64,000 nt of DNA from Raillietiella orientalis. Lineage: Eukaryota. The stretch is taken from contig JAYWIR010000117.1 of assembly GCA_036172245.1 (NCBI GenBank), positions 1-64,000 of the forward strand, in the 5' to 3' direction. The notes under the pieces are model-generated. The model had not been told where the DNA came from, searched no databases, and saw only the letters and a list, made by a program, of their open reading frames with translations. Of the stretch, positions 1-64,000 are shown piece by piece; the stretch's first letter is position 1, and the number at the start of each line of letters is the position of its first letter. A program made the translations under genes and the position numbers.

Positions 1-2908
1 AACCTTCGCTACGCGCACGTTCTCCGCACCAGAAATGCTGCCGCTTCACCCTTCCCAGCTGTCACCTCTGCAGCACTTCTTCATCGTGCATCCTTTCTTG
101 TGGGTCGCGCGCATACACCAGTTTCACCCATCCATCACAAGATGACGCATCTCTGCTGATCTTCGCAGAACCTCTATCGTGAAGCCCGTTTCGCTCGAGC
201 CTCGTTTCCACCGAGATGGGCAAGAAGGTAGGCAGCGCAGTTGCACAGCGAAAAAGCGCAGGTGCGAAATGCGCCAGCTCACTTGCCATGCATTTTCTCC
301 TTCGCGTCACACGGATTTCCTGCTGCGTTTCACGCCGTCGTATGCACCGTCACAGCAAACGTTTCCATGCAAATGAAGCAGCAGGAGAGAGTCCGCTTCC
401 ACCGACCTCGCTTGCCCCCGCACCGTTTCGCATGTCGAGCACAGGCTAGAACGCCGTGACCAGCAAGCAAGCTGTTGCCATCAGGCAGTGGAACGCTGGC
501 TGCCGGTGCGTGCCTGCCGCATCCAACGATTTTTCCTTGGGTTCGTGCGGTGGTATCCGTCATCGGCGGCAAGCTCCCACGTGGAGCGCATCGCGCTTCT
601 GCAAGCACGCTCTTGCTGCGCGTTCAGCCGTGTGCGGCGGGGCGGCGCCGCGTTGCTGGCGATCTTACCGGGAAGAAGGGAGGAGAAGGCAGGGAAACGA
701 AGGACGTCGGACAGGTGGACTGCCAGTCTAACGTGGCGTCGCACGGAAAGTCCGGAACAGTCCACAAATACTGATGTAAGAAACACGCAAAAAGTGTGAG
801 AACGAGACGATGACAGGGGTTTCCGCGTTCGACCGTTCCCTGCAAGCGGAACCGGCGCTGCATAACGAACATCTCGCTGCTCGCTCATATCTTCTGGGAG
901 TTCAGGCCGCCTGGCAGCCGTCGTCATGTTGACTTCAGCGAAAGAAGTGTCGTCTCGAGCAACCGCTCGAGACTCCAGCTGGTGGAGGGTTGCGAAGACA
1001 AGGCCTCCTTACGATGAGCGCATCTAACGAAAAGCGGCCAGGCGTGAAGAAGCGGCGCATCCCAATTCTTGGGCTGTCCCCCTGGAGCAGGAGCACGGAT
1101 GCCACCTTCTTCGCAGTGGAGGAAAAGATGCGCGAGCGTTTCCGCACCAGTCTTTGAAGACGCAACTCCCCCGCAGACGATGCTTGCGCTCTGGTTGCAA
1201 TGCAAGCTAACCCATGCGCCATCGGAGCGGGAACACACGCACTCGTCCACGCACGAACGAGAGTCCACAAGTTGTTCTGGTGGCACACTGAAGAGTTCAC
1301 AGCAGCGAAGGACTGCTTTGGGAACATGGCCAGGCGTGGCACCTTCTGCCGGACTCCAGTCGCCCATGGGACGAGTTGATCCCGCCGGTAGGCAACTGTC
1401 CACTAAAGCAGAAAGCGCTGCCGCAAGGGGCGTGGAGAGCCCACTTGTGCTGGTCCTGCAGCACTTCCTCCACTGGACACGATGGGGAAAGGTGCACGCA
1501 ACAAAGTTCCAAAACGACCACTTGCCTCGCGACGGTACCGGCGCGTGTCCCGGTTCGTCGGGCGGCAGGGGAATCAAGAGTGGGCTGCCAGGGACGAGCA
1601 CGAGCTGCCCGAAGGGGAGCTCAAGAAGCCTCTCGTGGTGGCGCGCTGGGCATGCGGCAGCAACGAAAGCAGCAACTGGGGATGACCGAGAGCTTCAGGA
1701 AAACTCTTCATGAGCTCGTACACCGAGTGGATTCGCAATACTCGTACATGCCGTGCATCAACGAACGTTTCTTGGAACAGGTGCTTGGAGAACGCAAAAT
1801 GAGGTGCCTTTCAAGTTGAGTGTTGAGTGTCCCTTCACGGATGCGTTTCGCGAAACTCCAAGCCGTGCACGCGCCACCATCCCGCTCACCAGCCTGCTTG
1901 CTGTTGTCGCACGCAACAAGCAGAGCATGCGCCAACGAACCGTGTCTTTGAGGCAAGCGCGCGTTCCACGCACCGCTGCTGCGCTGAACAAAAAATCCGA
2001 CGCCTATTCCGTCCTTCGCGATTCGCCAAACGGGCGTGTGCTGCGCTGATCCCGACGCTCGTACGGGATGTACGGGAAGGGCCGGTGCACAAGTGCGAGG
2101 ATATTTTAGGGAACGAAACGCGCGCACGCCTTGGATGGTCACAACGTACAAACGACGAAAGACTGCCGCTAGACGGAACGGGAAAAGAGGAAACTAACGA
2201 ACGGGGTGAATTGTTCCCGAGAATGGGGAAGAGGGAAGATCGAGCCAAAGTGGAAGCGTGGGCGTGCGAGAAACGCTCCCGTTTACGTTCCTTCGCACTT
2301 TTCTGTGCATGAGCGTGCACGGAACCAGGATGAAGTGGCACTCGCCAAACGCATTGCTCGAGCGTCGGTTGTGTGTGACGTCAGCACGGCCACATCTCAG
2401 TTCGGCAACGATTCCCGTTGCTTAGCAAAGGAGATTTTTCCTGACGGAAGAACTTGCTGTGTGCTGCTTGCGAATTCGGTTGTCGGATCGACTCGCGCAT
2501 TTCGTGGAAGAGATCGCAACTCGGAGTATCGTACTGCTGCGTAATCCAGCGCTTATCTACTTGTGCGTCTACTTGTGAATTCGGAAGTTCGTAGCGGATA
2601 GCGAATCCATCCCAACCGGAAGTAATTCGCATCCCTGCGAATCCGGAGCTTCGGATTCGGTTCCGAAACCAAACGGAAAGCGAGTCTTGTCGCTCGTGAC
2701 CCCGGAAAAAAAACATCTCGCCTATCCTGCCGCCGAGGTATCCAGGAAGGATTACCGTACTGCCAACTTAGAAAAGCCAGTGGCTGTAATTTAGCAGGAA
2801 AGGAAAGCAGATCCAGAAACAAAGCTGAGCACCGGTAAGATGAATGCAAGGTCCGTGAGAATGTGGGAAATCAATCCTGTGGTGCACGTGTGACGCAGGA
2901 AGTGATTC

Positions 2909-4310
2909 GTGGCTTGTGCACGACTTCCAGGTCGAGTCCCTCGCAATTGGGAAATGTGCTCAGCCTGGATTGGCATGTCTTCCCTGCGTATCGGGAAGGA
3001 GGAGTCCGAATCGCCGAAGCAAAAAGCTTCGTTTCGGACCGCAGACACTGAGAGTCTGTACGCGAAGGCATCCTCTGCGACCGTGTCTTCTCCGAGAATC
3101 CAGAAGCAAACGGAAGAGGAGTGGCCACCGGAGAGCAGCAGTGAGCCTTCCCGCACGGAAGCCAAGCCGAAGAGATGGCTTTGGTTCAGCTGGAAGAAAG
3201 GCAAGGGCAAGAAGAACGGAGCGGAGGAAGCGGGGAGCGGACCAGCCGAGACAGTACCTGTTGCGAACGGCTCCCCGACTACCGAGAAAAGCTGCAAGAA
3301 GCTCGTGAAAGCAACCTCGTTCTTCAAAAGCAACCTCACTCCACAAGAGAAGGAGAGCAAGGAATGCAGAAAGAGGGGGGAAAAAGCCAGCGAGGAAGCA
3401 CGGAAGCGAGACAAGAAACGGAAAGATGAACGGAAGAAGAAGAGAAACGAGGAGGAAAGACAGAAAGCGAAAGAGAAACGGGAGGAAGATCGGGAATGCA
3501 AGAAGAAATGCGGCAACAAACGGAATCGGTTCGTGCTGAAGAAGGTAGAAGTTCGGGAGCAACAGGAGACGAAGGAACGCGTGCCTGCGAATCGCAAAAG
3601 GCAAATGGTTCCGGGTGACGACAAGGAGGCGGCCAGGATGTTTTCAGCAGGGCATGGAAACGTGCGGACGGACGAAGACCACAGACGAAAAGGTGAAGAA
3701 GGAAAAACTGCTGGCTGCCCAGTTCTCCCAGCACAAGGGGCTTGATGCAGCCCCTGGCAACGTGCTACAGAACAAGGCTCTGGCCCTGAACAGTGAAGCA
3801 GCTGCAGGCAAGACAGGGCGACATGGCAAGAAACAGAAGGGCATGCTACTCTGACCACTGCTCCTGAGCCAAACCAGACAACGAGGAAGCATTCTCTGCC
3901 ATTCCAGTCCCCAGGAGTCAGACAACATGAACTACCCTCGGCCTGGCCAGCCGGATAGGTGCTGCAGGCACACAACCTCGACTGCAGAGAAGGCGGAGCC
4001 TCCCGGACCGGACAACAGTGTGCTGGCGTTCAGCCGGCCTATGAGGATGTGCCGAGAAGGTTGGTGGAACGGGTTCTGCATTCCGGCCACTGCACACGCG
4101 TCTCCTCCCATTCGGTGCCCCGGGTGGAGTTTGCGGATGCGCGTCGCTCGTTCTGCACGTTCGCGCACGAACGTACGCGTACCTGTGCGTGGCTCGTGTG
4201 GAGCTCGCAACGCGTTTGCATGCGTTTGGTCGAGAAACTTGCTTTTTCTTCGCTTGTGCGCGAAACAAGGAAGGACGGAAAAGAAGAAGAGCCGTTGCAC
4301 GTGTTCTTGA
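2909..4310 (+). CDS. Lys/Glu-rich low-complexity protein of unknown function, copy 1 (frame disrupted in the garbled patch ~3632-4050)
   Basis: ORF 2909-3745 (…KRWLWFSWKKGKGKKNG…KDERKKKRNEEERQKAKEKREEDRECKKK…) with purine-rich coding-like bias; tail ORF 3927-4310 matches the end of the copy-3 ORF. Plausible acceptor TTCCAG at 2930 and a small upstream exon 2798-2834 ending in GTAAG. Confidence 0.5.
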
Positions 4311-4573
4311 CCGGAAGCCGGTAGAAGGGGTGCGCATTTCGGAAAACTGCAGGCTTGTCTGGAAAGAGCGCCGCTGCGTTGCCTTCGGGAATTTCACAGG
4401 CGCGATTTGTTCTTCAAACTCTTTCCGGAACAAGGTGGCCATTTATCCGAGTGCAAGCGGCTGCGTGAGCATTTTGCCGAGCCGAACGTTCCGGAAGCAA
4501 GGCAATTGCACTTGGGATGCGAAGAAAAGGAACGATAATTTCCCTTCGCACGAACGTTTCGTGTGCTTCTCTC

Positions 4574-5873
4574 ATGGCAGCGTTTCGACGTGATGGCGGT
4601 GGCGGGAGCGGTGCGCCGACGGCTTGCGAGGCACGCGTGTTGCCGTCGCGTTGTCCGATCGGTTGAATGCATGAAAAATGCTAATGAGACGCTTCTTGTT
4701 TTTCCCAAAGGGCAAATCGAGTGCGTGGTCCCGGCACTGGAATCCTTGATAACGCGATTGGAGATAGTAGCCACGGCGCTGGAAGCTGCGGCAACGGAGG
4801 CCGAACTTGGCGTGGAGCAGTCGGATGGCTTTGGTAATTGCGACTGTCCGCGTGCAATGGCTTGCTGCTTGCCCGCAAGTCCGATGTGCACGTCCGCGCT
4901 GCCTGGAATAGCCGAAATCGGCAGAGCGACGCGTGCAGCGAAGATGAGCTCGAGCAGCCATTCTCGCTTTCTGTCGACCTAACACGGCTTGGCTCATCAG
5001 CTCACAACTCACGGGTTGCTAACAGCTCGCAATGGAGAAACAGCGTGCCTTCCATCGTCCAGAATGTCGATACCTTGTTTGCCGCTGTTTCCAGAGATCA
5101 GCAATCCGTGGCTCGAAGATTACGCCCGAATTGGGAAGGGATCTTTGGCCGTCTACCGCAATCTGTCGGCCAAGATCTCGGAAGCGGTTCGCAAGCACTC
5201 GGACATGGTGCTGAAAGCATTCAAGTAAGCGCTTGTTGTTCATAAGGCCACGATGGAAGGTTCCCTCTCCTCGGTTTCCCAGTTGCTAACCATCTTTCTT
5301 TCCTGTTGCAGGATCCAGGGGCGTTTGATGCAACTAATATGCCGCTCGCAGGAACCCGACGACTCGAAAGTGCTCGACCTCCTTCAACCGCTTTCCGAGT
5401 GCATCGTGCAGATCGAGGCATTCGAGCAAAGTCAGCGCGACACCGAGACGCATGTTCACCTGTGTGTGATCAGCCAGAGTGTGGCAGCCATCCTTTGGGT
5501 GACCATGGTAGGTGGTCGGGCACGCATCCGCAAACTTTCTTTCCTTTTCGTAGAGCCCCTATCCCGCGGATGCTGTTCGAGACATGATGTTTTTATGCCG
5601 ACTCCCCGTGAAGCGCGTCCTCCAGGAATGGAAGCAAAAGTGAGTTTCCGGGTCGAAGGGAAGATCGGGAAAAGATGGTGCTTGCTCGTTTCTTTCAGCG
5701 ATGATCATGTGTGTTGGGTGAAGTCGTGGATGGCCGTATTGTCCGAGTTGCACAGTTTGGCGAAAACCCATCACACGACGTGGGTCCCATGGCACGCAAA
5801 AGGTGCCAGCGTTGAGGAGCACACCCCACCTCCACCCTTGCCGACCTCTTCCCACTCTCCTACGCCCCGGTGA
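4574..5873 (+). CDS. CAP: Divergent cyclase-associated protein (CAP/Srv2) paralog, N-terminal half only, 248 aa; exons 4574-4610, 4711-4833, 5095-5224, 5312-5507, 5554-5639, 5699-5873
   Basis: All introns are GT-AG and phase-compatible. The spliced product has the N-terminal RLE coiled-coil motif (LESLITRLEIVATALE), the helical folded domain (…VRKHSDMVLKAFK…DLLQPLSECIVQI…HLCVISQSVAAILWVTM…RVLQEWKQ…DHVCWVKSWMAVLSELHSLAKTHHTTWVPW) and a PPPPLP tract, colinear with animal CAP1/CAP2. The first exon and the 3' end are less certain. Confidence 0.85.
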
Positions 5874-8800
5874 CCCGGAAGGCCTGCTTTGCTTGCACGT
5901 TCGAATGCAGGCAAAGCAGTCACAATAAATACGTGTCGAATTTCGAATGCTCTTTCAGTTCTTGAATGGTCCACGACTGCCAAGTCGCCCATTCCACATT
6001 ACCGAAAGTTTGGCACCATGCGACGGCACCAACCAAGTTGTGCAGAATGCTCAGCCACTTTTCAGCGTTGTTTTCATTTTGCCTCGTTCCCTCGAATGCT
6101 CTGAATGAGGAAAACAAGCAGAAAAGAACCGCAAAAGATCAAAGTCGACTTCGACTGCATCCACTCAATTTTGGCACACATTGGAATGGGACGCTCCTTT
6201 TTCGCTTCCAAATGCAACACGCACCCTGCGCCGTCCAGCGAGAGCCAACTCTCGTGAAACCACTGCTCTCCAAAGTAGCGAAGATGAAGTTTCAGCCACA
6301 GCGGATTCCACCCAAAGCTGACCAAGGCAGCAACAGTCAGAAGATTGGACGGACCCATATTGAGAATCCAAACCGGGCATGCCGTCCACCCATTTAGTAC
6401 CAGCCGAACACATTTTCCACTTTTTTCTTACGAAAAGGGAACTCGTTCATCCCTTCGCACCGCGGTGGGAAGACTATGTCCACTGATAGTCAGACTTTTC
6501 GGATGACTCAAAATAGGAGATTGCGACTGATCTCGTTGTTTCTGCCTGAATGCCCTGTTCCCTGTTGCACGCAGCATCCAGCTGCTAACCGGATTCGCTT
6601 CAGTCCTCACGATGTCGGTCGACTCGTGCCGACATGCCATTGTGGAAAATGAACTAACAGAGGTGGTGGAAGGAATGGCGCGAAGGATGTGCGCAGACTC
6701 GCCAGGTTCGCTGGTCCGCAGCAGAATTGCAGAAGGACAAGCAAGAACGGGAAGAAAATGAAAAAGCAAATAGGAAGAAATGGGGGGAAGACGCTTGGAA
6801 GGGATCGCTGCCTGTTCCTCTGCATCTTTCCTAAGGTGCCGGCGGGGTGTTGCTGAACGCTTCCCAGCTGGGACCATCTTAATGCTTTTCGTGGGAAGCA
6901 AATGGCCACGCGGAACGATGGCGCGTCCGTGTCTCCCAGGCGTCGCCGCAGGCCGCCACGATCCGGCTCTAGCCGCAATGAGCTGCTAGGGACGCGGCTG
7001 GCGGTAGATGCATCACTTCCAAACGCTCCTGCAATTGTATCCCCGGTATCCCAAGGGTGGGCACAACAAAGTTTAACCAGCAGGAAGCCTGAGAGCCACA
7101 GAATCCGCATTCAGCTGCGGGCGGATCCGCGCTCTCCGTGCCGGCTCTAGTTGGGGCTCCCACACAACCCGGGTCCAGTGAAGTCGGAGGGGGTTCGAAG
7201 AGAAACAATCCCAGTGCAACAGCAGAATCGCCGAATACGTAACCAAAAAGGTAAGATGTAAGTGTTCTCAGGAGGACTGGGGACCATCGGTAGTCTCGCC
7301 GGGGAATAGCCAAGAGCTCGCGGCTGCGAAGACGTAGGGCACTTGGTACCTGCGAGCTCGCTGTAGATCAACCACCCAAGTCTTTCTTCCTGGAGTTGAA
7401 CTCTCACGAGACCTTCCACCTTCTTGGCATGCTGCTGCCCAAGAAGCTCCCTCAGGCATCATTGCCGCGTGGGAGGTTCAATCCAGGCTCAGCTCCCTTG
7501 CCACGATGCACGACTGTTTCCTGGAGGCAGAAATTGTTACAGAAGCAGTACAGCAACCGCCGCCGTGACTCCGGGCCCGTCTGCTTGCTATTCGCCCGCG
7601 TGCCCAGTTTCCTGCAAGCAAACGCTACCGTTCGCGGGGCGATCCTGCTGGACGTCCTGCTCTTCTTCCTGGTCGGTGAGACGTGATGCGAAGTGCGCAG
7701 TGGGCCACGTTGGACAGCATGCCGAGCATACCAAGAAAGTGGATGCGATGTTTTCGCAAGGATGGGCGTCGAAGGCAGAACGAACTCGAGTGCAAACGTT
7801 GGGAATGCTTTCGGTACACTTTTGACGAGACCGATCAGGTGTGAGAAAATCCCAACGTGGAGGAAAGCGTGTATTCCATCTTCTCCAGGTGTTGACCGTA
7901 TGCGCCTTGCGCCGCGTCAGAAAAGACGCAGGAGAGCTGTCCTGCTCCGGCGCTGCAAGACGGCCCCGGATCGTCGGCAATCCGAGCAACAGGGTCGGGC
8001 AAACCGCCTTCGCTTTTTTCGCAGCGCCTCCCTTTTTTGCAACGGAGGAGGGTGCTGTGCCCTCGCCTGCCTCGCACTGCTTGGCAACGAATGACGTCGT
8101 GCAGAGCGGAGGCAGCAGCCACCTCGAGAGCTAGCTCGTTTCTCCGGGAACGCCTGCCGCGCACAATCTTCGCTTCGATCTTCCTCGGCCATCAGCGAAC
8201 CTTTCTGCGCGCAATCCTCCCCCCAACTGCGTGCGCAGTGGCGCGACAACGCGCGTGTCTGCGACAAGAAAGGAACACTTGTTCCCGAATGGCAATCCCG
8301 GAGATGGAGGCCGGCAGGCTTTGCAGATGGAACGCGGAAGAGCTGGCCCGGTCATTGCGGAAGCCGGTCGGATAGCTGGCTTCTTGCGAAACGACGCATC
8401 TGCACAACGTCGCTGCCGTTGGCCGTTTCATTTGCTCCCTCCGTTCAAGCAAGCCTTCGCTACGCGCACGTTCTCCGCACCGGAAATGCTGCCGCTTCAC
8501 CCTTCCCAGCTGTCACCTCTGCAGCACTTCTTCATCGTGCATCCTTTCTTGTGGGTCACGCGCATACACCAGTTTCACCCATCCATCACGAGATGACGCA
8601 TCTCTGCTGATCTTCGCAGAACCTCTATCGTGAAGCCCGTTTCGCTCGTGCCTCGTTTCCACCGAGGATGGGCAAGAAGGTAGGCAGCGAAAAAGCGCAC
8701 GTGCGAAATGCGCCAGCTCACTTGCCATGCACTTTCTCCTTCACGTCACACGGCTTTCCTGCTGCGTTTCACGCCGTCGTATGCACCGTCACAGCAAACG

Positions 8801-11303
8801 TTTCCATGCAAATGAAGCAACAGGAGAGAGTCCGCTTCCACCGACCTCGCTTGCCCCCGCACCGTTTCGCATGTCGAGCACAGGCTAGAACGCTGTGACC
8901 AGCAAGCAAGCTGTTGCCATCAGGCAGTGGAACGCTGGCTGCCGGTGCGTGCCTGCCGCATCCAACGATTTTTGCTTGGGTTCGTGCGCTGGTATCCGTC
9001 ATCGGCGGCAAGCTGCCACGTTGAGCGCATCGCGCTTCTGCAAGCACGCTCTTGCTGCGCGTTCAGCCGTGTGCGGCGGCGCCGCGTTGCTCGCGATCTT
9101 TCCGGGAAGAAGGGAGGATGAAGGCAGGGAAAGGAAGGACGTCGGACAGGTGGACTGCCAGTCTAACGTGGCGTCGCACGGAAAGGCCGGAACAGTCCAC
9201 AAATACTCATGTAAGAAACACGCAAAAAGTGTGAGAACGAGACGATGACAGGGGTTTGCGCGTTCGGCCGTTCCCTGCAAGCGCAACCGGCGCTGCGTAA
9301 CGAACATCTCGCTGCTCGCTCATATCTTCTGGCAGTTCAGGCCGCCTGGCAGCCGTCGTCATGTTGACTTCAGCGAAAGAAGTGTCGTCTCGAGGAACCG
9401 CCCGAGACTCCAGCTGGTGGAGGGTTGCGAAGATAAGGCCTCCTTACGATGAGCGCATCTAACGGAAAGCGGCCAGGCGTGAAGAAGCGGCGCATCCCAA
9501 TTCTTGGGCTGTCCCCCTGCAGCAGGAGCACGGATGCAGTGGACGAAAAGATGCGGGAGCGTTTCCGCACCAGTCTTTGAAGACGCAACTCCCCCGCAGA
9601 CGATGCTTGCGCTCTGGTTGCAATGCAAGCTAACCCATGCGCCATCGGAGCGGGAACACTTTTGCTGTCCGCTGCGAACGAAGTCCACAAGTTGTTCTGT
9701 TGGCACACTGAAAGATCACAGCAGCGAAGGACTGCTTTGAGGCCTGTAGAAGCCAAGGCATGGCACCTTTGCGGACCTCAGTCGCCCATGGGACGGGTTG
9801 GTGATCCCGCCGGTAGGCAACCTCCACTAAGCGGAAAGCGCCTGCTGTGTGACCTGTATGGCTGCCGGCGCCTTCCTCCTGGGACACCAGTAGGGGAAGG
9901 GTACTGCAACAAAGTTCTCTCCCACCCCTCCTGACAAGGTACCGGCGTATCCCTGGTCGTCAGGCAACAGGGAATCAAAATGTGCAAGAGACTCGAGCAC
10001 AGAGCTTTGTAAAAACTCAGAAGCCTCTCGTGGTGGCGCGCTGGGCATGCTGCTGCGCTGGCAAAGCAGCAATACAGGGGATGACCGAGAGCTTCAGGAA
10101 AACTCTTCATGAGCTCGTACACCGAGTGGATTCGCAGTACTCGTACATGCCGTGCATCAACGAACGTTTCTTGGAACAGGTGCTTGGAGAACGCAAAATG
10201 AGGTGCCTTTCAAGTTGAGTGTTGAGTGTCCCTTCACGGATGCGTTTCGCGAAACTCCAAGCCGTGCACGCGCCACCATCCCGCTCACCAGCCTGCTTGC
10301 TGTTGTCGCACGCAACAAGCAGAGCATGCGCCAACGAACCGTGTCTTTGAGGCAAGCGCGCGTTCCACGCACCGCTGCTGCGCTGAACAAAAAATCCGAC
10401 GCCTATTCCGTCCTTCGCGATTCGCCCAACGGGCGTGTGCTGCGCTGATCCCGACGCTCGTACGGGATGTACGGGAAGGGCCGGTGCACAAGTGCGAGGA
10501 TATTCCAGGGAACGGAACGCGCACGCCTTGGATGGTCACAACGTACAAACGACGAAAGACTGCCGCTAGACGGGACGAGAAAAGAGGAAAGCGACGAACG
10601 GGCCGAATCGTTCCCGAGAATGGGGAACAGCGAAGATCGAGCCAAAGTGGGAGCGTGGGCGTGCGAGAAACGCTCCCGTTTCCCTTCCTTCGCACTTTTC
10701 TGCGCATGAGCGTGCACCGAACCAGGATGAAGTGGCACTCGCCCAAGGCATTGCTCGAGCGTCGGTTGTGTGACGTGAGCACGGCCACCTCTCACTTCGA
10801 CAACGATTCCCGTTGCTTAGCAAAGGAGATTTTTCCTGACGGAAGAATTTGCTGTGTGCTGCTTGCGAATTCGGTTGTCGGATCGACTCGCGCATTTCGT
10901 GGAAGAGATCGCAACTCGGAGTATCGTACTGCTGCGTAATCCAGCGCTTATCTACTTGTGCGTCTACTTGTGAATTCGGAAGTTCGTAGCGGATAGCGAA
11001 TCAATCCCAACCGGAAGTAATTCGCATCCCTGCGAATCCGGAACTTCGGATTCGGTTCCGAAACCAAACGGAAAGCGAGTCTTGTCGCTCGTGACCCCGG
11101 AAAAAACACATCTCGCCTATCCTGCCGCCGAGGTATCCAGGAAGGATAACCGTACTGCCAACTTAGAAAAGCCAGTGGCTGTAAGGTAGCAGGAAAGGAA
11201 AGCAGATCTAGAAACAAAGCTGAGCACCGGTAAGATGAATGCGAGGTCCGTGAGAATGTGGGAAATCAATCCTGTGGTGCACGTGTGACGCAGGAAGTGA
11301 TTC

Positions 11304-12481
11304 GTGGCTTGTGCACGACTTCCAGGTCGAGTCCCTCGCAATTGGGAAATGTGCTCAGCCTGGATTGGCATGTCTTCCTTGCGTATCGGGAAGGAGGAGT
11401 CCGAATCGCCGAAGCAAAAAGCTTCGTTTCGGACCGCAGACACTGAGAGTGTGTACGCGAAGGCATCCTCTGCTACCGTGTCTTCTCCGAGAATCCAGAA
11501 GCAAACGGAAGAGGAGTGGCCAGCGGAGAGCAGCAGTGAGCCTTCCCGCGCGGAACCCAAGCCGAAGAGATGGCTTTGGTTCAGCTGGAAGAAAGGCAAG
11601 GGCAAGATGAACGGAGCGGAGGAAGCGGGGAGCGGACCAGCCGAGAGAGTACCTGTTGCGAACGGCTCCCCGACTACCGACAAAAGCTGCAAGAAGCTCG
11701 TGAAAGCAACCTCGTTCTTCAAAAGCAACCTCACTCCACAAGAGAAGGAGAGCAAGGAATGCAGAAAGAGGGGGAAAAAGCCAGCAAGGAAGCACGGAAG
11801 CGAGACAAGAAACTGAAAGATGAACGGAAGAAGAAGAGAAACGAGGAGGAAAGACAGAAAGCGAAAGAGAAACGGGAGGAAGATCGGGAATGCAAGAAGA
11901 AATCCGGCAACAAACGGAATCGGTTCGTTCCGAAGAAGGTAGAAGTTCAGGAGCAACAGGAGACGAAGGAACGCGTGCCTGCGAATCGCAAAAGGCAAAT
12001 GGTTCCGGGTGACGACAAGGAGGCGGCCGAAACGATTGCTTCCAAGCAGGAGCATGGAAACGGCGAACGAACGAAGACCACGAACGAAAAGGCGAAGAAA
12101 GGAAAAACGCTAGCTTGCTTCCGTTTCTCCAAGCACAGGGGAAGGAGAACCGGAGAAGATGCGACCCTGGCAACGTCCTTGCCAGGGAACGAACCTACGA
12201 AACGCGAAGTCTCGAGCAAACTGCGAGGCAAAGACGGAGGCGGCGACGTAGCCAGGGAGCAGGAAGAGCATTGCTGCTCGATGCTGCTCACGGAGCCCAA
12301 GCGGAACGAAGGAAGCGACTGCCGCCATTCCCGTGTCTGGGGAGTCGATGGCGCCGAACTGCCCTCGGCAGCTGTGGATAGGTGCGCAGGCACACATAGC
12401 CTCGAACTGCGAAGAAGAAAGCAGACCTCTCCAGATGGGTGGCTGGTCAGCCGCAGCGTTCAGTGCGACTATGGAGATTAG
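11304..12481 (+). pseudogene. Lys/Glu-rich ORF, copy 2 (frameshift in the G/A homopolymer near 11770-11780; TAG at 12479)
   Basis: ORFs 11304-11816 and 11570-12481 together reproduce the copy-1/copy-3 protein; the lesion is in a homopolymer and may be a sequencing error. Confidence 0.5.
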
Positions 12482-13005
12482 TGCCGAGAAGGTTGGTGGA
12501 ACGGGTTCTGCATTCCGGCCACTGCACACGCGTCTCCTCCCATTCGGTGCCCCGGGTGGAGTTTGCGGATGCGCGTCGCTCGTTCTGCACGTTCGCGCAC
12601 GAACGTACGCGTACCTGTGCGTGGCTCGTGTGGAGCTCGCAACGCGTTTGCATGCGTTTGGTCGAGAAACTTGCTTTTTCTTCGCTTGTGCGCGAAACAA
12701 GGAAGGACGGAAAAGAAGAAGAGCCGTTGCACGTGTTCTTGACCGGAAGCCGGTAGAAGGGGTGCGCATTTCGGGAAACTGCAGGCTTGTCTGGAAAGAG
12801 CGCCGCTGCGTTGCCTTCGGGAATTTCACAGGCGCGATTTGTTCTTCAAACTCTTTCCGGAACAAGGTGGCCATTTATCCGAGTGCAAGCGGCTGCGTGA
12901 GCATTTTGTCGAGCCGAACGTTTCGCAAGCAAGGCAATTGCACTTGGGATGCGAAGAAAAGGAACGATAATTTCCCTTCGCACGAACGTTTCGTGTGCTT
13001 CTCTC

Positions 13006-14287
13006 ATGGCAGCGTTTCGACGTGATGGCGGTGGCGGGAGCGGTGCGCCGACGGCTTGCGAGGCACGCGTGTTGCCGTCGCGTTGTCCGATCGGTTGAAT
13101 GCATGAAAAATGCTAATGAGACGCTTCTTGTTTTTCCCAAAGGGCAAATCGAGTGCGTGGTCCCGGCACTGGAATCCTTGATAACGCGATTGGAGATAGT
13201 AGCCACGGCGCTGGAAGCTGCGGCAACGGAGGCCGTGGAGCAGTCGGATGGCTTTGGTAATTGCGACTGTCCGCGTGCAATGGCTTGCTGCTTGCCCGCA
13301 AGTCCGATGTGCACGTCCGCGCTGCCTGGAATAGCCGAAATCGGCAGAGCGACGCGTGCAGCGAAGATGAGCTCCAGCAGCCATTCTCGCTTTCTGTCGA
13401 CCTAACACGGCTTGGCTCATCAGCTCACAACTCACGGGTCGCTAACAGCTCGCAATGGAGAAACAGCGTGCCTTCCATCGTCCAGAATGTCGATACCTTG
13501 TTTGCCGCTGTTTCCAGAGATCAGCAATCCGTGGCTCGAAGATTACGCCCGAAGTGGGAAGGGATCTTTGGCCGTCTACCGCAATCTGTCGGCCAAGATC
13601 TCGGAAGCGGTTCGCAAGCACTCGGACATGGTGCTGAAAGCATTCAAGTAAGCGCTTGTTGTTCATAAGGCCACGATGGAAGGTTCCCTCTCCTCGGTTT
13701 CCCAGTTGCTAACCATCTTTCTTTCCTGTTGCAGGATCCAGGGGCGTTTGATGCAACTCATATGCTGCTCGCAGGAACCCGACGACTCGAAAGTGCTCGA
13801 CCTCCTTCAACCGCTTTCCGAGTGCATCGTGCAGATCGAGGCATTCGAGCAAAGTCAGCGCGACACCGAGACGCATGTTCACCTGTGTGTGATCAGCCCA
13901 GGTGTAGCCATCCTTTGGGTGACCATGACGGTGGTCGGGCACGCATCCGCAAACTTTCTTTCCTTTTCGTAGAGCTATCCCGCGGATGCTGTTCGAGACA
14001 TGGTGTTTTTATGCCGACTCCCGTGAAGCGCGTCCTCCGGGAATGGAAGCAAAAGTGAGTTTCGGGTCCAAGGGAAGATCGGAAACAGATGGTGCTTGCT
14101 CGTTTCTTTCAGCGATGATCATGTGTGTTGGGTGAAGTCGTGGATGGCCGTATTGTCCGAGTTGCACAGTTTGGCGAAAACCCATCACACGACGTGGGTT
14201 CCATGGCACGCAAAAGGTGCCAGCGTTGAGGAGCACACCCCACCTCCTCCCTTGCCGACCTCTTCCCACTCTCCTACGCCCCGGTGA
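13006..14287 (+). pseudogene. CAP: N-CAP paralog, copy 2 (exon-4 donor altered; small in-frame deletions)
   Basis: Same exons as copy 1, but ACCATG|GTAGGT is replaced by ACCATGACGGTGGT (~13927), 9 bp are missing in exon 2 (GAACTTGGC) and 3 bp each near 13900 and 13975. Confidence 0.7.
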
Positions 14288-17200
14288 CCCGGAAGGCCTG
14301 CTTTGCTTGCACGTTCGGATGCTGGCAAAGCAGTCACAATAAATACGTGTCGAATTCCGAATGATCTTTCAGTTCTTGAATGATTCACATTTGCCAAGTC
14401 GCCCGGATCCACATCACCGAAAGTTTGGCACCATGCGACGGCACCAACCAAGTTGTGCAGAATGCTCAGCCACTTTTCAGCGTTGTTTTCATTTTGCCTC
14501 GGTCCCTCGAATGCTCTGAATGAGGAAAACAAGCAGAAAAGAACCGCAAAAGATCAAAGTCGACTTCGAAAGTGCGAGTTCGACTGCATCCACTCAATTT
14601 TGGCACACATTGGAATGGGACGCTCCTTTTTCGCTTCCAAATGCAACACGCACCCTGCGCCGTCCAGCGAGAGCCAACTCTCGTGAAAGCACTGCTCTCC
14701 AAAGTAGCAAAGATGAAGTTTCAGCCACAGCGGATTCCACCCAAAGCTGACCAAGGCAGCAACAGTCAGAAGATTGGACGGACCCATATTGAGAATCCAA
14801 ACCGGGCATGCCGTCCACCCTTAGTACCAGACGAACACATTTTCCACTTTTTCTTACGAAAAGGGAACTCGTTCATCCCTTCGCACCGCGGTGGGAAGAC
14901 TATGTCCACTGATAGTCAGACTTTTCGGATGACTCAAAATAGGAGAGTGCGACTGATCTCGTTGTTTCTGCCTGAATGCCCTGTTCCCTGTTGCACGCAG
15001 CATCCAGCTGCTAACCGGATTCGCTTCAGTCCTCACGATGTCGGTCGACTCGTGCCGACATACCATTGTGGAAAATGAACTAACAGAGGTGGTGGAAGGA
15101 ATGGCGCGAAGGATGTGCGCAGACTCGCCAGGTTCGCTGGTCCGCAGCAGAATTGCAGAAGGACAAGCAAGAACGGGAAGAAAATGAAGAAGCAAATAGG
15201 AAGAAATGGGGGGAAGACGCTTGGAAGGGATCGCTGCCTGTTCCTCTGCATGTTTCCTAAGGTGCCGGCGGGGTGTTGCTGAACGCTTCCCACCTGGGAC
15301 CATCTTAATGCTTTTCGTGGGAAGCAAATGGCCACGCGGAACAAATGGCGCGTCCGTGTCTCCCAGGCGTCGCTGCAGGCCGCCACCATCCGGCTCTAGC
15401 CGCAATGACTCACCCGAGGACGCGGCTGTCGGTAGATGCATCACTTCCAAACGCTCCTGCAATTGTCCCCGGTATCCCGAGGGTGGGCACAAAGTTTAAC
15501 CACCAGGAAGCCTGAGAGCCATTCAGCTGCGGGCGGATCCGCGCTCTGCGTGCCGGCTATAGTTGGGGCTCCCACACAAACCCGGGTCCAGTGAAGTCGG
15601 AGGAGGTTTGAAGAGAAACAAATCCAGTGCAACAGCAGAATCGCCGAATACGAAACCAAAAAGGCCAGATGTAAGTGTTCTCAGGAGGACTGGGGACCAT
15701 CGGTAGTCTCGCCGGGGAATAGCCAAGAGCTCGCGGCTGCGAAGACGTAGGGCACTTGGTACCTGCGAGCTCGCTGTAGATCAACCACCCAAGTCTTTCT
15801 TCTTGGAGTTGAACTCTCACGAGACCTTCCACCTTCTTGGCATGCTGCTGCCCAAGAAGCTGCCTCAGGCATCATTGCCGCGTGGGAGGTTCAATCCAGG
15901 CTCAGCTCCCTTGCCACGATGCACGACTGTTTCCTGGAGGCAGAAATTGTTACAGAAGCAGTACAGCAACCGCCGCCGTGACTCCGGGCCCGTCTGCTTG
16001 CTATTCGCCCGCGTGCCCAGTTTCCTGCAAGCAAACGCTACCGTTCGCGGGGCGATCCTGCTGGACGTCCTGCTCTTCTTCCTGGTCGGTGAGACGTGAT
16101 GCGAAGTGCGCAGTGGTTAACGTTGGACAGCATGCCGAGCATACCAAGAAAGTGGACGCGATTTTTTCGCAAGGATGGCCGTCGAAGGCAGAACGAACTC
16201 GAGTGCAAACGTTGGGAATGCTTTCGGTACACTTTTGACGAGACCGATCAGGTGTGAGAAAATCCGAACGTGGAGGAAAGCGTGTATTCCATCTTCTCCA
16301 GGTGTTGACCGTATGCGCCTTGCGCCGCGTCAGAAAAGACGCAGGAGAGCTGTCCTGCTCCGGCGCTGCAAGACGGCCCCGGATCGTCGGCAATCTGAGG
16401 AACAGGGTCGGGCAAACCGCCTTCGCTTTTTTCGCAGCGCCTCCCTTTTTTTGCAACGGAGGAGGGTGCTGTGCCCTCGCCTGCCTCGCACTGCTTGGCA
16501 ACGAATGACGTCGTGCAGAGCAGAGGCAGCAGCCACCTCGAGAGCTAGCTCGTTTCTCCGGGAACGTCTGCCGCGCACAATCTTCGCTTCGATCTTCCTC
16601 GGCCATCAGCGAACCTTTCTGCGCGCAATCCTCCCCCCAACTGCGTGCGCAGTGGCGCGACAACGCGCGTGTCGCCACAAGAAATGAACACTTGTTCCCG
16701 AATGGCAATTCTGGTGATGGAGGCCTGCAGGCTTTCCAGAATGAACGCAGAAGAGCTAGCCGATGCATTGCAGGAAACCCGGTCGGATGGCAGCTGCTTG
16801 CGAGCGACACATGCGCGGTCTGCACAACGTCGCTGCTGTTGGCCGTTTCATTTCTCTTCCCCTCCCGTTCAAAGCAAGCCTTCGCTACGCGCACGTTCTC
16901 CGCACCGGAAATGCTGCCGCTTCACCCTTCCCAGCTGTCACCTCTGCAGCACTTCTTCATCGTGCATCCTTTCTTGTGGGTCACGCGCATACACCAGTTT
17001 CACCCATCCATCACAAGATGACGCATCTCTGCTGATCTTCGCAGAACCTCTATCGTGAAGCCCGTTTCACTCATTCCTCGTTTCCACCAGAATGGGCAAG
17101 AAGGTGTGCCTGGTTACTGTGAAAAAGCGCAGGTGCGAAGTACCTTATAGCAGTGTTTCTCGCTGATCTCGGTATATTTCACACGGATTTCTGCTGCGTA

Positions 17201-19737
17201 GCATTTGTCACACAAGCGCCTTGCAGCTTGCCACAGCAAACGTTTCCATGCAAATGAAGCAACAGGAGAGAGTCCGCGTCCACCGACCTCGCTTGCCCCC
17301 GCACCGTTTCGCATGTCGAGCACAGGCTAGAACGCCGTGACCAGCAAGCAAGCTGTTGCCATCAGGCAGTGGAACGCTGGCTGCCGGTGCGTGCCTGCCG
17401 CATCCAACGATTTTTCCTTGGGTTCGTGCGGTGGTATCAATGTCGGCGGCAAGCTTCGCATCGGGCGCATCGCGCTTCTGCAGCACGCTCTTGCTGCGCG
17501 TTCAGCCGTGTGCACGGCGGGAGCAGCACCGCGTTGCTGGCGATCTTACCGGGAAGAAGGGAGGAGAAGGCAGGGAAACGAAGGACGTCGGACAGGTGGA
17601 CTGCCAGTCTAACGTGGCGTCGCACGGAAAGTCCGGAACAGTCCACAAATACTGATGTAAGAAACACGCAAAAAGTGTGAGAACGAGACGATGACAGGGG
17701 TTTCCGCGTTCGACCGTTCCCTGCAAGCGGAACCGGCGCTGCATAACGAACATCTCGCTGCTCGCTCATATCTTCTGGGAGTTCAGGCCGCCTGGCAGCC
17801 GTCGTCATGTTGACTTCAGCGAAAGAAGTGTCGTCTCGAGCAACCGCGCGAGACTCCAGCTGGTGGAGGGTTGCGAAGACAAGGCCTCCTTACGATGAGC
17901 GCATCTAAGGAAAAGCGGCCAGGCGTGAAGAAGCGGCGCATCCCAATTCTTGGGCTGTCCCCCTGGAGCAGGAGCACAGGAATTGCCACCTTCTTCGCAG
18001 TGGAGGAAAAAGATGCGCGAGCGTTTTCGCACCAGTCTTTGAAGACGCAACTCCCCCGCAGACGATGCTTGCGCTCTGGTTGCAATGCAAGCTTACCCAT
18101 GCGCCATCGGAGCGGGAACACACGCACTCGTCCACGCACGAACGAGAGTCCACAGGTTGTTCTGCTGGCACACTGAAGAGTTCACAGCAGCGAAGGACTG
18201 CTTTGGGAACATGGCCAGGCGTGGCACCTACTGCCGGACTCCAGTCGCCCATGGGACGAGTTGATCGTGCGTTCGGCAGGGCGCCCTCACATCCCGCCGG
18301 TAGGCAACTGTCCACTAAAGCAGAAAGCGCTGCCGCAAGGGGCGTGGAGAGCCCACTTGTGCTGGTCCTGGCCTTCCTCCACTGGACCTGGTGGGAAAGG
18401 TGCACGCAACAAAGTTTAAAGCAAACCACTTGCCTCGCGTCGGTACCGGCGCGTGTCCCGGTTCGTCGGGCGGCAGGGGAATCAAGAGTGGGCTGTCAGG
18501 GACGAGCACGAGCTGCCCGAAGGGAAGCTCAAGAAGCCTCTCGTGGTGGCGCGCTGGGCATGCGGTAGCAACGAAAGCAGCAACTGGGGATGACCGAGAG
18601 CTTCAGGAACTCGTACACCGAGCCGATTTGCAATACTCGTACATGCCGTGCATCAACGAACGTTTCATGGAACAGGTGCTTGGAGAATGCAAAATGAGGT
18701 GCCTTTCAAGTTGAGTGCTGAGTGTCCCTTCACGGATGCGTTTCGCGAAACTCCAAGCCGTGCACGCGCCACCATCCCGCTCACCAGCCTGCTTGCTGTT
18801 GTCGCACGCAACAAGCAGAGCATGCGCCAACGAACCGTGTCTTTGAGGCAAGCGCGCGTTCCACGCACCGCTGCTGCGCTGAACAAAAAATCCCACGCCT
18901 ATTCCGTCCTCCGCGATTCGCCCAACGGGCGTGTGCTGCGCTGATCCCGACGCTCGTACGGGATGTACGGGAAGGGCCGGTGCACAAGTGCGAGGATATT
19001 CCAGGGAACGGAACGCGCACGCCTTGCATGGTCGCAACGTACAAACGACGAAAGACTGTCGCTAGACGGGACGAGAAAAGAGGAAAGCGACGAACGGGCT
19101 GAATGTGTTTCGAGAATAGGGAACAGCAAAGTCAGGCAAGTGGGAGCATGGGTATGCGAAGCACTCCGTTTCCTTCCTTGCCTCTGCGCATGAGCGATCA
19201 CCCGAACCAGGATGAAGTGGCACTCGCAGGCGTGCTCAAACGTCGGTTGTGTGACGTGAGCACGGCCACCTCTCACTTCGACAACGATTCCCGTTGCTTA
19301 GCAAAGGAGATTTTTCCTGACGGAAGAATTTGCTGTGTGCTGCTTGCGAATTCGGTTGTCGGATCGACTCGCGCATTTCGTGGAAGAGATCGCAACTCGG
19401 AGTATCGTACTGCTGCGTAATCCAGCGCTTATCTACTTGTGCGTCTACTTGTGAATTCGGAAGTTCGTAGCGGATAGCGAATCCATCCCAACCGGAAGTA
19501 ATTCGCATCCCTGTGAATCCGGAACTTCGGATTCGGTTCCGAAACCAAACGGAAAGCGAGTCTTGTCGCTCGTGACCCGGAAAAAACACATCTCGCCTAT
19601 CCTGCCGCCGAGGTATCCAGGAAGGATAACCGTACTGCCAACTTAGAAAAGCCAGTCGCTGTAAGGTAGCAGGAAAGGGAAGCAGATCTAGAAACAAAGC
19701 TGAGCACCGGTAAGATGAATGCGAGGTCCGTGAGAAT

Positions 19738-21219
19738 GTGGGAAATCAATCCTGTGGTGCACGTGTGACGCAGGAAGTGATTCGTGGCTTGTGCACGACT
19801 TCCAGGTCGAGTCCCTCGCTGGGAGATAATACTCAGCCTGGTCCAGCATGTCTTCCTTGCGTATCAGGGAAGGAGGGTCCGAATCGCCGACGAAAGCTTC
19901 CGTTTCGGACCGCAGACACTGAGAGTGTGTACGCGAAGGCATCCTCTGCTACCGTGTCTTCTCCGAGAATCCAGAAGCACACGGAAGAGGAGTGGCCAGC
20001 GGAGAGCAGCAGTGAGCCTTCCCGCGCGGAACCCAAGCCGAAGAGATGGCTTTGGTTCAGCTGGAAGAAAGGCAAGGGCAAGATGAACGGAGCGGAGGAC
20101 GCGGGGAGCGGACCAGCCGAGAGAGTACCTGTTGCGAACGGCTCCCCGACTACCGACAAAAGCTGCAAGAAGCTCGTGAAAGCAACCTCGTTCTTCAAAA
20201 GCAACCTCACTCCACAAGAGAAGGAGAGCAAGGAATGCAGAAAGAGGGGGAAAAAAGCCACCAAGGAAGCACGGAAGCGAGACGAGAAACTGAAAGATGA
20301 ACGGAAGAAGAAGAGAAACGAGGAGGAAAGACAGAAAGCGAAAGAGAAACGGGAGGAAGATCGGGAATGCAAGAAGAAATCCGGCAACAAACGGAATCGG
20401 TTCGTGCCGAAGAAGGTAGAAGTTCAGTAGCAACAGGAGACGAAGGAACGCGTGCCTGCGAATCGCAAAAGGCAAATGGTTCCGGGTGACGACAAGGAGG
20501 CGGCCGAAACGATTGCTTCCAAGCAGGAGCATGGAAACGGCGAACGAACGAAGACCACCAACGAAAAGGCGAAGAAAGGAAAAACGCTAGCTTGCTTCCG
20601 GTTCTCCAAGCACAGGGGAAGGAGAACCGGAGAAGATGCGACCCTGGCAACGTGCTTGCCAGGGAACGAACCTACGAAACGCGAAGTTTCGAGCAAACTG
20701 CGAGGCAAAGACGGAGGCGGCGACGTAGCCAGGGAGCAGGAAGAGCATTGCTGCTCGATGCTGCTCACGGAGCCGAAGCGGAACGAAGGAAACGACTGCC
20801 GCCATTCCTGTGTCTGGGGAGTCGATGGCGCCGAACTGCCCTCGGCAGCTGTGGATGGGTGCGCAGGCACACATAGCCTCGAACTGCGAAGAAGAAAGCA
20901 GACCTCTCCAGATGGGTGGCTGGTCAGCCGCAGCGTTCAGTGCGACTATGGAGATTATTGCCGAGAAGGTTGGTGGAACGGGTTCTGCATTCCGGCCACT
21001 GCACACGCGTCTGCTCCCGTTCGGTGCCCCGGGTGGAGTGTGCGGATGCGCGTCGCTCGTTCTGCACGTTCGCGCACGAACGTACGCGTACGTGTGCGTG
21101 GCTCGTGTGGAGCTCGCAACGCGTTTGCATGCGTTTGGTCGAGAAACTTGCTTTTTGTTCGCTTGTGCGCGAAACAAGGACGGACGGAAAAGAAGAAGAG
21201 CCGTTGCACGTGTTCTTGA
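19738..21219 (+). pseudogene. Lys/Glu-rich ORF, copy 3 (one continuous frame broken by a single TAG at 20428-20430)
   Basis: ORFs 19738-20430 and 20452-21219 are in the same frame; the TAG corresponds to GAG in copies 1 and 2. The N-terminal part crosses a garbled patch (~19820-19900). Confidence 0.5.
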
Positions 21220-21487
21220 CCGGAAGCCGGTAGAAGGGGTGCGCATTTCGGAAAACTGCAGGCTTGTCTGGAAAGAGCGCCGCTGCGTTGCCTTCGGGAA
21301 TTTCACAGGCGCGATTTGTTCTTCAAACTCTTTCCGGAACAAGGTGGCCATTTATCCGAGTGCAAGCGGCTGCGTGAGCATTTTGTCGAGCCGAACGTTT
21401 CGCAAGCAAGGCAATTGCACTTGATATGCGAAGAAAAGGAATGATAATTTCCCTTCGCATGAACGTTTCGTGTGATGTGCTTCTCTC

Positions 21488-22788
21488 ATGGCAGCGTTTC
21501 GACGTGATGGCGGTGGCGGGAGCGGTGCGCTGACGGCTTGCCAGGCACGCGTGTTGCCACTCGCGTTGTCCGATCGGTTGGATGCATGAAAAATGCTAAT
21601 GAGACGCTTCTTGTTTTTCCCAAAGGGCAAATCGAGTCCGTGGTCCCGGCACTGGAATCCTTGATAACGCGATTGGAGATAGTAGCCACGGCGCTGGAAG
21701 CTGCGGCAACGGAGGCCGAACTTGGCGTGGAGCAGTCGGATGGCTTTGGTAATTGCGACTGTCCGCGTGCAATGGCTTGCTGCTTGCCCGCAAGTCCGAT
21801 GTGCACGTCCGCGCTGCCTGGAATAGCCGAAATCGGCAGAGCGACGCGTGCAGCGAAGATGAGCTCGAGCAGCCATTCTCGCTTTCTGTCGACCTAACAC
21901 GGCTTGGCTCCTCAGCTCACAACTCACGGGTTGCTAACAGCTCGCAATGGAGAAACAGCGTGCCTTCCATCGTCCAGAATGTCGATACCTTGTTTGCCGC
22001 TGTTTCCAGAGATCAGCAATCCGTGGCTCGAAGATTACGCCCGAATTGGGAAGGGATCTTTGGCCGTCTACCGCAATCTGTCGGCCAAGATCTCGGAAGC
22101 GGTTCGCAAGCACTAGGACATGGTGCTGAAAGCATTCAAGTAAGCGCTTGTTGTTCATAAGGCCACGATGGAAGGTTCCCTCTCCTCGGTTTCCCAGTTG
22201 CTAACCATCTTTCCTTCCTGTTGCAGGATCCAGGGGCGTTTGATGCAACTAATATGCCGCTCGCAGGAACCCGACGACTCGAAAGTGCTCGACCTCCTTC
22301 AACCGCTTTCCGAGTGCATCGTGCAGATCGAGGCATTCGAGCAAAGTCAGCGCGACACCGAGACGCATGTACACCTGTGTGTGATCAGCCAGAGTGTGGC
22401 AGCCATCCTTTGGGTGACCATGGTAGGTGGTCGGGCACGCATCCGCAAACTTTCTTTCCTTTTCGTAGAGCCCCTATCCCGCGGATGCTGTTCGAGACAT
22501 GATGTTTTTATGCCGACTCCCCGTGAAGCGCGTCCTCCAGGAATGGAAGCAAAAGTGAGTTTCCGGGTCCAAGGGAAGATCGGGAAAAGATGGTGCTTGC
22601 TCGTTTCTTTCAGCGATGATCATGTGTGTTGGGTGAAGTCGTGGATGGCCGTATTGTCCGAGTTGCACAGTTTGGCGAAAACCCATCACACGACGTGGGT
22701 CCCATGGCACGCAAAAGGTGCCAGCGTTGAGGAGCACACCCCACCTCCACCCTTGCCGACCTCTTCCCACTCTCCTACGCCCCGGTGA
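21488..22788 (+). pseudogene. CAP: N-CAP paralog, copy 3 (nonsense TCG>TAG at 22114-22116 in exon 3)
   Basis: Near-identical to copy 1 with all splice sites retained; AAGCACTAGGAC versus AAGCACTCGGAC. Confidence 0.75.
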
Positions 22789-25700
22789 CCCGGAAGGCCT
22801 GCTTTGCTTGCACGTTCGAATGCAGGCAAAGCAGTCACAATAAATACGTGTCGAATTTCGAATGATCTTTCAGTTCTTGAATGGTCCACGACTGCCAAGT
22901 CGCCCATTCCACATTACCGAAAGTTTGGCACCATGCGACGGCACCAACCAAGTTGTGCAGAATGCTCAGCCACTTTTCAGCGTTGTTTTCATTTTGCCTC
23001 GTTCCCTCGAATGCTCTGAATGAGGAAAACAAGCAGAAAAGAACCGCAAAAGATCAAAGTCGACTTCGAAACTGCGAGTTCGACTGCATCCACTCAATTT
23101 TGGCACACATTGCAATGGGACGCTCCTTTTTCGCTTCCAAATGCAACACGCACCCTGCGCCGTCCAGCGAGAGCCAACTCTCGTGAAACCACTGCTCTCC
23201 AAAGTAGCGAAGATGAAGTTTCAGCCACAGCGGATTCCACCCAAAGCTGACCAAGGCAGCAACAGTCAGAAGATTGGACGGACCCATATTGAGAATCCAA
23301 ACCGGGCATGCCGTCCACCCATTTAGTACCAGCCGAACACATTTTCCACTTTTTTCTTACGAAAAGGGAACTCGTTCATCCCTTCGCACCGCGGTGGGAA
23401 GACTATGTCCACTGCTAGTCAGACTTTTCGGATGACTCAAAATAGGAGATTGCGACTGATCTCGTGGTTTCTGCCTGAATGCCCTCTTCCCTGTTGCACG
23501 CAGCATCCAGCTGCTAACCGAATTCGCTTCAGTCCTCACGATGTCGGTCGACTCGTGCCGACATGCCATTGTGGAAAATGAACTAACAGAGGTGGTGGAA
23601 GGAATGCCGCGAAGGATGTGCGCACACTCGCCAGGTTCGCTGGTCCGCAGCAGAATTGCAGAAGGACAAGCAAGAACGGGAAGAAAATGAAAAAGCAAAT
23701 AGGAAGAAATGAGGGGAAGACGCTTGGAAGGGATCGCTGCCTGTTCCTCTGCATCTTTCCTAAGGTGCCGGCGGGGTGTTGCTGAACGCTTCCCAGCTGC
23801 GACCATGTTAATGCTTTTCGTGGGAAGCAAATGGCCACGCGGAACGATGGCGCGTCCGTGTCTCCCAGGCGTCGCTGCAGGCCGCCACGATCCGGCTCTA
23901 GCCGCAATGAGCTGCTAGGGACGCGGCTGTCGGTAGATGCATCACTTCCAAACGCTCCTGCAATTGTCCCCGGTTTCCCAAGGGTGGCCGCAAAGTTTAA
24001 CCACCAGGAAGCCTGAGAGCCACAGAATCCACATTCAGCTGCGGGCGGATCCGCGCTCTCCGTGCCGGCTCTAGTTGGGGCTCCCACACAACCCGGGTCC
24101 AGTGAAGTCGGAGGGGGTTCGAAGAGAAACAATCCCAGTGCAACAGCAGAATCGCCGAATACGTAACCAAAAAGGTAAGATGTAAGTGTTCTTAGGAGGA
24201 CTGGGGACCATCGGTAGTCTCGCCGGGGAATAGCCAAGAGCTCGCGGCTGCGAAGACGTAGGGCACTTGGTACCTGCGAGCTCGCTGTAGATCAACCACC
24301 CAAGTCTTTCTTCCTGGAGTTGAACTCTCACGAGACCTTCCACCTTCTTGGCATGCTGCTGCCCAAGAAGCTCCCTCAGGCATCATTGCCGCGTGGGAGC
24401 TTCAATCCAGGCTCAGCTCCCTTGCCACGATGCACGACTGTTTCCTGGAGGCAGAAATTGTTACAGAAGCAGTACAGCAACCGCCGCCGTGACTCCGGGC
24501 CCGTCTGCTTGCTATTCGCCCGCGTGCCCAGTTTCCTGCAAGCAAACGCTACCGTTCGCGGGGCGATCCTGCTGGACGTCCTGCTCTTCTTCCTGGTCGG
24601 TGAGACGTGATGCGAAGTGCGCAGTGGTTCACGTTGGACAGCATGCCGAGCATACCAAGAAAGTGGACCCGATTTTTTCGCAAGGATGGGCGTCGAAGGC
24701 AGAACGAACTCGAGTGCAAACGTTGGGAATGCTTTCGGTACACTTTTGACGAGACCGATCAGGTGTGAGAAAATCCCAACGTGGAGGAAAGCGTGTATTC
24801 CATCTTCTCCAGGTGTTGACCGTGTGCGCCTTGCGCCGCGTCAGAAAAGACGCAGGAGAGCTGTCCTGCTCCGGCGCTGCAAGACGGCCCCGGATCGTCG
24901 GCAGTCCGAGCAACAGGGTCGGGCAAACCGCCTTCGCTTTTTTCGCAGCGCCTCCCTTTTTTTGCAACGGAGGAGGGTGCTGTGCCCTCGCCTGCCTCGC
25001 ACTGCTTGGCAACGAATGACGTCGTGCAGAGCGGAGGCAGCAGCCACCTCGAGAGCTAGCTCGTTTCTCCGGGAACGTCTGCCGCGCACAATCTTCGCTT
25101 CGATCTTCCTCGGCCATCAGGGAACCTTTCTGCGCGCAAGCCTGCGCCGAACTGCGTGCGCAGTGGCGCGACAACGCGCGTGTCTGCGACAAGAAAGGAA
25201 CACTTGTTCCCGAATGGCGATCCCGGAGATGGAGGCCGGCAGGCTTTGCAGATTGAACGCGGAAGAGCTGGCCCGGTCATTGCGGAAGCCGGTCGGATAG
25301 CTGGCTTCTTGCGAAACGACACATCTGCACAACGTCGCTGCCGTTGGCCATTTCATTTCCTCCCTCCGTTCAAGCAAACCTTCGCTACGCGCACGTTCTC
25401 CGCACCAGAAATGCTGCCGCTTCACCCTTCCCAGCTGTCACCTCTGCAGCACTTCTTCATCGTGCATCCTTTCTTGTGGGTCGCGCGCATACACCAGTTT
25501 CACCCATCCATCACAAGATGACGCATCTCTGCTGATCTTCGCAGAACCTCTATCGTGAAGCCCGTTTCTCTCGAGCCTCGTTTCCACCGAGATGGGCAAG
25601 AAGGTAGGCAGCGCAGTTGCACAGCGAAAAAGCGCACGTGCGAAATGCGCCAGCTCACTTGCCATGCATTTTCTCCTTCGCGTCACACGGATTTCCTGCT

Positions 25701-27382
25701 GCGTTTCACGCCGTCGTATGCACCGTCACAGCAAACGTTTCCATGCAAATGAAGCAACAGGAGAGAGTCCGCTTCCACCGACCTCGCTTGCCCCCGCACC
25801 GTTTCGCATGTCGAGCACAGGCTAGAACGCTGTGACCAGCAAGCAAGCTGTTGCCATCAGGCAGTGGAACGCTGGCTGCCGGTGCGTGCCTGCCGCATCC
25901 AACGATTTTTCCTTGGGTTCGTGCGGTGGTATCCGTCATCGGCGGCAAGCTTTCACGTGGAGCGCATCGCGCTTCTGCAAGCACGCTCTTGCTGCGCGTT
26001 CAGCCGTGTGCGGCGGGGCGGCGCCGCGTTGCTGGCGATCTTACCGGGAAGAAGGGAGGAGAAGGCAGGGAAACGAAGGACGTCGGACAGGTGGACTGCC
26101 AGTCTAACGTGGCGTCGCACGGAAAGTCCGGAACAGTCCACAAATACTGATGTAAGAAACACGCAAAAAGTGTGAGAACGAGACGATGACAGGGGTTTCC
26201 GCGTTCGACCGTTCCCTGCAAGCGGAACCGGCGCTGCATAACGAACATCTCGCTGCTCGCTCATATCTTCTGGGAGTTCAGGCCGCCTGGCAGCCGTCGT
26301 CATGTTGAATTCAGCGAAAGAAGTGTCGTCTCGAGCAACCGCTCGAGACTCCAGCTGGTGGAGGGTTGCGAAGACAAGGCCTCCTTACGATGAGCGCATC
26401 TAACGAAAAGCGGCCAGGCGTGAAGAAGCGGCGCATCCCAATTCTTGGGCTGTCCCCCTGGAGCAGGAGCACGGATGCCACCTTCTTCGCAGTGGAGGAA
26501 AAGATGCGCGAGCGTTTCCGCACCAGTCTTTGAAGACGCAACTCCCCCGCAGACGATGCTTGCGCTCTGGTTGCAATGCAAGCTAACCCATGCGCCATCG
26601 GAGCGGGAACACACGCACTCGTCCACGCACGAACGAGAGTCCACAAGTTGTTCTGGTGGCACACTGAAGAGTTCACAGCAGCGAAGGACTGCTTTGGGAA
26701 CATGGCCAGGCGTGGCACCTTCTGCCGGACTCCAGTCGCCCATGGGACGAGTTGATCCCGCCGCTAGGCAACTGTCCACTAAAGCAGAAAGCGCTGCCGC
26801 AAGGGGCGTGGAGAGCCCACTTGTGCTGGTCCTGCAGCACTTCCTCCACTGGACACGATGGGGAAAGGTGCACGCAACAAAGTTCCAAAACGACCACTTG
26901 CCTCGCGACGGTACCGGCGCGTGTCCCGGTTCGTCGGGCGGCAGGGGAATCAAGAGTGGGCTGCCAGGGACGAGCACGAGCTGCCCGAAGGGGAGCTCAA
27001 GAAGCCTCTCGTGGTGGCGCGCTGGGCATGCGGCAGCAACGAAAGCAGCAACTGGGGATGACCGAGAGCTTCAGGAAAACTCTTCATGAGCTCGTACACC
27101 GAGTGGATTCGCAATACTCGTACATGCCGTGCATCAACGAACGTTTCTTGGAACAGGTGCTTGGAGAACGCAAAATGAGGTGCCTTTCAAGTTGAGTGTT
27201 GAGTGTCCCTTCACGGATGCGTTTCGCGAAACTCCAAGCCGTGCACGCGCCACCATCCCGCTCACCAGCCTGCTTGCTGTTGTCGCACGCAACAAGCAGA
27301 GCATGCGCCAACGAACCGTGTCTTTGAGGCAAGCGCGCGTTCCACGCACCGCTGCTGCGCTGAACAAAAAATCCGACGCCTA

Positions 27383-27800
27383 CGCAAGGGAGGAAAGTAC
27401 ACAGTCCGTCTGCAACTGAAAGTGTTTGTCGAATGCACAAAAATTCGAATCTGTGATGCGAAAGTGTGTGCGACGACGAAACAAGGATGTGTTTCGTTAC
27501 GGCAGAGGGAAAAATCTTCAGCTGCGGAGGACGCCAAATGGCGCTGGCACGACCGGCGGCCCGCGAACAGCGAGGCGCGCCTGCGCTTTTACGAACCGCT
27601 GTGCGTCGCAAGCTCTCGGTCGGCCGTCGCCCTCGGGGCTACGGGGGTGCGCGTGGGGCAGCGCGTGGTGGCCAGCGCGCACACACGCACGTGGGATCGC
27701 TCCGTCGCAAGCGAGCGAACTCGGGGGCTTTGCTGTAACACCGCAAGGAGGTGTTGAGCAGCGCATGTGCCACGAGCAACTTTTGTTGCATCGCAGCCTG
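27383..27800. other. Single-copy GC/CpG-rich flank at the array edge, grading into AT-rich sequence by ~28.4 kb
   Basis: Very GC-rich stretch 27540-27730 not present in the repeat unit; no recognisable protein motif. Confidence 0.4.
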
Positions 27801-30558
27801 CGTGCAGAAGTAGACTGCACAAAAATTGCGGAATTCTTCGAGAAAGTCGAAATTTCCCCATTCGTCATGTTTCCTGAAGCACTTGACTCCAACCTGGAAG
27901 GGAGGAATTGTGTGACGATTCAAGGGAATAGTTTCACAATGTTCCCCCCATCCCATTGGTACGTCGAAGCCAATTTCCTTGAAAATTCCCAACTGCTTTC
28001 CCGACGAAATCGGATTCCGAAAAACAGCGAAATGCGGAAAATCAGAAAGGATGGGAAGGGAAAGAGGGAGATCGAAAGACTTTGGAAAGAAAACGAAAAC
28101 GGTTGTGGAAAGAGCGCACTGCAGAGAGATGCGTAGTCTTCCTGAGTGCGAATACAGCTGATTCGCGAATGGGCGTGAGCTCCAACACAAATCGGAACTG
28201 GAAAAATGTTCCACCCGACTGGGATGATGGCGTCAACGAAAAAGTGCTATCCAAGGGAACAACGCTTGTTGCACTGGTTGCTGTTCTCGAAAATGCTGCT
28301 CCCACATCCCGGAACAACCAGAAAGAAATTGCATCTTGAAAAGAATGTCTTCTTGAGCGATGGAAACGATGCGCTGAATTTGAAATACGGAGGAGCACAG
28401 GATAGTGTGTTTCCACATGAGTTTGTGTTTTCTTCGAAAACGCATCCCTTCCTATGAATTGTATGAGACAAATATTTGTGCAAAATGTTGTAGAAAGCTT
28501 ATTTGAAGTGTTTTCTTTTCGAGTAGGTGATTTGAGCGGTTTACTCGAAGCAATAAATACATTTGTTGTTCTCAGTTATGGTATTATTCTTTGCTCTATT
28601 CTGTGTCTAATGATCATAGTGACGTATTCCCTTTCTAAGTTTCGAAGTCCGTGCAACTGTTTTATGAATGATCACACTTCGAGCAGTTCATTTCGCCCAT
28701 ACATACTGATCTCGGAAATCGAAAAATCTGAAAACTCCAGACGATCTAAATCTAAATGGAAGAAAAATATCCTTGCAAGAACGTAAGGAACAATGCAAAT
28801 TGAAAATGCAGAAATATTTGAAGAGCATTTCCTAAGCGAACGGTTTATTTTAGATTCTAATGCTCCGCTTAGCAATATTCACGGCAGCTGATCCGACGAG
28901 AAAGATTCGCCTTTTTAAATACTTGCATGCTTTTTTATTGAATGAAAGCTTCAATGTGCTCACAAAGAAAAAAAGTAAAAGGTGAAAAAGATCACGTTTT
29001 CAATGAATAACTTTGCAAGCTATAATTGGGAAACCTGTCGACTGCAGGAGTGGAATTGCAAATCTGGAAAAAACGTGCCCGTTGATGGGTGTCATTGATG
29101 TTTTCACTGAAATCGGAGCTTATCGAGGAAATCAGTCTTCTAGCTAGGCTATAAGGACTATCTCCCATACTTAGTAATGAAGACCAACTTGCAGCTCCGA
29201 CGGAAGCAAAGATTTTGTTAGCATGGTATCCACAGTTGAATATCTGCTGCTGGTAGCAGTGAGATCTGCAGGTGTTTTACAAGTTATTTTTTAAACAAAA
29301 TGGTTGCAAGTCGCTGCAAAAGATAATGTCTATTTTTTGATAAATCACACAGCTTTCTTCTCAAAGCAATTGGTGCTGGTTTTACAGGAGGCAACCGAAG
29401 TCGTTGGATGTTTGCTTGCAAAAACTGATCTGATACTGCATCTGGTATACTGACTACATCATCAGTAAGTTATAAATGTAACAATATTCATTTATCATTG
29501 AAGTTAATGAATGTTTCATTTAATTGGGTGACTGATTCACATTGCTTGCAGATCAAACCTTCTACGCATATCCATCGAATTGTTGTGTACAACGCAAAGC
29601 TTCGAAGTTTTGGAAATTCCGTTTTCGCGCTTCAACTAAGTGTCAGCAGTTCTCATTTCTTCTGCATAATTCTATCGAATGCTGCATGCAGATGCCATCT
29701 GCACCAACGGTGGATTTTTGAAACTTGCGCCTTTTTTTTTTTTTGCTGTATTTTATGGCCCCATGGAAAAGGGCACTTTTAAAGACATTCCTGTTGAATG
29801 CAATACATTTTCTTAGCTGGTCCTCAAATAAACTTGAATCTTAAACTGGGACACCAAATAAATAGAATCGAGATTTTGGTGTGGACACATTTCCTGAATT
29901 CTTTTTATGAAATGAAATCAACGGCTATCATCGGATGTGCTGTAATCAAATAAAATTCTACATTGCCAGCTGCTGCAAGATGTTGAAAAGGAAAAAAAAT
30001 TCATTTGCTTTTTTAATAGTTTCATCAGAAGAGAATAGCGGATTTGGAAAAATTGCTAGACCAGACTTAAATTGACCATTTTGTTGGCATCAGAAAGTGA
30101 ATTTATATTCTGAAAGTTCTACTTGCAGAATGTAAATTTAAGAAGGAAAAAAAATCCAAAAGTGCTCAACTGTTCAGCTGAACATGTCAGGATGATTCAT
30201 GAAATGTATTCTGTGCTTTCAATGCTGTAAGTGTACTAGTGAATTCTATTCAGTGCTGAATAAAGACAGTTGTGGGGAATTCTCTTCTGTTAAAAGTATC
30301 TGAGAAATGTGCACTGTAATGTTGGTGGAAAAAAATTTTCCTTCCTCCTTATTGCATTCCTACAAATGAGTCTGCACGAGAACTAAAGGATTAAATCGGT
30401 TACAATAAACATTTTTGTAATGACTGGAATATTTTTAAAAAGGAACGCATTATGATTCTCCACAATTAAATACTTCTGTCCAAATCAGTAATTACGTTAA
30501 ATCTACAAAAATGTTGCGTGCTGAGTTTCTGAATTTCGAAACCCTGGGAGCCGCTTCT

Positions 30559-41475
<10,917 letters not shown>

Positions 41476-43971
41476 CAATTTCAAAAACAAAAAACAGCTG
41501 GTGGAGAGTGGAAAAATCCTTTTACATTTCACTAAAATCCGTTTGTCAAATTGAAATTAGCAACTTAAAAGACCAAATACGACGTCTGTTTATTTTTTTA
41601 CATGGCCTCAACCCCGTGTCACATAAATGTGCACAGTTTCATGAAATTATGACCGTATTCATTTATGCATACTAAATCTAAATTGTACAAGGTTATAGTT
41701 TGTTCTTAAAAAGAAAAAAAAACAGTAACCCCAAAAAACAAATCGCGTGGATGTTTCTATTTAGAAGATCTGATTGAAGAAAAGCAAGTCATTTATTCAT
41801 GTTTTCGATTGAACTTCGAGTCGATCTTCCAATTCATATTTAATCATTGCTTCACTTCCTTAAATATTATTTTACAACCATTTAAATGTCTACTTTTCTA
41901 AAATATTAGTCGATTTTGTTGTGCACTTCTGCATCTTTTGCATAAATAACTAAGAAAAGAAAATTAAAAAAAAAAAAATACTTGATTGAGAAGTTATGAG
42001 CCAACACCTGCAAACTACACAAATCACTTTCTAACTTATTTGGATGTTTTAAATAGGCACATAACCTGCACAAAAGTACCGTCACTGAATAGAAAGATTG
42101 GGATTTAGTTCATACTCAACAGCTGTAATCATGAATAAGGTTGTAGGAACGTTTGTTTTATCAGGTGAGCCACACATTAAAACATACACATCACTCATAT
42201 GCATATATTGCTGGTTTCCATGGTTACAAGACATCATCAACGTTTGAACCATCGATTGCAGCAACTCACTTGTGTGTTGTATTGATTTCAATTGAACTGT
42301 GGCCTACTTTTATTCTGACACACAAATGTTTTTGAATACTACATTTCAATCCGGAACTGTTCTTCCACTTATCTGAAACCGATCTTTCCAGTTCTAAATT
42401 CTTGCTGCACCATCGAATTGTAGAATTCAATTAAGATCCTTGAAATTCTTCATGCCTACGTACAAATGCATTGATTACAAAATAGCGCTTCACTTTTCAA
42501 GTTTCATGTGTGACGCGGCAAAATTTCAAATGTTCAATGTTCAAATGCTCAATTCAAATGTTTTGGTATTATTCGCCGTTATCTGAATAAACATATCTAT
42601 ACATTCACCAAAGTTGCACATGCCAAATTTTGTCCAAATGGAAAATAGATGTGCAAGTCCATAAATACACATACAGCAAAGACAGGATTAAAGCCTGCTT
42701 GTACGAATTGATCATTCAACTATTTCTGTGTGACGGCGGCTTCATCGAATCTGTTCATTTATATTATAGATTTTTCATTGATACATATCCATTGCATAAA
42801 GTACAGAACTAGACTTAGAACGAGAAATAAGATGACTTAATTCTGAAACCTGCATTTGTCAGGGTACATTTTGTGCTTATTAAATAGATGAAAGAACAGT
42901 ATATGTGATCTCCAAATCAGAGAAAATGCCTTTTCATGATTGTCACATAGTAGGCTTGACCGATGCGAGTCAAAGAAAGTCATGCTAATGCTTTAATTCA
43001 ATTTTGTTTCAGCAAAGCTGATATGAGGTTAAATTATTATTATTATTTGTGCTTACCGAGTCCAACTACATGATTGCCTTCGAGTCATTAGAAAATCATC
43101 CATTTCTTTTGCAAATTTGGGAACTACTGTGTTGTTTACGACTGTTATGATGCCGAAAGCATTTTTGCTATAGTGGGACACAGAATTCACGAACTTTCTT
43201 TACGGGAGACATCACATATTGCTCTTTGGAATATGACAAGCTCACTGGCCTTCGCTTCATAAAGCTCATCTCCAAAATGGTGTGGGGATGAAAATTTTTC
43301 CTTACCTGCGATTTCCGAGAATCCTCACAAGAAATCTCTTGCTATAGACTTGAAGATACAGGCAGCAAAGTATTCAAACCAAGCATGGTTTTCATGGATA
43401 CATGTTGTATTTGAGATGCGTGCACAAAAATCAGTAGATGAAAGTCAACATTCTACTTGCTGAACAGAAGAATAGGGTATTGTGGATACCATTTGCAAAG
43501 CAGTAGGATGTAGGAATACTACTGAAGTGTTTTCTATCCACCTTATACCTACTGAAAGAGTAACGTAAAGCACTGTCAAGTGCATGTGCAGTCTCAGATT
43601 GAAAAACGGAATAAAACAGTAAGATTTTTGTAATCAGAACCAAATCGATATTGCATGAATGCACTCTTCTTTAAACTGATAAAACCACTGAGAGGAACGA
43701 AGAAACTGTTGATGACGAAATGCATCAGTAAAGTGAATGAAGTAGCGAGTCAGCGGGATGTATTCCCTCACTCTCCCTTCTAAGACAACGATTTGGCAAT
43801 CTCGTCTTAATCTTCTTGGACTTGGGAGAAGTTGGAACGTGCAAAACAAGAATGAGTTCATTTCCGAGGACGAATGCTCTCTCGATTTCGACTGTCGTGC
43901 TGGAGGGTATTACGGCACTGATATCATGGAATTAAAATCAGCCCAGATGCTGCTGCTATCAGAAAAATGGT

Positions 43972-44034
43972 AGTTGTTTAATTTGCTAATTCTACTTTGT
44001 CAAATAAAAAGTAGAGTTAGCAAATTAAACAACT
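43972..44034. repeat. 63-nt inverted repeat (27-bp arms, 9-nt loop)
   Basis: AGTTGTTTAATTTGCTAATTCTACTTT-gtcaaataa-AAAGTAGAGTTAGCAAATTAAACAACT; a single mismatch, which is a G-U pair on the plus-strand RNA. Confidence 0.85.
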
Positions 44035-44479
44035 TCAAGTAAGGGTTCTTTACGCTAGCAAAATTATAGCAACTTTTGATGGCTTTCTCTAGACCTATTT
44101 CCAAGTACAAGTACGCAACTCCCTTTCTTCGGCTCCTCTTTCGAACTCTTGTTCAGTCATACTGGCATCTGTTGGAAACTGGACTTAGTAGTTCGAAAAT
44201 TGGAAGATTTCAGTTACATTTGTGCTTCCAATGTAGATAGCTAATTGGTTGTTGAGTTTCGCCAGAAAACACTGCTATAAATCTTCGTTTTCATATCTTT
44301 TCAAGTTCGCTTGTGCATTCAACGTAAAAGAATCCTAGACCTTTTTCTTCACAGCCACCAATCATTTCCGGATTTTGTGCACGAACGTAATGTCCCGTCA
44401 ATATCATCTTAATTTAAGCAATGTATTCGGTACTCTTGGAATCATAAATATTACCAAGAGTATACTCTAAGAAATAATA

Positions 44480-44930
44480 GGATTGCATCATGCCGATAGC
44501 CAAAGTCAGCGCTGTTTCTCCTTTTACTTTTGTTGCGTTTTGATCAGCGCCATATTTCAAAAGCATGCTTACTGCTACTAAGTTCTAATTTGAAAGAGCC
44601 ATGTGAAGAACAGTTGCTCCGTTCTCATCCTTAGCATGAATTTCAGTATTGTATTTTAAATGTTTTATCACTTTTTGATCTGATCTCCTAGAAGCCAAGT
44701 GATTATTTTGTGTTCTGGGTGTTTACTGGGTTCTTAATTCTAAATGTGGATGCAAAATGAAGTGCAACCGTACCACACAAGTCTTTCGCACAAATATTGC
44801 TCTTGTACTCCAGAAAGAGTTTACGTAATCTTCATGCTTTGCAGCAATGTGAAGTACAGTGCTTCCATACATGTACTCCACATTAACATCGGCCTGGCAA
44901 TCCAAAAAACTTTTTATCTTGAGTCTTCCA
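44480..44930 (-). pseudogene. Decayed ankyrin-repeat coding sequence
   Basis: Fragments ADVNVEYMYGSTVLHIAAKH, EIHAKDENGATVLHMALSN*NLVAVSMLLKYGADQNA and KGETALTLA match the ankyrin consensus; in-frame stops and frameshifts are present. Confidence 0.8.
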
Positions 44931-47679
44931 TGTTTAGATGAAGAGCAGTAGTTCCATAGTCATAGGTACAAGCAAGCATGTATATTGGTTTTAGTTCTGT
45001 TAAGCATTAATGTATAAAAAAATTATCTATGGAGCATGAAATGTAAATGAATTAACAAAGAGCAATGTTGTGCATAGTGCTTGGTTGATGAGTAAGGAAA
45101 CAGATGTTTGACCAGGGTGTTCAGAAAAGTAGACATTATACATGATTTGTTCTTCTGTAGCACAAACTTGAAGACATCTGCAGAGGGTTGGATGAAAAAT
45201 GGAAAAACTTGTAGTACATGGGAATATAGCAGTGGCTTTTTTTAATTCATTGGAAATGGATGGAAGAGACAACCATTAACAGCCAACATGAGTTTAACAA
45301 TAACATCTCTTAATCAAAAAAATCACTGATACATTATACAAATAAATCAATTTCTGTAACTGAGTTATGACTAAAAATGGCATGAAATCACAGATTTCCT
45401 TGTGCTACATTTTCAATATCTAAATACACAATTGCTTAAAGGCCACATAATCAAAGATTTGCCTCAATATGTTCAGGAATGTTTTTTAGGCAGTTTTTCT
45501 CTTTTAGATGATAAGCTAATTTAATTATTAAGAAAGTCTATACCCCATTATGATGTACACTAAACCAACATCTTTCATAACTCCCAACACAATTCGTAAA
45601 GAATATCCATATTCTGTAAAACATCTTAGTTAATTGCAAGCACACTACTGCAGCTCTTGAGGAACGAGTTTGCTTCATGTATCTAACAAGTTTATAATGT
45701 AACTAAAAAAGTAACTTTTGGATTGCATTAACAAGCTACCTGCAAACACAAGCTAAATAACTAAATCAATGACCAAGTTACTATGAGCACATTTATACAC
45801 CAAATAGTGATGAATAAAAACTGAAATGAATACTACATTACATTCAAAAGTCTCTACATTTCTGATACTGCTGCTTCAAATTTATTGCTTTCAATGGCAA
45901 ATTTTTCAATTGTAAAAAACAAAGATGCCTTAAGCATCTGCACCATTAAGTGATCTCATAGATGAATTTTTTAATTCTGCACCCAATATTAAAAGGCTAT
46001 CCGTTTGGATTTAAAATTACAAATGATATTCTAATAATTTGACTCTATCAACATACTTAGACGCTTTTCATTTAACTTTTTTAAAGTTTTCCTTTGCTTC
46101 CGCTAGTTCTTGGTTTGTAGTGATGGGGAAACATTTTGATCAAATATGGTTTTGGGTACAAATTGTTTGTCTTTTAGGCTTTGTGGCTTATCAGACAAAG
46201 TATCCAATAACCTTTCCGCTCTTTCTTCTTCAACACTTTTTCGATATGGTGTATAACTGAAAACAATGCATGAACAATTTATTTAACATGGAAAAACAAC
46301 AAATTTGATGAAAAACTAAGGGAAGATAAAAGCCGAGGATTCTACTTCATAAAAATCTACTTGGCACATCAATATGTAAAAAGCTCAAATGATGCCGGCT
46401 AAATAGCTACGAAAATGGTACACTTTGTTGCACTAGCATTCCAAATGATGGAGAATTCACTATTATTAACAGTTTCAAAATTATTTACAACAAATAGCCA
46501 TGGAAAACAATGAATGCTGAAGGGTACTGATTTGTGGAATATAGGATCCACGCAGTATTTAAAGGCAAATCAGTGAGAACAATCGTATTGTCTTACTTTT
46601 TTGACAAAAGACTTTCTAAGTTGTATCCCACTATTCCTATTATTGCCACTATCGGAAAAGTAACATAAGGTACGTATTTTTTAACGGTATGAAGAACAAT
46701 TTGCAACATCACTGAATACTCCTCAAAGAACTTTGATTCATTCGATGGACTCGCTTTGTTTCCCTTACTATTACATTTAATGACATACCAGTCACTTTCT
46801 ATGCCGCATCACAAACATTTTGACATTCTCCAGTTTGCGTTCCATTCAGGTTTCATGCTATTGTCCAAAAGCAATGAACTATCTGGGAACACCCTAAATT
46901 TCTTTGGTCCTAATTATGCATCCTTAAATTTTAATCCTTAAACTTATCTCTTTTCCTAAAAATGAAACCAGTACTTATGAACTCAAATCATTCTATGATT
47001 TCTAGAATTTTCTGAAATTTTTGAAAATGCATTTCTGAAATTGTGATTCCGGCGTCATTTAAAAAATAGACAAGGTCAAATCTACTTCGAGTCGGCTAAC
47101 TCTAGAAATTACCTAAATATCTTTTTTTCTGAACACCTCAATAAGCGGACGCAATCGCTTAAAACTTTTTATCCCTAAAAGTTGCTTCTCTGCAGTTTCA
47201 AAAACTCCTTCTTTCAAATATTTGCTTTCTCATGTTCTAAAACATAAATTCTTGTTTCTCTCTCTCTTTTTTTTTCTTCAGTTAGCTCACTATACAGTAA
47301 GTAACAAGTAATTCTTTTCTTGCTCACAAATACGGGATGTTGTTTCGTAATGATGATGTCTGCCAGTGACTTGGTTCGAAGAGCATCCCCATTCAGCTGG
47401 TGGCTGTTCCGTGAAGGACAATCTGAGTGTATCCAGAAAAGAAACTTATATAACAAAAGGGAGAGTTCTGAGGATTCCTTACAGCCAATGTGATTTTGTA
47501 AAAGAAGCAATCTATTGTGGTGTTTGCTATTTAGTGTTAGCAGCAATTCAGTAATCAAGGAATTAGACGAATCATTGGATACTACCAGTCTCTTCAGCTA
47601 ATCTGACATTAGTAGAGACTACATAAATGTTATCAACGCAAAAGTTCAGGCCATTACACTCATTACAAGGGTGGGTGAA

Positions 47680-50585
47680 TTTATTTTCTTTGATCATTTA
47701 CTCTAGGTATTTGCATTCGTTTTCTCCAATTATTTCACTTATGTCTCCTGGAATTATCACTGAGGTTCACTACACTTGGGGAACTGGGCGTCGTTTATGC
47801 CTAGACGTTGTCCTCAATCCTTCTCAGGATATGTCGGTAGTTCCAGGCCTGTACTCTTTCACAGTTTCTTGTGCCGATCTCCTTCTGTATAAGCCCTTTC
47901 AGGATTTCCATTGGAAATGCGGCGGTGCTGGTGGTCTTCATCTTTCAACACCGCACATGGATGGCGGTGATGAAGAGGGCGATGGTCATCCATACCATGG
48001 GTTTATAACAAGGAACGTTTCCATTTCCTTGGAACATGCCTGCTAAAGTTCCCATGGTCGATGTGGTGGGCAGCCCGATTATCCTTTTGAGGGTGTGCCA
48101 CTCTTGTTGCATAGTGGGATAGGTGACGACGTGGAGTCTTGTATCCTTGTCTCCACATGCTTTGCAGTCCACATCTCTTCATCCTGTGAACGGCTTCATG
48201 ATTGTCCCGCACACGATTCCTCCATGATATAACATCAGGAGGTTATCCTGTGTATCCAGTGACAAGTCACTCTTCCAGAGCGTCGTTCCGATCGCCAACA
48301 GGTTTATTCCAGCATTTCCGTAGCGATGGGCGCTTTCTTGGAAGACATTGGTGTCTTTTTCCTCTTCGACTACTAGTCGGCATAGGTTTCTCTTTGTTAC
48401 CCTGGACCACACGAAGTTGTTGTGGTTTTTCTACACTTCGCGAGTTCTGTGGGTGAATCTTCCAGCTATCCTGTCAATGTATCGGAGTACTCGGGAGTGG
48501 TGAAGGTACTCTCCTCGTTTCCATGCTTCAGCTGCTTGCCAGGTAACCCTGGACCGCTGGTGGATCCAGTTCTTCGTATCCGGAGGCACCGGGAGCATCC
48601 ACGGGATCACCAGGATGGATTTTTCTCGCCAGAGTTCCTTGCTCCTTGGTACGGTCTTCAGCTGGTGCTTGTGTACCAGCTGTTGCTTTCGTCTCCAGGT
48701 TGAATCGATGGTCCCCCATTTACCCACTCGGCCGAGCAGCGCAGTCATCAGTCCTCTCGAGTTATTTATCAACAATGAGTAAGCCCTGTGCTCTGCACAC
48801 GGCCAATCTTCCAAACTTTCCGACATGTCCAGGAATTGTCGCACGTCCATGGTGCCCACAGCGTGTGCAAGCGACTTCATCCCGGTACCGCCTTCCTCCT
48901 TAGGACGACACAGTGGTTTGAGGAGGACTCTCGGTCGATAGCCTTCCCAGAGGGTTTTCCTTTGTAACTTTTCTACTTCTCTTCTGGTTCTCGATGCATT
49001 CTGCAGAAGGCAGGTCCGAAGAGTATCTTTGGAAGGAGTACTCCGTTCCAAAGGTTGGCTCTCAGCTTCATTCTAAAGTCCAAACGGGTATACTTCGCTC
49101 CTTCTTGCTCTGTTTTCCCCAGGATTTCCTTTCACAATAGTTGGGACAATGAATTGTCGCCAATATTGACACCCAGGTACTTGGCACTGTCCACCGTTCG
49201 GAATCCTTCCTCCATGAGTATGGAGAGATCCAGGATCACGACGGGCAAAAGTTGGCTTTTCTAGGCGTTGATTTTTAAGCCCAATCCTTCTTCTATAGGC
49301 TCCAGCACATTCAGAAACGCACGCTGATCTCTCTCTCCTTTCAGGAAGAAGAGATCATCCGCGTAAGCCAGATGGATGAGCCGTTGATTGTCGACAGTGA
49401 TTCCGCAGAGGTGCCCAATTCTCTCCATGAATGATGAGAGGGCCTCCATGTATAGGACAAACAGCATCGTATTGAGAGCGTCGCTTCGTTCCATCCGGAT
49501 GGCTGCTGTCTCTTCCCCGTTTATCTTGATCCGAACGTGTTGCACTTCAAGTATCATCACAAAGTTGCTGAAATGTTCCGGGAGGCCCAGTATTCCCGGA
49601 ATCTTCAGCACCATCCCATGATCCACCGTATCGAAAGCTTTCTCCGTGTCAGTGAAACCCAGTACCAAGTTCTCGCCGATATATTGGCTGAGACCAATGG
49701 CCTGGGAACAATTGACATTGTCTGACATGTGGCGTCCGGGCACTGCACATGTCTGGACGGGAGAGATTATCTTCGGCATGACTTTGCCTAAGCGGTTAGC
49801 CCAGATCTTTGCTAACCACTTGACATCCCTGTTCAGGAGTGAGATTGGTCTCCATTGGGAAACCTTGGTTAGGTCACCTCCTTTCAGCAACAATCTCATC
49901 CTGTTCTCGTAGAAGGATGCAGGTAATCGTCCTTCTTGTCGATGCAGAGCGTCAGCTGGTGGACAAACGCCGGTAGGCATGCAAGTACCGCTGATAGTGA
50001 GAGATGAGGACACTATTAGGGTCCGCAGCTGCATCCTTGAGAAGTTCCACAAGCGCAGCCTTCATTTCTTCTTCGGAGATTTCCTCTTCAAGCATCTTCC
50101 GATGGTTTTCACACACTCGTCCTTCCAGATGTCGCAGAAAAATTCCTTGATTAGTCGGGCACAGATGCCTTTCGTCGGAAGTGCTCCAATGCCTCTGGAA
50201 GGCATGAGCGATGTCTTCCGACGTGTGCCGACTGTGGCCATCATACCGGATGCAGAAGATATCTGTTGCCAGATTCTTCTTCTCCAGCGCGCCGACTTCC
50301 CCTTTTATATTTTGAAAGACGTACCGACTCTCGTATTGTTCCCAATACTTCGAGAGGGAGCGATCTTGGATGTTCAGCTCCCGGTACGCTTCCTGCCTCA
50401 GTCGCTTGTCACCGAACTGCATGTTGCAGAACAGATGGACTCGGTATTTCAGGCTATCCCAGTTGGCAACTCTGCAGATGCTGGTCATCTGCAGAATCGT
50501 CTCTATAACTTCTTGATGGCAGGGCAGCGTTTCGAACCAGGCGGGCATGTTGATGAGCGCTGCCCTTATGGCCTTCTTTCGCCGA
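47680..50585 (-). mobile_element. Element A, 3' part: degenerate L1/Tx1-like non-LTR retrotransposon ORF2 (RT and C-terminal region) and 3' UTR
   Basis: WRPISLLNRDVKWLAKIWANRL, QTCAVPGR, DTEKAFDTVDH, LAYADD, then AKYLGV and a C-terminal CKACG..H motif; several frameshifts, QG motif missing; ORF2 stop near 47802 and minus-strand AATAAA at 47680-47685. Confidence 0.92.
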
Positions 50586-51191
50586 TGCCACCTGGGTACG
50601 CCGGGACGTTTATTCCAACATTTCAATGGTCAGTACATGACGTGGTACAAGGCTCCACTAACGGCCAACGTTTCGCCGGACCTGCCAGGACGCCGGTACG
50701 CAGACCAGCGTGACTCTCCTCGGCAGTGGAAGGGGAAGGAGGAGAAAACAAAAAAAAAAATAAAACAATAACCGAAAAAAAAAGTTTTTGGAGGGAGGGA
50801 AGGGATCACTGCCCACTGGGAGGAGGGTCCATCCTTTGCAGGATGCCCTCGAGGTCCTCCGTTAGTCTACCCAGCTGGCACCATCCGGTAGCTCTCTGCA
50901 GGAAGCGAACAGCATACGGGATGACTTCCGTTACGATGGAATCTCCATCTTCGGCTTCACTCCAGGCCGCCACAATACCACGGATGCAGCAAAGTGCTGC
51001 CAGGGCTGCGATTGGCTTCAGGGCGTCCCACACGAAGAGAAGACTGTAGACTTTTCTAGGGTTGCCGCCAACCGGTATCCCAAGGGTCGTTCCGAGACGT
51101 TCCCACAGAATCCGGTGGGCAGGGCAGTCAATAATGAGGTGGGGGAGGGACTCCCGCTCCCCACACCTGGCACACTCAGGATTCACTCTTC
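50586..51191 (-). mobile_element. Element C, 3' part: 5'-truncated Tx1-like copy (zinc-binding C-terminus and 3' UTR) inserted in element A
   Basis: ORF 50806-51186 (CARCGERESLPHLIIDC…ALAALCCIRGIVAAWS…LEGILQRM), T-rich tract, structured 3' UTR and AATAAA; flanked by the TSD copy CCTTCTTTCGCCGA at 50572-50585. Confidence 0.88.
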
Positions 51192-51323
51192 CTTTCTTCG
51201 TGTCCCTAGAAGGACACTTCCCCGTGTCGTTCTAGGGAGCGGACGTGGTTTGGCATCGCTCCACGGACTGGTTAGTGGGAAGCTTTTCGTTGGTTGTCTG
51301 GTGTGTGGGAGCACCGGTGTCCC

Positions 51324-53042
51324 ATGGCAGAAATGCCTGAGGACACCGCGATGGAAGCTGGAGGAGGAGAAGCGACACGCTCTCCTCCACCAATGAAAGT
51401 GGGGGCATCCGCCCCCACGGAATCCGGGGCACTTGCCCCATCGGAATCGGGGGCAACCGCCCCTACGCTACCCTCTTCGCCATTGGCGAGGAGTTGGAGT
51501 GACGTCGTTGCTGCACCATCCCCGGATGCAGTAGCGGAGCAGACTGCCTACAAGGACAGCGGCTACAAGCCGTCTCCGATCTATAAGGTAGGCAGTGTGT
51601 TTGATGAAAAAATTGCACGCTCCTTCGAAATGGAGCTGCAAAGGCTGAACGTGAGGGAGGAAGACCTTTTAGGCCTATCCGTCCTTAGTGGGGGCCAGCG
51701 AGTTGAGCTGACATGCAAAGAGGCAAGTCTGGCGCAGCGACTGCTGAACACCCCTATTACGGTGGACGGCCGCAGGATCTTCCCTGTGACGGAGGACCTC
51801 TCCGTCGTGGTCCACCTCACAGGTGTATCACTCCGAATGGACAAAACCAGCGTCCATGAGGAGTTGTCGAAGCATAGTAGTGTGCACGCGTATTGGGCCA
51901 AACCCAATGTCTTCCGAACGTACGGAAGGCTATTCAGTGGGATGGCCGCAGCCCGCGTCACCCTACCAGAGAATGGTGGGCTTCCCCACAAACTGAATAT
52001 CGGCGAAGAAAAAGTCGATGTTTGGTACGTGGGTAAGCCCAAGTATTGTGGCCATTGCGATGCTACAGGGCATCTAAAAAAGCGGTGCCCTAACATCCAA
52101 TGCCACTTATGTGGAAATAAGGGCCACATCCGTAAGGTGTGCCCAAGAAGAGAAATCCCGCCCCCATCCGCTGCAAAAAAGGCAAAGGGGAAACGCACGG
52201 GAGAGACGCATAAACAGAAACAGGCTGTAAACACCCAGATGCCAGTCCCTAAGCCCTCACAGCAAACGTCGGTTGAGAACACTCCCGACGACGCTGGTGA
52301 CGGCGAAGGCTGGCAGACGGTACAGCCACGAAGAAAACCCGGGAGTCCCGAACGAAACGCGGTGAAAACAAAAACGCAGCGCGAAAAACCGTGCCGCGAA
52401 AAGCTCCGCGCGTGTTCGGTAAAATTAGAACGTGTGGAGGCACCCGATGCCGCCGCCGGGGGAGCAATCCCCCCCCTCGCGTCCGCCGAAGCCGCGACGG
52501 TCGATGGTGAACCCTCTGGCGAAACAGAGGGGGAACCGCGCGCCGCGCTCGACGCGATCGAGGAGGCCGCCTTCCAGCAGGCGGTGGAAGAACTCACGGC
52601 TGAACTGCAGGGCCGTGAAAAGAACTCGAGAAAAGCCTTGCGAAGGCCGGCCGCGAGGAAGGCTCCGGAGGCAGGTGAGGCCGATCCGGACGTCGAAAGT
52701 GCGTCCTCTTCAGCGGAGGCGTCACCAAAGAAGACGGGACGGAAGTCTCAGAATCCCAGGAGGCGCATCCGGATCAATAAGGAGGCGAATGAATCGGCCC
52801 CCGAGGGGGAAGCCGGCAGCGTGGGAGGCGAGGGTGGGAATATCTCATTTCCCGACACCGTGCAGCTAGCGACCCCCATGGAGGAGGATGTGCAGGTGGG
52901 TGAACCCCTACTTCCTCTGCAAGGCCCCGACGACGAATCGTCCTCCATGGAGGAGGGAGAAGCGGTGCGCGACGCACCCCCTCCTCCTAGCGTCCCGCCC
53001 GACAAGGTGGCGGGAGCCCCATTGCCAATTTCCCAGGATTAA
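51324..53042 (+). CDS. ORF1 (gag-like nucleic-acid-binding protein) of element B, ~572 aa
   Basis: Uninterrupted ORF; SWSDVVA motif, RRM-like region, WYVGKPKYCGHCDATGHLKKRC and CHLCGNKGHIRKVC zinc knuckles, acidic/low-complexity tail. Confidence 0.9.
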   Translation: MAEMPEDTAMEAGGGEATRSPPPMKVGASAPTESGALAPSESGATAPTLPSSPLARSWSDVVAAPSPDAVAEQTAYKDSGYKPSPIYKVGSVFDEKIARSFEMELQRLNVREEDLLGLSVLSGGQRVELTCKEASLAQRLLNTPITVDGRRIFPVTEDLSVVVHLTGVSLRMDKTSVHEELSKHSSVHAYWAKPNVFRTYGRLFSGMAAARVTLPENGGLPHKLNIGEEKVDVWYVGKPKYCGHCDATGHLKKRCPNIQCHLCGNKGHIRKVCPRREIPPPSAAKKAKGKRTGETHKQKQAVNTQMPVPKPSQQTSVENTPDDAGDGEGWQTVQPRRKPGSPERNAVKTKTQREKPCREKLRACSVKLERVEAPDAAAGGAIPPLASAEAATVDGEPSGETEGEPRAALDAIEEAAFQQAVEELTAELQGREKNSRKALRRPAARKAPEAGEADPDVESASSSAEASPKKTGRKSQNPRRRIRINKEANESAPEGEAGSVGGEGGNISFPDTVQLATPMEEDVQVGEPLLPLQGPDDESSSMEEGEAVRDAPPPPSVPPDKVAGAPLPISQD

Positions 53043-54805
53043 CACCTGGACTCGCCTGTCGCCGTAGGATACGCGTAGCCTGCTGGAACGTCAACGGGCT
53101 GCGCGATGACGGCAACAGGCGGGACACGGCCGACACCCTGCGTGACTTCGACCTGGCACTCCTGCAGGAGATCCACGTGATCACCGCGGAGAACGCCCAG
53201 GAGATCGAAAGGATCGCAGGGGGTCGTCTATTTTGGCAATGCGGCGCTCGCAACACCTGTGGCGTCGCGTTTTTTATGAAGCCAGCAGTCGCTTCCTTCG
53301 TCAAGGACGTACGATTCGACAAGGACAGTCGGGTTGGCCAGCTTATCCTTAGGTGGTCCGACTCGATCGACCTTGTCGTGACTAATGTGTACGCTCCGAG
53401 CGGAGGACGCGGGTACGGGGAACGTTCCCGGTTCCTCGAAACCCTGAAGCGCGACTGGCTGGCGGATACAAACGTACGCAAGGCACATCTGATCGGTGGG
53501 GATTTCCACATCCGCCTGCTCTCAGGTGTGCCTTGTAGGCAAAAAGACGCAACCAACGAGTTGTGCGCCGCTATGCGTACGCGCAACTTGCTGGGGGACC
53601 TACCGGAAATGGCCCAAAGCGTAGACCACGTCTTCCTTGACGCCGACCTGTGCCCACGGGTCGGTAGACGAGGGAAACTTCCGTCGACGCTATCGGACCA
53701 CTTCCGGTTGATAATCGAAATTATGCCACGCGACAAAGGACCACCATCCAGGGCGTGGCGTATGCCAGGGGACTGGACGCGCATCTCCGGTGCGGCGGAA
53801 CATCTCCGTCAGTTCCTGAGAGGCGTCATCCTCCGCAACCTCGAAGATTGGGACCGCATGAAGGTCTCGGTCCGCGAGTTCTGCGAGGATTTCCCTTTGC
53901 ACCGCCTGCCCCGGGGATTTGGAGTTGCCACCCGGGTACGCCCGGGGCGTTTATTAATAAAAAACTCTACAATCGCGGTACCAGGCCCCGCTCACGGCCT
54001 TATGCACGGGACCTACCGGGACGCCGGGACGCAGCCCGGCGTGGCACTCCCCGGCAGCGAAAGGGGATGGGGAAAAACAAAAATGAAAATAAAAACGCAA
54101 ACAAACAAAAGAGGTTGGAGGGCAGGGAAGGGATCACTGTTCGCTGAGAGGAGGGCCCATCCGTTGAAGGAAGCCCTCGAGGTCCATCCGTATATTCCCC
54201 AGTTGGGGCCATCCAGCAGCTCTCCGCAAGAAGCGTTGGGCATATGGGATGACATCCCTCGCGTGTTGACCCACTCCTTCCTTGTTGGTGTCGCTCCATG
54301 CCGCCACGATGCCTCGGACGCAGCACAAGGCTGCAACGGCCTGCGCACCGGCATCTACACCCGCTGCACGCTGCGGAACATGATCGTGTGTCCCGCCAGA
54401 AGCACATGGGCGGAGACGACCCCACTGGCCACGGCGCTACCCTTCCTACGGAGGGCGCTCCAAAATATTCGGAAGCCGAGATGGCAAGTCTCCTGCCGGA
54501 TAGCGGGCAAAAAGAAGGATCTGACTGGGTGGACCATGAGGGAACTGGCTGACGCCGCGACCCCAAGAATTCACCCGCATGGACTACGGAGATGGGGCGA
54601 GCTGCTTGGCATCCCGACGGATGACCTAGAGTGGCCCCCGTCGTTCATTGATTCATCAATCCTCCCCCTAAAGTGGCAGGAAACGGCGCTGTTGTTGTTG
54701 CACTGGGGTCTTCCCTGCAACGCGCGCCGCCACCACTGGACGTGGAGGAACGTGGGACAGACTGTGAAGTGTGCGGGGAGAAGGAATCCCTCCCCCATCT
54801 GTTAG
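52991..54805 (+). CDS. Chimeric ORF2 frame of element B: APE endonuclease + antisense element D + part of the ORF2 C-terminal region
   Basis: Frame is open from the TAG at 52988-52990 to 54805; it overlaps ORF1 by 52 nt in the -1 frame; no YADD/RT motifs. Confidence 0.65.
   Translation, partial: RPARQGGGSPIANFPGLTPGLACRRRIRVACWNVNGLRDDGNRRDTADTLRDFDLALLQEIHVITAENAQEIERIAGGRLFWQCGARNTCGVAFFMKPAVASFVKDVRFDKDSRVGQLILRWSDSIDLVVTNVYAPSGGRGYGERSRFLETLKRDWLADTNVRKAHLIGGDFHIRLLSGVPCRQKDATNELCAAMRTRNLLGDLPEMAQSVDHVFLDADLCPRVGRRGKLPSTLSDHFRLIIEIMPRDKGPPSRAWRMPGDWTRISGAAEHLRQFLRGVILRNLEDWDRMKVSVREFCEDFPLHRLPRGFGVATRVRPGRLLIKNSTIAVPGPAHGLMHGTYRDAGTQPGVALPGSERGWGKTKMKIKTQTNKRGWRAGKGSLFAERRAHPLKEALEVHPYIPQLGPSSSSPQEALGIWDDIPRVLTHSFLVGVAPCRHDASDAAQGCNGLRTGIYTRCTLRNMIVCPARSTWAETTPLATALPFLRRALQNIRKPRWQVSCRIAGKKKDLTGWTMRELADAATPRIHPHGLRRWGELLGIPTDDLEWPPSFIDSSILPLKWQETALLLLHWGLPCNARRHHWTWRNVGQTVKCAGRRNPSPIC
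53925..54342 (-). mobile_element. Element D: short 5'-truncated copy of the B/C family, inverted inside element B
   Basis: ORF 54134-54328 (CCVRGIVAAWS…VIPYAQRFLRRAAGWPQLG…DLEGFLQRM) plus the same 3' UTR and AATAAA; no TSD found; the 5' boundary is approximate. Confidence 0.88.
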
Positions 54806-55199
54806 TGGACTGCGGTGCCCTCCGGCCCTTGTGAGAAAGTTTTGCTACGAACCTTTCAATGCCGGTAGGCAGCACCCCCAGAGACGTTATGAGACTCATT
54901 TTCGTGCGACACGCCCTGACACCAGCCTCAGCCCTGGCAGCGCTCTGCTGCCTCCGAGGGATTGTGGCCGCGTGGAGCGCAGCCAACAGAGGAAGTAGCG
55001 ACAGGGATCCCATCGTACACGAGGGTCGATACCTGCGAATCGCGATCGGCTGGTCCCATCTGGGAGCTATGACGAGGGACCTCGAGGGCATCCTGGAAAG
55101 GATGGTCTCTTCCTCTAGCGGGTTGTAATCCCTTCCCGGCCCCCCAAATAGTTTCTTTTTGTTATTTCATTTATTTTTCTTTTCGTTTTGACCCCCTAC

Positions 55200-55339
55200 C
55201 CCCTCCGCTGCCGAGGAGAGTCAAGCCGGCCTGCGAGCCGGCTTCCTGGCAGGTCCAAAGAACTATTGGCCGTAGCGGGGCCTAGTACCGCAGATGTACT
55301 GTGTTTTTTAATAAACGCCCCGGCGTGACCGGGTGAAAA
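55200..55339 (+). ncRNA. Conserved structured 3' UTR RNA element of the B/C/D family (other copies on the minus strand at ~50586-50735 and ~53925-54065)
   Basis: Manual three-way alignment shows stems kept by compensatory changes around a conserved CTGCG loop, a second hairpin with pseudoknot potential, AATAAA and a terminal CCCGG-loop-CCGGG hairpin. Confidence 0.75.
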
Positions 55340-55477
55340 CTTCTCCGCGTCCAGAGGAAGCGGCACGTGTTGCAGGGTAGACTTCAATGCAGCCACAAAA
55401 TTTCCGACTCTTGCCAATCCAGGGGAAGAATCCTGGATCCTGTCAATACGGGGGCCACTTCAGGTCATCCGCCCGGC
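55340..55477 (-). mobile_element. Element C, 5' part
   Basis: Reverse complement (DDLKWPP…ILPLDWQESEILWLH*SLPCNTCRFLWTRR) is homologous to element B 54618-54750 (DDLEWPP…ILPLKWQETALLLLHWGLPCNARRHHWTWR) and joins to RVNPEC at ~51187; adjacent to the second TSD copy at 55478-55491. Confidence 0.85.
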
Positions 55478-56900
55478 CCTTCTTTCGCCGAGGGTTTTCA
55501 GTCCGCAGGGAAAACCTCATCAGCGGGTGATCGGACAGCAATGTGGGCGCGTCACGAAACCCGTGGATACGGTTCCCTATATCGGAGTTGTAGAGGACGT
55601 GGTCGATTGGCTTGTGGCTAACTGTTAGCCACAGCAGCCTGAACTCGTCGGACAGCCGCCAATACGCCGTCCTGCCTCTGGCGTCTTTAGAATGGATGAT
55701 GTCGTCCAGGATGTTGAAATCTTCCACGATAATCACGATGTCCTTCGGTGCGACCTTTTGTCGGAGTGTTCCGTGGAGCGCTTCCGCACACTGATGCTTT
55801 TCGTGATGAGTGGTCTGTATACGTTCACCAAGAACAGGACCAAGACATTCGTATGCCGATGATTCTTCCAGGCATGGGGCAGTAGATTTCCAAGATAATG
55901 AGCTCGTTCCATATCGAAATTGCCACTCCCATGGTGTTCTTTAGTCCCTCGCTGGCGAACAGTTTTGCGTTCAATCGCCGTTCCATGTCGAGGATGATTT
56001 GTTGCCCCATCACGTGGGTTTCTTGCAGGCACACTATACCTTGATGTGCGATGGTCCGCACAATCCTTTTTCTCTTTGCCTGGTCGGTAAGTCTATTAAC
56101 ATTCCAGGAGGCGATGTTGATCCTCCTGACGGTGTCAAGGCCGAGGCCATAAAGGGGTTTTATTTTTTAGCTTTTCGAAGTTTCTTCTGCCGAGGAGACC
56201 GTTGCCACCCCTGAGCAGAAGGTTTCTCGCTACCAGCATCGCTTTCCGTTTCGGTGAAGTCAGTGAATTCTGCCTCCTCCGTCGGGTTTCCTGCGTCCAC
56301 GATCACTTTGCGTGGTAACCTCTCCAGGCTCACTATCTTACAAAAGTTCGACTTGATGTCGAGAAGCTTGTCTTCCAGCTTCTCACGCTGGGTTTCAGCC
56401 ACCACATTATTTATGTCCTCCTGAACCTTGGAGATGCGTTGTAGGAGTTTCCCCTGCTCCACTCCTCTGGTTCTCGGTTGGACCTCTGCATTCAGCTTTG
56501 CCACTTCCTCGTTGATTTGCAGGGTTTCCTGCGCTTCCGGGACGGGATCGGCTGTTTCCATTTTCTCTTCTGCTTTTTCATCGGGCTTGTCGGAGGCCTG
56601 CTGCTCCTTAGCGAGCATCCTCCTCTTTCCCTTTTTCCTCACTTCGATGAAGTCGTCCTCCGATACTAGGACGACCTCCCTTACTTTTTCCACCCTCTCA
56701 GTGATTTTTTGCGGCTGTTCCGCTTCCTTCTGGGGTCTCTCGTACAGGTGAGAGCCCGCACATGGTACGCCAGTTAGCGTATTCCGGGCAGCTCCACCTC
56801 GCGTCCTCTGAGATCTCAAGGAGCACGATCAGTGGTAGGTGTAATCATTCACCTTGCATTGGAAGTATTAATAGCATGTCGCGAAACTTCTGAGACATTA
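55478..56900 (-). mobile_element. Element A, 5' part: ORF1 remnant and frameshifted APE endonuclease
   Basis: IASWNVN, IVCLQETH, LVNVY, EDFN, IDHVL, LLSDH; ORF 56160-56819 is a charged ORF1 tail; the outer boundary is approximate. Confidence 0.85.
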
Positions 56901-58113
56901 AACATGATGTCGGATGCAAGAATGAAATAAAAGGATTCAATTTTCTACAATTGTGGTAGCATAAGAACTGCCATAATCGAGAATGTCCAGGCACTCAGTT
57001 CTGGCCATTGCAGCAGGAGTGCAAAGTGGAAGAGAGCTAAGTTCTCCTTGAGCATGCTGCAGTTAATGAAAACTGCAAGTTATGAAATTATATTCAATAG
57101 AATGTATGTCTTTAAAAGGAAAATCATTATACGCTATTTCAAGTGCTCCTTTGATAAAACCCATAAAATTATTACAGTGGAGAGAAAAAATAATATGACT
57201 AATGACAATCCAGTTTCATCAGATTATAATCGCTGAATGATGCCGGCAATAGTATTTTGGATTCCTATTTCTCTGGATTTTCTCTTAGTGGATTTATTTA
57301 TTTTTAAAATTTTTGTTACGAATGCACATAAACGTAATGAAACCAAGGTTTCGTTCTGATTTTGATTCTGGACGAGGAACATTTCTCAACATGATTAGCA
57401 ATAAGACTTAACGATTCCATAATAATAGGGTAATAGATACTTTTAATTTCATTTCGAAAGTATGTACTCATCACATGATGTGTCAATATTGTGTGTCAAT
57501 ATTATGTGTCATTATTGCAATTACTGCATCTTAATTGGCAAACGGTGGAATTGGAGTTATTCACTCTAATTGGGAAACAAATATCAATTAGAATAGATGC
57601 TAAAGCCGAAAATAAGTGATGAATAGAAACATCTACAACAGAAATGAGGTAAAATATCCATTTAGAAGGTGAGACAAACTAAGTAACTTGGTCATGTTTT
57701 AATCTATCGGGAAAAAATCTTTTGAAATAACAATAATTTAGAATACTATCATGATTTATTCGAAATCATAAGAAAGCATGTTGAGAAGATTAGTTTATAA
57801 AAAAAAGACGTCATGAATTAGTGACACCTAAATAAAAAAAAAAACAAAAAAAATAGGAGCAAAAAAAGATGAAATACTCTTTCCCAATTATTATCAAAGA
57901 ATGAAGGTTTTTGTTTACTCACTAAAGAATTACATTTCTGAAACAATGTTGTCTATTTCCATGTTGTCTATTCGTATTGTACATGGCTCATAGAATTTCG
58001 ATTGCCGTTCTTCGATAAAACCCATGCCATTCTCTCGAAATTGGTAATTCTGTTGATCATATGTCAAAGGGATCCGAATTGTATCTTAACATCATAGTAA
58101 GAAACATTTTGGC

Positions 58114-59312
58114 ATGCAGGACGACATTGATTTGGGATTCTTCGAAAGAACTGATTTCTGGAAATTAACTAGTAAATATTTTCCTAGCAAAGCTGGTGGA
58201 TATCCTTCATGGCTTGAATTGAGAAACATACCTTCTTCTGCTTCTTTGGCCTGCAAGCATTGTGGTATAGTTTGCACATTTCTTTGTCAAGTATATGCAC
58301 CGATTGAAGAAGAAGAATCCTGTTTTCATAGAACAATTTTCCTGTTTGTTTGTCGTTCCATGGCATGCATTTCTAAAAACCAATGTAACGTAGTTGCATT
58401 CAGGTCTCAAATGTCTAGATATAATGAAGTGTACGATGGTGAACCTTCAAAGGAATCAAAAGGGATGTCTTTTCATCCTTTAGCTTCCCATTTCGTATCC
58501 ATATGTTGGGCATGTGGTGCTTCAGGTAACATGACATGCACGAAGTGCAGTCTTGCAAAATATTGTTGCAAAATGCATCAGCAAGCTCACTGGATACAGC
58601 ATAAAAAACACTGTGGTAAACCTGAACAGCCCTCATCTTTTTCCGGTAGTCTTAAAGTCTGAAAAGTGGCCGAAATGCAATGGGTATTTCCAGATATGTA
58701 CGCTTTAGAAGGCTGTAACAGTTCCATGCTCTTCCCTGAATTTGAAATAGTTATTGGATCCGAAGATGATGACACAGTGGAAAAGAAACCTTCAGATCTG
58801 GAGTCTGTTGGTTGCCTAGATGCATTTTCCAATTCTTTCCAACCAGTGTTGCAAGGCAAGTCACTGAATTAATCCAAATCAATATGAATATACTTATTAT
58901 AGATGTGTCTGATGAGGAATTTACAGCTATGACAAATAATTTATGTGCACAAACCGATAAAGCGTTTATGAAATTCAAGAAAGTAACTGGCAAAATACCA
59001 TCACAAGTATTGCGTTACTGTCGTGGAGGACAACCTCTCTGGATTTCATCCAAGCAAATACTGCTTGAAAAAGACATACCTCCTTGTTCTTGTGGCTCCT
59101 CAAGACAGTTTGAATTCCAGGTAAATAAGCCTCTGTCACTCTAATATCACTGCTTGTTTTAGGTATTGCCTCAGTTCCTTAATGATATGAAGGTGGATAA
59201 TTTGGGATCTAGTTTGGATTGGGGTACGTTAGTTGTATATACCTGTATGGCTAGTTGCAGCACTAATCATTCATATAAAGAAGAGTTTGTTTGGTGTCAA
59301 AAAATAGAATAA
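58114..59312 (+). CDS. PDCD2: Programmed cell death protein 2 (zf-MYND + PDCD2_C), ~353 aa; exons 58114-58645, 58694-58855, 58903-59120, 59163-59312
   Basis: FPSKAGGYPSWL, FLCQVYAP, FHRTIFLFVC, MYND finger CWACG…CTKC…YCCKMHQQAHW..HKKHC, QVLRY, RQFEFQVLPQ, LDWGTLVVYTC; introns of 42-48 bp are phase-compatible. Confidence 0.95.
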
Positions 59313-59322
59313 TGCAATTAAC

Positions 59323-61564
59323 TTAGGCAGCTTTATTTCTTTCTTTCCAAATGTGTTCTGCTGCTGAATAAAAATATGACTGCAGAAATGAAGTAAGTGC
59401 AGGGAAAAAGCTACGTTTCCTTTGAGATGCATTGGAAATGATAACAGAAAGGCATGGCTTGGGAATCAAACTTGGTTGGAGCTGCACCTGAATATCAACT
59501 AGAGATGTCTGATTCACCTCTCCTTGACATAGTTCTTTTATAAACTGCGTCATGAAGATTTCTTTTTCAAATATGCTTTTACAGTCTTTCTGATTCACAA
59601 TTTTTTTTGCCTTTTTACGATATGACCAGAAAGGGAAATAACAGTGACCAAGAAATTCTTTATGTATCATGCTCTGACTTGATTCTGTGATACTTTTATC
59701 ATGGTCAATTTGTAAGCATTTGATTAAGATATCCATAATTAACTCTTCCACTTTTTGCAACCAGTGTTTCCAGTCTGGAGTTCCAGAAGGAGGGCATACT
59801 TCAGGTGTAAATGCAAAGGACACTTTCTCTAATAAATTCACAGGCCGTGTAGATTGCAACAAGTCTGTTAAATGAGCTGTCTTTGTTTCTGTACACCAAC
59901 ACTCCACTAAGAGTAAAGCATTATAACTATGCTGTTGTAAAGTAGAAATTCTGTGGAAGTTTCCAGCTATATTAAAGGAGAGTTCAAATGGATCCTGAAT
60001 ATAAAGAGGAGCAGTTGCCAACTGAGGCAAAGTTCCATTGATTGTTTGTAATAAAGGATCCCACTGACATAAGTCTGTAGGCAACTGGCCACTGAGCAAA
60101 AATTCTCGCTGTATAGTCTTTCCCAAAAGAGGGCATATTACATATTGTTTAAAATCAAATTCGTAAAAAAAACGAAAAATATGCACTAGCAAATCAAGCA
60201 AAGACATCTGATTAGAAGCTTTGGCGACCAATTCGGGGTTGTCACAAAAGCTACAATTCCAATTATCAATCCATAATGGTACTGGAGAAAGCTGCCGTAA
60301 GGATGCAACAGAAGGCAACACAGGAGAATCTGTTAATTGAAGGGCAGCAATCACAAGCCAGTTGAGACAATAGCTGGACAATGTATTTTGATCAGCTCGA
60401 CCACAAAGCTGTAAAGTTTTTGCCCAAGCATTCACAATAAACAGAAGTGGCCGAACTCTAGCATCTAATTTAGTGTAAAGCAGAATGAGCTCACTGTTCC
60501 GCACACCTAAAGGGTTCCGAAATGATACATCTACTGGAATTGTCAATGGTTCAAAAAAAAACTTCACAATTGGTACACGAGCTCCAGAAATAGGTATGAC
60601 ACCAGAAACACCAGGTAGCTTTTTCAAATGACGAGCTACCAGCTTGACTAACTGACTAGGTTGCATTTCATATTCAGGTAAGATGCTTAGATCTAAAGTC
60701 ACAAAAAGATGATTATGGCCACTTGGAACCACACTCACCTATGCCCATATAGATATCAAGATCACAACCATGATGACCAAGACCAGTGGTTGTGGACCCA
60801 AATGGACTCACACAAACTATGGGCAAATGCTGACTTAGAGAACATCCTAAGAAATTGCACAGCTCTTTCCTCTGCTGTACTTCCTGAGGAGTGAGCACTA
60901 GATAATCCAGGAGCTTTTCTAGCTGTTCTCCTAATACAGAAATACTTGTCTATGTTTATTTTATCTTACTAAAATCTTGGACTGAAGCTAAATGACGTTC
61001 TATTTCTGCAATATTCAATTTCATGCTTGGAGACTCTGGTAGGTGGAAGGCTCTTGCTTTATGGGGAACACGGGCACACATTTTGCACTGATGCATTTGA
61101 TTTTACTAACCTACTGGAATTCTGGGTTTCACTAGCAGTTTTATTCTTTTGACATAATGGCATGATTTGTTCACTGCATTTTCCATGGATTTCCTGAAGG
61201 TTACTTACATTTGCTACTTCCAGAACTGATCTTGAACTCACCTTTCTTTAAAAGTAATAAACGCAAAATTTCTCCGACTTTTGATTACTTTCAATCGTAT
61301 AATATCTCCAAAATGAACAAAATATGCTTTAAGCTCTTCTTCACTGATTAAATTTTGAAAGCCTACAAAATGATCATGTTGCTTTGTTTTTTGGCTGTAT
61401 GGTTCAAGGAGTTGCTTACCTCCAACATAAATTGTTTTTTCTAACTGTTCTTTCTGGTTTTCTAAAGAATCTATTTTTTTTTTATGTTTCTTGCTCACAA
61501 GATGTTTTTGGTAATCATGAGCATTTACCATTATTGTTTCACACAGATCACAAGAAAATGGCAT
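59323..61564 (-). CDS. TUT1: TUT1/Star-PAP-like terminal nucleotidyltransferase, ~665 aa; exons 61564-61420, 61362-61242, 61193-61111, 61056-60970, 60930-60739, 60692-59323
   Basis: N-terminal C2H2 finger (CDLC…YQKHLVSKKH), RRM (TIYVGG…FAFITF), NTase motif PFGS…GCDLD, ARVPIVKF, VDVS, PAP-associated IQDPFELSFN; ZnF-RRM-NTase order is that of TUT1; all introns GT-AG and in phase. Confidence 0.9.
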
Positions 61565-64000
61565 TTTTGACAAATATAAGTAGAAATAATTTTATATAGT
61601 GGTAAAAAAATCAAACTTTATTCAACAGAGCTTTAATTTAAATAATGTTTTTTGGTCCAGTGATACTCCTACTGGATAAGCATGACATTATTTGGTGATT
61701 TGAAACACTTAATTCCAACTGCAATCAACATAAAGAAACATGTTGAACAGTGAATGCTTAACAGTTGATTTGTTTGCATGATATAAGTCATACCTAACTA
61801 AGATTTGCAAACAATCCTTCAAAAGAAAGAAGCATTAAAAACATGCACACATAAAAACCATTTTATCATCACTCTCGACTAGAAATGACCGTAATTTACT
61901 TTCATGAAATACTAAAGTAATTGGATGCTAAAATAACCAGATTGATAATGAACTCTTTACTTATTCACACAAGTTCAGCTCAGATAATTCCTATAATTGG
62001 AGGAATTCCAACAGTAATCATAACAATACAAATATCGTTTAATATTATTCTATCCATTAATGAACTGCTGCTAAATGACCATTATCATAAATTAGACTGA
62101 ATAAAACAAAAAACAAATGTATAGGATTAAACCAAATACGATAATTTTGATATTAATGAGGAATGGATTGGTCATACGCAACTTAAAAAGTGAGTTCCAT
62201 CCGAGTATTAAACCTACTTGTGTGCAAAAAACTGAATGCCAGAAACAATAAAAGCAAAAACAGATTTCTACAAAACATTTTAAGACTTAAAAAACAAGGA
62301 ATCTTCACAATCACTCTTAAGCAAATTGCCTTGTCGGGGGCATTCATTTGATTATCTCTAAAAATATACCTGCAATTATTTTCATACTTCTGAAGAGTAT
62401 ACCATCACTTAATCTTCATCAAAACAATGAAAACAATACATTCAATTCTTTTCAGTAAAAAACCTTGTGCCTTGCAAATAAATATGGCCCACACAGGCTG
62501 TTTTCAGATATGGATCTGAATCTCTATTCTTTGGGACTGAATGTTTTAGCTTTCTCCATAACTGTTTGTTAATAGTCATTAGGACTGATGCTGAATATCA
62601 TAGAACTAATAATTTTTTGTTCAAGCATTTCTAAACACACTAGGAAATATCATACATTTTGCTTCACTTATCATCATTAGCTTATGGTATTTTTTTTAGA
62701 GTGCACAATTTATGTACTCATAAACAATAACTATTCCACTGAGCAATTGTCTCTTAGTAAGACTGCAGTTTGTTTGTTAAAATCAAAAATTAATTACACT
62801 AACTGAAAAGTAGTGCTAAAAAATTTACATTTGATTACCTGCTATTGCTAATCATATATCTAAATAAACTAATATTCCCAATTCTCTTTTCTGATCAGAC
62901 ATTACTGTGAGCTTGTCAGGGATTCCACAAAGTGCATATTCAACTGTCTCAGTCTGCTTAAACAGACTTTTTTTTTAATCATATCAACATGATTTAAACA
63001 AATACCATGCAACATTATTTAAATAAATACCATGAATAGCGATGATACATTCACAATAATGGCCAATAACGAAATTTATCTCAAATACAATAATTAATGT
63101 ACAATTTATACGTGATAATGCATACTTTACTGTCATGTCCTTAATAAACACTAATTTGAAGTTTGTTACTGGAAGCATTCTCAATCCAGATTTGTTTTAA
63201 GTGCGATTTTACCAGTGCAATTTGATTGCTTGGCAAGGAATAGAATGTTTGGAAGTGTTTACGTTTTGAAAACGTGCTCATCATAATTAACTGTTCTGTA
63301 ACTGCTCCATGTCTTAAAATCCAAGACAGCGATTAACGCAGGGGAATATGACTATCAACAGACATGAAGATTATTTTCCCTTTTTTCCATCAGTTACCTC
63401 ATAGTAAAAGCAAGTGAAAGAACGTGAAATCTCCAATCAATCCCATGCTTCATTACGGGAACTCTTGCAGGAATACTATATACAACACTCAGCAAAGTAC
63501 TTACAACCAATGTTTCCGCATATTTTCGTTTACATACAGGGAATGCATTCTGGTTTGTTTATTGACAATAGAAGGATATAATTTTTCATCTACATAAACA
63601 TAAAAATAATAAATATAAGGATAGTATGCAGAAATAATATATACAACATTAAATAAGAACTAACTAATGAGATAATGAAAACATAAATTAATGAGAACTA
63701 ATCTTCATTCATACATAAGTTTCGAATATAACAGTTACTGAAGACAGTGTAATTTACAGCATACTTAGTTTTAATTCAGAAACTTTTCCAAGTTAAAGTT
63801 TTTATCTTTTATTCTTATGCATGAATCAGATTCTCTAAATATTTCTCCTTTCATAAAACACCCATTACCTCTAATCATATTATTCTCTGATTATCTGCTA
63901 CGGAAGTTACGCAACATGGTTAAAATATTTGTCAATTAAATTTGTAAATAAGTGCACAACTAAATTCAATTTGTAATTTTTCGAAGAGTTCAAGAGCAAT

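Follow-up and report, generated by a model that had tools for sequence, protein, structure and literature searches.

An N-terminal half of CAP/Srv2 with replaced actin-contact residues: one intact and two disabled copies in a GC-rich tandem array

CAP/Srv2 is described as a two-halved actin recycling machine, and most invertebrates are described as having a single CAP, in the review literature (PMC7543520). A locus at 4574-5873 (plus strand), within the 64-kb stretch of DNA analysed here (hereafter the window), carries the N-terminal half of such a protein and recurs in further copies along the same stretch. It raises the question of whether this half-CAP is a gene that selection has kept and multiplied, or a fragment carried along by a repeat. 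We examined its gene model, its domain content, its actin-contact residues, the array in which it lies and the state of its copies.

Gene model and domain content of the intact copy

The copy at 4574-5873 (copy A) is the sole intact one among the three in the window. It reads from an ATG at 4574 to a TGA at 5871-5873 through six exons on the plus strand, yielding 265 codons in 798 nt. Each of the five introns is GT-AG, with compatible phases and a pyrimidine-rich acceptor. The six phase-compatible exons proposed for this interval in an earlier note are confirmed, as are its coordinates. Exon 1 (4574-4661; 29 codons plus 1 nt) is without CAP homology and is the least certain; an alternative in-frame ATG at 4671 gives a five-exon model that lacks exon 1 and intron 1. 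Exon 2 (4711-4833) encodes the oligomerisation motif with its repeated aXXaXXX heptads, and exon 3 (5095-5224) the first helix of the helical folded domain (HFD), in which the KIGG of other CAPs reads KISE. The HFD core is formed by exon 4 (5312-5507), and exon 5 (5554-5639) contributes the helix that bears Phe162 and Tyr163 in mouse CAP1, here L-P at residues 196-197 of the 265-aa model. Exon 6 (5699-5873) provides the last HFD helix, with its HHTT motif, followed by PPPPLP and the TGA, whose first base belongs to a GT at 5870-5871. The sequence AATAAA, a candidate poly(A) signal, lies 51 nt past the stop at 5924-5929 (plus strand) and is identical in all three copies.

Exon 4 matches the Pfam family CAP_N (PF21938) with an E-value of 4.3e-10 and 40.3 bits, above the cut-off of 27, and exon 6 matches it below the cut-off (E 4.8e-4, 20.7 bits); exons 2, 3 and 5, searched singly against Pfam, gave no CAP match. 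Among PDB chains, exon 4 matches the mouse and human CAP1 HFDs (6rsw_C, E 3.6e-7) and exon 6 matches Dictyostelium and mouse CAP (1tjf_A, E 6.8e-4), the entries matched overall being 6rsw, 6rsq, 9q7o, 1s0p and 1tjf. Exon 5 found no PDB match when searched singly, and its alignment rests on the MAFFT and HMM alignments. We built a profile HMM of 178 positions from nine library HFDs, against which the spliced copy A product scored 115.2 bits as a single domain spanning model positions 5-175. Only 279 of 500 shuffled controls scored at all, the best at 4.1 bits. The splice model thus restores the HFD in full. The membership in the CAP_N family that had been proposed for this locus is thus borne out by both the exon 4 match and the spliced product.

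The oligomerisation motif, helical folded domain and poly-proline tract that had been reported are all present. Heptad residues L39, L42, L46, V49, L53 and A56, read by eye, follow a 3-4-3-4-3 spacing, and aXXaXXX heptads define the CAP oligomerisation domain as described in PMC7543520. The proline tract is a stub: PPPPLP occupies residues 251-256, is followed by nine residues and the stop, and is far shorter than the tract of human CAP1. The HFD is 23-33% identical to other HFDs, which share 23-63% among themselves in the library, and the highest value among those compared is with the animal-like protein P0015 (33%). In 23 HFD columns at least eight of the nine library HFDs agree; copy A keeps 15 of these near-invariant residues and has changed eight, the losses including three glycines, namely both of KIGG and one of HTTG. 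With that many near-invariant columns changed, the fold could be compromised.

Close relatives were sought in several collections. A word-index search with exon 4 returned none, and HMMER against 1.84 billion representatives gave 13 matches (best E 1.5e-6), none above 40% identity save one low-complexity match. Scans of metagenome and viral contig collections found no relative, and the ESM Atlas gave no usable match. Neither start model has a hydrophobic N-terminal leader, as judged by eye, which speaks against the secreted role that had been suggested for the product.

Replaced actin contacts and the missing C-terminal half

As described by Kotila et al. (2019, PMC6876575), the HFD of mouse CAP1 grips the actin D-loop helix via Phe162 and Tyr163, mutation of these residues disrupts binding to ADF-H/actin complexes, and Arg118 and Glu119 are salt-bridged to actin Glu57 and Lys50. 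In both the multiple alignment and the HMM alignment, the CAP1 stretch FYTNRVL aligns with LPVKRVL of copy A. The human CAP1 stretch that contains FYTNRVL also aligns to P0015, and the human CAP1 string quoted in the earlier note was verified. The replacement of Phe-Tyr by Leu-Pro that had been claimed is therefore confirmed. The second contact pair has changed as well: the FRE/FRD-KNRG motif of other CAPs (FREKNRG in CAP1) reads FEQSQRD in exon 4 of copy A, so that Arg-Glu becomes Glu-Gln in the ungapped exon 4 alignment and in the multiple alignment alike. All four structurally defined actin contacts are thus replaced in copy A.

The WH2 motif and the CARP beta-helix (Pfam CAP_C, PF08603), which mark full-length CAP/Srv2, were not found, in agreement with the earlier claim that neither follows downstream. 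A tblastn search of the 64-kb window with seven CAP proteins recovered only the three HFD copies, all other matches having E-values of at least 0.046. Two of the seven, P0005 and P0015, include CAP_C, and the best match of that region anywhere in the window had an E-value of 1.4, which is chance level. Between 5800 and 13000, the 67 plus-strand open reading frames with a length of 40 aa or more matched no Pfam family; exons below this length could have gone unnoticed. On both strands of the repeat unit, Pfam gave only two matches, each below threshold, in 34 frames of 120 aa or longer and 55 others of 60 aa or longer. Nor does THKN, or LKxV in a WH2 context, occur across the array; we take these motifs to be WH2/CAP signatures.

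Probably the half-CAP is a partial duplicate in which the last exon runs on into former intron sequence, because its stop overlaps a GT dinucleotide and AATAAA follows 51 nt downstream.

A tandem array with one intact copy

Positions 1-27382 of the window have 55-59% GC, and the remainder is mostly at 30-39% GC, except for a GC-rich block at about 48-56 kb. Self-BLAST and unit alignment resolve the GC-rich segment into a head-to-tail array on the plus strand with a period of about 8.45 kb and 3.2 units: unit A at 1-8453, unit B at 8454-16878, unit C at 16879-25376 and a partial unit D at 25377-27382. The array extends leftward beyond the window edge and ends on the right at about 27382, where AT-rich DNA begins. 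Its period is out of reach of Tandem Repeats Finder, which was run with periods up to 500. Units A, B and C each hold one copy of the half-CAP.

The units differ from one another in a patchwork manner. Positions 1-2006 of unit A are 99.6% identical to the truncated unit D (25377-27382), whereas their identity to units B and C drops to about 93%; at 3679-4126, units B and C are alike and both differ strongly from A. The units are mosaics, and this suggests that gene conversion or unequal exchange among them is ongoing. In 250-bp bins along the unit, many other bins are conserved as well as those of the gene region. Over 6697 well-aligned columns, private inter-unit substitutions comprise 92 transitions and 106 transversions, with 51 G-C interchanges and a W>S to S>W ratio of 70:62. 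They predict an equilibrium GC of 0.58, the current GC of the array being 0.56; judging from these counts, an unusual substitution spectrum is keeping the array GC-rich within an AT-rich genome. RIP-like mutation was considered and rejected on the ratios of 92:106 and 70:62, there being no RIP-like excess of transitions. No Rfam family and no tRNA was detected in the array unit. Upstream of the CAP gene, at 2906-3742 (plus strand) and at the equivalent place in units B and C, lies a purine-rich stretch with a 279-aa Glu/Lys/Arg-rich frame on the plus strand and a 412-aa frame on the minus strand, the extents of which vary among units. These frames match no family; the stretch is probably low-complexity non-coding DNA, though it may hold a second gene.

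Copies B and C are pseudogenes. In copy B (13006-14287, plus strand), the intron-4 donor has changed from GT to AC at 13928-13929, a 1-bp deletion in exon 5 (equivalent to position 5604 in copy A) causes a frameshift with early stops, and three in-frame deletions have removed 9, 3 and 3 bp. In copy C (21488-22788, plus strand), TCG has become TAG at 22114-22116 (codon 106), and exon 1 carries a frameshifting 1-bp insertion at 21560. Together, the nonsense codon and the insertion mean that copy C is dead under either start model.

We counted private changes over the interval 4310-6140, in which 44% of sites are coding. Copy B has 14 coding and 22 non-coding events and copy C has seven and eight, with non-synonymous to synonymous ratios of 6:4 and 4:2, respectively. 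Copies B and C change at the neutral rate, as expected without constraint. Copy A has no coding and five non-coding events, a distribution with a one-sided binomial p of 0.057 that rests on these five events. A selected ampliconic family would comprise several intact, constrained copies; in the window, one of three is intact. The multi-copy array that the earlier note had likened to such families is therefore real as a tandem repeat of about 8.45 kb, but its copies are not equivalent, two of them being disabled. We read the amplification as recent repeat turnover, in which most copies decay neutrally, and not as a selected expansion.

Origin, competing explanations and relation to known CAP systems

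The exon structure bears on the origin of the half-CAP. Six CAP proteins of the library (P0006, P0007, P0008, P0010, P0011 and P0012) are exon fragments, evidently single exons called on eukaryotic contigs, and the position of intron 4 is the same in all six: homology ends two residues past a conserved WV, and the next codon is one for Val, as expected of a GT donor that is read through. P0011 is compatible with the position of intron 3, and the corresponding stretch is uninterrupted in P0006, P0012 and P0013. A processed, retro-copied pseudogene was rejected because the gene has five GT-AG introns, one of them at a position common to other eukaryotic CAP genes. Long past selection as coding sequence is a fair inference: in-frame homology spans five exons at an identity of only 23-33%, 15 of the 23 near-invariant columns are nevertheless kept, and at least one ancient intron is placed as in the six exon fragments. 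Unrelated taxa served as the yardstick both for the age of the split and for the preservation of the exon structure. The earlier proposal of long selection on a divergent half-CAP is reasonable for its past; it does not extend to a family now under selection, given that copies B and C accumulate coding changes at the non-coding rate.

The surroundings of the array include both host genes and mobile elements. At 58090-59141 (plus strand) lies a PDCD2-like gene with zf-MYND and PDCD2_C domains, whose best named relative is from Periplaneta americana (45%), and at 59326-61591 (minus strand) a TUT1/Star-PAP-like nucleotidyltransferase gene with zf-C2H2, RRM and PAP domains, whose best relative is from Colias croceus (33%). 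Both look like ordinary AT-rich host genes of an arthropod-like host; the protein collection contained no close relative. The GC-rich block at 48000-56000, embedded in AT-rich DNA, holds pieces of non-LTR retrotransposons (LINEs) in both orientations, with RVT_1 at 49264-50061 (minus strand) and Exo_endo_phos in a 604-aa frame at 52991-54802 (plus strand). This frame is preceded by a 588-aa frame at 51276-53039 (plus strand) that has no Pfam family and may be an ORF1. Between 28000 and 48000, at 33-39% GC, no frame of at least 110 aa matches a Pfam family. A weak similarity (58% across some 330 nt; E 8e-6 in tblastx) links a segment of the array unit, 6689-7062, to 50696-51076, which lies upstream of the LINE ORFs, and hints at a transposon origin for part of the unit. 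In the CAP paralog GC3 is 0.68 and intron GC 0.52, compared with a GC3 of 0.22-0.33 in the neighbouring host genes and 0.59-0.68 in the LINE ORFs. The array belongs to a GC-rich repeat compartment of an AT-rich genome, a state that may have arisen through biased conversion or through a mobile or foreign origin.

We consider it an evenly balanced proposition that the locus is an old N-only CAP paralog, long coding, which is now undergoing recent tandem amplification with loss of copies, and of which copy A is still a gene. Under this reading, a partial, DNA-level duplicate of a CAP/Srv2 gene would have kept the coiled-coil motif for oligomerisation and the HFD, with no more than a stub of its first poly-proline tract, and would have been maintained as coding sequence over a long period. 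The GC-rich 8.45-kb unit around it would then have been amplified in tandem, recently, by unequal crossing-over and gene conversion, and copies would have been lost through ordinary decay in a birth-and-death process that left one intact copy and two pseudogenes in the window. If expressed, the copy A product should fold as an HFD and oligomerise via its heptad motif. With four lost contacts and no WH2/CARP half, it is therefore probably unable to engage the actin pointed end or to recharge monomers. Its likeliest activity would be that of an inactive subunit that joins or competes with CAP oligomers and lowers their HFD valency. A bolder version, which we think improbable, makes the half-CAP a natural poison subunit that would co-assemble with canonical CAP and damp cofilin-dependent filament disassembly in one or a few tissues, for instance the germline, with amplification and turnover reflecting dosage selection or genetic conflict, as seen for ampliconic families elsewhere.

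The strongest competitor, which we rate as possible and appreciably less probable than a surviving gene, is that the whole array is a relic, a half-CAP fragment, once functional or never so, having been carried along as the GC-rich unit multiplied; all copies would now be non-functional, and copy A would be intact only through its short private branch. Two of the three copies are disabled, their coding to non-coding counts lie near the 44% coding share of the region, their non-synonymous to synonymous changes stand at 6:4 and 4:2, and the gene region diverges like the remainder of the unit. Several invariant HFD residues are gone, and with only five private events the zero coding changes of copy A weigh little. 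Nevertheless, an in-frame, splice-competent frame of 265 codons at 23-33% HFD identity is incompatible with neutral drift throughout its history, and copy A combines the absence of private coding changes with an intact AATAAA and intact splice sites throughout.

Other explanations concern the unit or the transcript. That the unit is transposon-borne or foreign, the CAP fragment having been captured by GC-rich mobile DNA or having come in with it, and its copy number reflecting element dynamics and not selection on the gene, appears unlikely to us, if slightly less so than the poison subunit. The GC3 of the paralog falls in the range of the LINE ORFs and well above that of host genes 30 kb away, a contrast that the reading as an old N-only paralog leaves unexplained; the segment at 6689-7062 has its weak counterpart upstream of those ORFs, and the predicted equilibrium would make the high GC self-sustaining. 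On the other hand, Pfam searches detected no transposase, reverse transcriptase or Rep/helicase domain in the unit, self-BLAST revealed no terminal repeats within it, and a head-to-tail array is the expected product of unequal crossing-over; of the HFDs compared, the animal-like P0015 comes nearest, in keeping with a host origin, and scans of the viral and metagenome collections found no relative. More doubtful than any of these is the view that a longer or chimeric transcript exists, of which the six exons are the 5' part and in which the GT at 5870 splices to exons encoding something other than WH2/CARP. The overlap of this GT with the stop codon and the more than 6 kb of unit downstream, with its many open frames, would allow it, but open frames are expected by chance at such a GC content, the 67 downstream plus-strand frames are without a Pfam family, and the AATAAA shortly past the stop is conserved in all copies.

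If copy A is indeed a surviving paralog, a natural N-only protein would offer a ready test of whether inactive subunits can regulate CAP oligomers, and of roles of the HFD scaffold besides actin binding. If it is merely a decaying duplicate, it would exemplify the ordinary birth and death of gene fragments in a repeat array, and its chief use would be as a caution for annotation, with one intact copy beside two look-alike pseudogenes.

Canonical CAPs (mammalian CAP1 and CAP2, yeast Srv2 and Drosophila capulet) have in common with the half-CAP the heptad motif, the HFD, the start of the poly-proline region and one intron position. They differ in possessing the WH2 motif, a second proline tract and CARP/CAP_C, all three of which the half-CAP lacks; in the half-CAP, moreover, the Phe-Tyr and Arg-Glu pairs are replaced, HFD identity is down to 23-33%, and the gene is multi-copy and mostly broken. 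The C-terminal-only CAPs, such as the apicomplexan minimal CAP, are likewise natural CAPs reduced to one half, but it is the opposite half, with the monomer-binding CARP kept, and they are conserved single-copy genes. Our limited literature search found no N-only animal CAP, which does not imply absence from print. N-only architectures do occur in nature, as three proteins with repeated OD/HFD modules, P0004 from the protist Pygsuia biforma (two HFDs), P0009 from Nolandella sp. (four) and P0003 from a metagenome contig (three), have CAP_N without CAP_C, like the half-CAP. Unlike it, they have retained both the aromatic pair, as FY or FW, and the basic-acidic pair, and they repeat the HFD inside one protein and not as repeated genes; their sources are transcriptomes or contigs from distant eukaryotes. 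Laboratory N-CAP and N-Srv2 constructs have the domain content of the half-CAP: OD, HFD and part of P1. As described in PMC3530777 and PMC6876575, these constructs form oligomers and act together with cofilin in severing and in pointed-end depolymerisation; oligomerisation matters for N-CAP activity according to PMC7543520. The laboratory N-CAP acts through an intact actin interface, whereas the half-CAP naturally resembles the defective Phe162/Tyr163 mutant.

Follow-up and report, generated by a model that had tools for sequence, protein, structure and literature searches.

A putative template-recognition stem-loop in the 3' UTR of a probable L1/Tx1-like non-LTR retrotransposon family without poly(A)

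To our knowledge, the way in which the reverse transcriptase (RT) of a LINE chooses its template has been well worked out for a few elements only: L2, R2, SART1 and human L1. R2 is a single-ORF, rDNA-specific element with a restriction-like endonuclease. SART1, of the R1 clade, is telomere-specific and ends in a poly(A) which it requires, while mammalian L1 follows the relaxed mode, which depends on poly(A). Among the L2 tails, that of UnaL2 is included as a family in Rfam.

For two zebrafish L2 elements, ZfL2-1 and ZfL2-2, the cognate ORF2 protein is described as binding a stem-loop of the 3' tail through a region located between the endonuclease (EN) and the RT (PMC4176376). As described, these tails and that of the eel element UnaL2 share a conserved stem-loop with a variable stem and a conserved loop, and do not rely on poly(A). 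The R2Tg protein binds a pseudoknotted element of the 3' UTR to start target-primed reverse transcription (PMC12222951). Within the L1 clade itself, a monocot lineage (the LINE1-1_ZM group) possesses a conserved 3' hairpin with compensatory mutations which was read as a sign of stringent recognition, and SART1 is cited in the same work as an example of this stringent mode (PMC3472496). In the human L1/Alu system, a conserved 3' UTR stem-loop has been claimed for an L1-clade element (PMC5135761).

The locus described here lies in a window of 64 kb, which is the whole stretch of Raillietiella orientalis DNA that was analysed. The window is AT-rich eukaryotic sequence (GC content of ~30-40% at 28-48 kb) with embedded GC-rich blocks and, between 48 and 57 kb, it carries a nested cluster of non-LTR retrotransposon fragments, B to G (Table 1). 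Copies B, C and D belong to one family and each retains only ~100-170 C-terminal ORF2 codons and the 3' UTR. They are diverged, as the preliminary description of this DNA had stated (B and C are 71.7% identical over 583 nt), and all are 5'-truncated fragments, of which at least C and D have decayed; the remaining ORF2 of D carries frameshifts and that of B an internal stop. Homology to the adjoining fragment suggests that B may in fact start further upstream, at ~54612.

Since the RT of this family is itself absent from the window, its clade is assigned from neighbouring elements and from a domain hit below threshold. Among solved structures, the best match to the RT of neighbouring element E is human L1 ORF2p (E 3e-17, against 4e-12 for R2), and the best PDB match to the EN of neighbouring element F is the L1 EN. 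In a representative library the RT has 12686 relatives at E up to 0.001, the best of which is 42% identical and derives from a turtle gene model. The named relatives combine EN, RT and zf-RVT domains (PF03372, PF00078 and PF13966) and bear names such as 'LINE-1 reverse transcriptase-like' and 'Transposon TX1'. A CX2CX7HX4C motif is present at the C-terminus of copy C, together with a sub-threshold zf-RVT hit (E 0.008; 17.2 bits for a cut-off of 27.5). With moderate confidence, these matches of the neighbours E and F point to an APE-type, L1/Tx1-like non-LTR retrotransposon as the source of B, C and D.

Table 1. Position of the retrotransposon fragments in the window and of the features recognised in copies B, C and D
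Feature	Coordinates	Strand	Remarks
Element E	~50588 to 47700	-	RT at 49264-50061
Copy C	51166-50589 (3' end ~50586)	-	5'-truncated
Copy C, 3' UTR	50586..50805	-	TGA 50808-50806; hairpin 1 50726-50682; AATAAA 50614-50609; 158 bits
Element F	start ~51240, breaks off 53922	+	ORF1 51325-53039; APE endonuclease from 52991
Copy D	54345-53923	-	5'-truncated; probable extension to ~54600
Copy D, 3' UTR	53924..54133	-	TGA 54136-54134; hairpin 1 54057-54013; AATAAA 53955-53950; 156.5 bits
Copy B	54771-55341	+	5'-truncated; probable start ~54612
Copy B, C-terminal coding part of ORF2	54771..55125	+	CX2CX7HX4C motif; one internal stop, 54832-54834
Copy B, last ORF2 codons UAGCGGG	55116..55122	+	possible alternative partner of CCGCUG(A) 55204-55210
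Copy B, ORF2 stop TAA	55126..55128	+	followed by conserved TCCCTTCCC
Copy B, CT-rich then T-rich tract	55129..55202	+	no supported structure; pairwise identity 72-77%, indels
Copy B, CTCCGCT	55203..55209	+	5' strand of a possible helix closing a three-way junction; partner 55274-55280
Copy B, hairpin 1	55208..55252	+	45 nt; same MFE architecture in 3/3 copies
Hairpin 1, lower stem	55208-55217 with 55244-55252		CTGCC-G-AGGA with TCCT-GGCAG; one-base bulge
Hairpin 1, internal loop	55218-55223		GAGTCA; one-sided, 6-nt asymmetric
Hairpin 1, inner stem	55224-55230 with 55237-55243		AGCCGGC with GCCGGCT; 7 bp
Hairpin 1, hexaloop	55231-55236		CTGCGA; CUGCG(A/U) across copies
Copy B, second hairpin GG-TCC.../...GGCC	55252..55271	+	conserved base, variable tip
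Copy B, AGCGG and CCGC	55274..55291	+	AGCGG 55274-55278, CCGC 55288-55291; segments of the proposed pseudoknot or local hairpin
Copy B, AATAAA	55310..55315	+	invariant in 3/3 copies; 25-27 nt before the element end
Copy B, weak terminal hairpin CCCGG-CGTGA-CCGGG	55319..55333	+	z -1.3, -1.1 and +0.6 in the three copies
Copy B, 3' terminus ..TGAAAAC(TT)	55334..55342	+	no poly(A); homology of the flanking fragment begins at 55343
Element G	56828-55446	-	ORF1 and EN at these positions

All three copies end in homologous 3' UTRs of ~215 nt, which can be aligned over their whole length and which directly follow the ORF2 stop codon (3/3), in agreement with the earlier view of the locus as the 3' UTR of non-LTR retrotransposons. 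After the stop codon and TCCCTTCCC come ~75 nt that are first CT-rich and then T-rich, and next a GC-rich core, ~110 nt long. A short spacer rich in T separates this core from AATAAA, beyond which a small GC hairpin precedes the end ..GGTGRMAWC, without poly(A). In these three old copies the terminal sequences are ..GGGTGAAAAC for B, ..GGGTGGCAAC for D and ..AGGTGGCATC for C, and the sequence beyond each is unrelated. A look-up of sequencing runs gave one DNA run, X1 (share 0.22), and no RNA run; the contigs of X1, which are short and 80-99% alike, likewise diverge from B after position 55339. The small hairpin after AATAAA consists of 6 bp in D, and CpG decay has disrupted it in C; in view of its weak z-scores it is retained only as a possible part of the structure.

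This tail is better conserved among the copies than the coding sequence which adjoins it: pairwise identity is 75.5-75.8% over the UTR and 74.5-79.6% over the core, for 64-70% over the ~200-350 nt of coding sequence that could be compared. In the latter, third codon positions differ at 38-42% of sites, and first and second positions at 25-35%. As third positions differ most, much of the divergence would have arisen in active lineages with a selected ORF, and the UTR would itself have been constrained.

Run across the 64 kb, a covariance model built from the three copies returns exactly these copies, with scores of 156-173 bits; the next best place scores 9.6 bits. None of 4227 Rfam families reaches its gathering score anywhere in the window, so that the motif is absent from Rfam at threshold. 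When E is raised to 10 for the region 50400-55500, eight sub-threshold matches are obtained, only two of which overlap a copy of the UTR: IRES_mnt (13.8 for 100 bits) and Clostridiales-2 (16.3 for 58.6 bits). No tRNA or SINE-like module was detected by ARAGORN, and no partner SINE sharing the tail was seen, the covariance model finding only the three LINE copies in the 64 kb. Neither protein-guided nor pattern scans of contigs from viruses, metagenomes and prokaryote genomes confirmed a further copy; of the 597 pattern hits in metagenome contigs, none was confirmed. The alignment consists of these three sequences, all of them dead 5'-truncated fragments.

Within the core, a two-tiered stem-loop (hairpin 1) recurs in the three copies. 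When folded alone, each copy of hairpin 1 has an energy of -21.5 to -28.2 kcal/mol (z -2.2 to -2.7), and the inner stem is present in every consensus fold made. Whole UTRs folded singly adopt three different structures with weak z-scores (-1.8, +0.3 and -1.6). The sequences given for this hairpin in the preliminary description are present as quoted: besides those of B (Table 1), the inner stem is CGCTGGT/ACCGGCG in C and CGCCGGG/CCCGGCG in D, around the loop CTGCG(A/T), and the outer stem becomes ..GGGA/TCCC-GGTAG in D.

Hairpin 1 comprises 14 canonical stacked pairs, five of which are variable and none broken; three show changes on both sides. At 55230/55237, copy B has C-G, copy C has U-A and copy D has G-C. 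At 55224/55243, the A-U of B stands against C-G in the other two copies, a replacement that needs two transversions, and at 55214/55247 D has G-C where the other two have A-U. Two more pairs show one-sided changes to G.U, and one of these two G.U cells is due to CpG decay. Inspection of the alignment shows that none of the three double changes (0/3) is a paired CpG transition, only the C/T at 55247 being in a CpG context. In run X1, the changes 55230 C>T and 55237 G>A are each present in 2 contigs, with whole depth at both sites; among the differences listed for this run, the other changes within hairpin 1 fall in the bulge (55213) and in the internal loop (55223).

In neutral simulations, started from the majority sequence and using the observed rate of each copy, at least three double changes in hairpin 1 occur with P = 0.001 under a uniform model (20000 simulations) and P = 0.0033 under a CpG-aware model (40000 simulations). 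For the core, RNAalifold with column shuffling yields z = -2.9, a value reached by only 1 of 300 shuffles. In the same test the reverse complement performs as well as the sense strand (z -3.26; 0/300 shuffles). The acting strand is taken from position alone, because the reverse complement folds equally well and only two G.U cells are available. With three sequences, hairpin 1 is supported, short of proven.

We consider that there is about an even chance that hairpin 1 is the putative template-recognition stem-loop of a 'stringent' L1/Tx1-like LINE, a role which had been put forward in the preliminary description among others and which fits best with defined ends without poly(A) and with a UTR more conserved than third codon positions. 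Pol II would transcribe the element, and AAUAAA would probably direct cleavage and polyadenylation of the transcript near the element boundary. The ORF2 protein would recognise hairpin 1 on the sense RNA, possibly within a larger junction, and target-primed reverse transcription would be initiated at the fixed 3' terminus (..GGGUGRMAAC) instead of on a poly(A) tail. As the copies have no A-tails, the RT must find an internal start, and a recognition element is therefore needed somewhere in the UTR. Counted from the RNA 3' end, hairpin 1 lies at ~90-130 nt, and it is 58-102 nt upstream of AATAAA.

By analogy with the systems described above, hairpin 1 would most likely be an addition to a known kind, the stringent recognition elements of LINE 3' tails, although without an Rfam match. 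It nevertheless differs from each of its described counterparts. Compared with L2-clade tails, the present family is probably L1/Tx1-like, as judged from its neighbours and domain architecture, and has no 3' microsatellite repeats. Its hairpin is longer and two-tiered, lies ~90 nt from the end rather than beside it, and has no match to these tails in sequence or in Rfam. The LINE1-1_ZM group and Chlamydomonas L1-1_CR, which belong to the L1 clade, resemble it in their conserved 3' end and in a hairpin with compensation (PMC3472496). However, as described there, they are plant or algal elements with mostly poly(A) ends, a conserved segment made up of the last ~45-50 nt and SINE partners which share the tail, whereas here the host is an animal, poly(A) is absent, a partner SINE was not seen and the hairpin that has support lies further upstream. 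R2 has in common with this family a structured 3' UTR element, which in R2 is bound by the element's own protein for the start of target-primed reverse transcription, but here the proposed pseudoknot is not supported and there is no match to R2 in Rfam. SART1, with its 3' UTR motifs, belongs to another clade and is poly(A)-ended, unlike the copies described here, and the absence of an A-tail also separates these copies from human L1.

If an animal LINE of the L1/Tx1 type indeed combines a structured tail with the absence of poly(A), it would be an added case for the question of how LINE RTs choose their templates. It would also bear on the idea, put forward in PMC3472496, that stringent recognition was ancestral in the L1 clade and was relaxed later. 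Moreover, compact 3' UTR modules are what RNA-templated insertion tools reuse (PMC12222951).

Of the other readings, the one which survives best assigns hairpin 1 to the service of the mRNA rather than of the RT, in 3'-end formation around AAUAAA, stability, export or translation. Such a role would agree with the invariance of AATAAA in the three copies, 25-27 nt from the element end, and with the constraint on the whole UTR (72-77% identity), which includes the unstructured CT/T-rich tract. It is nevertheless unlikely: at 58-102 nt upstream of AATAAA, hairpin 1 is too distant to act as a spacer between signal and cleavage site, it has no U-rich internal loop of the ENE type, and a function in the mRNA would leave aside the internal RT start, hence the UTR recognition element, that copies without A-tails require. 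An ENE-type triple-helix element was considered separately and rejected. The internal loop (GAGUCA/GUGCCA) is present on one side only, the T-rich tract is not enclosed by any supported helix, and there is no Rfam match.

It is also conceivable, but quite unlikely, that no RNA structure has been selected at all, and that GC-rich palindromic words (CCGG, GGCC, GCGG/CCGC) combined with CpG hypermutation have produced compensation by chance. Copy C is one argument for this. It has lost 8 of the 18 CpGs kept by B and D (4 to TG and 4 to CA, a loss of 44%), with a non-CpG transition rate of 4.5%; CpG loss in B and D is 1/14 and 1/12. A loss which is specific to CpG, against a low rate of other transitions, points to methylation-driven decay after insertion and not to selection, and implies that the host methylates copy C (50586-51166), or once did. 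The dinucleotide CG is self-complementary, so that within a stem every CpG has another CpG opposite to it. For this reason complementary CpG decay is not rare: in the CpG-aware simulation, a double change arises by chance with P = 0.11 in the GCGG/CCGC helix and P = 0.17 in the 7-bp helix that would close a three-way junction. In methylated genomes, CpG decay can thus produce 'covariation' between dead transposon copies.

The same explanation would gain from the fact that these strands can pair in at least four ways, each of which precludes the others, and from a family-wise test in which all uninterrupted helices of at least 5 bp were scanned in the 234-column UTR over 1500 runs of neutral simulation: some all-paired helix of this length with at least two double changes appears in 11.7% of the runs. 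However, two helices with at least two double changes, as observed, appear in only 1.1% of them, and 17 all-paired helices are observed for a simulated mean of 6.4. The three double changes of hairpin 1 are not paired CpG transitions and two of them involve transversions, one of its pairs exists as three different Watson-Crick pairs, and the CpG-aware probability given above is low. The claim of a covariation-supported structure made in the preliminary description consequently holds for hairpin 1 and not for the pseudoknot helices, in which the changes are those of CpG decay. Its full model pairs in 71 of 72 cells (98.6%), with 4 of 24 pairs changed on both sides, values which are reached by 5-10 of 500 shuffles.

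The preliminary description had further proposed that the loop of a second hairpin, GCGG in B and D and GTGG in C, covaries both with a downstream CCGC/CCAC, in an H-type pseudoknot, and with an upstream CCGCT/CCACT/TCGCT, in an alternative pairing. These words are present as quoted. Extended to the end of the ORF, the proposal becomes a core that acts as a conformational switch or pseudoknot, in which CCRCU would have two alternative partners, AGYGR at the ORF end and the downstream AGYGG, the latter being able to pair with CCRC as well, or, as a variant, a ribozyme. Such a device could couple translation termination or protein binding to the use of the template. Four complementary words do change together in C (AGTGG, CCACT, AGTGG and CCAC), but all four changes are CpG to TpG or CpA, in the very copy with 44% CpG loss. 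The covariation of the pseudoknot and of the alternative pairing is confined to this copy (G>A, C>T and G>A, all CpG>CpA/TpG), and the probability of its three core changes occurring together is 0.0086 before allowing for the post hoc choice of these pairings. The GCGG/CCGC helix has 4 bp and a single double change, which is due to CpG decay in C. The closing helix has 7 bp, one double change (of CpG type, in C only) and three one-sided changes. The helix with the ORF end (55116-55122/55204-55210; 7 bp) has two double changes, one of which, in D, is not of CpG type (G>A with C>T) and speaks for the switch; this helix is in competition with both the closing helix and the foot of hairpin 1. A three-way junction is the MFE structure of the isolated core in both B and C, but not in D. 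The second hairpin proposed earlier, GGCC/GGCC, shows no covariation and is broken in C by a C.A mismatch, and the one at 55252-55271 competes with the GGCC/GGCC and GGUCC/GGGCC pairings.

The short GC-rich palindromic words of the core thus offer at least four arrangements that exclude one another: the three-way junction, the GGCC hairpin with a loop pairing, a GGUCC/GGGCC helix (found by inspection) and the helix of the ORF end with CCRCUG. Three sequences cannot decide between them. The proposed H-type pseudoknot or switch is not supported, the CpG decay of C and the many possible pairings being its best explanation, and it is very unlikely that the core works in this way. As to the 3'-processing ribozyme suggested earlier, there is no evidence of any kind for it, and even with E relaxed to 10 no match to a ribozyme family is obtained. 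In its most explicit form, a translation-coupled switch in an animal L1/Tx1-type LINE without poly(A), the proposal is highly improbable. CCRCUG, just 5' of hairpin 1, would pair either with the last ORF2 codons or, in the alternative state, with AGYGG 70 nt downstream, closing the three-way junction. Melting of the ORF-end helix by a ribosome at termination would then allow the junction to form beside the nascent ORF2 protein. If true, this would provide cis-preference without a poly(A) tail.

A role of the palindrome as DNA, either as a cDNA hairpin in second-strand synthesis or as a binding site or promoter in the integrated copy, would suit the good fold of the reverse complement but is extremely improbable, since a hairpin ~90-130 nt from the RNA 3' end is near the 5' end of the cDNA and cannot prime, and since three different base pairs at one stem position preserve complementarity and not sequence, the opposite of what a protein-DNA site needs.

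The surroundings of the three tails call for some additional observations. All three 3' ends (50589, 53923 and 55342) adjoin other LINE fragments and not host DNA. The end of C abuts the 5'-truncated start of element E in the same orientation, the end of D abuts the antisense of element F, ~55 codons past its endonuclease, and the end of B abuts an antisense fragment which corresponds to B's own first ~145 nt, inverted. These contacts may reflect insertions nested by a preference for such targets, a switch of template onto the 3' ends of LINEs, or no more than a transposon graveyard.

Copy B is flanked by an inverted repeat of ~135-145 nt with 71.5% identity (54612-54755 on the + strand and 55343-55477 on the - strand). 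The first ~145 nt of B, which belong to the C-terminal region of ORF2, precede the CCHC motif. An inverted version of them lies right after the 3' end of B, where it continues in frame from the endonuclease of element G. Twin priming was ruled out as an explanation for the inverted fragments around B, because the inverted piece is located at the 3' end of B and not at its 5' end. The possibility that B and G are RT-deleted derivatives was considered.

ORF1 of element F (51325-53039, + strand) is intact, with 588 codons from stop to stop. It includes two CCHC knuckles near residues 258-290 and a long acidic and proline-rich tail, and has no Pfam hit above threshold. A search for longer proteins homologous to the EN part of this element returned no word-level relatives. 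Element F may perhaps be a young copy of a family that is scarce in databases.

Elsewhere in the window, positions 1-27400 form a GC-rich block (53-59% GC) made up of a tandem array, with ~3.2 copies of an 8.45-kb unit that are 93-99.6% identical. No Rfam family, rRNA included, occurs in the array. In each full unit there is an ORF for the N-terminal domain of adenylyl-cyclase-associated protein (CAP_N, E 1e-15), at 5229-5870 and 22144-22785.

Two ORFs on the other side of the cluster resemble host genes. That at 58090-58659 (+ strand) encodes a MYND zinc finger. That at 59326-60738 (- strand) is intron-less and encodes a 471-aa nucleotidyltransferase of the Cid1/Star-PAP type, which looks metazoan. 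As the best named relative of the latter, a butterfly protein, is only 33% identical, the host would belong to a poorly sampled animal lineage.
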